Assembly: GCA_019828565.1 (NCBI GenBank)
Contig: JAHDYR010000005.1
Coordinates: forward strand, 271,100-335,099
DNA length: 64,000 nt
Direction: 5' to 3'
DNA from: Carpediemonas membranifera BICM
Taxonomy: Eukaryota > Protista > Fornicata
The translations under genes and the position numbers were made by a program. Positions 1 to 64,000 of this stretch are shown in pieces. Positions within the stretch are counted from its first letter, which is position 1. Every line of letters begins with the position of its first letter. The notes beneath the pieces are model-generated. The model searched no databases. It was not told the origin of the DNA and was given only the letters and a program-made list of their open reading frames with translations.

Positions 1-95
1 GCCGGCGGGATATCCCCGTTGGTTAATGAAAAGAATGTCATGAGGCTAGGATAGCTAGCCTAGGATACTCTAGCTAGCCACTCGGAAACAAAATC

Positions 96-166
96 TGCAT
101 CAGCCGGGATTCGAACCCGGGTCCACACGATGGCAACGTGCGATGATACCCCTACACCACTGATGC
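96..166 (-). tRNA. tRNA-Gly (GCC)
   Basis: Reverse complement GCATCAGTGGTGTAGGGGTATCATCGCACGTTGCCATCGTGTGGACCCGGGTTCGAATCCCGGCTGATGCA folds into a cloverleaf with anticodon GCC and GGTTCGAATCC T-loop. No encoded CCA; followed by TTTT (Pol III terminator-like). Confidence 0.95.
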
Positions 167-209
167 GATGGAGACGTCAGCTCCGGCGTGAGATAATGGA
201 GCATGGGCG

Positions 210-704
210 ATGGATCTGCCTGATTCGATTTATTCGAGCCGAACGAATCGGGATCGAATCAATTACGGCCAGATGGCTGAAGAAACCGAGAACAACACCG
301 GGGACCGCACGCCTGAAGCAGAGAAGATCCCAGATCCGCAGAAGCGCATCAACGAACTAACAGGCGAGTTATTGACGCTTCGAGATTTAATGTCGCTGGA
401 GTGGCGCCACCCGGACTCACTAGCCATGCGTAACGAGTCCGAATGGCTGCAGATGCTCTACAGGGACATCGTCCTCCACCCGAGCTGGACAACCGAGACG
501 ATCAAGCTTCAGCTAATGCTCCGTCATGAGCTTCTCCTCATTAAGGACATCAATGGCTTTCACTACGCCGACGCAGTCAAGGACTACGTCAGAGCCCGAC
601 GTTCCAGGATCCGTGATTCCGAGAGCCTCACCGTCCTCATCGCAGAGGCCCGCTCCAGTGCCAGAGTCGCCCCCAAGAGCGATAAGCGCCCCAGAAAAAA
701 CTAA
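210..704 (+). CDS. X1 gag-like ORF1 (probable start ATG 273)
   Basis: Homologous to 26815-27309 and the split X6 ORF1 (MRxExxWL..LYR, RH.L..KD..G motifs); lies directly upstream of pol. Confidence 0.8.
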   Translation: MDLPDSIYSSRTNRDRINYGQMAEETENNTGDRTPEAEKIPDPQKRINELTGELLTLRDLMSLEWRHPDSLAMRNESEWLQMLYRDIVLHPSWTTETIKLQLMLRHELLLIKDINGFHYADAVKDYVRARRSRIRDSESLTVLIAEARSSARVAPKSDKRPRKN

Positions 705-706
705 TT

Positions 707-2665
707 GTGCAAGACCATCAATCAACCGAACCACCACTCCCCACAACCCGTCGAGCGGGTTCTCTCCGCCACTCAGTGGCCGCGTGGCGGCGCTTGGGAG
801 CGCCATCCGACGTGGTCTCTTGGGTTGGCGACGGCATACCCATCGAACTGACACAACAACCGAGCAATCCTCGAATATTCCATCTCCCAGAGAAGGACTT
901 AGCCAAGCTCGATCCGCTGGTGCGCGAAATGCTCTCATCGGGTGCCATACACCGCGTCTCATCACCACCGAAGCTCACATGTCCTCTCTTTCCAGTCCCG
1001 AAGGGTACAGACAAATGGAGAGCAGTCCACAACCTCATACCGCTCAACAAGGTCTCCAAAGAGCGCCGTACGTTCCGCTTGTTCGGTGCCAAGAGAGCAG
1101 TTTTAAGCCTTGCGCCAGGAGACATGATGATGTCGCTAGATCTCCATGCAGGCTACCACCACGTGTCCATTCACCCATCATCGCAGTCCCTCCTAGGCTT
1201 TATTCACCGCGGCGTCCACTATCAGTTCACAGTCCTCCCATTCGGATGGTCCGCGGCGCCATTCTACTTCCAGAAGATCATGATTACCGTAGCGAAGATT
1301 ATCAAGCGCCATTGCCGCGGTGTAGGAGTTGCCGTCTATCTGGACGACCTTCTATTCTTCGGGAAGAAGAAGGCCCTTCTGCGCGAGCGCCAGCGCCTCC
1401 TGGACATCATGAATCAGCTAGGCTTTATCATCAACCACGACAAGTCAGTCCTAGAGCCCACCACAGTCCTGACATACCTCGGCATGCGCATCGACTCAGC
1501 TGCTCGGGTCATTTCCCTAGACTCGAAGAAGCGCAGCAGATACCGCCAATTGGTCGAGAGTGCGCTGATAGAAGGCAATATGAGCAACAAGAGGTGGCAA
1601 TCCCTCATCGGGAAGCTATCCTTCGCATCTCTGTGCTTCCCCGACGGCCGCGCATGGCTGAGACCTCTTCAGACAGCCACCGAGACGGAGAAAGGCTTTA
1701 CGAAAGCCGTCCTCAAGGCCCTATCGTACTGGAAGCAACTGCTGAGCAGCGAAGATCATCCTCCCCGCTCCTTCGACTCCCTGATCAGCATGTGGGGCGC
1801 AAGCCCGGCAATCGACATCCACATCCAGTCGGACGCCTCAGAAAAGGGCTTAGCTGCCATTATCAGGGACGGCTGCAAGCAGACGATCGTATCCTCCTCC
1901 GTCTCCCCCAACAGCCCGCTCCAGAACGAGTCCATTGCGGTGAAAGAGTTCTTTGCGGCGACGAACGCCGTGGAGACGCTCCTTCCACATCTAACGGACA
2001 GGGAGATCACCGTATTCATCGACAACAGCAACGCCTGCGCCTGGTTGAACAAGCAGGGATCAACGCGAGCCCCGCCGATGATCCAGGACGCTTGTCTCAC
2101 CCTCTTTTCCCGCTTGGCCGCCTGCCAGATCACACTGAGAGCCCAGCACGTCAGCGGGCACCTCAATGTCTCCGCAGATGCTCTGTCGAGATACCAGCGA
2201 CTGGAATGGCGGACACCACGAGGGATCCTCGCTGCCATACTGGAGGAGTGGGGCCCTCTCGAGGTCGACGTGACTGGTGGGAGGGACAAGGAGTTACTAC
2301 TTCCCGGCTTCGTCGAGCGTTCGCTCACGCTGGCCGAGAGCGGCATGAGCTCGGAGTGGCGCAGCAAGAGAGTCTTCGCAGCACCACCATACGCCCTTCT
2401 TCCAGCCGTAGCCAACCGACTGGCCCTCATTCGCGCCTCACCAGCCTCACATCCGAGGCATACCAAGTCTGCAGTGGTCGTGGTGATGCCCGACGTCCAG
2501 TCCGAGGCGGTACGCCGCATCAAGGGCCTCTCCCCCTTCAAGAGAACGTTCAGGGTCTACGCGGAGGACATGAAGGACTCAGAGCTCCAGAACATCCTCG
2601 TGGGGGAAAAGCCGCGGCTCCTCGCCGTCTTCGTGCCGACGACGCCGCTTTCAACGCAGTACTAG
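707..2665 (+). CDS. X1 pol: reverse transcriptase, RNase H, degenerate adenine methyltransferase-like domain
   Basis: DLHAGYH, LPFGW, YLDD; SDAS...DNS...NVSADALSR; C-terminal WGPLEVDV...VFAAPPY. Confidence 0.92.
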   Translation: MQDHQSTEPPLPTTRRAGSLRHSVAAWRRLGAPSDVVSWVGDGIPIELTQQPSNPRIFHLPEKDLAKLDPLVREMLSSGAIHRVSSPPKLTCPLFPVPKGTDKWRAVHNLIPLNKVSKERRTFRLFGAKRAVLSLAPGDMMMSLDLHAGYHHVSIHPSSQSLLGFIHRGVHYQFTVLPFGWSAAPFYFQKIMITVAKIIKRHCRGVGVAVYLDDLLFFGKKKALLRERQRLLDIMNQLGFIINHDKSVLEPTTVLTYLGMRIDSAARVISLDSKKRSRYRQLVESALIEGNMSNKRWQSLIGKLSFASLCFPDGRAWLRPLQTATETEKGFTKAVLKALSYWKQLLSSEDHPPRSFDSLISMWGASPAIDIHIQSDASEKGLAAIIRDGCKQTIVSSSVSPNSPLQNESIAVKEFFAATNAVETLLPHLTDREITVFIDNSNACAWLNKQGSTRAPPMIQDACLTLFSRLAACQITLRAQHVSGHLNVSADALSRYQRLEWRTPRGILAAILEEWGPLEVDVTGGRDKELLLPGFVERSLTLAESGMSSEWRSKRVFAAPPYALLPAVANRLALIRASPASHPRHTKSAVVVVMPDVQSEAVRRIKGLSPFKRTFRVYAEDMKDSELQNILVGEKPRLLAVFVPTTPLSTQY

Positions 2666-3545
2666 GTCTAGACGAGCTCAAAGGCTACGTGGCAACGACC
2701 AGGCGTGACACGGCGGGTGTCGTCTCCCAGTTCCTGACCTTCCGAGAGGCCAACCCGGCATCGGACCGCGACACATTCCTGGCGTGGCTCGCTCGCGAGG
2801 CTGAGCTAGTAGGCCCAGACCGTCTGGCGCACCGGGGCTCGCTGGTGGTAAGGTTTGCACCCCTGGTATCAACGTGGGCACCCCCAGCTGCTCAAAAGGC
2901 ATTCATCACCGAAGCGAAGCGCGCTACAGTCCCCAGGCCGCAACGCAAGGTCCCAGTGCGGGCTGCACGCATCCACCGCCTGATCCCCAAACTCGCCGGC
3001 CGCGACGAGGAGTTCCACCAAGCCTTCTTATTCGGCGTCGTTGCCTACGCAACAATGTCGAGGCGCAGTGAGATCCTACCCCTCACTCCTCGGGATATCA
3101 GGGTGAAAGCAGGACTCGGCGTCTCTATCACCATCGACTCCACCAAGACAGGGCTTCGCGCAGTTAAGAAGTTCATCCCGTGGGTCGAAGGCGCGCTCAA
3201 TCCGGCAGGGATGCTCATGGCTCACCTGCAGCGCTGGTGCCAGGACAGAGACGCCACCATCTGGAAGTCCCCCAACCTCGATGGGTCGAGGCTGGACCGA
3301 GGGCCGTTGCCCCCGCTATGCTCCAAGACAAGCTGAAGCAGGTCTTTGGAGACCCAGTTGGATCCCATAGCTTCCGTCGCGGGGCCGCAGCGGACGCTGT
3401 ACTTCGCGGAATGCCCACTCCAGTGGTCATGGCCCTCGGTACTTGGAAGTCCGAGAGTTCCCTCCAGAGCTACATCGCCGAAGCGGTGCGGCTCGACCAG
3501 GAGACAGCTGTGACGAGGTGCGAATGGTTCGCGCACCTCGAATAG
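2620..3545 (+). CDS. X1 tyrosine recombinase (frameshift near 3310)
   Basis: C-terminal part of ORF 526-3336 (SRRSEI, STKTG) continues in ORF 3180-3545 (HSFRRGAA, GTWKS..LQSY). Start approximate. Confidence 0.85.
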
Positions 3546-4049
3546 CAGTCGTCTCCTTCCTTTACTCGTACGGGTACGAGTGGTCCATAAAGATTGAATG
3601 GTCACCATCGGGATGGTGTAGGCGTGCGGGCGGGAAGCCCCAGGAGAATTCATAAGTGAATGTGAGTGTCTGCCTAGTCAGACGCGGACCACTGTCCAAG
3701 AAGCGGGCAAGGGTGCCCGGACGTGCGGGAGCACTTGGGGCTTGGAGCCCCGTTTACGTTTCCCAGCCCGATGGGCGCGCATCCGTCTCGGAGGCGCCAT
3801 CCTGGTGTTGGCCATCTGGTGCCTTAAAATGCGAGGCCTTAAAATGCCTCAGAATTCGCGCCAAAATGGCCAACGCCAACGAGGAGCTTATTGCGAAGAT
3901 TGACAAGCAGGACAAGCTTATTAAAGCTTTAACCGCCAGAATGGCGGAGCAGGAGGAGAAGCAAGAAGATCTAAGAGTGTGATATTGTGAGAACCAAACT
4001 AAATGACGCATTCCAAAAGGATTTTTGATTCATTCAAAGGAAAGTTGGA

Positions 4050-4520
4050 ATGCCTTGTACTATATGCCGCGCAACAGGCCATCACGCCGGAACCTGCCCG
4101 CTTGTTACCCTTAAAAACAAGCTAGATGGTGGGTGTAGCATTTTTGGGACAATGCGAGACATACTGACGGCGAATGGGACAGTGAAGCGCCTTCCGGTTG
4201 AGAGAATCGCTTCATGGGCGGTTCAAGTTATCCTCGACAAGGCAGATATGACTGAGATTCCAATGGGCCTTTCGCATCGCGAATACAGCCGTTCATCATC
4301 CCAGTCATCCGGGTCCTTCATCTCTGTATCATCACCACCGGCTCTTCCAGTCGACGCAAGCTTCGTGCATGTTCCTGTGCCTACTGAAGCAGTAGCTGAT
4401 CTCTATACGTGGCTACACAACAGGCGCCTGGCAGCTGGTCGCGTCAGTACTGTCTCAGCATCTCAGGCGCTGGATGCGTCTGGGTTGGACGGTACAGAGG
4501 AAGACGACGTGGAAGAATAA
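4050..4520 (+). CDS. Tn1 accessory protein with N-terminal CCHC zinc knuckle
   Basis: CTICRATGHHAGTC; homologous to 59822-60271; lies inside the TIRs. Confidence 0.85.
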   Translation: MPCTICRATGHHAGTCPLVTLKNKLDGGCSIFGTMRDILTANGTVKRLPVERIASWAVQVILDKADMTEIPMGLSHREYSRSSSQSSGSFISVSSPPALPVDASFVHVPVPTEAVADLYTWLHNRRLAAGRVSTVSASQALDASGLDGTEEDDVEE

Positions 4521-4612
4521 ACCTTTGGTTGCACCTCTTGATCGTTTATTATCCTCAGTGTTGCCCATGGTCCGTGTATGGCGCCTTGGAGGTGATGACA
4601 TAAACTGCACGT

Positions 4613-5568
4613 TTACCAATACCCCACTTTACGGAACAATGCGGGCAAGTTGACAAGTTCTGACACGCTATCGAAGGCTTCGGTGATGTATGGCAGGGCA
4701 TCTTCGTTCCTGCCACGGTTTTTGATCACTTCTCTCTTCACACAGGCAAACACTGTCTCAATGGGGTTCAAAAAGGAGCATAGCCAGGTAGAAAGAAGAA
4801 GGTTACTCCGTACTCCTTGCTCAGTGGCTCATACAGCTCAGCGCGTCCCGTCTTATGACTCCGTGCGTTATCGAGCACCATGACCTTGTGCTGACCGCGG
4901 ATACGCTCTAAGAAGCGACGTAGAACAGTAAAGAAGTCGTCCGCGTTGTACGTTCCCTCGGTGATAGCCCGGTCTATGATCCCATTTACGCCGAGGAGGG
5001 CGCATACTGAAACGCGCTTGCCCACAACTTTCCCGCTGGCCCTGCTCACCGAGTCGCCCACGGCCATCCACCCCTTGGTTCGTGCCTGATGGGGGTCGAA
5101 GGAGGTCTCGTCTAAGAAGACAAGATCTTTGAACGCGTGCTGAGGGCGGATTACCGTGGCGTACTCGGCCCAGAACTCACCGATACGTGTGGGGTCGCTC
5201 TCATACCACATCTTGAGGCCCAGCTTGTAGTTGTAGCGGTGCTTTTTGAGCCAGCGGCGGAGGTGAGATACGGAGGGAGGGTCTTCTACCCAGCCTGCTA
5301 GGATGCCTCGAAGATCAGCAGCAGTGAACTGTCTGTCTTTATCCTCGCACCTAGCAACAGCTCGCATTATCAACTTGTCGTGCTTCATAGTCGATTTGTG
5401 TTCCCGCTTCCGCTTCTTGATCGTTCCTTGGTGCGTATAGTACAACCGTTTCCAACGTGTGACTGTTGACCGGCTTATTATGCCGAGTTGCTTCATTATA
5501 TCTTTCTCGGAGGCCCCTTGGTCCATCATAAGACCAAAACGTATTCGCGTCTCAATCCCATAGGCCAT
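4613..5568 (-). CDS. Tn1 DD37E-spaced Tc1/IS630 transposase (1-nt frameshift in T run near 4770)
   Basis: HTH N-terminus, FLDETSF, LDNARSH, PGYAPF then LNPIE in the shifted frame. Confidence 0.9.
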
Positions 5569-5786
5569 GAGAATCAATACAATTATGACGCATGAAGTCG
5601 AGAATGAATGCGTCATTTATTCTGGCTTCGACAATATATACATATAATATATATACATATAATTACATATAATTACCCTCTACATATAATCCCCTGATCT
5701 CGATACGGTCAATGGCCGTCTCGACTCGACACAATTGGTGTCGCCATATAAAGCAGTGCACCCTTCACAGTGTTAACACTGCGGTA

Positions 5787-7235
5787 ATGATCCCCAGCTC
5801 AATGATTGTCCCGTCGCTCGATGCCGACTTTAATTCTGAAGACCTACGCCGTTTCCAAACGGATCTTGCCCGTCTCAAGGCAATTACAAGAGACCGCAAC
5901 GTTCGTATGGCTACCTTCATGGCTCCCGAGACGCTGGACCTCCTGGAAGACTTCTTCGGAGAGGAGAATCTCATCGACGAAGACGACGAAACCATCGCGG
6001 ACTACTTGCATCGCTTTTTGGCTCCGTCATCCACTGCCGAGCTTAAGTCAAAGCTCCAAAGCCTCATTTGCCCCACAGACGAACATTCCGAACGTGTAGC
6101 ACTCATTCGCCAGTTTATTCGGTCCTTCCGTGCGACATTCGTCGACATGGAGGACAGCGACTCGGAGTCAGAGAGTGAGGGTGGCCTCATTGAGGAACAC
6201 GTCTCACAGATGGAGCGCCAAGCAATGAAGCTCTTCATCGATGCCCTGGAGCCGAAGCCGTTCCGAGAGGCGGTCAAATTTGCGGCCAAAGTCAAGCGCC
6301 CCTCGAACCTCAAGGCAATGTACTCCCTAGCCACCCGAGAAGCAAAGCGAGACGACGCGGCCCGCCAAGAAGCCGAACGTTACGGCTATTATAGGCCGCC
6401 CCAGGCAAAGACCAAGTCCAAGAAGCCCCGAGGCCAGACCTCCAAGCCTTCTCCGTCCGACAGTCGCTCTTCTCCAGCCGATCGTCGCGAGCCCCGCCAC
6501 AACAGCTCCGACAAGGCCAATGACGTCGACCCGGCCAAGAAGCCTCCCCATCGCCCTTGCTCTAGCTGCGGTGGCTGGCACTGGGACTCCCAGTGTCCGA
6601 CAGGCAAGCCCGAGGTGAACCTCCTAGAGAACGCCAAGCCCCTCATGACCTCCGGCCAAATAAATGGCCAGCAGTGTTCGTTTCGTTTGGATACAGGGGC
6701 GACGTTCTCAGCGGTGACGGAGGGAGCAGTGGAACAATTTCACTTACCAACTTGCACCGGGCCAACGATACACTACGTGACCGCTGATCAGCGAGTGTCG
6801 AAGACAAACACCTATGCCACCGCTACAATAATATTGGAGAGGCTGACGCCGGTTGACATCGAGATACAGGTACGGCTAGTGGTACTCCCAGGCGCTCCGG
6901 TCAAGACCATCGTCGGTCTAGACATTCTTCGCGAGCTCGGAGTCGTGACGAACGATGAACTCTTCATCAGGCTCATCGATAAGGCCGAGGATGGCGACGA
7001 TGGGGATGACATTGATGTTGAGATTAATCAGGTGGAGGAGACGTTGGATGACTCACTGTCGGCCATCACTGTGCCGGATTCAGACATAGCTCCCGACATA
7101 TGGGCGCTGATCCGGGAGTTTGCCGAGCTGTTCGGGGGACTACCCCCGGAGGGTTTCTACCCTTGGCCCCATGGCCATAGATACATCCGAAGACGCGCTC
7201 ATCCAGAGCCGCCCGAGACACCTGGGACCCCCTAA
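5787..7235 (+). CDS. gypsy A gag-protease
   Basis: CSSCGGWHWDSQC knuckle and LDTGA protease motif. Confidence 0.88.
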   Translation: MIPSSMIVPSLDADFNSEDLRRFQTDLARLKAITRDRNVRMATFMAPETLDLLEDFFGEENLIDEDDETIADYLHRFLAPSSTAELKSKLQSLICPTDEHSERVALIRQFIRSFRATFVDMEDSDSESESEGGLIEEHVSQMERQAMKLFIDALEPKPFREAVKFAAKVKRPSNLKAMYSLATREAKRDDAARQEAERYGYYRPPQAKTKSKKPRGQTSKPSPSDSRSSPADRREPRHNSSDKANDVDPAKKPPHRPCSSCGGWHWDSQCPTGKPEVNLLENAKPLMTSGQINGQQCSFRLDTGATFSAVTEGAVEQFHLPTCTGPTIHYVTADQRVSKTNTYATATIILERLTPVDIEIQVRLVVLPGAPVKTIVGLDILRELGVVTNDELFIRLIDKAEDGDDGDDIDVEINQVEETLDDSLSAITVPDSDIAPDIWALIREFAELFGGLPPEGFYPWPHGHRYIRRRAHPEPPETPGTP

Positions 7236-9777
7236 GCGGGAGTTAGTGCGGCAGGAAGTCCGCCGGTTGAAGCGGGAAGGTATTATCCGAGACTGCCGTG
7301 GGCCGTGGGCAAGCCCAATAGTGGTCGCCACGAAGAAGGATGGGGCTATTCGACTCTGTGTGGACCTCACTGCGGTCAACAACGTAACCAAGCCGGACCG
7401 GTTCCCGCTGCCGGACCTACGGTCCTTCGTCCACGAGGCCGCAGGTGCTGAGTGGTTCAGCAGTATGGACCTCACTTCAGGGTACCATCAGATGAAGGTC
7501 CGGCCCGAAGACGTTTTCAAGACGGGGTTCGTCACCCCCGACGACTATTGCGAGTTTGTTCGCACGCCGTTCGGCTTGAGGAATGCTCCTGCGGTGTTCC
7601 AGCGGGAGATGCAGCGCAGCCTGGCACCAGTCTTGCACAAGGGCGCTTGCGTGTACATCGACGATATTCTGAACTATGCCCGGACGGCAGAGGAATACCT
7701 TGCTACACTCCGGACGGTCTTCGAGTGTTTGAGAGCGGCCAGACTAAGGCTGGCACCCAAGAAGTGCACGTTCGGAGCCAAGAGCGTGGAAGTGGTCGGG
7801 TTCGTCATTGACGGAACCGGCAGTCGCGTGTCGGAGTCGAGGATTGCCTCGCTCAGGGCCCTAGCTAGGCCCAACAACATGACAGATCTCCGCGGCATCA
7901 TTGGAAAATTCAACTATCTGGCAAGGTTCATACCGGACTGCCAGAGGGTCCTCGCCCCGCTCTACGAGATCAAGGATATGGGGCAGTGGACCGACGAGCA
8001 CGACGGCATAGTACGCGAGCTCGCAGAGACGGTAGCGAACGCAGCGGCGCTAGTGTTCCCCGACCTGACAAAGCCGTGGCAGCTATACACTGATGCTTCT
8101 GACGAGGGCATCGGCGGGGTCCTGCTTCAGGGTGACCCAGGGGAAGAACAGGTAGTTGCCTTTTTCAGCAAGAAGTTCTCGGCAGTTCAAGGGCGGTGGT
8201 CGACGTATGACAAGGAACTATACGCCATTGTACACTGCGTGACACAGCCCGACCTCGCCCCGCTGTTCAAGCTACACCCAGACCTCACTGTGTGTTCCGA
8301 CCACAAGAACCTACTATTCCTTCACAAGCGGAAGGACCTCAGCGCCAAGCTCGAGAGGTGGAGGATTATCCTGGGCGAGTATCCGTTCAGGCTGCGGCAT
8401 GTAGCCGGGAAGGACAACGTAGTAGCGGATGCCCTATCCCGACTGCCGATGGAGACAAACTTACTCGACCGGCAACAGATTCCTGACGACGCTCGTGCAT
8501 TACTAGAGTCTCTACATGGGGGCAGTGCGGGCCACGTTCCATTGGCAGCAATGCAGGACCGGGCGGGTGATCGATGGGAGGAGATTAGACCCTTCACTCG
8601 CCAGTGGGTCGAAGAGTGCCCCATATGCCAGAAGGCACGGGAACCGGGGCGTACGAGAGTCCCCTGGCACTCCACGCAGCACAGGCAGCCATTCGAGGTG
8701 GTGCAGCTTGATACTATCGGGCCCCTCCCCCAATCACCGCACGGCAACCAGTACGTTGTCGTAGTCATTGATGCGTTCTCGAAGTACGTGGACGTCTACC
8801 CGGTGAAGAGCACCGACGCCCAGGGGGCGGCCGAGGTGGTTGCCCGCGTGTGTGGTCGATGGGGAGTACCACAGACGATCCAGACTGACCAAGGCTCGCA
8901 GTTCCGAAATGAACTCGTCAACCAAGTCACGACTCGACTGACCCTCAACCATCGATTCTCCACCGCATATCATCCTGCTAGTAATGGCATAGTGGAGAGA
9001 GCCAATGGCACGTTGGTCCGAGCTCTACGCAAGCTGTTGTTGGAGGCGGAAGACGACCAGTGGGAGCACTGGCTCCCGGTCGCGCAGCTGGTGATTAACA
9101 GCGCGCCACACAGCACGCTAGGGGGCATGAGCCCACTCCAATGCCTCTTCGGCATCTCACCCGCCGTTCTTAAGTCGGCCGAGCAGTTGGCACCGATGGC
9201 GGAGGCTGTCGGGGCCCCGGCGGATCTGGCAGAGTGGGCACGGGCTCGGCAGGGCTTCAGAGCGGCAGCGGAACAAGCGGTGGGTGAGTATGAACGCCGC
9301 CAGGCTGCGAAACAGCCGGCTGAGTCTCAGTCTAAGGTACGGACTGGCGACCTCTATTTTGTGAGGTGGGCAACGAGACAGACGAAGTTGACTGCTAAGG
9401 CCCGTGGACCGATGCAGGCCGTCGGGCAAGGGGAAAGCCCGAACACCTGGCGCATGAAGGACTTAATCTCGCACAAGGTGGTACTGATCCATGAGGAACG
9501 GATAAGCGTGGCTAAGGTCTCGATGGAGCAAGCGGTGCGCTTAGCGGCACGGGATCATCAGGAATTCGTTGTCGAAAGGATCGTAGGCCACAAGCTCGGT
9601 AGTAGGAAGAATCGTTCGGCCATCTTGATCGAATGGGCCGGTTTTGAACCAGATGAAGCCACTTGGGAACCGTTGAACGCGGCGAATGCGCAGCTAAGAG
9701 CTCTGGACGACTATTTGGACACTTTGACATCAGTAAGTAGGAAAAGGCTGGAAGGAACCATCCCGAAGCGCCATTAG
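7120..9777 (+). CDS. gypsy A RT-RNaseH-integrase-chromodomain
   Basis: YIDD, TDAS, HHCC/DDE integrase, C-terminal FVVERIVGH..IEWAGF..TWEP. Confidence 0.95.
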   Translation: MPSCSGDYPRRVSTLGPMAIDTSEDALIQSRPRHLGPPKRELVRQEVRRLKREGIIRDCRGPWASPIVVATKKDGAIRLCVDLTAVNNVTKPDRFPLPDLRSFVHEAAGAEWFSSMDLTSGYHQMKVRPEDVFKTGFVTPDDYCEFVRTPFGLRNAPAVFQREMQRSLAPVLHKGACVYIDDILNYARTAEEYLATLRTVFECLRAARLRLAPKKCTFGAKSVEVVGFVIDGTGSRVSESRIASLRALARPNNMTDLRGIIGKFNYLARFIPDCQRVLAPLYEIKDMGQWTDEHDGIVRELAETVANAAALVFPDLTKPWQLYTDASDEGIGGVLLQGDPGEEQVVAFFSKKFSAVQGRWSTYDKELYAIVHCVTQPDLAPLFKLHPDLTVCSDHKNLLFLHKRKDLSAKLERWRIILGEYPFRLRHVAGKDNVVADALSRLPMETNLLDRQQIPDDARALLESLHGGSAGHVPLAAMQDRAGDRWEEIRPFTRQWVEECPICQKAREPGRTRVPWHSTQHRQPFEVVQLDTIGPLPQSPHGNQYVVVVIDAFSKYVDVYPVKSTDAQGAAEVVARVCGRWGVPQTIQTDQGSQFRNELVNQVTTRLTLNHRFSTAYHPASNGIVERANGTLVRALRKLLLEAEDDQWEHWLPVAQLVINSAPHSTLGGMSPLQCLFGISPAVLKSAEQLAPMAEAVGAPADLAEWARARQGFRAAAEQAVGEYERRQAAKQPAESQSKVRTGDLYFVRWATRQTKLTAKARGPMQAVGQGESPNTWRMKDLISHKVVLIHEERISVAKVSMEQAVRLAARDHQEFVVERIVGHKLGSRKNRSAILIEWAGFEPDEATWEPLNAANAQLRALDDYLDTLTSVSRKRLEGTIPKRH

Positions 9778-9941
9778 GGAAATGTCGACGACGAACTTCG
9801 TTGTTGCGGACTCCTCGACGATTTATCGACTCCTGGACTATCCGCCGACTTCTGGACGATTACGTCAAGGGTCAGAGATTTGCCCTGGATTTTTTTTTTC
9901 TCAGGAGTGAGGATTTATTTTTTTGGGTGGGGAGGGGGTAG

Positions 9942-10071
9942 TGTGATATATACATATAATATATATACATATAATTACCCTCTACATATAATCCCCTGAT
10001 CTCGATACGGTCAATGGCCGTCTCGACTCGACACAATTGGTGTCGCCATATAAAGCAGTGCACCCTTCACA
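9942..10071 (+). repeat. gypsy A 3' LTR (130 bp)
   Basis: Direct repeat of 3978-3984 plus 5637-5769. Confidence 0.95.
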
Positions 10072-10928
10072 AGAGAACCTAAGAGACTTGATGGTGTTAT
10101 CAAGGAGTACCGCGCTTGGAAGCAGTTCTTTGCTGATTTTAAGGCGGATATTAAGGGCCGTACAGAGAAACCGTCTGTTGGAGACGTATTCGACACCGCT
10201 AAGGCGATGATCGACAAGCGCCTCGAGTACCTGAGAACAGTCGACACTTTTGGAGATGCTGTGGCTGCAGTGTACCTTGTCGAGGCCGAAGGTCTGACAG
10301 GCAAGAAGGACTTCGCGCGTGCCGCGATGAAGGCCGCCAAGAACCTCAACGCCAGACCGATCACCAAGAGACCTCACGGCGGTAGCTCTAAGTTCTGCAC
10401 GGTGTGCAGACGCAGAGGACACTCCGCTCACGAGTGCTGGCGCAGCCAGTCGTCCAACCAGAAGTAAAGGTTGGCTCTGTTTTTTTTTGTCTTACGCAGG
10501 TTAAGGACGAGAAGAGAAGGCGATGACGGAGCGTGAGCTTCAAGAAGCCCTATCATTGAACGCAAGTTTACCTACTGTAGGTTCTATCTCGTCCCGGTTG
10601 GAGACATGGCGGCGCACGCGCCCTCCAGCAGAGGTTTTAGAAGCTGTCAAAGGAGTCGCGATCGGCGCTCCAGAGAAGGAGGTTCATGAATACTCCCAGC
10701 ACAGTGCACAGGCACAAGCCAGATTACACGAAGAAGTCAGCAAATTGATCGAACTCGGAGCAGTAGAAGAGGTAGCATCCAAACCAAGCGGGATTTGTCC
10801 CATTTTCACCATCATTAAGTCAGACAAGGTCTCATGGAGGCTCATATGTGACGCGGTCCACTCCCTCTTCTTCCCCGCAGTTTAAGTAAATCGTTCAACG
10901 TCCCAGCACAGTGATCACTGCTGAACTA

Positions 10929-12140
10929 ATGTTGATCCAACCGCAACCTAGACTGAATCAGTTTACTCTTCAAGAAGCCCAAAGCTTCACCAGACAATTC
11001 AGGTTCTTCAAAACCCACTACACCACGGCTCAAAACAGCCCCACAGTTCTCCAGTGCCTCACTCTTAACCAAATCGAACACCTCCGTTTCACCTCTGGTG
11101 TAGAGAACCTGGAAACTTCATCCGACGACGAACTTTTGGACCTCATCAACCGTGTTTGTCGCCCCCGTACATTAGCCGCCACCATCCGCGCTATTGAGGC
11201 TCTTCAGCAGGATACCAAAATCTCCACCCTCGAAGGAGTCTCCAAACTCATCGCCGAGTTCCGCGAATGGCGCTCCCATGCCCAGAAGCTCCTCTCTGAC
11301 ACCGACGACGCTGAAGAAAGCGATTCAGAGAGTGACCCCGACATTCAGGCCCTTAATGCCACACTGCAAGGCCAGAATGAGCGTCAGGACAACCCAGAAC
11401 CCGAAAGCAAGAACCCGCCGCCCACTCAGACTCCGAGCGCCCACCGTGGTCTTGATAAGATCATTACGAAGCTCTTCTTCAAGGCCCTTCGCCCTAGATC
11501 TCTGTCCACCGCCGTCGAACGCGACTGGCAGCTGCAAGGCCGCCGCCACGGGTTCGAGAAGCTACTCTCAACGACCCGATCCAGGCTCATCGACGCCATC
11601 GACGCAAAGGAGGAGCACGGAGACATCATCGAGAATCTCTCAACGCTCTCCGTCAGCGCCCCCGTCACCAAGACGCCCGCCACTCGCCCGCCTAGAGGCC
11701 CCCAGGCCCATGCTCCTGCGGCAAGTGGCATTGGAAGTCGGACTGCCCCCAGCGTGCCCACAACACCGGCAGGGCAGGCCAAAGGAACACCCAAGCCCAT
11801 GCCCCCGCCAGTTCAGGCGCCCAAGCCGCTGGCGGAAACTCATCCGGCGCCTCCACGGCGCCGCCCAAGCCGACCCCCAACAACGCCGAAAATAGACCCA
11901 CGCCCCACTCAGGCACCTCAGGGGAGCGCCGCGCCGGCCACATGCACCTGCGCGATCGCTCTCAACTTCACAACTCACGCCAAGTCAACAACGTCGATTG
12001 CAACGAGGTTCAGAACGAAAGTTGCAATTACGGCGCAGCTTTCACGGTTTCGGGCTCTATTAATGAGCAAGAGCAACAACTCACCATCGATAGCGGCTCC
12101 GCGGTCACCATTGTTTCACGTTCGATCGCAAACCGCCTGA
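10929..12140 (+). CDS. gypsy B gag
   Basis: First ORF after the 5' LTR; helical region followed by a Pro-rich region. Confidence 0.75.
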   Translation: MLIQPQPRLNQFTLQEAQSFTRQFRFFKTHYTTAQNSPTVLQCLTLNQIEHLRFTSGVENLETSSDDELLDLINRVCRPRTLAATIRAIEALQQDTKISTLEGVSKLIAEFREWRSHAQKLLSDTDDAEESDSESDPDIQALNATLQGQNERQDNPEPESKNPPPTQTPSAHRGLDKIITKLFFKALRPRSLSTAVERDWQLQGRRHGFEKLLSTTRSRLIDAIDAKEEHGDIIENLSTLSVSAPVTKTPATRPPRGPQAHAPAASGIGSRTAPSVPTTPAGQAKGTPKPMPPPVQAPKPLAETHPAPPRRRPSRPPTTPKIDPRPTQAPQGSAAPATCTCAIALNFTTHAKSTTSIATRFRTKVAITAQLSRFRALLMSKSNNSPSIAAPRSPLFHVRSQTA

Positions 12141-15100
12141 AAATGGAAGAGCACGCCGCAGAGAAGCCATTTACCGTCCATACCGCCACACAACAAGAGG
12201 TTCTCATCACTCACTACGTCAAAGCCCGCGTAACACTCCCCAGCACATCTGGCAAGGTTATCGTCAACGACCTGGTGTTGTACCTGATGGACCGTCACAC
12301 AGGTGTCCTCATCGGCTGCGACACGCTCAGGAAGCTTGGGTACCTTTCTGACCGCGGACTCTACATTCCCCTCGTCCCGGACACACGTCCCGATGATGCG
12401 ACGGACGGACTCCCCCAACACCGCTACCTCGACGCTGAGGTCAACGCCGTAACCCCTACACCCGTCGGCGATCCTTTCAGCAGTGCATGCGAGGTCTTAG
12501 AGCTATCCACGCCAGAGCATACAGCGGAGCTCCACGCCATCCTCCGACAGTATGATCACCTCTTTGACCCGGTCATCGCCAAGGAGCCTTGCTCATTCGC
12601 CCCTATGAGCATCAAGCTCTATGAGAACGCTCCTCCCATCCGCATGCGACCCCGGAACATACACCCGGACAAGCTCGAGTGGCTCCTACCCTACGTCGAG
12701 AAGCTACGCCTCGATGGCATCACTCAGCCTTCAGAAGGCCCATACGCCAGCCCAATCGTACTCGTTGCTAAGGGTGAAGCCTATCGCCTCTGCATAGACT
12801 ACACCAAGCTGAACTCTTGGACGGTACCCGACCACCACCCCATCCCGAACATGCGTGACCTACTACACCTCGCCTCCGGCTGCGGCCGCTTCGCCTGCTT
12901 AGACCTCACGTCAGGCTACTGGCAGGTCGCCATGTCACACCAAGACACACCCAAGACAGCCTTCACAGCGCCTGGCGTTTATGAAGAGTTCAAACGCATG
13001 CCCTTTGGCCTCTGCAATGCCCCAAGCCATTTCCAACGCGAGATAGAGACGCTCTTAGCACCCCACCTCTACAAGGGCATCAACCCTTACATTGACGACA
13101 TCTTCCTCTACGCGAAGGACGACGATGACTTCCTCCGTCTCCTCAGGGCCCTCTTCGAGAAGGCAGACCTCGCAAACCTCCGCTTTAGCGCCCCGAAATG
13201 CGTGTTCGGGACTAAGCGAGCCGTCATGGTTGGCTTCATAGTCGACCAGGAGGGCATACATGTGGACCCCAAGCGCACACAGGCCTTGCGAGACCTCCCC
13301 TCCCCCACCAACGTGCATGAGCTGCGAACTGTCCTGGGACAGTTTCAGTTCCTCGCCTCGTTTACAACACATCACCGTCATGAGCTTATGAAGCCTCTCA
13401 CCGACCTCCTCCAGAAGGACTGTCCATGGGACTGGACGGAGGAGCGAGAGAAGGCCTTCATCGAGCTCAAGGCACTCTTCACAGACGACCTATACATCGC
13501 CCACCCAGACCCAGCCGCCGACTGGATCCTGGAGACCGACGCCTCGAACGTTGGAGCGGGCGGTGTGCTGTGGCAAGTGAAAGATGACTCAACTCAGGTC
13601 TTAGCGTACTACTCACACACCTTTAACGCAACCCAGTCACGCTGGGCGACCTGCGAACAAGAGCTCTTCGCGATTGTGTTCTGCCTGACGCACCCCAGCT
13701 TGACCCAGCTCCTCAGACTCAAGCACTTCAAGCTCCGCACTGACCACAGCAACCTCATCTATATGCTGTATAAGTCATCCATGAACGATAAGATTAATCG
13801 TTGGAGACTCACCCTAGCAGACTTCCGGTTCGACATCGAGCATGTCCCAGGCCAACATAACACCGTTGCGGATGCCCTCAGCCGTTGTGGCCACGTCCCT
13901 GTCCCCGTTGCCGCGCTCAAAATCACAACAGACCCCCGGTACACGGAACAGCTCGCCAAACACCAGAGCACGGACCCGACAACCAGCAACATCACGCCGG
14001 ACGCTGACGGCCTCCGCCGCAAGGACGGCTTAGTAGTCATACCGAAAGAGAAGTGCTTACCACTCCGCCGGGAGCTCATGACAATCGCCCATCGCGGCCA
14101 CCATGGCGTCGCTGCCACCTTGTCCCGACTCAAGCGAGAGGGATACACTTGGTCAGGCTGTGAGGCTGACATCGAAGCGTTCATAGCCGAGTGTGACGAG
14201 TGTCAGAAGGCCCGCCTACGGAACTTTGCGGAAGCGACGATGCAGACGACGGCAGTTTACAAACCTTTCCACACTGTCGCCGTAGACACAATTGGCCCGA
14301 TCCCCTCTGACGCATACGGCGCACGCTACATAACCGTCATGGTTGACATGTTCTCGCGTTACACCGAGCTCGCAGCCACTCAGGAGAACACGGCTGACGC
14401 CGCCGCCAACGCTATCTGGACCCAGGTCATCACCCGTCATGGTACCCCACTCTTCGTCAAGTCAGACAATGGCCCAGAGTACACCGGCAAGATCGTCCAG
14501 ACACTCCTCGAGAACGCCGAGATTACCCAACAGTTCACACTTCCATACCATCCGCAGTCAAACGGCCTAGTAGAGCGCCGCAACGCGGAAGTGATGAAGC
14601 TGGTGCGATGCCTGGCGCTGCAGTTTGACAAGTTCGACAATTGGAGCACCCTCTTGCCTGTCGTTCAACTCCTCCTCAACACCACCATCTGCTCAGCGAC
14701 CGGTATCACCCCGCACGCAATGCTGTACGGCGACCACATGGACCCAAGCGCCACCGTCGCAAAGATCATCAACGCCACAGCCTCCACACCAGACACACCT
14801 ATTTCAACGGCTGCCATCTACGTCAAACAACTTCGAGGCCATCTCGATAAGCTTGCCTCTAGGGCGGCCGAGAGACAGAAGTCAACCGTCGAAAAGCGCC
14901 TGAGTAAGCGCAACGCCGACCGCGAAGACACCCCCTTCCATGCGGGTGACCTGGCCCTTCTCAACAGAACCAAGACACCTAAGCTGCACGGCTTCAAGGG
15001 CCCCTTTAAGATCCTCGCAATCCTAGACAACCACGCAGTCCGCCTCGTAGACCTGTTCGAGGGTGAGCCATTCGTGGCCCACCGGGACCAGCTCATCCGT

Positions 15101-15370
15101 TTCAAGACACGCAGCGGCCTTCAGCGCCTCAAGGCCCTGGCCGCCTCGGACGACCAGTCGTACGAAGTCGAAGATATCAAGAAGCACCGCCGTAAGAACG
15201 GCACGCTCGAACTACTGACCCAGTGGGTCGGGTATGACGAGCCCACGTGGGAGCCGGCCTCCAACCTGCGACACGTTGCCGTTGCCCGCGACTATCTCAA
15301 GAAGCATAAGCTCAAGCTTAGGGAGGCAGGATGTGACGCGGTCCACTCCCTCTTCTTCCCCGCAGTTTAA
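11942..15370 (+). CDS. gypsy B pol (PR-RT-RH-IN-chromodomain), stop codon inside the 3' LTR
   Basis: IDSGS, YIDD, TDAS, DDE integrase, YEVEDI..QWVGY..TWEP. Confidence 0.95.
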   Translation: MHLRDRSQLHNSRQVNNVDCNEVQNESCNYGAAFTVSGSINEQEQQLTIDSGSAVTIVSRSIANRLKMEEHAAEKPFTVHTATQQEVLITHYVKARVTLPSTSGKVIVNDLVLYLMDRHTGVLIGCDTLRKLGYLSDRGLYIPLVPDTRPDDATDGLPQHRYLDAEVNAVTPTPVGDPFSSACEVLELSTPEHTAELHAILRQYDHLFDPVIAKEPCSFAPMSIKLYENAPPIRMRPRNIHPDKLEWLLPYVEKLRLDGITQPSEGPYASPIVLVAKGEAYRLCIDYTKLNSWTVPDHHPIPNMRDLLHLASGCGRFACLDLTSGYWQVAMSHQDTPKTAFTAPGVYEEFKRMPFGLCNAPSHFQREIETLLAPHLYKGINPYIDDIFLYAKDDDDFLRLLRALFEKADLANLRFSAPKCVFGTKRAVMVGFIVDQEGIHVDPKRTQALRDLPSPTNVHELRTVLGQFQFLASFTTHHRHELMKPLTDLLQKDCPWDWTEEREKAFIELKALFTDDLYIAHPDPAADWILETDASNVGAGGVLWQVKDDSTQVLAYYSHTFNATQSRWATCEQELFAIVFCLTHPSLTQLLRLKHFKLRTDHSNLIYMLYKSSMNDKINRWRLTLADFRFDIEHVPGQHNTVADALSRCGHVPVPVAALKITTDPRYTEQLAKHQSTDPTTSNITPDADGLRRKDGLVVIPKEKCLPLRRELMTIAHRGHHGVAATLSRLKREGYTWSGCEADIEAFIAECDECQKARLRNFAEATMQTTAVYKPFHTVAVDTIGPIPSDAYGARYITVMVDMFSRYTELAATQENTADAAANAIWTQVITRHGTPLFVKSDNGPEYTGKIVQTLLENAEITQQFTLPYHPQSNGLVERRNAEVMKLVRCLALQFDKFDNWSTLLPVVQLLLNTTICSATGITPHAMLYGDHMDPSATVAKIINATASTPDTPISTAAIYVKQLRGHLDKLASRAAERQKSTVEKRLSKRNADREDTPFHAGDLALLNRTKTPKLHGFKGPFKILAILDNHAVRLVDLFEGEPFVAHRDQLIRFKTRSGLQRLKALAASDDQSYEVEDIKKHRRKNGTLELLTQWVGYDEPTWEPASNLRHVAVARDYLKKHKLKLREAGCDAVHSLFFPAV

Positions 15371-16929
15371 GTAAATCGTTCAACGTCCCAGCACACATAC
15401 ACGACTTAAGGAGCATCAATTCCTACCTAGAGGCAAGGAAGTTCAGAATGGAGGGCCTCGGAGAGGTCGCGAAGACAATACTACCTGGCGACTCGATGAT
15501 AGCGATGGATTTTCGCAAAGGGTACTACCAACTCCTACTAGAGGAGGAGGCCAAGAACTGGGCCGGCTTCGAGCTTGACGGGAGATTCTTCCAGTTCAAG
15601 GTCCTACCATTTGGGCTTTCCACAGCCCCACGGACTTTCCAACAGGTCTCGAAGCATGCCGCTAGATTTATTGCGGAGTCCCTGCAGCTAAGGATAGTCG
15701 TCTATCTAGACGACTGGCTGATAGCGCACAATTCGCAGAGATACCTTGAGAGCATTCTTCCGCAGTTTTTGTCGATGCTCACAAACTTCGGCATCGCTGT
15801 GAACCAGGACAAGTCAATATGGACGCCATCAAAGCAAGTGAAGTACCTCGGAATGATGTTGAACTCACAATCCATGACCTTCGTGCTCCCCGACGACAAA
15901 CGGGACAAGTATCTGCAAGAAGTGCAACAACTCATGAGAGCCAAGCGCTTTATCAAGAAGGACCTTCAGAAGCTTATCGGGAAGCTGAATTTCACCAGAT
16001 TCGCCATCGGAGATGCCGCGCTCGTCATGCTGCGGGAGCTGATGATTTTGAGTTCAGCCCTATCGAGGAGGAAGGACTTCAGGTTCGGACGAGAGACCCT
16101 CAACAGCGCCACCAGAGCGGATCTAGCGTGGTGGGAGACAACACTCAAGACGAGATGCGAGAGCCCCATGACAATACCGAACTTCGACGCGAGAGTGGAG
16201 TCAGACGCATCAGACTCAGCCGGAGGGGCCGTAATCTTCACGGCGACAGGCACACACCAGATAGAAGCATCCCTTCCGCGCCACCTACACATCACCGCCA
16301 AGGAGACACTCATGGGAGTGCGCGGGGTCAAGGCAGCACTGCAGGCGGGAGCACGGAGCATATGGCTCGTGACAGACTCATCAGCAGCGAAGGCCTGGGT
16401 GCAGGTCAGCTCAACAAGAGCCCCGAAGGAGGTCAGACAGGAGGTGAGAGCCCTCTGGCTTCGTCTTACACGAGCACGAGCGACGCTGAGGACATTCTAC
16501 TCGAAGGGCAGCACGAACTGGAATGCAGACTATCTGTCACGCCGGAGCACTGGATCGTTTGCTCCCTGGATGGCACCAGACTCAGTCCTGTTGGAGACAG
16601 CAGCCCGGTGGGGCACGGTGGAGGCGGTCCTGACGGACTCCCCCTGGACGGAGACGATAGCGAGAGACTGGACAGCTGGGCGCTTCCTGTTGATGCCCCA
16701 GATGAAGCAGATAGACCAGGCAGTGCAGCGGCTTGCCACGATAGCTCGATCCTCAACAGTACCACCAGCTCTGCAGACGGAGGGGGTCTGGATCATAGTC
16801 CCGCAGGTCAAAGCCAACTACTATGTGACGTTGACGGCTATGTCGCAGCGGCGAAGATCCTACAAGATCAGCAGGACTCAGTGCTTGGGGAGTCCCATGG
16901 AGAAGATCCTTGGTCCGAGAGAGTCGATG

Positions 16930-18005
16930 AGCGTCACGTGTTTTTGGATCGCGACTTCAGGGCCGCGGGCCTGGTCAGACGAACCGGACAACCGCGAGTG
17001 CAGAGACGACCCAACCGGAACCTAGTCATCCCAGCAGAGTTCCGAACTCGCATAGAACCGTCCCTGGAGCTGATAGGGAAGGCACAGACGACCAAGGAGG
17101 ACATCATACGCGAGACCTTTGCTTTCAGAAAGTGGGCAACGGAGCCACGAGAGGAGGTCACCCTCCCGGCGGGACTGGAGAAGATTAGACAGGCCATCCG
17201 AGCTGTAGGTGACCCCCTTTGGGACTACATGACCCATGAAGCGCTCGAGATGAGCGGCGGAAGACTGACCACCAAGTTCTCCCGCATCACCATAGGCCTG
17301 AGAGCCCTCGGCTCCCCTAGACGAGAGAACCCTTATGACAGCAAGGTCATCAAGGCGATCGCCAAGGAGGCATCAGCGTCGCTCGAGTCGCAGCTAAGAA
17401 GGACTGGCCGTGCCCTCCCCATCTCGTGGGCGCAGATATGCCATGCCATAGATCGATATGACGGAGAGCAGACGCCACAGTTGACACAGGCCATTGCCCT
17501 AGCGACCCTGACATTCTCGACGGTTTCCCGAATGGGTGAGATCTTGGCTCTGAGACGGAGCGACATCACATGGGAGGGTGGTCACCTAATCATTCGACTG
17601 GAGAGAACAAAGACGCGGCAGAACGTCCTCAAGATGGTACCACAGAGTCGACGGGAGGAGCACTGTCCAACAGCCTGGTTGCTGCGGCACCTGAGTAACG
17701 TGAGAGACGGACCCCTGTGGAGAGGCGCTCCGCTGGCTGGAGTCACGATGGAACTAGCAGGCGGAAGACTCTTGGAGAGAGCGATACTAAGATGGGAGGT
17801 CCAGGAGGACCTTACGGAGTTGCTTCATGTGCCAGTGACACTCCACTCCTTCAGACGAGGAGCAGTGGTTGCCATGATGAAGAAGGGGATACCAGTAACG
17901 GTTATACAGGCGCTTGGCACCTGGGCTTCCCAGGAGAGCGTACTTGCATATTGTGAAGAAGCCCTCAGACTGTCACCGGCTGTAGTGGACCTGACGATCG
18001 ATTAG
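16930..18005 (+). CDS. Y2 tyrosine recombinase (C-terminal part of ORF 15819-18005)
   Basis: SRMGEI, RTKT, HSFRRG, GTW...Y. Confidence 0.9.
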
Positions 18006-18141
18006 GGAACAGTCGTTGGCGTGGCGATGGGATGAAACATCTTCTGGGGGTTGTTAAAGGTAGAACAGTTGTAGTCGTGTGCAACACGCCGTACGGCTCC
18101 GGACACGGGCGTCCGCGGCCCGGCGCTCCCATCATGCGATC

Positions 18142-18218
18142 TGTCGTAGACTCCTTATCATTTAATCAGTTGATGATTACGACACCATTGTTTAAAATGT
18201 TTCCCACCGACAACGTCA
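18142..18218 (+). repeat. solo LTR of gypsy C inside repeat A1
   Basis: Identical to 26418-26494; flanked by GATC on both sides. Confidence 0.92.
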
Positions 18219-18357
18219 GATCCCGCCCCCCGGTTGTGCGGGTCCTACGACCCCACCGGGGCGCCCCGGCGGTCGGACGACGCCCGGCCAGGTGGACCAA
18301 TTCGGAGGGGGAAATTTGAGCGGATCAATTTCCCCGCCCAATCCCCAGGTTTGGCCG

Positions 18358-18885
18358 ATGTCCGTGGAAGAACGCCTTCAGGCGCTTGAAAACCAAGTAG
18401 ATGAGACGAAGGAAGAGAATGCTGCTCTACGTGCTCAGATCGAGCTCCTCGAAGAACAACAGAACGACCTTGAGGACAAGCCGCACTCCGAGCTTATCAA
18501 GAAGGAGTTCGAAGCCTGGGAACGCTTCCAAACGGAGTTTAAGCGCGATGCTAACGGTCTTCCGGACGATGCAACGCTTGGTGACGTGATTGCCCTCGTC
18601 AAGAACTTGGTGGACTTCAGACTGCAATACCTGCTGACACTCGATCGTTTCGGCGAACTCACCGCTAAGACGTTCCGTGTGCAGGCCCAGGGAGTCACTG
18701 GCAAGAAGGCCCTCATGGAGAAGTCATTCAAATCCAAGATGGTGGGCATCAACAAGGTCACGCAGGAGCCCAAGAGAGTCAACAAGAGCTTCAAGCAACC
18801 TGCCAAGATGAGATGCAGCTTCTGCAACCGCCCTGGTCACGCCGCCACTGAGTGCTGGCTCAAGAACCCGCAGCTGAAGAAGTAA
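18358..18885 (+). CDS. Y3 gag with CCHC knuckle
   Basis: Coiled-coil-like N-terminus; CSFCNRPGHAATEC. Confidence 0.88.
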   Translation: MSVEERLQALENQVDETKEENAALRAQIELLEEQQNDLEDKPHSELIKKEFEAWERFQTEFKRDANGLPDDATLGDVIALVKNLVDFRLQYLLTLDRFGELTAKTFRVQAQGVTGKKALMEKSFKSKMVGINKVTQEPKRVNKSFKQPAKMRCSFCNRPGHAATECWLKNPQLKK

Positions 18886-19002
18886 GCCTTTCAGTAAACG
18901 GCTCAAGAGATCAACCCTGTGGTTTTCGGCGTGTATGGGAGACGAGTATTCACCAGGTACGTGTTCACAAGGCTTACACAGGAGGGGCAGGATAAGGAAA
19001 CG

Positions 19003-20886
19003 ATGGAGTGTTGGGAGTCCCAACTAAACGAAGCGCTTAAGCTCAACGCGCAGCCTGTCGTAGGCTCCATCACAAAGCAGGCCGATGTATGGGAGAGGAC
19101 TTCCCCCCCGGCCGAGGTCCTGGCCGCTGTGCGCGGCGTGAGAATCCCAAATTCGGAGATACCGAGTTCCACGCAGCAGAAAACAAGTCCAGAGCTAACA
19201 AAACTCCTAGAAAAGGAGGTGGAAGAGCTCATTCAGCTCGGGGCAGTGGTAGAACTGGACCAACCCCCGAAGGTGATATCGCCGGTCTTTTTGACGCCAA
19301 AATCCGACGGCCAGGCCTGGAGGCTGATACACGACCTTCGAAGCCTCAATGAGCGGATCAGTGCGAAGAAGTTCTCGATGAAGGGACTACAAGAAGTCGC
19401 CACAACTCTACTACCGGGAGATGCTATGATCTCGCTGGACTTTTCAAAGGGGTATTATCAACTCCTACTCCATGAGCCAGACACAGAACTGGCAGGATTC
19501 GCCGTAGGTAATCGTTTATCCACAGCTCCGAGAGCGTTCCAACAGGTATCAAAGTTTGCCGCGAGGTTCATAGGGGACCGGCTGGGCGTCAGGATAGTTG
19601 TCTACCTGGATGACTGGTTGATTCTGCATCAGGATCCTAACTACCTGCGTTCATCAATCCCAGGCATCCTTAATCTGCTAACCTCGTTCGGAGTGGTAGT
19701 GAACCAGAAAAAGGCGATATGGCAGCCCACAACGCAACTAGACTTCCTCGGGGTAACAATAGACTCAAAGGCAATGAAATTCCGCCTCTCGGCGGGAAAG
19801 AGGCAGAAATACTACGATTCCGTTGCAAAGATCCTCAAGGACAGACGGACTCTCTTCAACGACGCTGCAAAGGTGTTAGGAAGGCTAATATTCTGCTCTG
19901 TTTGCGTAGGTCCAGCGGCCCTCGTGCGATCGCGGGAGCTCGCCATCTTCCTCGCGAACGAGAAGAAGAGACACGGCAAGGAGAGTTATCCGCGCTTCAA
20001 GCGGACAGACATGAGCAAGACTGCGGTACGGGACCTCATGTGGTGGGAGAAACGCCTCAAGAAGCTCCCGGAGCGCCACTTGGTCCAGCCAGCACCCACA
20101 ATTCGAATCGAGACCGACGCATCATCACTGGCCGCAGGAGCCACGTGCTTCACCGCAGCAGCGGACCCCAAATCCTGGCAGGCGCCCTTCTCCCCGACGG
20201 AGAAAGCCCTGCACATCACGTCGAAGGAGGCCCTCGCCGCGATTCGGGCGGTACTCCTCTTCGCCGGCGACTGTCAAGAGCCCACGACGGTCCTTCTCAT
20301 GTCCGACAACATGGCAGCAGTCAAGTGGGTGGTCAAATCATCCACGAAGGCGGCACCCAAGGTACGGGAGGAGGCAAGGCGCCTAGCGGACTTCTGCGCA
20401 GCCAGAGGCCACTGCATCGTCGCCAGACACATCCCCGGCGCAATGAACTGGACGGCGGACAGGCTATCGCGGCCTCAAGACGCCCCGTACAGACTGCCCT
20501 TCGAACTGCCCACGGAACTGCTCATGAAGGCGGCCGAGAAGTGGGGGGCACTCGACAGGGACCTGTCCTCGGACGGGGCCGAACTCTTCATGCTCCAAAA
20601 CTGGAGTGGCAGGGTCCTCCTCGCGCCCCCGTCGAAGCTGCTTCCAAGAGTGGCCCAGAGACTCCAGCAGCTGCACAAGCCATGCTCCGACGCGCCAGCT
20701 CTACAGACCAACGGCGTGATGATCGTATACCCGTCGATCAGGAACAACTACAGGCAAACAATCAGGGACGTCGCCACGGCACACTTCGCCATGTCATTCC
20801 CGAAGGACACAGCGCCGAGGGAGTGGCAGGCCCTGGCAGGGCCCCGCTCGCAGGTGCGCACAGAGGTCGCCTGGATCGCGACCTGA
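19003..20886 (+). CDS. Y3 pol; in-frame deletion removes the RT LPFG motif
   Basis: YLDD, TDAS, ADRLSR; GNR-LSTAP versus DGRFFQFKVLPFGLSTAP in Y2. Confidence 0.88.
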   Translation: MECWESQLNEALKLNAQPVVGSITKQADVWERTSPPAEVLAAVRGVRIPNSEIPSSTQQKTSPELTKLLEKEVEELIQLGAVVELDQPPKVISPVFLTPKSDGQAWRLIHDLRSLNERISAKKFSMKGLQEVATTLLPGDAMISLDFSKGYYQLLLHEPDTELAGFAVGNRLSTAPRAFQQVSKFAARFIGDRLGVRIVVYLDDWLILHQDPNYLRSSIPGILNLLTSFGVVVNQKKAIWQPTTQLDFLGVTIDSKAMKFRLSAGKRQKYYDSVAKILKDRRTLFNDAAKVLGRLIFCSVCVGPAALVRSRELAIFLANEKKRHGKESYPRFKRTDMSKTAVRDLMWWEKRLKKLPERHLVQPAPTIRIETDASSLAAGATCFTAAADPKSWQAPFSPTEKALHITSKEALAAIRAVLLFAGDCQEPTTVLLMSDNMAAVKWVVKSSTKAAPKVREEARRLADFCAARGHCIVARHIPGAMNWTADRLSRPQDAPYRLPFELPTELLMKAAEKWGALDRDLSSDGAELFMLQNWSGRVLLAPPSKLLPRVAQRLQQLHKPCSDAPALQTNGVMIVYPSIRNNYRQTIRDVATAHFAMSFPKDTAPREWQALAGPRSQVRTEVAWIAT

Positions 20887-21950
20887 GAGCGGCAGGTATA
20901 CTACTGCCATCACTCACAGACCCCATCGTTGAGGAGACCCCCAGAAGAGAGAGAGGCGAGACAGACCCCACGGTGCGGCACAGAGTCCAAAGCAGCCTCG
21001 CATGCATGCGCTATGTCGAGCGGACTCGAGAGGATATAGCTGCTGAGACAACCGCCTTCCTGCGATACAGAGACGGCCCGAGAGAGTGCAACCCACAACT
21101 ACCACCAGAGCTCCAGTCAGTCTGGGCGCTAGCAAGTCCACATGGCGACCTGCTGTGGAACTATACCATCACTGAGGCACAGTTCGCGGCGGGGCAGCGA
21201 CTCAAAACGAAGTTCAAGTACATCAACCTTGGGCTAGCCGCCATAGGGCAGCCTCGAGAGCCGCGAAGCCTCGACCAGGACGTGATGAAGGCGGTAGCTC
21301 AGGCCGCAGATACCACAAGAGGAGCGCTGCAACGGAAGACCGGCAAGGCGATGCCCCTGCGGTGGGCCGTCATAGAGGCAGGCGTGAAGTCATACGGGGA
21401 GTGTGCGAGGTCCCCACACCTCTCACAAGCGATCGCGCTGGCGCTGCTTACCTTCACCACCGTCTCAAGGCTCGGCGAGACACTCAACCTGAACCGAGAG
21501 GACGTCATGCGATGCGGTGACAGCCTGGTCGTGCGGTTTGCACGCACTAAGACGAGGAGAAATATAGTCAAGGCGGTCCCACGCACAGACGACGCTACAT
21601 GCCCGACGAAGTGGCTGCTACGCCACCTGAGAAACGTCCCCTCAGGGCCGTTATGGAGAAGAACAGTGGCAGACGGGCTGACAATGGAGAACTCCACAGA
21701 GCAACTTAGAGACGAACGAGCGGTCAGATGGGAGGTCCTCGAGGACATGGCAGAGCTTCTGCACACTTCGATCACGGGGCACTCGTTCAGGAGAGGGGCA
21801 GCAGTCGAACTTATTCTCAACGGCACACCGCTCACGGTAGCCCAAGCTCTCGGGACATGGCGAGACCCAAACTCCGTACTCGGGTACGTAGAGGAGGCGG
21901 TTAGGCTAGCTCCAGATCTAGTAGCAGCGACAATCCCACGGACACGGTGA
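20850..21950 (+). CDS. Y3 tyrosine recombinase (C-terminal part of ORF 19719-21950)
   Basis: SRLGET, RTKT, HSFRRG, GTW...Y. Confidence 0.9.
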   Translation, partial: AGAHRGRLDRDLRAAGILLPSLTDPIVEETPRRERGETDPTVRHRVQSSLACMRYVERTREDIAAETTAFLRYRDGPRECNPQLPPELQSVWALASPHGDLLWNYTITEAQFAAGQRLKTKFKYINLGLAAIGQPREPRSLDQDVMKAVAQAADTTRGALQRKTGKAMPLRWAVIEAGVKSYGECARSPHLSQAIALALLTFTTVSRLGETLNLNREDVMRCGDSLVVRFARTKTRRNIVKAVPRTDDATCPTKWLLRHLRNVPSGPLWRRTVADGLTMENSTEQLRDERAVRWEVLEDMAELLHTSITGHSFRRGAAVELILNGTPLTVAQALGTWRDPNSVLGYVEEAVRLAPDLVAATIPRTR

Positions 21951-22062
21951 TGGGATGGAACATCCTTTCGCTTTGTAATCTGATCGTGGTAATCGTGCCT
22001 AGCACGATGCCGTACGGCTCCGGACACGGGCGTCCGCGGCCCGGCGCTCCCATCATGCGATC

Positions 22063-25000
22063 TGTCGTAGACTCCTTATCATTTAATCAGTTGATGATTA
22101 CGACACCATTGTGTCGAGATTAAAATGTTTCCCACCGACAACGTCATAGTGATCACTCGTAATGGTTCAGTTGGAAATCGATTATAATTTCCCGCGTATG
22201 TCGGCCAAGGAGCTCGATCCTCGCGGTGTTAAGAAATTCAAAGCCGAGGTTCGCGTGTTTCGCGCTCGGATCCCCGACTATGCTACCGGGCTCCTGCTTA
22301 GCGAGGAGTTACAGGAAGAATTAGAAGCAACCCTCGGTGTGAGCGCTGAGAGCGCCACCTCCAACCAAGTATATGAGTTCCTCGAATCCGAGGCCACACC
22401 CCGTTCCCTGCTCGAACTTAAACGCCAGCTGCGTGCTGTGCTGTGCCCGAAGCTGGGTACCGAGGGTTACCCCTCGAATCTCTCTGTCGTCCGCCAGCTG
22501 GGCGCCGATTTCGTGGAACTCGCAGATTACGCCCTTCGTTCCGCCGCGAAGGAGGGCAGCGAGAGCCTAGCAGCGCTCTTTGGCAAGGAGAAGCGAAAGA
22601 TGGCCCGCCTGCTTGAAGACGGCACTGCCGAGGTGGTGGAGGAGGAGGCACTCCTCACTGCCGCCGACGTCGCAGCGAAGCGAGCAGCCGCCTTCGACAA
22701 GACGGCAAGGAAGATCTTTCTGGAGAAGATCAAGCCGAAGTCGCTCTACGAAAGGATCGAGCTCGAGAGCCAGTTCGTCAAGCCGTCCTCCCTCAAGGAC
22801 CTCATCAACATCGCACGCACCGTCGCCAAGCTCGAGGATGCGTCTAACTCCACGACCACGACCGCCTCCAGCACCTCTGCAGGCGCCTCGCAGGCCAACG
22901 ACCACCGGGAGCACCGTCAGGCGCCTCCCCAGGCTGCTAAGACCACCACTGCCGCCCAGTCCTCGCGTAAGCAGCGTACAAGACCGTGCCGCCTTTGCGG
23001 AGGCGAGCACTGGGACTCAGATTGCCCTAAGCTCGGGGGCCGGACCCGCGAGAGCGGCCAGCTCCGCCCTAACCCCCCGAAGAAGACGCCCTTCGAGGCG
23101 CACGCGGCAGAGGAGGGTGATGCTGAAGCTCTCCACACGGAGGCTGTCATAAATCACTCCTCCTATTCTGCTACGGTTGACACGGGAGCCGGGGTCTCAT
23201 TCATTAGCAGCCGACTGCTTCACACTCTGAGAGAGCGTGACAACTCCATCAAGCCGAAGAAGTGCCAACCGTTTATCGTCTCGCTGGCGGGAGGTAGCAC
23301 CGTCAAGGGTAATGAGATGGTTGAGCTCCGCGTCGAGCTCCCACACCTGACCACGAGACCCATAGTCAAGAACATCAGCTTCAGAGTACTCCCAGGTCCT
23401 GTGGAGAAGCTCCTATTGGGCGTAGATCAGCTGAGAGCCCTCGGGTTCATCAGCGACAGAGGAATCTTCCTCCCTTTCCCGTCGCCAGAAGGCCCGGAGA
23501 AGGAAGATGACATCCTCCCTTACAACCACAGCTACTTATCGGCGGAACACGCTGATAATAGGAGCATCAAGACCGAAATCGATAAGATCGAGTTCGGCGA
23601 GAACGAAACCGGCGCAGCAGCACGAGAGATCTGCGCTGCATACGAAGAAGTGTTCGAGGAAGAGCTCCCTACAGAAGGCAGCAAGCTTGAACCGATGTCT
23701 ATTGATTTCATTTCCGACGACTGGGTGAATGAGTTCAACCAAAAACCGAGACACCTCTCGGAGGAAAAGCGAGAGAAGGTGCGCCAGGAGGTCACGCAGA
23801 TGCACCTCCAGCACATTATCCGCCACAGTCACGGGCCATATGCCTCGCCCGTAGTGGTGGTTTCGAACGGGCACAAGGGGTCGACCAAGATTCGCCTATG
23901 TGTAGACTACACCGTCATCAACCGTCACACGAAGCGGGATAGGTACCCGCTACCTGACATCAGGGCGTACCTGCGGGAAAGCCGCAGGCGCAGAGTACTA
24001 CGCCAGTCTCGACCTGAGACAAGGTTACTATCAAGTCAAGGTTAAGGAGGAGGACATTCCCAAGACCGCCTTTATCACCCCGGATGCGTACGAGGAGTTC
24101 GAGAGACTCCCGTTTGGCCTCTGCAACGCCCCATCACACTTTCAGAGATGTATGGAGAAGGCCTTCGCGAAGGAGCTACACCACGGCGTGGCTATCTACA
24201 TCGACGATGTCATGATATATGGCCGCACGAAGGAGGAGTTCCTAGAACGGCTGCACAACGTCCTTGATATCTGCAAGGAACAACGCCTCCGGCTCAAAGC
24301 GCCGAAATGCAAGATTGGCGTGGAGGAGGTGGAGATGCTAGGCTTCATCTGTAATACAGAGGGCCTAAAGCTAAGCAAGGAACGCGTGGAGGGAATCCAT
24401 GCCCTGAAAACGCCAACGACGAAGAAAGGACTTCTTTCAATGTGTGGTTCGCTGAACTACGTAGCGAAATTTGTTCCTGACGCTAGTAGAGTACTATCTC
24501 CCATCAATGACTTGCGGTCGGCCACCGATGGCGCCGATTTCATTTGGTCATCGATTCATGATGAGGCACTTGACGAGTTCAAGAGACGCCTCGAGAAGTA
24601 CCTAGTACTGGTCCATCCGGACCTCAACAAGAAGTGGGTGCTCCAGACGGACGCCTCAGATATAGGATTCGGTGGCATCCTCACTCAGGAGGGGGACGAC
24701 GGACGCCAAGAGATAGTCTCGTTCTTCTCGGGATCCTTCAACAAGACTCAGACAAGGTGGAGTACCTACGAACAGGAGCTGTTCGCAATCATACACTGCC
24801 TGACCAGACCAGATCTTGGCCAGCTCTTCAGGATTCACCCAAATCTGACAATTCAGACTGATCACAAGAACCTTGTGTATCTTGATCAGAAGAAGCTTAA
24901 GAACGATAAGATCCTCCGTTGGTCGCTGTTACTATCGGATTATCAGTATACAATCGAACATATCGCCGGTCTTGATAACGAGACCGCGGACTTGATGTCC

Positions 25001-26494
25001 CGCATCGACGCACTAGCCGTGGAGCTTACAGATTGGAACGATGAGATTAGTTCTGCTCAAAAGAACACCTCCCAAGAGGAGAAGGATTCTTGGCGACGCG
25101 CTGGTGCCACCATCAACAACAACACCTGGGTGAAGGATGCCGTCCCCGTCCTCCCCAAAGACGCCAGAGCGCTACGACACAAGCTGATCAAAGCCGCCCA
25201 CAGCAGACATGGCGGCAGAGCTGATACGCTTCAACGGGTAGCCGAGGTCGCCTGGTGGCCCGGCCGCGCTAGAGACGTGAGCAACTTCGTCCAGCAGTGC
25301 CCCACCTGTGCCAAGACAAGGCTCAAGCAGTTCTTGTCAGCCCCAGAGGGGCGCACCATTCAAGACTCGTTCTGGAACACCATAGCCATCGACACGGTGG
25401 GACCGCTGTCGGAGGACGCGTATGGGGCCAAGTACATCTACGTCATCACGGACCTCTACACACGCTACACAGAGCTGCATGCGGCAACCGCAAACAATGC
25501 CCAGAGCGCGGTCGACGCCCTATGGCTGGCCGTCACCCGCCACGGCATCCCAAGCTACATCAAGAGTGACAACGGAACAGAGTATGTTAATCAGGTCGTG
25601 AGCCTCCTGATTGAACAGCTCGGAGCGCACCACCAGCGGACGTTGCCATACCATCCTCAAAGTAACGGGGTGGTCGAGCGCCGGAACGCGGAAGTCGGAC
25701 GTCACCTCAGATGGCTGGCGCTGGCTATGGACGGCTATGGAGAGTGGAGCCAACTCCTCCCCTTCGTCCAGCACATCTTGAACACATCAACACACACGAA
25801 GCTCGGCGTATCGCCGCACGAGGTCGTCTACGGCCGCCGAGCAGAGATCGGTCTGGTCAGAAATCAACAAGCGGCGCTAGAGAGACCCGATATCGCGCAA
25901 TATCTCGATCGACTAGCTCACGTCCAGGACAATCTGGACAAGGTTATAACTCAGTGCAACAAGAGGGAGGAGAGGCTGGGCCCTGCCCCAACACGCCCAG
26001 CTATTAGGTCAGGTGACCTAGTGTTCATCAAACCAGCTGTCAAGCACAAGCTGCACGGCCTACTCGGCCCATTCAAGGTTCACGCAATCCACAGCAACAA
26101 CGCTGTTGAAGTAGCGTCCCTACTCAATGACGAGAGGCAATTCACGCATCTGGACAAGATTGCCCTCTGCCCTGACATCTCCCTGGAGTTGGCGAGACAG
26201 TATGCCGCCTCCGACGACGAGAGATACATTGTAGAACAAGTACTTGAGCACAACACTCGAGACCACACCCTACTCATTAAGTGGGAGGGCTACACCCAGA
26301 CGACATGGGAACCACTGACACGCGACAATGCCAAGGTCGGCCCAATTTCCGACTACCTCCGGCAACATAGGATTCGATGGAAGCCGTTGAACACCTCGGA
26401 GCGGGGGAGGAGCAGGATGTCGTAGACTCCTTATCATTTAATCAGTTGATGATTACGACACCATTGTTTAAAATGTTTCCCACCGACAACGTCA
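22063..26494 (+). mobile_element. gypsy chromodomain element C inside repeat A2
   Basis: LTRs 22063-22146 and 26418-26494, GATC TSD, PPT. Confidence 0.95.
22162..26425 (+). CDS. gypsy C gag-pol (frameshift near 23980)
   Basis: CRLCGGEHWDSDC, VDTGA, YIDD, TDAS, integrase and chromodomain across ORFs 22162-24045 and 24152-26425. Confidence 0.92.
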
Positions 26495-26814
26495 GATCCC
26501 GCCCCCCGGTTGTGCGGGTCCTACGACCCCACCGGGGCGCCCCGGCGGTCGGACGACGCCCGGCCAGGTGGACCAATTCGGAGGGGGAAATTTGAGCGGA
26601 TCAATTTCCCCGCCCAATCCCCAGGTTTGGCCGATGTCTGACCCTCTTTAAACATCCTTTCGCTTTGTAATCTGATCGTGGTAATCGTGCCTAGCACGTT
26701 GACAAGGAGAGCGAAGCGTCAGTAGTTCGGCGCAGGTGGCCGAGGGAATTTAGATTCGGTCCTGATTTGATCTGGCTCTGTGGAGTCGATCGAGATCGAA
26801 TCGAAGTGGTTTAG

Positions 26815-27309
26815 ATGGAACGGGAACAAGAAGATCAAGCCCAGCAAGGGCAACATGAGCAGGAGGTGCTCAACGCCCCAATTGAAGAGGGAAAACCAGT
26901 AGCTGAAGAACTACAGGCCCTACGGGCGGAGCTCGCTGATCTTAGAGCCGAGCGAGCACGCAACCATTGGATCAAGCCTTCAGCGGGCGCCATGCGTGAG
27001 GAAGCCGACTTCCTTGAACGCCTGTACCGTGACCTGCGCTTCAACCGCGCGACCTCAGGCGATGTCGTCCTCAACCGCCTCTACGCCCGGCACCGCCTCC
27101 TCTGGGCCAAGGACCGTTATGGTTATGAGGTCTCCCTCTCTATCAACGCCGTGATCGAGGCTGAGCTGGCCAGAGAGCCCGAAATCGATGAGGATCAACT
27201 CGAGTCTAAGATCCTGACGGCCCTCTCAAAAATTCCCCGCCTCGGTGAGAAGGAGCGCACACGCTCTTCTTTTCAGAAGAGGAAGCGCGCCGGCCCTCGG
27301 CAGCATTAA
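26815..27309 (+). CDS. X4 gag-like ORF1
   Basis: Homologous to the X1 and X6 ORF1. Confidence 0.82.
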   Translation: MEREQEDQAQQGQHEQEVLNAPIEEGKPVAEELQALRAELADLRAERARNHWIKPSAGAMREEADFLERLYRDLRFNRATSGDVVLNRLYARHRLLWAKDRYGYEVSLSINAVIEAELAREPEIDEDQLESKILTALSKIPRLGEKERTRSSFQKRKRAGPRQH

Positions 27310-27500
27310 CGAGCAAACCCGATCAAGATGCATTTTACCCAACAACACCTCCTTCAGATCCTCCTCCTTCCCCACCTCCTCTTCCCCCTTCCTCACCAAC
27401 GCCTCCACAACCGAGCTACGACATACCGTCTCACCCCGCACGCCCTGTAGACGAAGAGCCTCTATCCTATCCCTCCAACGCGGACAAGACCTTTCCCTCC

Positions 27501-29392
27501 ATGAATCCGCGGTGGAAAACATGGCAGCGCTTTGGAACGCCCTCCGAAGTGGTACAGTGGCTCAGAGAAGGCGTCCCGATCACAACAACAGCGACACCGA
27601 AGCGCCCCAGCCTCCAATGCGCCAGAAAGGACCAGCTAAGACACTTCCGCGCTCATCTTCGAGAACTTCTAAGGGTGGGCGCGGCATCCCCAGTCCGCCG
27701 GCCGCGCCTAATAAGCCCGATCTTTACCGTCCTCAAAGGAGAGGGCCCAAGCACCCGCTTGATCCACGATCTTCGAAATCTGAACGCAGTCACGGCAAAC
27801 CGGCGGGTATTCCGCCTTCACGGTCTCAAGAGAGCCATATCTATGCTCAACGAGGGCGACTCGATGATCCGACTGGACCTCAAGTCGGGGTACTATCAGC
27901 TTGGAGTGAAACCCAAAGACAAGGACCTATTATCGTTCGTTGTCGACGGAAGGCCGTACTGCTTCAATGTACTGCCCTTCGGCTGGTCCGCGGCGCCTTG
28001 GTACTTCCAAGCGACGATGCTAGCGGCTGCTTCCATCATAACCAAGCGATTCCCGGTCAAAGCAGTCATTTACCTCGACGACTGGTTGATAAGTGCACCA
28101 AAAGAGACACTCATGCAATACAAGAGCGACATTCTCCAAACTCTAGACGCACTCGGCCTTATCATCAACTTCGAGAAGAGCAATCCAGTCTCCATTACAA
28201 CCTTCCTCGGCTTCAGCATCGACAACAAGCGCCCAGGATCTCTCTAGCCAGCGAGAAGCGCCTCCGCTACCTTCACCGCGTCGAAGAGGCCATGCTATCA
28301 AGGCGATGGACGGGCCCAGCGTGGGAAAAGCTTCTAGGATGCCTCAGCTTCGCTTCAATCGCATGGCCGGACGGCCGTGCATGGCTACGCTCTCTCCAGA
28401 CACACAAGCAAGGCCTAGAAGCCCAGACCCTCGCGGCCCTGGGCGAGTGGGCCCACCGTCTCTCCCGCGAGTCGCCTACCAGATCATTCGACGACCTAGC
28501 ATCTCTTTGGGGTCTGAGAGAAGCCATGGACATCACAGTAGCTTCCGACGCCGCCCAGAGCTCCATAGGAGCCGTGATCAGGAGGCCCGGACAGCCAGAC
28601 AAAGCCTTCGCCAGACAAATCCACGCGTCCTCCTCCAAGCACATCACAGAGGAGTTTCTAGCAGCATGCGAGGCCCTAGAGATGCTAACTCAGGACGAGG
28701 CGGCATCCGGGCGCGAGGTCACGATCTTCTCGGACTCGTCGGCCGCTGTCAGCTGGATCAACAGGCAGGGGTCCACGAGAGCACCTCAGTCCGTCATAGC
28801 CCGAGTGCAGCAGCTGTGGCCAGTCCTAGCAAGCAAGTCTATCTCCGTCAGGGCGGTCCACACACAAGGGCACCTCAATGTCACAGCAGATGCCCTGTCT
28901 CGCTTCGAGCGCCTGCACTGGAGGACCCCAAGGGGCATACTGTCCTGGATCATGGACGCCTGGGGCCCCGTACAGGTCGATGTCACGGGTCATCCGACCA
29001 AAGACCTCCTTCTCCCAGGCTTCACGGAGAAGTCCAGCTCGTTCTCAGACCAAGGCCTCGAGTCAAACTGGTCGGGCCTCAGGGTCTTCATGGCGCCTCC
29101 CTGGGCCATGCTCCCGCGAGTGCTAGCAAAGCTCGCCCGTATATCAGAGCCTCTCGACGGTCGAGACCCACGGTCACTCCGCTCAGCCGCAATACTCGTC
29201 ACACCGGACCTCCAATCCGCTACCGTCCTGGCTCTCAAGCGAATGACCTGCTTAAAGAGGAGATGGAGCTTCCCAGCCAACCAGCTAGTCGGCTCAGAGT
29301 TGGAAAAGCTTTCCAACGACGGCAACATCAGGATGCTAGCTCTGATGTTCGCGACGACGTCTTCACCCGCACGGCCCAACACCCTCTACTAG
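27501..29392 (+). CDS. X4 pol RT-RH-MT-like (frameshift near 28240)
   Basis: LPFGW, YLDD, SDAA, ADALSR, WGPVQVDV..FMAPPW. Confidence 0.88.
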
Positions 29393-30267
29393 CAGGGTAC
29401 TGTCAGAGCTATCGTAGTCACATCGCCGGCGTCTTGGCACAGTTCGCTGCGTTCAACCCGAGCATCCCCCTCATCAGTGACGAGAGGGTCACCACATGGG
29501 CCGCAGAACAGTGTTCCCACGTCGGTCAGGTCACCCTAATGCGCAAGGCCGAGGTTGTGAAGCGCTTTGCTCCGCAGTTCATTGGCAAGGTCTCCCCCTA
29601 CATTATGCAGCTGTCCAAGGGCGCATCAAAAGAGGCTCGCAGCCGCCCCCGGGGCCCAGCAGTTCCCATCAGGGTCCACATGATCATGCGGCGCTGGAAG
29701 GAGGCCAGCCCACTGCGCCACGCTGACCCCTCCTGGAGACAGGCCTTCCTATTCGGTCTCCTGGCCTATACCACCACATCTAGGCCAGGCGAGATCTTTG
29801 CGCTCCGCAGCGAGGACATCAAGGGCAGACCAGGCAGAGGTCTCCGCATCCGTATTGTCCGCACCAAGACAGGCCGTACTGACGTCTGGAAGGTGGTTCC
29901 ACGCATTGAGGGCCTGCCATTCTCCCCGGCAGACCTTCTCTTCGCACACCTGGAGGGTATGCGCCACCACAAAGGGCAGTCCGTCTGGCGTTCACCCGCT
30001 AGCATCGACGGCCGCCTCTCCCCAGACCATGCGATCGAGTACACCGTCTTAGAGGACCAGGTCAAGGGTGTCTTTGGCAGGATCATCACCCTTCACGGCT
30101 TCCGCCGTGGCTCGGCCGCCGACCTAATCCTGGCTGGTGTGCCAGTTCCAGTGGTCGCGGCAAAAGGCACATGGGCATCAGAGGATAGTCTGATCAGATA
30201 TATTGAGGACACGCTCCGCCTCGACGGGGTGTCGTCGACGATTCCTTTCATCAAGCTTCTTGGGTAA
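29340..30267 (+). CDS. X4 tyrosine recombinase
   Basis: SRPGEI, RTKTG, HGFRRG, GTW...Y. Confidence 0.9.
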
Positions 30268-30499
30268 GGTTGAGGAGCCTACCCGGAGGTTACCGTTGTG
30301 CGTCAAAGTGAGACGAACGGTAAATGCATCAGGAGAGTTATGGATAGTGTCTTGAGGGCCAAGAGAGGCCATGACCACAGCAATTGGGGCGACCGGGATA
30401 ACCCCACGGATATGATTGCGTAGGCTTCCTTATCGTCTGCCTGACAGACGCAGGTACGGCGCGAAGCCAACCCTCTCGGACAAGCGTGGTCCGGGGCCA

Positions 30500-31490
30500 G
30501 TGACGGCAACCCCCTTGCTCTGGGCTGGGATTCCTGGGGTAAGCCGGCAGCGCTCAGGTGGGGTCCTGGAGCCTCACCCTGATCGTTTGGGTTTGGTCTC
30601 GAAATGTCCCGATTGGATCATTTCCAGAACCTCGAGAACGAGCCCGATGCCCACCGAAGAAGAGTTCAAGGAACTGAAGGACCTTCTGGAAGCTACAGTG
30701 GAAGAGAACAAGATCATTCGCGCTAGAATGGAAGGCATCGAAGAAGACGAGCATATGGAAGAGCGCGCGCCCAAGAATCTCGAGAGTGTGAAGAAGGAAT
30801 TCACCGCCTGGATCAACTTCTTTGCTGAATACCGCAAGAAGATCACCGATCTCCCGGATGAAGCCTCGTTTGAAGAGATTGTCGCCATCGTTCGCAGCCT
30901 CGTGGAGAAGCGCTTGGAATACCTCCGCGTAGTGGACGCTTATGATGAAAGAACCGCCCGCAACTTCCTGGTGGAAGCAGAGGACTCAACGACCCGAAGA
31001 GACCTCATGCGCGCCGCAATGAAAGCAGCCAGGGACTCCCTTGGTGCACGCATCAGGGGCCACGGACCAAAGCGAGTTGGCCAGCCGAGACACAAGTGCG
31101 GTTTCTGTGGTAAGACGGGTCATCCAGAGGAGCGCTGCTGGAGAAAGCACCCAGAGATAAAGCGCTAACTCGTACTTCTTTGATTACACTAGCCCGCAGG
31201 TTTAGGAGAGATGCTATCGTCGTTAAACTGGGGGCCCCAGTTGGCAAAAGCAATCGAACTTAACAACCAAGCGGTTGTTGGGTCAATCTCACGACAGGCA
31301 GATGTTTGGATGCGGACGAATCCCCTCCTTGGGCCCACGGCGGCGCACTACGGCTGCCATACCCGGCGGGGCATTCGGCGGAGGTTTGAGTAATTCAAGC
31401 CTCCGCATTGCTCAGGGGAATGGCGCCCATTAAACATCCTTTCGCTCTGTAGGTCCCGTGGGGGTCGACCAAGGGTCGTGCCGAGACCAA
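30500..31490 (+). mobile_element. internally deleted YR element Y5 (gag, pol stub, B-like terminus)
   Basis: CCHC gag; pol N-terminus 31211-~31325 like Y3; AAACATCCTTTCGCT B-type repeat at ~31432. Confidence 0.75.
30647..31168 (+). CDS. Y5 gag with CCHC knuckle
   Basis: KRLEYLR motif; CGFCGKTGHPEERC. Confidence 0.85.
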   Translation: MPTEEEFKELKDLLEATVEENKIIRARMEGIEEDEHMEERAPKNLESVKKEFTAWINFFAEYRKKITDLPDEASFEEIVAIVRSLVEKRLEYLRVVDAYDERTARNFLVEAEDSTTRRDLMRAAMKAARDSLGARIRGHGPKRVGQPRHKCGFCGKTGHPEERCWRKHPEIKR

Positions 31491-31926
31491 CGGCGACGTG
31501 ACAATTCCGCGACGGGGCGGAGACACGCCAAGTGCGGCGTCCTGGGCAAGCCTCCGAGATCCGGGAGATCCGAGGTGAATCTTTATGAGATTTGATAGGC
31601 GATTTGATTGATGATTCGTTTGGCGGGAGGAGATCGAATCAGGCAGAAGGAGAGATGGAAGGAGAAGCAGAAGAAGTCAGAGCCCCTGACGAGCAGGGGA
31701 ACGTCCAACCAGTCGAAGAAGATGAGCTTAAGGTCCTACGCAAGGAACTACTCCTCATGAACGCTCGTGTGCAGGAGCTGCAGAGGAACGCCCGCAACGA
31801 GGGCTGGTCCAAGCCTCAGTCCTCCTCAATGCGCGAGGAAGCTGATTGGATCGAGCGCATATACCGTATGATGCGCTACGAGGAGCCGATCGACATCGAC
31901 GTCATCTTGCTCGAGCTCTACGCACG

Positions 31927-34900
31927 TGTCGTGGATCTTTAGATCCATGCATATATTTATTCCTGATCTGATTACGATCTGGTCTTGATTTGTCTTTTAT
32001 TTTTAAACACTTCGCATTGTTCGTTGTTGTTCTACCCCCGCGCGCCTACAACAGTAATATTACTGATGAACATTGAGCAACTAACGAATTATTTCGCCCC
32101 ATACCTGTCGTCCACTAAGGCAAAGGGCTGGTACTCCTTCAGAGAAAGCTACTACCTTTACGCCGTTCGAGCACGCGATCCTGCGCCGATATACGAGTGC
32201 GTTGCACGCACTGTGCTTGAGACTTTCGCCCTTGAAAGTGAAGACGTTCGACGCTTGATGCGTTACGTAGCCCTCCGACGCCAACGCCCTCAGGCCCAGC
32301 CTCGAGATCCACTTCTCTTTCTTCCGCCTCCGGCAGAAGAACAAGCTCTCGACGACGACAGCTCCAGTGATTCTTCATCCTCCGCCTCTTCCTCTTCCTC
32401 CTCCGAAGCTCCTGACCACGTCTCCATCGACTCTATCTTCTCCCACGAGTCCGACATGAACGATCCGACGATGCTTTACGCTTCAGCCCAGCATCTCAAC
32501 AAGTTCTTTATTGACGCCGTCAACCGTATCTTCAAGCCCCGTGACAAGCAGAGTGCCCTCGATCGCTTCAACGATATAAGCTTTTCGAAGGGCCGCGAGC
32601 TATACGAGAACATGATGCACTACTGTCTGCTGTACCGCCGTACCCTGCAAAACTGCTGTGACGTTCGCCCCAAGGAGTCTCATCTGGTAACCAAATTCCT
32701 ATCGAACATCAGCGACGCCCGTCTGCGCCAAAGGTGCAAGACCGAGGCCGACAAGCGCAGTCTGCGCAAGACGATGCAGCTCTCCCTCAGACAGGCCAAG
32801 GAGCAGGAACGCGTTCGGTACGAGACCAAGGCAGAAGCTGAATTAAAAGATCAGCCCTGCCTTGAGTTGACTGAAGATTACCTGGACGCTATTGATGAAG
32901 CCCATTCGTGCACCGATGTGCGTGATCGACCAATCTACCCAATTCACCTTGGGGACCACAAGGTCATGGCACTATACGACACTGGAGCCACCGCGAATTT
33001 CCTCAGCCTAGCCCTCGCGAAGTCAATCGGTGTCACGCTCAATCCAGAGCGCCATCGTATCAGGCTAGCCACCGGACAGATTGTTGTGTGCACCCATATC
33101 GCGCAACTCTCAGTCCACTTTCCCTCCGTGACAGGCCACGACCTGACAGCCGATATCAAGTTTATCATCCTCCCAAACCTTGATTTCGACGCCGTCATTG
33201 GCTTCCCCACGTTACGGAACACAGGCCTTTTCGAGATCCCAGAGGTCTCCGACATCTCCATCCTGGATGACGAGGAGGACATGGAACTGGACGCCATGGC
33301 GGAAGAACCCGATGAGCCGCGGATCGAACTATTTAGAGAAGAGATCCAAAGGCTACTGAAGAAGTACGACGTCACCGGCGACATTTCGTCCCCATCTCTC
33401 CTAGATCCCTTCACCATACGCACCAAGGATGCCCAAGTCATCAACCGTTATCCATACAGATACTCCGACTCCGTGATGAAAGAGATTCATCGTCAAACAG
33501 ACACCCTAGAGTCTCTACGAGTCCTGGAGCCGTCTGACTCCCCATACAACAACCCTATTGTCATGGCTGGCAAACGCAACGGTGAAGCCAGGATGTGTCT
33601 GGACTTTCGGGAGCTCAACAAGGTCACCCTGGACCTTATACATCCCCTACCATTGATCGATGACCTCGTGTCTCATCTCGAGGGCATGCAGTTTTTCGCT
33701 GCCTTGGACCTCACAAAAGCATTTCACCAGGTTGAGATTGACCCCCATTCTAGGCCTCTCACAGCTTTTACAGCTGGAAAGAAAAAGCTGCAATACTGCC
33801 GTATGCCCTTTGGGCTGAAAAACGCGCCTATTCACATGCAGCGGGCTCTTGAGAAGGCTATGGGCGGTGCACTCTACACTAAGTGCTTGGTCTACATCGA
33901 TGATATAGTAGTTTTGAGGAATACCTCGCAAACCTTCAAGATGTGCTGTCTCGCCTTTCCAGGCATGGCCTGAAGCTCAATCTAGCGAAGTCTGTGTTCT
34001 CCGCCACGGAGATAGACTATCTGGGCTGGCACATTGACGCACACGGTAAGCGGGTCTCCTCTGATCGCCTCGACGCCATTAAGGCCCTACGCCCCGCGAC
34101 ATCTCTCACTGGTCTCCGCGCCCTCATTGGTCTAGCTAACTACTTCCGCGCTCTCCTACCCGACTACGCAACGAGGATGGAACCCCTTATCTCACTCACG
34201 AGGGCATCCAAGTTTGACTGGGGACAGGAGCAGGACGCTGCCTTAACCTGGATCAAGGACCGCCTCTTGAACGAGGAAGTCCTAGTCCACCCACGTCCCG
34301 GAGAGGCACTGCATTTATTTACAGACGCTTCTGACGTCGGGATAGGCGGTGTGCTGACCAACTCCGAGGGAAAACCCGTCGCATATTTTGCCAAGACTCT
34401 CTCGTCGACACAAAGACGATGGAGCACTATCGAGAAAGAGTGCTTCGCAATATTCCACGGCATTACGAAGCTTAGGCGCTACCTAGCCGGCAGAGTGTTT
34501 GAAATCCACACGGACCACCGCAATTTGACTTACATGCACCACAGTATCAACGCGAAGGTCATGCGCTGGGCCATGGCACTCTCCGAGTACGACTACAGCA
34601 TCAGCCACGTCGCTGGGGTCGATAACGGCGCTGCCGACGCTCTCTCTCGACTATTCACTTTGGACGACGTCCCTGACGAACGTTTCACCACCTTCCAAGC
34701 TCACCACAATGGCTCAGTAGGCCATCTTGGCCGTGACGCCACCTGCCGGAAAATCGCTCAAGCCGGTCTCTCATGGCCCGGCATGAAGTCCGACGTCCGT
34801 CGGTTCATTGGCGAATGCCCGGTTTGCCAGCTGGTGCGCTCTAAGCGATCCACTATCCCGTCGGAACGCCACTCTCTCATGGGGAGCTATCCCTTTGAAG

Positions 34901-36492
34901 TGGTCCAGGCTGACTCGATCGGCCCCATGGACGTCCCCGGGTGCCACTCTTACGGCCTTGTCGTGGTGGACACCTTCTCCCGTTTGACACAGGTTTATCC
35001 CACCACCGATACAACCTCATCCGAGGCTATCCGCGTCCTGTCGTCTTGGAGACAACACTACGGCACCCCTGCCACTCTGATCACTGATGGAGCCTCGCAG
35101 TTCTGTTCTGAGGAGTTCAAGTCCTTCTGCAACCAGTCTAGCATTATTCACAAGGTCGGGACACCCTACCACCCAGCTGGGCAAGGATCCGTAGAAAGGC
35201 AGAATGAGGAGGTTAAGCGCCACCTGCGCGCATATCTCTTGGAGAATGATGGTACGTGGGAGGAGGGTGTGAACCAAATCACATCAATTATCAACAACGC
35301 CCCTCTCAGCACGTCTCAGCTATCGCCGAACCAGGTTTTATTCGGGAAGGAAGTACCGATACCTGCAGGCTCTCTCTCCATGGAGCTCTTCTACTCCACA
35401 CTCCAGGCTTTGAGGTCCGAACAGCTCAAAATGACCTCCCGGCAATCCCCTACAGCAACGCACGCAGCGGAGCACCTCGTGGGTCAGGGCGTGATAGTTC
35501 GCAGGAACACTACCGGCCACGTGATCACACGCGGTCCTTGTCGGATCATCCGCAAGGCCGAGCGGCCGAATGTGTACATTGTTCGTGACTTCACGCTCAA
35601 CAAGGACTTCGAAGCTCATGCTGACTCGCTAACTCACTTCAGGGGCACCTACACCGACAAAGAGCTTGCCGACTGGGCCGCCCGTCACCAAGGTGAGTAC
35701 CTAGTCCGGTCCATCCTTGCTCACCGGGTCCGAGCTGGACGGCTGCAACTGTCCGTCGCGTATGAGGGGTACGATGACGCCGACTCCACATGGAACGAGT
35801 TCGATAAGTCTATGGATCAGCTCGAGGCGTTCGACGCGTACCTTGCCGCTCACCCCAGGCTCAAGAAGAACTTAAGACGGTACAAGTGGTGGCTTAAGCC
35901 ATCATCATAGCCGCAACATGTCCATACTGCACGTAAATGGACCTCTGTTTCTTCGTTCTCTACCGCTTTCACCGCCACCATCCGAAAACTAACTAATTTG
36001 AACATAACTAAGTAACTGGTGGTGGATACCGCTTCTATACGGCTAACTACTTGATATTGATTACTTATATGGCTCGTCGTTGAGATCTTAGGCGGCTACG
36101 AGCTCGAACGGAGGGAAGAAAGCGAAAATAGCGAGAACTCGCCATTGAGGCCTCGTTGGGCCTTCTAAGGGCCATTTTCGCGCTCTTGTTGGGATCGTGC
36201 TCATTCAACTGGCATTACTTCCAGCAATAGGAAAACTCGTTGGATGTCGTCATCAATTGATTGCTGACGAGATTTTGATCCTGATTTCCCCTTTAGAGCA
36301 TCCCGAGGGAGCAACTGGGCTCACCATAGCTCAGTGGCGCCCAATTACTGACCATGGGAGGGAAGTGTCGTGGATCTTTAGATCCATGCATATATTTATT
36401 CCTGATCTGATTACGATCTGGTCTTGATTTGTCTTTTATTTTTAAACACTTCGCATTGTTCGTTGTTGTTCTACCCCCGCGCGCCTACAACA
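31927..36492 (+). mobile_element. gypsy chromodomain element D
   Basis: 127-bp LTRs 31927-32053 and 36366-36492; GCACG TSD; PPT. Confidence 0.95.
32066..35910 (+). CDS. gypsy D gag-pol (small deletion/frameshift after YIDD near 33915)
   Basis: YDTGA, YIDD, TDAS, integrase, chromodomain-like C-terminus. Confidence 0.9.
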
Positions 36493-37162
36493 GCACGCCA
36501 CCGATCTCTCGACATCAAGGACCGTTACGGCTACCAGGCAGCCGCAGCTGTGAGCATCGCTTCAAAGGCTTTCATCGCCACCCCGCCGAGAGACGCCCAA
36601 CACACCGATGTTGCCACGCGCCAACTGGAGCTCGAGCAGCGCATTCTTCACACGCTGGCAAAATTTCCCCGTCTGGCCCAGGCTCAGCAAGAGCGCTCCG
36701 CCTTCAAGGCGGGCAAGCCCGGACCGAAAAGAAGCCGCCAGTAACAAGCCATCTTCAAGATCTCTCTCACCACCTCTCACACTCGCACATCCCTCCTCAA
36801 CGTCTCTCTCCTCCTCCGAGACTCCTCACATTTCCCACGATAGCCCGTCATCAGCTCTGGTCCGCCTCGGGAGCGCCCTCAGACGTGGTCTCGTGGATCG
36901 AGGCAGGCGTCCCGATCGAGATCACCGGGTCGCCACGTCAGCCCAAGCCCCGACCCCTATCGCCCGCGGCCTCCGAGTGCCTCCGACCACTCATGCAGGA
37001 GCTCGTCAAGTCCCAAGTCGTGCGCATCTGCAGTCGCAGGCCTCGTCTAGTCTCCCCCATATTCACTACTCCAAAGTCCGACGGCTCCCCGCGACTGATA
37101 CACGATCTCAGAACGTTGAACGACGTCACGAAGGAGCGGCGGGTGTTCCGCCTTTTCGGCCT

Positions 37163-37898
37163 CGCTGAAAGGAACGATTCAAGGACTCTACTTCTCCGTA
37201 GAACAGGGAAGTTTACAGGAAAGTCGCTCAATGCGAACTCCAAAGGACGCAAGGAAGTAATCATGAACGCCAGACGCATCCTCTTCGCAACCGGCGTCAC
37301 AGACAACAACACAGGACATCATTCTCAGAAACCCATGCGGCATCCACGGCCTCCGCGACCTTTTCTACATGCTCACAGAGGCGCTCAACCCCAGAGACGA
37401 GGAAGCTAAGGACATGGCACAGGCACTGGAGCCCAAGACGCTGAAAGCGGGCCTCACTGGCATGGCAAGATGGCCATCTGAGAAAGACATCGAGACGGCG
37501 ATCCTCAAGCCGAAGGAAGATGGACCCATCGAATGGGATGTAGACAGGGACAGCGTCAAGAAAGCCGAAGGGTCTTTCATACTGGTATCAGGGGCTCATG
37601 GAGACGAGGCCGTAAAAGGCGTACCTTACGACAAGGTATGGGATCCGGCAAACCAAGGCCCGATCACCAGAGTGGCCTACGAGCAAGAGGACGGCAAGTA
37701 CAGGGTCATCCTAGAGCTAGGCGACACGTCAGCATGGTCCATCAGCCGCTTCATGGAGGAGGCTAGGGACATCCTCAGGCTTCAGGCACCGGAGGCCCCG
37801 GCCATATGGCAGGCAGCATGGAACAAGTCAGGGATCTACCTGAAGGGCAGAACCAATATCCTGGGCGAAGGGGAGGAGACCCCCCTTAGCAACGAGCC
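37163..37898 (+). pseudogene. LINE ORF1 fragment (N-terminal region)
   Basis: NSKGRKEV..RRIL.ATG, LTEAL.PR and ISRF.EEARD.LRLQAPEAP match 55536-56400. Confidence 0.8.
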
Positions 37899-38379
37899 TG
37901 TACGGCAATTGCAAGTGCGTAAACGAAGAGTGTTTAATAGGGGGTTTAGACCACATATGCATAAATGGCCGAAACCAAATATCTGTATCTAATTCTGTAT
38001 CTATAAATATATCTTGCGATATTGCTATCTATGGCCGTGGTAGGGTATGATAGCAACAGTGCCTCCCTCTTCTTTTTTCTTTGGAGGTATTGGAGCTCTC
38101 TTTGCGCTTATACTTTTGCATAAATGCGTAGCGTAATTCTTTGAGGCATTTGGGGATGAGAATCGGTATTTGTACAATGAAGGTAGTACTAAGCAGCTAT
38201 CAGTATGTTACCTTCAAATCACGTGTTATTGAGCCTCAACAACGCTTCGTTGGCGAGTTCTGGCCGATTTTTCCTTCTGTTGGCGGAAAGCTGCAAGTGA
38301 CGGCTCAAAACCTTGTCGAAACATCTAAATAACAACATCAGTGTCTTTGAAAGGCTCAATGACCGCTATTGCTGTGCTT

Positions 38380-40594
38380 TTAGCGTTTAATTTTTCCTTC
38401 TAGCTCAGGATGCTGAGTGAAGTACTTGTCGATAGCCTCGAGGGATCTAACCTCGGACCATGGGAGCCATGAGGCCTCTTCAGGCTCAAAGCCTGCCCAT
38501 TGCACTTCAAACTCATAGCCAGACTTGGTCTTTCTGTGGGCTGAGACCTCTGAAACTATGAACTCGTCGTTGTCGGTCGCGGCTAGGGCCTTCAGCTCCC
38601 TCAGTGTCAACGAGCCTCGCTCAAAAGGATGGCATCTGGAGGTGTGGACTCGCAGTGACTTGTGGGTGTTCAGGTCTTCTACAATGAGAGTTGCAGGGGT
38701 GTTGAACTCATTGCACTCATACCCGGTGACGCGTAGTGGGCCACGGTACCGTGCTACTGTCTTGGTTGGTCTAAAGGATGGATAGCTCAGTAGGATGTAC
38801 TCAGGCAGAGCGGGGGTGATGCGTCCAGTGGCTTGGGACAGCACGGCTTGTACACGTTCAGCCTGTTTCGACTTAGCGGTGGCTATGGCGGCTTCGGCTG
38901 CTCGTCTCAGGTTGAGAGGTGTATCAGAAGCAGGGTTTCCTAGGACAAGCTCGCGGCCGAAGACAATCTCGTTCGGGGACACGCCAAGTGACGCGTGTCT
39001 CGCGGAATTGAGTATTGCTTGCACGAAAGGGATGTGCTGGGACCAGCGATCAAGATGCTTGATCTCCAATCTCCTCGCCATCATATGAGCGTTGATCTCG
39101 CGGTTAACTCTCTCCACAATACCATTGCTCTGGTGATGGTATGGTGCGGTGAAATGAAGATCGACGGCATGGCGGTCGCAAAGCCTGGCGAAGGTGTTGT
39201 TCTTAAACTGAGACCCGCTGTCTGTGATAATCCTCCTTGGAACTCCGTGGCGCAGGAACCAATGATTAACCACGCACGAGGCTGCTTCCTCGGCTGTTGT
39301 CGATCGGATAGGGGTCATCTCGACGTATCTGGAGAACAAGTCTACCATAACTAGGATGTGTTGGAACTCGCCGTCGATGGGGTAGGGTCCCATCGTATCA
39401 ATGCAGAGTGTATCCATAGGGAATGGTGCCTGGAGGGTCAGGTCAAATGACGACATCGGTCTGGTCGGGACAGTCTTCTGGCAGACGGGGCAGTGTGATA
39501 TGACATCTGCGACAGCTTGTCTCATGCTGGGCCAGGCGTGGCCATTGGCGCGCAGCTGCTGTACTGTTCTGTTCACAGAGAGATGTAGGCCGCCGAGTGT
39601 ATGGTGCTCCTTGATAGAGGCTGCGTGTGGGTTCTCCTCGGAGTTGGTCAAGGCTGTGCACACTCGGGATAGTCCATCAGCGGCACCGTTTGCGATACCT
39701 GGTACATGGATCACGTCATAGCTGAACTGTTCAAGGAGGAGGCTCCATCTTGCCACCTTGGCGTTAGCACTTTGGTGCATTCGAGTGAGATTGTGGTGGT
39801 CAGTGGCAATTGTGAAGTGTGCCCAGCGGAGATAGCGTTCGGCTTTGGACAGGCAATAAACTACCGCATACATCTCTTTCTCGATCGTGGGCCAACGCTT
39901 TTGGGCGCCGGTGAGTGCTTTGGACAGGTACATCAGAGGTTTGTCGTCCTGAAGCAGGACTCCTCCCACACCGTAGTCGGACGCGTCAGTGATGAGTTTC
40001 AGCTTGGCTCTCGGGTTATAGTGTACAAGAGTCGGGGCAGACGTGAGGCGGGATATGATGGTATCAAAGGCTGACTGGGCCTCGTGCGTCCATGAGAACT
40101 GTTTGTGTTTTGTGATCTCGTATAGTGGAGCTGATATAGTGGCGAAGTCGCTTCCGAGGTAGTCATGGAAGAAGTTGACTAGGCCGAGAAAGGAGCGGAC
40201 TCCGGATACTGTTGACGGGGGCTTCATCTTCGTGAGGGCATCGATCCGGGCTGGGTCTATCTGTTTCCCTTCTGGTGTGATGAGCCACCCTAGATACTCA
40301 AACTTCCTGAGTCCAAATTGAGACTTGTCAAGATTGACGCGAAGATTCAGCTCGACAGCGTTGTAGGACCTCTTTGATGTTAGCGATGAGGTCATCCTCG
40401 CACTCTGCGAAGATTACAACATCATCTTGGTAAACCAGGCACTTGGAGTAGAGGAGCGTGTCTAGGGCTGTCTCCATTGCGTATTGGAAGTGGCTGCCGG
40501 CCTGCTTTAGGCCGAATGGGAGCCGGGAGTAGCGAAATCTACCAAGGTGGGTGGTGAAAGTGGTGAAGTCGCGTGATGCTGGGTCAATAGTCAA
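38380..40594 (-). pseudogene. gypsy E RT(partial)-RH-IN-chromodomain
   Basis: LPFGL, YQDD, TDAS, integrase, FIVSEV..QWAGF..SWLP. Confidence 0.9.
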
Positions 40595-40678
40595 AAGAGC
40601 ATGGGAGGGAAGTGTTGGTTCATCAATAGATTATTTAATAGTCTTGAGTCGTCCAGCTCGACACATGGGTGTCGAGCT

Positions 40679-41539
40679 CTATTCTTTGTAAAGCTTTGTT
40701 CTCACGAACCCACACTTGGGCTTCCGGCACTCGGGACTAAAATGGCCCTTGCCCCCGCAGTTGTAGCAGGTCGGCGTGGTGCTGGTGGGGCGAGCCCGAT
40801 CGCGGGACCGCTTGTCCGGGCGATCTTGGCGGTGGCGGTCATACGGGCGGTCACGACGGTCACGACGGTCGTGCCGGTCACGGCTGTCCGCACGTTGGGG
40901 TTGGGCGCCTGGCACAGGAGCTGCCGGACGGCGCGGCTGGTCGAGACGGATGGCCTCAGCGAAGGGAGCGAGGTACTCCGCGGACTCGACTACTTCGCGC
41001 GCCGTCTTCATGGCATACTGCTGGGTCTCAGCAAGTGAGCGCCCCTCAGTCTGCTCCTTCAGTCTGAAGTAAAGGGACTGGCCCTTCACGGCGAACGCCC
41101 GCAAGTATGCTTCACGAATAGTGTCGTCCTCGACCAGGTCAAGGCACTCGAACAAGGTGTTGAACTGCGAGTTCAGTCTCGAAACCTCGAGTGGCGTGAA
41201 TGCCGCGATGCGGAGCCTGATGAGGTTCAGACATTGCTCCTTCCTGGTGGGACGCAAGGCAGCAGCAAGCCGCTGCATAATGGTCCTCTCTTTGACCTTG
41301 CGTGATGTTGTGGAAGGTTGGTCGTCCTGTTGATCACCCTGAGGAAGCTGGACATCCTCGAGGGCCTCTAAGCCTAACACCTGGCATACGTAGGACTGTA
41401 TCTCCGGACTGATGAGCTTCCGGAGCTTCGCCTTGCCACCTCTGGCCTTGAAGTCACGCAATAATGTACTAAACGTCACGAAAGCGCTGAAAGTAGCTTT
41501 CTTGAGTAGCGGTGCTTGGTTCTTCCCGTCTCTATCCAT
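40679..41539 (-). CDS. gypsy E gag
   Basis: CYNCGGKGHFSPEC; similar to gypsy F gag. Confidence 0.85.
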   Translation of the reverse strand: MDRDGKNQAPLLKKATFSAFVTFSTLLRDFKARGGKAKLRKLISPEIQSYVCQVLGLEALEDVQLPQGDQQDDQPSTTSRKVKERTIMQRLAAALRPTRKEQCLNLIRLRIAAFTPLEVSRLNSQFNTLFECLDLVEDDTIREAYLRAFAVKGQSLYFRLKEQTEGRSLAETQQYAMKTAREVVESAEYLAPFAEAIRLDQPRRPAAPVPGAQPQRADSRDRHDRRDRRDRPYDRHRQDRPDKRSRDRARPTSTTPTCYNCGGKGHFSPECRKPKCGFVRTKLYKE

Positions 41540-41641
41540 CGGGAAAGTACTAGTACTGTAGTCTTGGAAGAGATAGGGTTTACAAGTAAAAAGAAGTTTG
41601 GACCCTCCTGGGGTTATTGGTCGATAGTAATATTGGCTACA

Positions 41642-43265
41642 CAGGGAGCTTGAGTCGTTCAGGGACGCGGTCAGAGACGCGGAGCTGTCCAAGGACATCA
41701 TGAGGGGTGATGACTATGCGCCCAGGCAGGACACCTTCGACATCTTTGGGCACTATCCGTATGGCAGGGACGTCAGCGACGCAGAGGCAAACAGGATCCT
41801 CGTGGTACCAGACAACGAGCATCGGTACGGCATAGGCTTTGGCTTTGACGAGGTAGTGACAGGGATGAAGGGGGTGATGCTTGCCCCCCTAGCAATCATG
41901 GACGAGGACAACACGCTCAACAGAAGCCCAGTATGGACCATCATGGAGGCAGCCACAGACAACCAGCTCCGCATGGTGCGAAACAAGATGGGCAGAGGAG
42001 TAGCCAGGGACGAAGACATCATCACCATGTCACAGTTCTATTCATGGTGGCTCTCCAAGGAAGCATCAGCACACCAGGGAGTATGGGGCTGTGAAGACCT
42101 CGCAGCCAGCCTCAGGAGTTATGAGAAGCACATCGTCAACCTCAGGGTGCCGAAGAACAGCGACAGGCTATTCATTGGCGCCACGTTCATCCCCAGAGAC
42201 TGGGGCCTCATCAGGGTCCGTGAAGCAGGGAAAGTGCTGACGCGCATGCGAAAAGGGAAGGACAAAGACCTCAAGTCGGCTGCCGTCCCGGAGGAGCGCA
42301 AGGCCATAGTCGGCAGACTCCCGCCTAGGGACTACAGCCCGCTCATTCAGGGACTGTACGAGAAGCCATACAAAGTCAGATACGTGAACACAAGGCTTAA
42401 CGAGGCGGCAGCCATGATAGAGACCAGGATGAGGGGCAGACACATAGTGGCGCCCAGAGACAGGGACGACAGAGCTGATCGCCACCAGGATGACAGGGAG
42501 CAGGAACTACAGAGAAGCAGGGCTTTCGAGCGAGGGGATACTAGAGGCTACGACCGCCGGGACAACGATCATGACGACCGCCGGGGCGATAGGGACTACG
42601 ACCATCACGATGAAAGAACCGGCCGCTACCGGGACGACAGGGACCGGGAGACGGAGAAGGAGACCATCCTCGAGGACCCGAATAAGAGAAGGGACAGAAA
42701 CGTGGACGAGGACCACAGCGAGACGGAACTCCTCGACAGGGACGCATTTGGCAAGGACAGCTGGTCCACCACCGGGAGTGGCAGGGGTAGTAACAGGGAC
42801 AGCACGACTTCCAAAGGCTTCAAGCGGAAGAACGGCGGCCGGAGCAACGAGAACGGCCTAGAAGACCCAGCAGATGGCAAGAGAAGCAGGGAAGATGAGG
42901 ACCAGGACCAGACGTCTGGAAGCAGACATGCGTCTGACTGGGAATCGGACAGACTCCGCCTTCAGAAGCAGTTAGCTGAGGCTCAGCAGACGATCTCCAA
43001 ACTCAAGACAGCCCAGATAGCCGCACAGAAGCAGGGACCGGCAACAAGCAGTGAGGCCTCGACAGTGGCCCCAGGGCCCGGAGGGGAGAAGACGATCACC
43101 ATGGTGCCGAAGCGGAAGAAGAAGGCCAAGGCCAAGAAGCAAAGGATGGCCACCCAACCCAACCCGATGATGGACGCCATGGCCCAGTTCATGAACATGA
43201 TGGCGAGCATGCAGAGCCAGATGGGCCAACAGGAACAGGGCACAGGCGACAGTGACAGTGACAGC
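41642..43265 (+). pseudogene. LINE ORF1 fragment (C-terminal region)
   Basis: ILVVPD..G.GFGF..VV.GMKG..LAP and FIPRDWG..RVREA match 57500-58200. Confidence 0.82.
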
Positions 43266-44963
43266 TGTGGTTCAATGGGCGTTGAACTTTTACTGAGGAG
43301 AAGACTCGACACAAGGGTGTCAAGGAGAAACTCATTGACTATTAAATATAACGTAAATCTGTGTAACTTTGGGTAGGACCCACAACACTGCCCCTCCATG
43401 CCTGGTATAGGCATGACAGAGAGACTTGACGTCAGCATTTCACCAAAGGCCTGGACGGTGCCACCCGACCGCCAACGGTGACTCATAGGGCTGGAAACCC
43501 CATGGCCTGAGTGCTTTCGCATCAAGCTAAACGAAATCAAAATGATGGTATCATGATCTAACTGCGGTACCGCTAGGTGAGCTCTGTTTCAAAAATGGTG
43601 AAATGTGACGGAGAGGCTTACCACTGCCCCTCCACGGCCTTCCTAGGCCGTCTTCACAAACCTTATACGTGTTATATGCCTTGCCATGTAATTCGAAGGC
43701 CAAGAACGATTGCTCTAGCAAACACTGCCAATGCTGAGCCCTTATCGCTCATAATCACACAGACGCCGAAAAACGTACTTAGAAGCTCCAATTCGGCTCC
43801 GTTGAGGAGTTCAGAGGCTTCTAATTTTCTGCGTCCAACTGTACTTGAATAACAACATCAAACTGACCGGAAGGAGCACTAGGAAGCTCCTAATGCCTTA
43901 TTACCGACAATAAATGCATGCTTGAAGACCAAGAAGACCTTGTTAGTTGTTCCTTCGACCGTTTCCGAGAAAAGTGCAGGATATGTCGCCGTCAACTCAT
44001 TTGATGTCGGACAACACAGCCGTAGAGGCCGTTCTGAAGGAAATTCGTGCCAAAATCACCGAACTTGGTGATGACGATCTGGCTAGGCCACTTATTGTTG
44101 CCCATACGTCCGTTTGTCGTTCCCTTCACGCTCAGAAGTATCGTGGACGCAAGCGCATGGTCACCGACAATCTGTAAGTATTTGTAAGAACAAACATCAA
44201 CCGTGAGGTTATATAGCCACCGCGTGCAAGCTTCAGAACGCATCACTCGCACCCTGAAGATGACGACTCTGATGCCCCACGACATCAAGGCCGAGGTTAC
44301 CCTGTGGTTCGTTTGACGAACTATGTTTACAAGAGGAGAAGACTCGACACAATGGTGTCGAGGAGAAACTCCTTGACTAACTAATATCATATATAAATCT
44401 GTGTAATCTTGGGTGAGACCCATGACACTGCCCCTCCATGCCTCAATGAGGCATGACCCCAGACAGCGTGAGCTTTGACGGCTGGCTACTGCCAGTGGGG
44501 GTGAATGTTGGCTCTTGGGGGCCGGTCCTGGTGGGTGCCAACCACCGATCGAGCCCCTTTTTTGCGACCTTGGCGGGGACACAACAAGAAGCACAACGAC
44601 GTGCAAAATAGCACAGCTTACAATCGCGCGGTACCGCTGGGTTAGAAGGATCCTACCATAGGGGTTCTGCCCCTCCTCGGCTTTTCCTCGCCGAAAATCG
44701 AAATGTGACGTACCTTAAAATGCTTGGGTGCAGGTTATGGCCATCCAAGCACAACGATGGTGAAACACCGCCCCTTTCCAACTGTTTGCGCCATTAATCA
44801 GGTTGGTGCTGAAAATGGCATTTTCAGGCCTCAACGAGGCCTCTACGGCGAGATACGAGCCTTTTTCTTTGCAGCGTGAATTCACACCACGACTACGCTC
44901 AGATAGAGCTACTAAACGACTAAACAACATCAAGACAACAATAAAGAGATCATAACTCCATGT

Positions 44964-46113
44964 TTGAGCGGCTTTCCATTCGGGATTGGGATGTTTCATT
45001 TTGCACCAATCTTGGTGCAAATGGTGACGGAACATTTGGGGGAATTGGCGCGGTTGCTGCAGCTAGTAGCTTCTGAGGAATCTGATGATCCTCGAATGCG
45101 TTCTCTGCAGCGCCGTTGTGCAACATTGGGCTCCGACATCCAAAATCTGCGATCGTCACGCGTAGCGCCGGGCAACAGGAGGCGCAAGAGGCTTGTGCGC
45201 CGTCCCGTGTGTCACTCAGAGCCCGCTTCGTCGGTAGACGAGAGCTCGAACGATGACAGCGAAGAAGACGAATCGCCGACTTCTTCGGACGATGCCCCGG
45301 GGAATGACAGCTCCCCAACGCTGCCAGACGGCCAGCCCGAAGCCAACCAGCCTGCTGACGTGACTACTACGGTTCGCCAGCTCTCCCACGCCTCAGGAAC
45401 GGACGTTTCGGACTTGAACCGGCTGGTCCATCGGCTGTTGGGCGAGCACGCCCATTCGATTGCTCTAACACTCACCCCGCTTATGAATTCTCTCCGTGAA
45501 CAGCGGTTCGAGCGTGAGTTCTCCCTCGAAGACGTCGAACGCCAACTTAAGGGTGTTTCTTGTGCGCGTCGCGTGTTGCTCGATCTTCAGGCCTTCATGA
45601 AACTTGCCCAGGCACTACCTGAACTGGACCTGCATCGCGCCGCCACTTGGCACCATGAGATGGACGCTATCCGACGCAAGCTCCCTGGTAGGGGTGACAA
45701 GTCCCTCTGCCACCTCCTGGCCTTAGCCGTCTTCCCGGGAGTCTATGGTTTTGCTTCAAGAGGCTTGCTACCGGTCCTCTGATATACCGGAGATGGAGAA
45801 GCGATTCCGCTTGGTCATGCGGGTATTCAAAGCCCATCCACAGTGGGTACCGGTACTCATGACTACGGGCGACGGAGGGCTCCAGTTCACTGATGAGCTC
45901 CGTACTTATCGACTGGAACGAGTTGTTGGCAGTCGCAATGGCCCGGGTGGTCGACTCCTCACGTTGAAATGGGAAGACTACAGGTTTGTGACACGGTCGT
46001 ACCCGACGCCGGAGTTGCTAGAATTGCCTGAAGTGGTAGCGCACCTTGCTCGTCACGGGGTTGAACCGCGCAGTACTGGACCTGCCTTCGCTGGTCGGGG
46101 CCGCCGACTCTAA
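44964..46113 (+). CDS. antisense cargo ORF of F with C-terminal chromodomain-like motif (frameshift near 45750)
   Basis: YRLERVVGSR...LTLKWEDY; convergent with pol. Confidence 0.6.
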
Positions 46114-46156
46114 CAACTAATCAACAATAAATCAGGCGAGATGAGAATAGGAGGGT

Positions 46157-49100
46157 TTACAACCCTTCCGACTTGGCCTGAGCAGACGACAAGAAGTCAT
46201 CCAGAGCAGCAGCGTCTCTAAGGGAGCGGTATGGCTCCCAGGTAGCCTCGGAGTCTTCAAATCCTTGCCAATGGACAAGGTACTCTCTCTTTGAGACCGA
46301 GCCCGTGCCACGCGACTTGGATATCCGGTCGATATACCACTCCTCCACGCCGGCGGCCGCCACCTGCTTGATCTGTTCCTCTGATAGGGTGCCGGGGACG
46401 AACTTTCTGACGCGAGACGCATCGACCCGGATGGGTTCCGCTCCGGGCTGACCTAAGTCTTTCACCATGTAGGCTACTACAACACCGCTCTGCTTGACAG
46501 ACGACACTCGTCGCATAGGCCCTCTCCAGCCCGGGGAAAGCTTGTTTGGAGGGCGCGAGGGATATTTCACGAGCACAAACCGTGACAAGATCTCCGTGCG
46601 GGTGGTGGAGGCCTTCGCCAACGCGTCTTCGCGCATGGCCAGGACACGTGCCTTGGCCAATTGTGTAGCGGCTTCGGCAGCGAGGAGATGCGACGTACGA
46701 GCTGCTGCCGTGCTGTTCTCGGTAACGTATAACTTCTCCGGCACCGCCATGTTGCTCCCGAACAGTATCTCGGCGGGGGAAAGGCGTGTTGGTTGTCTTG
46801 GCATGGAATTGACAATAAACTGCGCAACCGGTAAATGCTGACGCCAATTGCCGTTTCTGAGCTCAAACTTCCTTGCCTTGAGCACTCTCTCGACCATCTG
46901 GTTAGCTCTCTCAACCATTCCGTTGGACTGAGGGTGATGCGCGGTGGTAACGTGTGTCTCGAACCCCATGTCCTGTGCCAGCTTCTTCATGAGAGCGTTA
47001 TTGAACTCGGGACCTCCGTCAGACTGCAGCACTCGTGGGCAACCGTAACGCAGCACCCATGTGTTGACGAAGGCATCCACGGCATCGCGTGCGGTGGTAG
47101 ACTTGACGGGGGCTAGCTCCGTCCACCTGGAACACATGTCTATCATGACTTGGACGTATTTGTAGCCGTCACGCTCCGGGAGCGGACCTAGAGTATCGAT
47201 TGCCACCCGCTGGAACGGTGCATCCACAGCCGTGTGTAGACCGTCTGTTTTTTTCAACAGGCGGTCTCTCCAAGACCTGGCAGACAGGGCACTTGGCGAC
47301 GTAGTCGTAAACGTCACGGCGAGTAACTGAAACACCGGCTTCCCGCAAACGTTCCATGGTTAACCGTCCGGAGAGGTGGGCGTTACCGAACAGGTGGGCT
47401 TTGCTGATCTCATCAACTGACGCTAGCGAGAATACGCGCGACAGACCGTCGGCTCCCCCGTTGTCTAAACCGGCCACGTGCTTCAATTCGAAATCTAGGT
47501 CTGCAATAGAATCGGCCCATCTACGCACCTTAGCGTTACTCGACCTATACATGTACAAGAGGTTGCGATGGTCGGTCAGGAGCTCGAATCTCTCCCAGGA
47601 CAAGAACTTCCTCCACTTCTGAAGGGCTGACACAATCGCAAAGGCTTCCTTCTCGCCGACACTCCATCTGGATTGGACGTCTGTGAAGGCTTTGGACATA
47701 TAACACACGGGGCGACCCTCCTGCAGGAGGACAGCCCCGTACCCCACGTCGGATGCGTCAGTCATCACGACATGAGGTTTGGTCGCGTCGAACATCGCCA
47801 AAGAATCTGCCGAGCACAAGGCTTCTTTGATATCCGCTAGGGCAGCCTCTAGCTCTTTCTCTGGCACGGCCGTACGGTTAGTCGTTGCAGACACGAGTGG
47901 TTTGGCGCGGGTCGCGTAGTTCGGTACGAAGTCGCGGAAGTAGTTAAAGAATCCGACTAGACCTTGCATCCCCTTGACTGTAGGCGACAGCTTCATGTCT
48001 TGGATATCGTTGACTCTCTCTGGTGAGATCCTGACTGACCCCTCGGAGATGATCCAGCCGAGGAACTCCACCTCGGCCCGACCGAACTGACACTTGTCCC
48101 TTCCGAGCTGGAGCTTGTACTCACGGGCGCGCTGGAGGACCTTCCTCAGGTTCTCGATGTATTCCTCTGGCGTGGCACCCATGACGATCACGTCGTCGAT
48201 GTAAATGATGCAGGCGGTCCCAAGTAGCCCTCTGAACGCGTTTTCCATCGCTCTCTGAAAGAAAGCACCGGCATTGCGAAGCCCAAAGGGCATCCGTGTA
48301 TATTGGAACTGGCCGAAGGTAGTCCTGAACGCGGTATACTTCCGGCAACGCTCAGTAAGGGCGATCTGGTGGTAGCCGGCAGACAGATCGAGCGTTGCGA
48401 ACACTCGCTTACCCGAAAGTTGTGTGATAACTTCGTCAATTCGAGGGATGGGGTAATCAAATGGCTCTGTCATGGTGTTGACTTCACGAAAGTCGACGAC
48501 AAAGCGAGTCTTGCCACCCTTCTTGGGTACGATGATAGTTGGGCTGGAATAGGCCGATTGACACGCCTGTATATACCTCTTGGCCAGAAGGGTATCGATG
48601 TGTTCCTTGACAACCGGGACCTTTGGGGGCGGAACATAGTAGGGACGTACGTGGACGACTCGATCGCCCTTGAGGCATAGGTCGTAGGGCTCGAGCTTGC
48701 TCGGTTCAGTACGGTCACGGAAGAGGTCTTCGTACTCCTTGAGCAGCTTGATCTGCTGGCTCGCGATACCATCGGGGAGGGTAAGAGCCTTAGCTTCAAA
48801 CTTGCTCGGGACGGGAGGATCGTCAGTTGCTTCGCTCTCCGAGTTGCTAGGCTGGGCCATTGAGGGCAGCAGTCCGATCTCTACCATCTGGCTGTAACCA
48901 AAACTGACTTCGTACGCAGTTTTGAGAACGAAAAGCGCGGATCTTCAGCTCGCAGCCACGTGGCGTGAAGGGAGATGGCCTCAACGTGATCTGCACCGAT
49001 ACGGTGCCTTCAGCTTCTCGTATTCCACCTGCCGTTTGGATGCGTACAGTATCGTGGTTGATCCTGGTAACGGCTGGCGAGGAGCACAGATCGGGAGATA

Positions 49101-50199
49101 TCGTGGCACAGTCAGCACCAGAGTCTAGTAAGACCTTCACTTCGGCCTTCTCGATGACTCCATTGACTACAGGCAACGACCCTCCACCTGACGCAGCGGA
49201 AAATAAACACTTCGCCCCGTTTACTGGGGACTTAAAACGACAGAACTTCTCGAGGTGACCCTGCTTCTTGCAAACCGGGCATGTGGCACGATCCCGCGGG
49301 CACTTGAAGGATGGATGGCCCGTCTCGCCGCAGTTGTAGCACACCAGCTCGCGCTTGCCCTCTCCTCGTTGGTTCGGGGCTCTTGCGGCTGGCTTATCCT
49401 GATGATGAGGCTTGGCGATTGGCTTGGGGGCGGGATGGGTGGGTTCGTGGTGAAGACCGCGATGGGGTTTGCCCGACTTAGCCTTGGTTGACGACTGCTT
49501 GTCGGTCATTCCGATGGAACGCAGCATGGCACGGGATTCCTCGATATCGCGAGCGATATCAATCACCCGCGGCATAGCCAGTTCGAGGGAGAAGCCTTCG
49601 GTGAGATCCTTAACCTTGTACTGAACGCGCGAATTATCGGGTAGCTTAAAGCAACGCGCGTAGGTGTCGCAGAGGATCTCAGAGTCTACCCCGGGATCAA
49701 CAAGGGAGAGGAGGGTTCTGAACCGTCGGTTCACTCGAACCACCTCCTGCGGAGTAAAGGACGAGATGGAGAGACGGAACAAGTCGAGACGGGCAGAAAA
49801 ACGGGACGGTTGCAGTGCTCTACCGAGCCGCTTGAGGACGCGGTCGTCTTTAGCGAGACGCTTGGCCTTGCGCTTACGCTTGTGCGTCTTTCGGACAGCT
49901 GCGGTTAGGATGAGGGACTGCTGGAGGGGTTGCTCGTCGTCTTTAGGCGTTCCGGCTACTGGTGAACCTTCATCGTTCACGGGGACAGAGGCCTCAGCCG
50001 AGGGGATGGCTTCAGAGGCCTTGGAGAAGAGGTTAAAGCCGAGAGCGTCAGCGTACCGTTGGACTTCGGTGTCAATCATGTCGGCAACGTCGGCATCACC
50101 GCCTTTGGCTCGGTACTCGGACAAATCCTCGGCGAATCGGACTAACGACTCAATGGTCGTCTTCTTTAGCATAGGCATATTGTTATAGAGCGTCATCAA
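46157..50199 (-). CDS. gypsy F gag-pol (frameshifts near 48900 and 47250)
   Basis: Two CCHC knuckles, LDSGA, YIDD, TDAS, integrase, WYIDRI..YLVHWQGF..TWEP. Confidence 0.92.
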
Positions 50200-50568
50200 A
50201 ACGTGGAATACTAGTATTGTGGTTCGTTTGACGAACTATGTTTACAAGAGGAGAAGACTCGACACAATGGTGTCGAGGAGAAACTCCTTGACTAACTAAT
50301 ATCATATATAAATCTGTGTAATCTTGGGTGAGACCCATGACAACCCGACGCCTGGAAGGTTACACCAACTCCATCGAGCTGCCGCTCCAGCGAATCTTTG
50401 ACGCTATTGAGCAAGGTCGTCTGAACGACGCAGCCGTAGTGCAGGACGTGAAGCTGTAAGCCGACTTGGTTGGTCGAGCTGACGGACACGGAGGAAACGG
50501 AAGACGAGGAGTCTAGCTCTGAATAAATCGTTTGTTCCTCGAGGAGACAGCTTCGATGTTGAGAAGTT

Positions 50569-51594
50569 TTACAGACAGTCACGCTTGGCTTGGTCAGACT
50601 TCAAATATGTATCGAGGGCTTCCAAATCTTTGACGTGCGAATAAGGTTCGAATGAAGCCTCTGAATCCTCAAATCCGACCCAGTGTACGAGGTACTCGCG
50701 CCTTGACTTGGGGCCCGAGCCTCTAGAGCGTGAGACTCGCTCGACATGCCACTCATCGACGGAAGCGGCTGCGAGGTCATAGATCTGTTGCTCCGAGAGC
50801 TTGCCTGGGTCAAATCTTCGCACACGTGCCGCGTCTACCTTGATAGTTGGACCGTCCGCTGACTGACTGAGGTCTTGGACCTCATATGCGACGACAACAC
50901 CATCACGTTTGACGGCTGCGACACGCCTCATGGGGCCGCGCCCGCCCGGGGCTAGCTTGCTCGGTGGTCTTGGGTAGTATTTGACCAGCACGAAACGGCT
51001 CAATATCTCGCTTCTCGATGAGGTTGCCTTTGCGAGAGCGTCTTCGCGCATGGCTCTAATCCTTGCTTTGGCGAGTTGGATGGCAGCATCGGCAGCGGCT
51101 AGCTTCGACTGTGGCGGGCCAGCCGAGGCGGCATCCGTGATATAGATCGATGACGGTATTGATAAGTTGGCGCCAAACATGATCTCGGCCGGAGTCAACC
51201 GGGTCAGGATCCTGGGCATTGAGTTGACCAAGAATTGGGCGACTGGTAGGTGTGCTACCCAATCGTTATTCCTTAACTCCAGCTTCCTGGCTCTGAGGAT
51301 GCGTTCGACCTCCTTGTTCGCGCGTTCGACGACACCGTTGCTCTGGGGATGGTATGCTGTCGTTATGTGGACGTCGAACCCCATCTCTTCGGAGAGGCGT
51401 TTGAACAGAGCGTTTTTGAACTCTGAGCCCCCATCCGATTGGGCGACTTCGGGGCATCCGTATCGTAGAATCCAGGTGTTGACCAATGCGTTGGCTGCGT
51501 CTTTGGCTGGGGTGCTGCTGACCGGGACTAGCTCTGTCCAGCGGGAGCACATGTCGATCATTACTGTCACGTAGGACATGCCGTTGACCGTCAT
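50569..51594 (-). pseudogene. gypsy G integrase-chromodomain
   Basis: Close paralogue of the F integrase. Confidence 0.9.
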
Positions 51595-51598
51595 TCAT

Positions 51599-52760
51599 TC
51601 ACGCAGTTCCGCGCCCTATGGGTGGCGGGCTACTCGGACCCAATCACACTGGACACGGAGGAGCTCCCGGACGGAGGACACATCGGCGACTTGGACATCT
51701 ACAAGAAGATCAAGGCCGAAGCTCTGGCCCAAGCCAATACGGACAAGGACGACCATGAGGACGCGGAGGGGTCGGGGGAGGAATCCCCGGAGGAATCAGC
51801 CAGGAAACGTACCCCCTCACGGTGGACATCTCGGCCACCCTGGACGACGATGCGGACAACGTGTACTGCAAGCCAGACAGCCCTCCCCCCATGGAGTACC
51901 TGAACGCAGTGTCCACCCTAGAGGAAGACCACACGGAAGGTACGGACAAGACTAAGGTTTGGCTATGCTCAGTCGACGTGGAGTCAGTGGGCACCCCCAA
52001 GGACGACAGAGGAGTGGACGAGATTTATTCGGAGGCCGGAGCGATCATCTATGATCCATATCGGAAGGAGATTAAGGGGTTCCGCCACGGACTCCTGGCC
52101 CACGACCTACCAGTGGCGATGCTCAACCAGAGCCTGGACACCTCATGGAGAGTTCACGGACTGCCCCCCTGCACCTTTGTGGACATCTACACCGGAGCCC
52201 CTCCCCAGAACATGAGAAGACACTTCGTGGGCTTCCACGTATATGCTCGGACATTGAAGGAGGCCATCACCCAGATGGAATCGGACAACAAGGTGAAGAT
52301 CATGATCTACGCTAAGGGCAGCACGATGGAGGAGAGAGCTTTCTGCAACTGCTCTCCAACCCCATTTGGACCATGGACAGATCGAACAGACTCACGGCGG
52401 ACCAGAAGGCCTCAGGCCAATCCATGGAGAACCTGGCCACCACACACACGAAGGACTGGCTCTCGGTGAGCAGACTACTCAGAGTATGGCCAGCCCCGTA
52501 CGAGTCGGCCAAGCAGAACAACTGGTCGGATGTGGAACTGGCGGACATGATCCCGAAGGACCTCACAAAAGCACTAGCAAACATGGACAGCGGACGGATT
52601 AAGCCCAGCTTCCTCCCGAAGGATTGGGGAATCTTCAAGGGAGATGCTGCCGGCAACATTATGGACAGGATGACGTACCTGTGGAACCGGGACAAAGAAG
52701 AGCAGGTGGCCACGGCCCACATGGACGACCCAGAGCCCTTCGTGCCCTTCGTGACCTGGC
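51599..52760 (+). pseudogene. third LINE ORF1 fragment with partial DEDDh-like domain
   Basis: VDVE..EAG..HGL..VHGLPP.TFVD..YAKG..ME and FLPKDWG match the ORF1 at 56700-58000. Confidence 0.78.
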
Positions 52761-52821
52761 ACGCGGCGGGATCGCGCTTGATTGCATCCGTCGCTTTCTC
52801 CGGCACACCGCCGGTCAACCC

Positions 52822-53433
52822 ATGACTGACACGGCAGTCATCGCGGCGTTCCTGGATCGACTCTCTGCCGAACGCCGGGCGGATACCCTCATCCCTAATG
52901 CGCTCCGCACGCTCCTGGATCGTAGCAGTCTTCCAGCCCACGCGATCCGACACCACGTGCGTCGAGCTATCATGCTCGGTCACGAGCCGGTAGTGTATCT
53001 TCTCATGACACTTGGCCACAGCCAGGGCTGCTTGGACCCCAGCGAGGTTCAGCTGATGCCCGAGCTCTACCTGCGGCGGGTCCGCCGGCCCAGTGGCTTC
53101 GGCGTCCTCAACATCTCGCCGCTTCAGGGCTTCACCATGAAGCCGACTCGCGATACCTGCCCTACCCTGCTCCCGGACACCAATGACGTGACTTGCGAGT
53201 ATATGCCCGTTGCTGTGTGGGGACACCGGCTCGACCACGGCCGACTGCGTCTGCTGGTATCGTACCCGTTGAATCGGCACGGTGGACAGTATCTTGCGAT
53301 CATCCGAGTCACCGACGACACGGCCAAGATCGCGTGCATCAAAGACTATCTCGAGTGGCTCAGGCTGGTCAATCGTACTGAGCGGCCTGTTGACTACAAC
53401 GGCGTGGAAATTCGGAGGGCTCGGATCGTATAA
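52822..53433 (+). CDS. antisense cargo ORF of gypsy H with degenerate chromodomain-like C-terminus
   Basis: Convergent with H pol; YMPVAVWGHR..LRLLVSY..IKDYL. Confidence 0.5.
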   Translation: MTDTAVIAAFLDRLSAERRADTLIPNALRTLLDRSSLPAHAIRHHVRRAIMLGHEPVVYLLMTLGHSQGCLDPSEVQLMPELYLRRVRRPSGFGVLNISPLQGFTMKPTRDTCPTLLPDTNDVTCEYMPVAVWGHRLDHGRLRLLVSYPLNRHGGQYLAIIRVTDDTAKIACIKDYLEWLRLVNRTERPVDYNGVEIRRARIV

Positions 53434-53453
53434 ATGTGATTTCATGCTACCGT

Positions 53454-55520
53454 TTACTGCTGCCCTACTGCAGTACGGTGCAACCCACGCTCCTCCAAGA
53501 AGTCCTCGAACTTATCGTTACCGTCAAGGTTAAGGAAAGGTTCCCACGTCGCCTCCTCGGGCTCATAACCCAGCCACTCAACCCGGAACAGGTGATCCTC
53601 GATGGGCCCGTCACGGTCGCTATCCGTGACGGCGGATGGCGTGAACTCAGGCGCTACCGTAGACGCAAGTCGTAGGAGCTGGTCCTGTGACATGTCGGCA
53701 TGATCAAACGGGACCACGCGGGACGCGTCCACTCGGGATTCTGTGCCTTTCTCGAGGTCCCGGACAGTGTATGCCACCACTTTGTTGGCGTGCGAGTGGG
53801 TTCGGACGAGGGCCATAGGGCCCCGCAGACCCGCTGCAAACTTGTCGGGTGGGCGGCTCGGGTAGGCTACCAAGACATATGGTGACGTCACAGTGGGGCG
53901 TGCGTCCGGTCGCATCTGCTGGAGCAGTCTCCTGTCGCGTATACGCTCCGCTGCTAGGTGCCTACACGCCTTGGCCTCGGTCAACCAATCTTCCTGGCAG
54001 TCGACAAGATACGGCTGATCGGGTGCGATGAAGAGGATATCCTTCGGCACGCGCATCTCAGAGCCGTACACGATCTCCGAGGGAGACAAGTGTGTCGGGA
54101 CTCTAGGTGTGGAGTTCACAAGGTACTGGGCTACTGGTAAACCTTGTACCCAGTCGTTCGACCGGAACTCGTACCGGCGAGCCGTCAAGATGTCCTTGAC
54201 CGAAACGTTCGCTCTCTCAACTAGGCCATTGGACTGTGGATGATAGGCCGTCGTTTTGGCCATGGTAAAACCGAGTCGGCTGGACGTTGAACACGGCATT
54301 GACGAATTGAGTTCCCCCGTCGGTCTGGACGACCTTGGGGATGCCATATCTTAGGACCCAGTGGTTGACAAACGCACGAGAGGTTTCCACGGCTCTCGTG
54401 GACTGTAACGGGACAAGCTCGGTCCATCTAGAACACATGTCTATTATTACTAGGACATACTTGTAGGTCACCCCGTCCATGGTGCATCGGGTTGCGGACA
54501 TGGTGTCCATAGCGACCCTGTCAAACGGGTGTTCGACAGCTGTATGAAGGCCAGCGTCAGAGGATGCCGGTGGCTTGCGGCGAAGCTGACATATTGGGCA
54601 TTGTCGGACATAATTATCCACGTCCTTCTGTCGGACCCTTAGACCCCAGTCTCGAAGCAAGTTCTTGGTCGCCCAAGCTGAAAAATGGGCTCCTGCGAAA
54701 TGATGTGCCTTGTGTAGCTTGTCGGCCACTTGAGAGTCCAGGACGTTGGCGTACAGGCGCGACAGGCCGTCGGCCGCTCCGTTGTCCACGCCAGGGACGT
54801 GCCGAATGGTGAAATCGAGATCGGATAACTGGTCATACCAGCGGCGCACCTTGGGGTTAACTGAGCGAGCCATGAATAGGAGATTACGATGGTCGGTACG
54901 AATAGTGAAATGGGACCATACGAGGAACTTCCTCCATCTCTGTACCGCGAGAATGATGGCATATGCCTCCTGCTCCGTTGTGCTCCATCGCGTCTGCACT
55001 CCAGTAAAGGCGTGAGACATGAATGCGATAGGCTTACCGTCCTGAAGCAGGACAGCGCCGCAGCCAACATCAGACGCGTCTGTCATCAAGACGTGATCTG
55101 TGTCGGTCTTATAATGCACCAACGAAACGCGCTTGAGTAACTCCCTGGCCACGTCGTCGAGAGCGGCCTGCTGACCGGGGCCCCCCGGCTCAGCCTTGCC
55201 AGCGGATGCTTGGAGTAGGGGATAAGCTCTGGAAGAAAAGTGATCGACAAAATCACGGAAGTTGAGGAACCCCACCAAGGCTTGTGCCGAACGCTTGCTC
55301 TTGGGGATCTTGAGCTTACGAATGTCCTCGATCCGGTCTTCTGCGATACGCACGGAGTCACCGGACACGAGTCGGCCGAGGAACTCGACCTCTGCGGCAG
55401 CGAACACACACTTGTCACGGCCCAGGTGCAAGTCATACTCCTCGCACCTCTTGAGCACATCCCACAGGTTACGTAAGTAGGATGGTTCATCACGGCACAT
55501 GACAATATCGTCGATATAAA
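53454..55520 (-). pseudogene. gypsy H RT(partial)-RH-IN-chromodomain
   Basis: YIDD near 55510, TDAS, integrase, FRVEWLGY..TWEP. Confidence 0.88.
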
Positions 55521-55535
55521 TTACATTTCAGACGA

Positions 55536-58500
55536 ATGTTGGTGAAAGTACCGGAAGCTACCAGGAAACGAACACAAGACCAGTGGGAAGCTATCAGACA
55601 GGAAACCAGCGCATATCTAGCTAACAGACAGGACGGAAAGACGCTGATACTCAGGTGGAACGGCGACATCAAGGGGAAATCCTTCGGGAAGAACTCCAAG
55701 GGCCGCGAGGAAGTAGCCCGTAACATCAGACGCATCCTACTAGCTACCGGAGCCACTGCTATCAAGGACTCTATCACTACTCATCCCAAAGGCATCCTAG
55801 CTCTGAAGGAACTCTTCATTGTGCTAACGGAAGCCTTGGATCCCAGAGAAAAGGTAGAAACCGAGATACAACAGAGCGCCGAAGCTATCAGCATCCAAGC
55901 CACAAAAACCTCAGCAAGTGGCCGTCCGAAAGCACCATCGAGAAACTAGTCCTCAGCCCCACCACCAACTGCTATCAGACACACAACGACAGCCTCTACT
56001 GGTCCAAAGAGCGTGATACTGTTGTTATCAGAGCACCGGACACTTTCACCATCACAGCAGGCCCCCCCGGCAAAGAACGAGCCACCACTGCTACCAGAAG
56101 AGACGTCTGGGACCCCAAAAACCCTGGCACGATCACCCAAGTGGCCCTGGAACAACAGGACGGCAGCTTCAAGGTCATCCTGGATCTCAAGGACCACGAG
56201 GCCTTCGCTATCAGTAGATTCTCGGAGGAAGCGAGAGACGTTCTCCGACTGCAAGCACCCGAAGCGCCGGCAGCGTGGATGGCAGCCTGGAACTCCACCG
56301 GCATTCCACTGGGAGGAAGAGTCATCATCTGCAAGCCGGGTGAGGAGTCCCCTCTCGGCGAGCTACCAGCCTTCGCAGCTATCAGATCACTCATCCTCGA
56401 AGCCATGTTGAACAGTAGTGAGAAGACCTATCCCCAGGAAGATAATGCAAGCAGCAACAGCACCGACGTCGACGAGGAAGAAGAGGGCGAACAGGAACCC
56501 GACGCCCCCGAGCCCAAGCAGAAGGATAAGGTGAGCTTTGACGAGCTATTCGGGGACCTGAAGCCTGTAGAGCCTCGACCCCGCGACGCCAAGCAGTCCT
56601 CCTCCACCCAGAAGCCGTTACCAGACCCGCTTGCCAGAAGCCCAGACCCCAAGGCCCACCCACGGCAGCTAGCAGACAAGGAGCCAGAGCCCAAACCCAC
56701 CCTCTTACTTGCGGCCATAGACTTCGAGTGCGGCCACTCAGGCTGTGAGAGTGAAAACGTCCCAGCAAACCCAGTGGAGGGCGGAGTCATCGTCTTCAAC
56801 CCGCTAACAGGGGAGATATCAGGGCACGGGCACGGTCTCTTCTATCAGAACATGCCGGTACAGCAGATTGACCAGGCGAGGTACGCATCATGGGCCATCT
56901 CCGGCCTGCCGCCAGCTACCTTCGTCGATGTCGCTACTGGGATGCCCCCGGAAGAGTTCAGAACGCACTTCTCAAAGTTCACAGACTGGGCCGAACACCT
57001 TGCTATCAGACTCAGGAGGATGGAGGACGCAGGCGAGTTCAAGATCGTACTATACGCTAAGGGCGTACACATGGAGAAGTTTCTGCTCACCAACCAAGTC
57101 AACGGGCTATCAGGGGAGGTAACCACCTACTTCGCGGACAGGCTAGTCGATGAGAAGGATCTCCCAGACGCTATCAGAGACTTAGAACCCAGACTAGCGG
57201 GCGCTATCAAGGCCAGCCTCCAGGACGAGAGGACCATGGGATGGCTCAACTCCTGGAGCAGTGGGTGGCAACGCAGGAGCGAGCCAAAGGCGGTGTGCCC
57301 CTACCACAGGTATGCAGCCGGCCACTACCACTGCGGGCTGGCCGATGTTACCATCTTCACAGTCAAGACCTTGGCCATGACCCACTCCTTCCGATGCCAG
57401 CAAGACAGAGAGAGCTTCCTCGGTGATATACTGCCCAAAGCTATCAGCTCCGTCGCTCAAGCAGATCTGGAAACGGACCTCTTCGGCGGTAACAGCTTCG
57501 CTAACAGACAAGAAACCTTCGAGATCTTCAGAGGCCAACCTGGCAGAGTGAGCCTGAGAGATGGCAAAGAGGGTAACAAGATCCTAGTAGTACCGGACAG
57601 ATACAGCAGATTTGGCATGGGCTTCGGCTTCTCAGATGTGGTTAAGGGTATGAAGGGTCTGCTACTTGCGCCCGCAGCTATCAAGAGAGGGAACGTCATC
57701 GACAGGAACCCGGTGTGGTCCCTCCTCGAGCACGTCGAACCTGACGAGATGGCATGGCTCCAAGCCGAGCACGGCCTCGGAGTAGCCCCCCTCGAGCTAT
57801 CATCAAGCTATCAGACGTCTACCACTGGTGGCCCGACAAAGCCACGACAGCTCATAAGGATGGATACGGCTGCCAACTGCTAGCAGAAGACTGTGCCGAG
57901 TACGCTGAAATCATCGCGAACATCAAGGCGTACAGAGGCAGAGTCGAAGGCTTCAGAGCAGCATTCATCCCGAGAGACTGGGGCGTGGTGAGAGTCCGTG
58001 AGGCTGCCACAACGCTCCGCCGCATGGCCAGAGACAAGACGACCGACAGACTCACCCCAAACCCGATCCCAGAAGAGAAGCCAGTCAGATTCATGGGTAG
58101 ATCCCCGCCCCACTACGTCCCAAAGGACCAGAACCCCGAAGAAGCCCCCTACGTCCTAAGGTACGCCAACACAGGGATGCCCGAGAAGCTCGAAGCTATC
58201 AGAAGACGGTTTGTCGGCACCACGACTGACCAAGGTCCCAGGCCGCCCCACAGACCATCTCCCAGACCCTCACAGAGAAGAGATTACAGAGGCGCAGATA
58301 ACTTCAGAGGCCGTGACAGCTGGATTGACCAGCGCACGCCACCCACGTCCCCTTTCGGCAAGAGCAGAAGCCAGCAAGACAACTATCAGTGCAGAGAGAC
58401 ACCCCCCTCCTCCAACTACTCCAGCGGCACGTACAAGAGGAACTCCCTCTACAGAGGCTCACCATACGCATGGGAGAACAAGCGGCGGACAGACGACCAC

Positions 58501-58752
58501 TCAACGGGCACTGAGAGAAGCAGACTATCGGGGCCCCGCGAGGATGAGACTACCAAGATGCTCCAGACCCAACTAACAAGAGCCCTCAGAGAGATCGACG
58601 AACTCAAGCAACGCATCGAACAAGACCGCACCTCAGACCTCAGATGCTCAGGCAAGCCCAAGAGCAAGAAGAACAAGAGGATCAAGAAGCTGATCAAGCT
58701 ACTGGACTCAGAGGACAGCGATGAGGATGTGGAGGACAAGGAGGAGGACTGA
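55536..58752 (+). CDS. LINE ORF1 (~1000 aa, several frameshifts) with DEDDh/Maelstrom-like domain
   Basis: ORFs 55536-55949, 56141-57883 and 57754-58752 are collinear with the other copies. Confidence 0.75.
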
Positions 58753-58885
58753 GTGGGGTAAGCAGGTAAACAGATTCTTCTTCAACAACAGAAAATTATC
58801 AGATTCTTTTATTGCTCTTTCAGCGTAAAAATGAACAATTGGTTTTGATTCATTCAAAGTTCTGCTCACAAATTGAAGAGAGTGA

Positions 58886-59815
58886 ATGGTCGTAACTGAT
58901 TCAGAGAGACTGAACATAGCAACACTTCTCGGAAGTGAAATGTCTATAGCAAACATTGCACGCGTAACGGGCCGTTGCCGCAATGTCATCTATGATATCA
59001 AGGCCAATAGAGCGAAATGCTCTGGAAAGAGAGTGAGATCAGCTACCAAGATGAGCCCAGAAGTGACGAAGTATGTACGTGACTATGTTCTCCAGAATCC
59101 GGCTGCTCGGCTTAGCGACATAGCCACTGTCGTGCAGCTGAAGTTCGGTATTTCAGTATCGCTATCCAGCCTCTCCCAGACGATACTACACAAAGAGAAG
59201 CTTACGCTCAAGGTCGGTGACACCAGATGGATGGAAAGGAATCCAGAGGAAGCCTGGCGTTTCCGTTCATTCTACGCAACGGAGATTGCCCCGTACTATT
59301 CCACCGATCAAGTCTTCTTCCTCGACGAGACTAGCTTCGACCCCCGTCACCTGGCGGTCAAGCGAGTGCGTGGCCCAAAAGGCGTTAGGACATATGCTTG
59401 CCGCAAGGGTGGCCCGGTCGGCCAGCGTTACTCGGTGTGCGCGACTCTTGGCGTCGAAGGGATCAAGCACAGAGTCATAACGACAGGTACATTTACTGCT
59501 GACAAGTTTCTAGACAATACCATAGAGTTGCTGGGGATGATACCGGGGTGCGTCCTCGTGATGGACAATGCCTCCATACACGCACTCAAGGGCAAGCTTG
59601 ACGCCCTAATGCAACTCTATGATGTCCGCATCGTCTTCCTCCCTAAGTATTCGCCATTCTTGAACCCAATCGAGGTTGTGTTCGCGTGGATCAAGGCGTT
59701 TGTTCACACGCACTTTAAGGACATGGGGCGTTTGCCGGCAATACTCGCCGCCTTTGATGACGTTGCCAAGAAAAACATAAGAGGTCTCTACGAGAAGCAT
59801 GGATATTCCCATTAA
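58886..59815 (+). CDS. Tn2 DD35E-spaced transposase (intact)
   Basis: FLDETSF, MDNASIH, YSPFLNPIE. Confidence 0.95.
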   Translation: MVVTDSERLNIATLLGSEMSIANIARVTGRCRNVIYDIKANRAKCSGKRVRSATKMSPEVTKYVRDYVLQNPAARLSDIATVVQLKFGISVSLSSLSQTILHKEKLTLKVGDTRWMERNPEEAWRFRSFYATEIAPYYSTDQVFFLDETSFDPRHLAVKRVRGPKGVRTYACRKGGPVGQRYSVCATLGVEGIKHRVITTGTFTADKFLDNTIELLGMIPGCVLVMDNASIHALKGKLDALMQLYDVRIVFLPKYSPFLNPIEVVFAWIKAFVHTHFKDMGRLPAILAAFDDVAKKNIRGLYEKHGYSH

Positions 59816-59821
59816 AGCTGT

Positions 59822-60271
59822 TTATTCTCTCAATTCTTGGCTGGATGCAACAGATAGAGCTGGCTGAGAAGGTTCGCTGCGCTCTGCTTCCTCCAAAGAC
59901 GCAAGGAACGAGATAACGCGAGAGTACCACTCGGGCTTCACTGGGATGGAGATAAAGCCGTGCGACACTTCTCTCCGCGGTGCAGGCTGATAGTCAGAGG
60001 ATGAGGGCGTCGAGTGCGGCTTCAGGAGACCGGCGGGAGGATTAGCGACAGTGGCATGTCCTCGCATGATCTCGAATGCCCATGCGGCAATCATCCTTCC
60101 AGGGAGAGCCCGTGCAATCTCCGAGTTCTCCACCAACGTCCTCATTCCCTGTGTTATCGCGGAGTTATCAACATTACCATCCTCAGCTGTAGATAAAACA
60201 TCTTTGAATGGGCATCCAGCCCTGTTGTGGTTCTTGCAGCTGCACAGGCTACACGTTACAGTTCTCACCAT
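59822..60271 (-). CDS. Tn2 accessory CCHC protein
   Basis: CSLCSCKNHNRAGC; homologous to 4050-4520. Confidence 0.85.
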   Translation of the reverse strand: MVRTVTCSLCSCKNHNRAGCPFKDVLSTAEDGNVDNSAITQGMRTLVENSEIARALPGRMIAAWAFEIMRGHATVANPPAGLLKPHSTPSSSDYQPAPRREVSHGFISIPVKPEWYSRVISFLASLEEAERSEPSQPALSVASSQELRE

Positions 60272-60593
60272 CTGTCGTCAATCAAAAAGTTCCAGGCCTA
60301 ATCAAAATGATGTTCATTTTTAGAGTAAAAGAGCAATACAAACACAATCCTGGCTCCCACCCAGGACCTGGCATTAGCCAAGAAGGGCACTGCCAGTGGG
60401 CTGCAGCGACAGCCAAAGGGGGGGTCACGCCAAAGCGCCCCCTCCTAAGTCAATTGCCAGAGAACTCAATGGTCACCAGAGCACAAGTATTTGGCCTAAC
60501 GGGGATCACCTGAGCCGGCACTGAGGCCCCCGTTAGGACGCGGCTATCAGAAATTCTAGGAAATTCGCAGGATAAGAACCAAGCAGAATCAAC

Positions 60594-63500
60594 ATGGAAA
60601 GAACTAGTATAATCAGTCTCAACTCTCAAGGTCACATTGGGAAAGGGAAGGACTTTACTGCATCCATCGCCACAGCACTACAAGCGAGAATCAAGAATAC
60701 AGAAGCGTTATGCATCCAAGAAACATGGCGCACGGCTAACACGAGGATCCACTGCTTTGCAGACTTCGATTATGCCATGGCTGGTCGAGAAACAGAAGAA
60801 AACCTGCTAGCAGAGAACGAGAAGAGCAGAAGAGAAGCTAACAGACATCGACGCATCAATAAGCGGTTCGGGCTAACAGAAGAAGTCCCATTGCCAAGGT
60901 GGAAGGGCACAAGGGAAGGTATAGGCACAGTGATCAGCCCACACGCCAAGGGAGAATGGGAAGTCGGAATCACAGACAGCCTGTCGGGCAGAATACAGGC
61001 TAGCATACTCAGAACCAGTCGGGACCTATTGATCATCAACGTGTACGGCCCGACTACCGATAAGAAGAAAGAGGTCAAGGACAAGTTCAAGGCTGACCTG
61101 CAGGACATCTTAGACATGAAGGGCGACATGGAAGCTATCATAATTGGAGACTGGAACATGAAACCCGATAGGGCTAGCAGAGCTATCAGATGGAAGGACT
61201 TAATGGCTAGGTTCAAGCTCCGGGCAGTGTACACAAGCGACCACACGTACCCATCTGGGAAATCTAGACCGGACTTCGCGATGGTCTCGGAGGGCATCCG
61301 AGAAGCAAAGGTGGAGACGGTAGAGCCCCAGACAATAGGAGTGTGGGGTTCCTCCCACAAGGCTATCAGACTATCGTGGGACGAGCCGAGGTACCCGGAA
61401 ACTGAGCCCAGGACGGACCCCCAGCTGGAAGTCCCGGAGGTCACCACCTGGAAGATGAAGAAGAGAGGAAACCCTACTACCATCAAGACACTTAGGGAGG
61501 GACAGTCCATTGACCAATGGGAAGAAGCTATCAGAATATCCGTGGGGAAGCCAACCCGGACCAGGGAACCGAAGGAGACGAGCGAAGTCTTCCCCAGCGA
61601 AGTATGGAACAAGCTGCAGCGCACAACGTGGTCTGAGGCAGGCAACACGACAAGGTTGGCTATCATGAAAGACAGGCTATCGGAGTACTGGAACAAGCGT
61701 AGAGAGAAATGGGTGGATGAGCTAGGCATGAGCTCCAAGGAAGGATACAAAACGTCGAGGGCAAACGTCGAGGCGGCGGTCAGACGCTGGTGGTGTGAAA
61801 ATCAATACAAGGGCATGCCGAGAAGCCTGCTAAAGGACGGCAAGATCACCACCGACAAAGAAGCTATCAGTGAAATCCTCCTCGAGCAATACGCAAAGGT
61901 AAGTAAGGGAGATGAGCCGGAATGGAAAACGTGGCGGGGCAGAGCTGGGAAGGAGTTTAAGACAGAAGAGATCAGAGAGGCTATCAGACGCATCAAAGCA
62001 GACACAGCAACAGGGCCGGACAACACATCAGGAGATATGGTTAGGAGCCTGGACAGCTACGGGTACGAACAGCTAACAAAGTTCTTTAACCGAATCTACG
62101 AGGAGGGAAGAATACCGGAAGTGTGGAAGTATGCAACGGTATCTGCTATCCACAAGACTGGGAAACCCAGAGTCAAGGCGGAATCGTATAGGCCTATCTC
62201 GCTAACACCAATCCTGTACAGAGTCTACGGCAGACTACTGAAGAAAAGGCTAGAGGATGCCGCATGGAAATTCATACCCAGAGAGCAGGCGGGGTTCCAA
62301 GCTAACAAAGATGTGATCCAACAAATCCAATACATAGTACAGCGCCATCAAGAAGGAGGGGAAACCACGTCAGTATTCTTGGACATCGAGAAGGCCTATG
62401 ATACAGTCCCAAGGGACATCTTGATGGACAAGCTATACGGGATGGGTGTGAAGGAGCACCTGGTCAGAGCTATCCAGAGCACGCTAACAGAAACGTGGAT
62501 CTCCGTCAGGGGGGCAAGATCATGGAAGAAGACGAACAGAGGAGTGAAGCAAGGGTGTGTACTCGCCCCCACTCTCTTTATCCTATTCATGGCTAACTGG
62601 CCCCACCTGGCAAGGAAGATTCATGAGCAGCAGGACTACGATATCAGAGAGCCACCGCTACCAGTAACAGGAAGGGACCCGCTACCAGCAGCCCTAACCA
62701 TGTTTGTCGATGACACCGCTATCACAGGAACCACCCCAGAGCAGTGCCAGACGGTCTCGAGAATCATGATGAGCATCATCGAGGAGCACAAGATGAGAGC
62801 GAATGCGATGAAGAATGTAATGATCAGCGTATCGTGGGCAGCAAGGGTGAACTTAGGAGGAGTCGGCCTCACCCCGGCGAAGGAAGCTCGGTATCTAGGA
62901 CTGTGGCTATCCAGTGGACCAGACCCGCTAGCAGCATGCATCCAAAAGAAGAGGGAACAGAGCATCAGGTACCAAAGGCTGTGCAGGTGGGCTGGATGGA
63001 CGAGAAGGGACATGCCGGCAATGGCTAGCAGACTACTCCTTGAAATTTATATATGGCCGAGAATCATGTTTGGGGTTGAAGTGTGGGGAAGCCAACCAGG
63101 AGGTACGAGAATCTGGAATGAGTGGCAAGGAATCATGGCCGGTACAGGAACAGGAGGCGGATCGGCGGTGAGAATACTGAACGGATGGGTCGACCTGCGA
63201 GCCCATCTCGAACTGCTAGCAGTGAAGAGGGTGGCAGCTTTCAGAGACCTGGATATACCAGTCAAGGACAGGAGTTGGAATGAGGGGACAATCATGGGAG
63301 AGAGCAGAGAGAGGGCTAACAGAGTGCTCCACAAGGTAAGGGGCGACGCTACCACAAAGGCCAGGGTAAGCTATGGGAAGGAAAGGATTAGAATGAGCTG
63401 GATCAAGAGATGCAAGAGCAAAACAGCCCAGGGGCTGATGGCGGTCGCGGGGACCCGGAGAATGGCCAGGTGCATGATGGGCAAACCAATCGTCAGAAGG

Positions 63501-63997
63501 AAACCAATCAAAGGCCAGTCAAGAGCGGATTGGAAACGAGTGCTATCAGTAGCGGCAAATGTAAGCCCCTCCCCCTCCTCAGCAGGAAAAGGAGAAGGCC
63601 CCCAGAGAGTGCTAGCAAACCTGACCATAGATGAGGACCTGAAGAGGAAATTAGCAGAAGGTGCCCACTCTGCTCGGCAACAACGGAGGTCGACCTGTTA
63701 TGGGAAATCCTGGAAAGGAAACCGGATGACGAGGAAGAACAGGAGATGATCAGGAAATGGGTCCAAGAACAAGCCCTGGGGTCGGCCGCCCACATCATAG
63801 GCGAATGTCCAAAGGTAGACAGAGGGCCCAAGTGGAGTAGATGGTGGGAAGCAGCGAAGTCCAAAACAGAATACCTAGCTATCAGATCAGGACCGGATGG
63901 AGACTGGTACAACGAAAGGCCGATATTAGAACTGCAACAGCTTATCCTCTGGGAGAAGGAAGAGATATGGGAGGGGCTGAAGGGACTCAGGCCCTAG
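60594..63997 (+). CDS. LINE ORF2: APE endonuclease, RT, C-terminal zinc motif (frameshifted near 3' end)
   Basis: SLNSQG, IQETW, NVYGP, GDWN; YRPISL, DIEKAYD, GVKQG, FVDD; CPLC...HIIGEC in the shifted frame. Confidence 0.93.
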
Positions 63998-64000
63998 GAG

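Follow-up and report, generated by a model that had tools for sequence, protein, structure and literature searches.

In the free-living protist Carpediemonas membranifera, ORF1 of a LINE family holds a domain (positions 56699..57400, + strand) that is predicted to be a DEDDh 3'-5' exonuclease with a zinc site of ECHC type, as indicated by a structural model, structure searches, alignment register and residue conservation. Positions are those of the window, i.e., the whole stretch of 64,000 nt that was analysed, and residues of the nuclease domain are numbered from base 56690. In intact copies, the domain is predicted to be, likely, an active two-metal 3'-5' exoribonuclease; the copy of the LINE in the window, which is frameshifted and interrupted, is probably inactive. 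We found no description of a LINE ORF1 with such a nuclease in the literature, and in a survey of ORF1s from 448 elements (PMC4120745) "nuclease" has 0 occurrences as the start of a word.

Organization of the LINE

The ORF1 protein of ~1,070 amino acids is encoded on the + strand at 55536..58752 in three frames (55536-~55930, ~55900-~57790 and ~57784-58752), broken by frameshifts near 55900-55930 and near 57790. Both breaks are read through in the related proteins P0001 (98% over the main frame) and P0002, and in the L001 relative ORF1 is one 1,234-codon frame. The protein consists, in this order, of an N-terminal domain, an acidic/proline-rich linker, the nuclease, a conserved C-terminal domain and a low-complexity region that likely holds a coiled coil. 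The conserved domain after the nuclease lies at approximately 57450..58000 (+ strand) and ends in AN...F[IV]P[RK][DE]WG. It aligned in P0001, P0002, L001 and both paralogues in the window, its AN...P motif occurs in 9 of the 11 proteins tested, and Atlas gave no usable match for it. No RRM, CCHC, PHD or esterase domain was detected in the ORF1 proteins by Pfam, a search that a very divergent RRM in the N- or C-terminal domain could escape. One match to Rhabdo_ncap (E 0.36) falls on the acidic linker of ORF1 and was dismissed.

The family is dispersed and multi-copy, with three relatives in the window and records on several contigs, and many ORF1 copies are divergent and often broken. All eight named matches (8/8) come from Carpediemonas membranifera. 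In a divergent ORF1 remnant at 51948..52825 (+ strand), the N-terminal half of the nuclease is followed directly by the last part of the C-terminal domain; the copy of the N-terminal half that had been noticed at ~51960-52340 was recovered by tblastn at 51948-52349 (36.6% over 134 amino acids, E 1e-23). The C-terminal half of the nuclease is missing here because the sequence passes directly into the downstream conserved domain, an arrangement that, judged from the sequence, is read as an internal deletion. The second relative lies in two pieces on the + strand (37161-37902 and 41655-43270) without the nuclease part, and a Gypsy element on the - strand fills the gap between them. Both paralogues are interrupted by LTR insertions.

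ORF2 (60594..63997, + strand) follows ORF1 in the same orientation, as in a LINE, and has an APE endonuclease and a non-LTR reverse transcriptase (Pfam RVT_1 1e-33, Exo_endo_phos_2 1e-4). Among solved structures, it matches human L1 ORF2p (1e-15) and R2 best. ORF2 has a frameshift near 63650, a C-terminal CxxC...HxxxxC knuckle was read by eye in the shifted frame (63635-63997), and the window ends 3 bases past the ORF2 stop. No RNase H domain was detected in ORF2 by Pfam. ORF1 and ORF2 are not adjacent in the window because an IS630/Tc1 DNA transposon, which is not part of the LINE, sits in the spacer (58807..60341, + strand). It encodes a transposase at 58886-59815 (Pfam DDE_3, E 3e-19, and HTH) between terminal inverted repeats of 31 nt (58807-58837 and 60311-60341, 84% complementary), and its AT skew is 0.03 vs 0.31-0.35 in the flanks. 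The 8-mer GCTANCAG is dispersed over 55557..63885 in 38 copies on the sense (+) strand, of which 19 fall in the ORF1 part and the other 19 in the spacer/ORF2 part; Tc1 has 0, and the + strand of the remaining 55.5 kb of the window has 2. ORF2 holds 17 of these copies, compared with a mean of 1.8 (maximum 6) over 300 synonymous-codon shuffles. We considered whether GCTANCAG may combine a branch point with a 3' splice site; the diplomonad consensus sequences for these are longer, with CTAAC fixed (PMC6679479), whereas the commonest fifth base here is T. Rfam gave 0 matches within 55000-64000.

The linkage of ORF1 to ORF2, on which the first-pass annotation had made its interpretation depend, recurs in other copies. 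In L001, the intact ORF1 stops at 6311 and is followed by an APE ORF that starts at 6685, leaving a spacer of 373 nt; the corresponding distance in the window, once Tc1 is subtracted, is about 306 nt. The L001 APE, within which that sequence ends, is 28% identical to the ORF2 of the window (E 7e-18). P0016, a single protein record, combines the nuclease domain with an APE (Pfam E 6.5e-9). The nuclease domain thus belongs to ORF1 of an APE-RT LINE family of Carpediemonas.

Predicted fold and active site of the nuclease domain

There was no Pfam match for the nuclease domain in the window or in the proteins of its relatives, and PF13017 was not recovered by HMMER, whose filters discard most matches with E > 0.1. 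Single-sequence and profile searches of PDB chains gave chance matches only, with neither Maelstrom (MAEL) nor arenavirus nucleoprotein (NP) among them; one PDB profile was swollen to 805 positions by the inclusion of the whole of P0002. PHROGs contained no family for the domain, and phages gave no match to it. Word-index searches found no stand-alone relatives of 130-415 amino acids (0/832 candidates) or relatives in longer proteins of 1487-4245 amino acids (0/6946 candidates), and 0 relatives were found in viral contigs among 38 and 10 candidate stretches. In contigs of prokaryote genomes, 3 of 12 stretches were called putative relatives, although no locus came with them.

Structure prediction bore out the DEDDh/DnaQ, RNase H-like fold that had been claimed for 56700-57370, and whose absence from predictions was to count against the claim: AlphaFold2, Foldseek, VIA-align and Atlas agree. 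An AlphaFold2 model from five sequences reached pLDDT 71.9 and pTM 0.73, with 35 of 237 residues below pLDDT 50, including 209-212 of the zinc loop; a single-sequence model (pLDDT 31) was discarded. The predicted model has the order of elements of DEDDh exonucleases (beta1-beta2-beta3-alphaA-beta4-alphaB-beta5-alphaC). Each of the 50 matches listed in a wide VIA-align search is a DnaQ-like nuclease or contains such a domain, and the same holds for the Foldseek matches listed, to rank 49. An independent Atlas model of P0002 415-650 matches exonuclease-type clusters (TM 0.57-0.62), with no Maelstrom cluster among the Atlas matches listed. From these models we consider it almost certain that the domain has the predicted DnaQ fold.

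All motifs quoted for this region share a single + strand frame (55724-57883), and the window, translated in six frames, contains just one instance of C-x2-H-x7-H-C-x3-D (mean 0.0 in 100 shuffles of the translations). The model, the register and conservation place an Exo I D-x-E on beta1 together with an Exo III His and Asp, as in DEDDh exonucleases. The Exo I acids at the DEDDh positions, D11 (codon 56720) and E13 (codon 56726), sit on strand E4-16, and the general-base H214 (codon 57329) and the catalytic D219 (codon 57344) at the last helix. E129 (codon 57074, within AKGVHME) lies in helix 127-134, after strand 117-123. By topology, rather than by residue-level superposition, it is assigned as the putative Exo II acid, which is expected where the helix after beta4 begins; D154 at beta5 is likewise invariant. 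The zinc residues would be E30 (codon 56777, within PVEGG), C203 (codon 57296), H206 (codon 57305) and C215 (codon 57332); all codons are on the + strand.

Conservation was counted per covering sequence among 15 true family matches, after two repeat-driven ones (P0015 and P0020) had been removed from 17. D11 is retained in 10/11, E13 and E30 in 11/11, and C203, H206, C215 and D219 in 10/10 each, with H214 in 9/10; the exceptions are Tyr for D11 in P0001 and Leu for H214 in P0014. E129, the Glu that had been read in place of the third Asp, is present in 10/10 covering members. The 15 clusters are mostly 25-51% identical, and their catalytic and zinc residues are nearly invariant. Candidates for the two further His of EHHCHC in MAEL (PMC2628886) are His in the HG and xGLPP motifs, whose occurrence in the family is variable.

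Relationship to Maelstrom, arenavirus nucleoprotein and other exonucleases

The alignment register was read with reference numbering from PMC4408791 and PMC3429428, presuming zero gaps between range ends and residues. C203/H206/C215/D219 align with Bombyx C290/H293/C302/R306 in 3/3 rows, E30/H206 with Drosophila E131/H291, D11/E13/H214/D219 with Lassa D389/E391/H528/D533, and D11/E13/D219 with D12/E14/D167 of E. coli epsilon. Two residues are offset: D11 is placed at 120, not 122, in two MAEL rows, and E30 at Bombyx 139-141 rather than E137. A pattern scan, the register and conservation all recover the ECHC tetrad of MAEL (Glu on beta2; C-x2-H-x8-C), a match of sequence positions only, and it is very probable that the predicted zinc site is present.

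The domain had been called Maelstrom/arenavirus-NP-like, a description that stands for the active site: ECHC and D-E-E-h-D are in register with MAEL and Lassa NP. It does not stand for overall similarity, which is not specific against RNase T/ERI1, and the spacing of the zinc loop is that of MAEL, not of Lassa. Bombyx MAEL (5af0_C) gave Z 10.2 (rmsd 4.4) over 178 aligned residues, the longest alignment among the 50 matches listed. RNase T and ERI1 had the highest Z among the matches listed (10.7-10.9), and arenavirus NP, with Z 6.8-7.2, was 3-4 below the top. Since VIA-align Z differences within 1 count as a tie, MAEL (10.2) and RNase T (10.9) are not separated, and overall similarity of the model favours neither MAEL nor NP over RNase T/ERI1. 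TREX1, ExoX, DnaQ and RNase T-ssDNA structures are also among the matches (Z 9-10.9). Several of these close folds act on DNA (TREX1 and ExoX), and RNase T forms complexes with ssDNA.

Like Maelstrom (PF13017; Bombyx 5AF0, Drosophila 4YBG), the domain combines a DEDDh fold with ECHC in register and has the identical C-x2-H-x8-C-x3 spacing; like protist MAEL (active Entamoeba EHI_192630), it keeps the catalytic residues. It differs from Maelstrom in having no Pfam or sequence match, no detected HMG box and Glu as third acid, and in its origin from a multi-copy retrotransposon, inside an ORF1 of ~1,100-1,250 amino acids, whereas MAEL is part of a host silencing pathway. The arenavirus NP exonuclease (Lassa 3R3L, LCMV 4O6H; PF17290) has an ECHC zinc finger (PMC7968707), as predicted here, and its DEDDh and ECHC residues are in register with the domain in 3r3l and 4o6h, with Glu as third acid of the domain. 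In NP the nuclease is fused to the RNA-coating protein of a selfish replicon, and ORF1 likely has the same layout; an Atlas feature score of 0.89 for arenavirus NP exonuclease is a lead only. Besides its lower Z, NP differs in G392, whose equivalent is Gly in 2/11 family members and mostly Cys/Ser/Ala, and in the basic arm K516-R519, for which the just 7 residues between the two His leave no space. Lassa NP digests dsRNA (PMC3429428), a specificity that cannot be transferred to the domain because of its MAEL-type zinc-loop spacing and a G392 equivalent that is mostly not Gly; dsRNA specificity is unsupported. RNase T and ERI1/3'hExo share the DEDDh active site at 10-13% identity, and an ECHC zinc site is not described for them (PMC7968707).

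Among retroelements, the bdelloid Juno and Vesta (LTR) and Athena/Terminon elements have likewise captured a DnaQ-like exonuclease, in which DEED replaces DEDD; a Cys-His-Cys motif is present in some of these ORFs, and the same two roles have been proposed for them (PMC5408684). They are, however, RNase D-like DEDDy ORF3s in LTR/Penelope-like elements, whereas here DEDDh and ECHC occur in a non-LTR ORF1. LINEs with ORF1 types I-V (PMC4120745), esterase ORF1s among them, and viral SF1 helicases of insect LINEs (PMC5563155) offer further comparisons: the capture of an enzyme is shared, as are the two-ORF APE-RT layout and, likely, a coiled coil, whereas the RRM, CCHC, PHD and esterase domains of types I-IV were not detected here by Pfam.

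Proposed activity and role

The domain is, in our judgement, quite probably catalytically active, and RNA is probably its substrate. In such an enzyme, D11, E13, E129 and D219 would coordinate a pair of Mg/Mn ions, the water would be activated by H214, and free 3' ends would lose one nucleotide at a time. A protist MAEL that has DEDD as well as ECHC shows exoribonuclease activity (PMC4408791), and Glu at the third DEDD position is also found in coronavirus nsp14 (PMC8310078) and in the bdelloid DEDDy ORFs (PMC5408684).

We tentatively suggest, at somewhat less than even chances, that the domain degrades the small or antisense RNAs by which the host would silence the element. ORF1 proteins of other elements are abundant and coat the element RNA. 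In the same way, many copies of ORF1p may be translated from the element RNA and coat it, and host small or antisense silencing RNAs would be the target of the ORF1 exonuclease. A precedent is the viral helicase of insect LINEs, which suppresses silencing weakly (PMC5563155).

A less probable but serious alternative is that an active exoribonuclease works on the RNA of the element itself, either trimming read-through 3' ends or removing the template from the RNA:DNA hybrid; in the latter variant it would run 3' to 5', the direction of target-primed reverse transcription, as an RNase H stand-in. The lack of a detected RNase H domain in ORF2 is consistent with this, as are the digestion of the RNA strand of RNA:DNA hybrids by Lassa NP (PMC3429428), the 3'-end processing proposed for the bdelloid DEDDy ORFs (PMC5408684), and the structural matches with the highest Z, RNase T and ERI1, textbook 3'-end trimmers. 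However, two RNase H1 homologues of prokaryotic type are expressed in the host; many LINEs, e.g., human L1, function without an RNase H of their own, and few enzyme copies would suffice for such processing, yet ORF1p is typically abundant (both textbook knowledge).

It is improbable that the domain serves, like animal Maelstrom, as an RNA-binding module with little or no catalytic activity that helps to package element RNA, although Bombyx MAEL is inactive and binds ssRNA with both the fold and the zinc site intact (PMC4408791), neither RRM nor CCHC was detected elsewhere in ORF1 by Pfam, and P0014 lacks the general-base His. The four acids and the His are retained in almost every cluster, even where identity falls to 25%, whereas RNA binding alone needs no catalytic residues, which were lost in animal MAELs. 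We regard a DNA 3'-5' exonuclease, trimming flaps at insertion sites or degrading the cDNA of competing retroelements, as similarly unlikely. The DNA-acting structures among the matches (Z 9-10.9) and the Gypsy and DIRS elements that crowd the window would fit it, as would the reported restriction of L1 by PML-like DEDDh exonucleases (PMC10123124), but both characterised ECHC-type nucleases use RNA, and an enzyme abundant in the particle would presumably endanger the element's own cDNA.

The reading of ORF1 as a host gene or another element altogether, placed by chance upstream of a LINE ORF2, is largely refuted and very improbable: the 1.8 kb, including the transposon, between the ORFs of the window, the absence of ORF2 behind either paralogue and the lack of a significant blastp match between the P0016 APE and the ORF2 of the window (best E 0.097) are outweighed by the closely spaced ORF1 and APE of L001, by GCTANCAG and a strand bias common to ORF1 and ORF2 and not to Tc1, by the LTR insertions that cut the paralogues, and by the many divergent, often broken copies.

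Implications for retrotransposons and ECHC-type nucleases

In the literature consulted, the ECHC-type DEDDh nuclease is described in Maelstrom, in host defence against transposons, and in arenavirus NP, in viral counter-defence; a transposon is a third setting, with the catalytic residues retained. LINE ORF1 proteins thereby gain an enzymatic class, and the relationship between MAEL and the arenaviral exonuclease gains a new branch, with a generality that is limited because the family has so far been seen only in records named as Carpediemonas and in short contigs. As a small expressible domain, it allows a retrotransposon-encoded silencing suppressor to be tested against an RNase H substitute. 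It is possible, if doubtful, that a LINE lineage captured an active, ancestral Maelstrom nuclease and turned it on the small-RNA defence of its host. If so, ORF1p would be the retrotransposon counterpart of the arenavirus nucleoprotein, an RNA coat with an ECHC exonuclease, and retroelements may carry this domain between cells and RNA viruses.

Predicted fold and zinc site of the ORF1 nuclease domain

Translation of the window bears out the nuclease motifs that the first-pass annotation had read in LINE ORF1, at the same positions (domain at 56699–57400, + strand; residues counted from base 56690), and the pattern C-x2-H-x7-H-C-x3-D occurs a single time in the window's six frames versus a mean of 0.0 in 100 shuffles. 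An AlphaFold2 model of the domain built from five sequences (pLDDT 71.9, pTM 0.73) opens with three long strands and then helices, continues with beta4, a helix, and beta5, ends in a helix, and is weak at residues 209–212. Foldseek returned 50 PDB chains at E ≤0.001, the matches listed all being DnaQ-like, and the named BFVD matches were mostly exonucleases. In a VIA-align structural search covering 48,161 chains, the top matches were RNase T (Z 10.7, rmsd 4.0, 165 aligned) and 3'hExo (Z 10.6); Maelstrom domains (MAEL) scored Z 9.6 and 9.3 (Bombyx) and 9.1 (Drosophila, 173 aligned), and arenavirus nucleoproteins (NP) Z 7.2 (LCMV) and 6.8 (Lassa). A second VIA-align comparison gave Z 10.2 for Bombyx MAEL 5af0_C (178 aligned) and 10.9 for RNase T. 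For residues 415–650 of the related protein P0002, an Atlas model matched exonuclease-type clusters at TM 0.57–0.62, and a feature search pointed to an arenavirus nucleoprotein cluster (0.89), a lead only. A DEDDh fold is well supported by these models. The initial description as a Maelstrom/NP-like DEDDh nuclease thus holds for the fold (Foldseek, VIA-align) and for the register of the ECHC zinc ligands, whereas global similarity singles out neither MAEL nor NP.

The register was assessed indirectly, by extending the ends of aligned ranges gap-free onto reference residues. C203, H206, C215, and D219 land on Bombyx MAEL C290, H293, C302, and R306, the first three of which are zinc ligands and the last the fourth DEDD position (PMC4408791, excerpt). 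E30 and H206 land on Drosophila MAEL E131 and H291; D11, E13, H214, and D219 on Lassa D389, E391, H528, and D533 (numbering from PMC3429428, excerpt); and D11 on LCMV D382 (PMC8310078, excerpt). Two MAEL rows are two residues off at the N-terminal end, and E30 maps inexactly in Bombyx and Lassa, where loop lengths differ. As modelled, the likeness to MAEL comes from the zinc site; an ECHC finger is common to MAEL and arenaviral ExoN (PMC7968707, excerpt). The C-terminal zinc-loop spacing of MAEL is the same as in the LINE domain, whereas Lassa NP carries a basic arm for which the LINE loop has no room, and the equivalent of its G392 is Gly in just 2/11 family members. These three features point to the active Entamoeba MAEL, an exoribonuclease demonstrated on ssRNA (PMC4408791, excerpt), as the nearest functional model rather than to a dsRNA-specific enzyme. 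The LINE domain is predicted to work like a protist MAEL; membership of PF13017 is not claimed.

DnaQ-like exonucleases are already known from retroelements, namely from bdelloid LTR and Athena elements with DEDDy ORFs carrying DEED (PMC5408684, excerpt), and the ORF1 types of LINEs include RRM, CCHC, coiled coil, PHD, and esterase (PMC4120745, excerpt). No paper among the matches listed described a LINE whose ORF1 carries a nuclease resembling MAEL or NP, subscription journals and Repbase lying outside the scope.

Family members and residue conservation

Searching 1.84 billion representatives with a profile yielded 17 matches, of which two repeat-driven ones were dropped and 15 kept; the search reached no Maelstrom or viral proteins. 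Eight of the 15 are C. membranifera records and the other seven lie on contigs of 3.8–10.8 kb; identity to the window domain is 25–51%, except for P0001 (J8273_5492), the closest record, with 99% across the domain. Among members covering each site, the exonuclease residues are kept in 10/11 (D11), 11/11 (E13), and 10/10 (E129, D219), the zinc residues in 11/11 (E30) and 10/10 each (C203, H206, C215), and the general base H214 in 9/10. The Glu noted in the first-pass annotation in place of the third Asp is taken to be E129, and the single D11 exception is P0001 (Tyr). P0014 (J8273_5905) comprises the C-terminal half of a protein related to the 52-kb copy; it retains the zinc ligands but has Leu in place of H214, either because this copy is decaying or because its subfamily is inactive. 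P0018 (KAG9395705.1), named "Splicing factor U2AF", is the C-terminal part of this LINE's ORF1, probably mis-annotated due to its Arg/Asp-rich tail.

The proposed divergent second copy of the N-terminal half was recovered at 51948–52349 (36.6% identity). Its second codon positions agree with the main copy and the related locus L001 at 0.60 and 0.56 and its third at 0.38, as expected if selection acts on the protein.

ORF1 anatomy and linkage to ORF2

Window ORF1 (55536–58752, +) spans three frames, with both breaks bridged in P0001 and P0002, and taking the frames as assembled, this LINE copy is probably dead. An N-terminal domain of ~300 aa precedes a low-complexity linker and the nuclease, 3' of which lie a conserved ~200-aa domain with no assigned fold and a low-complexity tail that likely includes a coiled coil (weak coiled-coil Pfam scores on relatives). 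An IS630/Tc1 element bounded by 31-nt inverted repeats lies 3' of ORF1. ORF2 (60594–63997) encodes an endonuclease (APE), a reverse transcriptase, and a C-terminal motif, seen by eye, that fits the ORF2 zinc-knuckle pattern; human L1 ORF2p and R2 are the closest relatives of known structure.

Linkage of ORF1 to ORF2 is backed by L001, by the C. membranifera record P0016, and by shared GCTANCAG and AT skew in the window (skew 0.31–0.35 within the LINE vs 0.03 in Tc1). A locus search reduced 208 candidate stretches to two loci, including L001, whose ORF1 is an unbroken 1,234-codon frame (nuclease domain 35% identical) with an APE frame beginning 373 nt past its stop (28% identity to window ORF2, E 7e-18); the window spacer is ~306 nt once Tc1 is subtracted. 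P0016 (J8273_6114, 908 aa) joins a nuclease domain (25% identity) and APE (661–822) in one record. Against linkage, neither window paralogue (51948–52825 and 37161–43270) is followed by an ORF2, though both are interrupted by LTR elements.

The 8-mer GCTANCAG has 38 sense-strand copies at 55557–63885 (+), 19 each in the ORF1 and ORF2 parts, with none in Tc1 and two on the + strand of the remaining 55.5 kb; GCTATCAG accounts for 19 copies on the LINE sense strand. GCTANCAG occupies two codon phases and far exceeds synonymous shuffles in ORF2 (17 vs mean 1.8) and the ORF1 part (12 vs 1.75). Its enrichment suggests that selection in one subfamily favours a candidate binding site spread along the RNA or DNA; neither the window paralogues nor L001 nor the second locus, L002, contain it. 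Likeness to a branch point fused with a 3' splice site holds only if N = A.

Genomic setting

Transposable elements fill nearly the whole window, and all 16 long frames scanned are transposon genes (chromodomain Gypsy, DIRS-type with tyrosine recombinase, IS630/Tc1, LINE). The elements are nested and have 65–220-nt near-identical junction repeats in common; retroelement ORFs upstream of ~37 kb lie on the + strand and Gypsy elements at 38–55 kb on the − strand. The window is possibly heterochromatin or a centromeric cluster; the kinetochore of this organism is unusual. The C. membranifera record P0007 matches frames at 51.9–53.4 kb, and one DIRS-type element (686–2665) has a weak Dam methyltransferase match (E 1.5e-4). 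A Tc1 interruption is seen in the window LINE, and part of an IS630/Tc1 transposase (DDE_3, E 1e-9) occupies L001 3–386, ~2.2 kb upstream of its ORF1. L002 carries an inverted microsatellite, (GTAAG)n then (CTTAC)n, at 233–338, ~600 nt upstream of an ORF1 whose N-terminal part is interrupted by a stop.

Proposed role

The ORF1 domain would be catalytically active, working as a two-metal 3'-5' exoribonuclease that the LINE particle carries in many copies. Our tentative reading is that it may degrade small or antisense silencing RNA, favoured by the NP-like layout, the tie of MAEL to small-RNA pathways, and the capture of a viral suppressor helicase by LINEs (PMC5563155, excerpt). The main rival, which we consider rather unlikely, is that the domain processes the element's own RNA. 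Against this rival, L1 works without an RNase H of its own. In its favour, RNase H was not seen in ORF2, the RNA strand of a hybrid can be digested by Lassa NP (PMC3429428, excerpt), and the host is missing a typical RNase H1, though two prokaryotic-type homologues are present (PMC8516963, excerpt). The fusion in P0016 may be natural or may come from a join in the gene model; if natural, it would represent a LINE with one ORF, in which the nuclease and ORF2 form a single protein.
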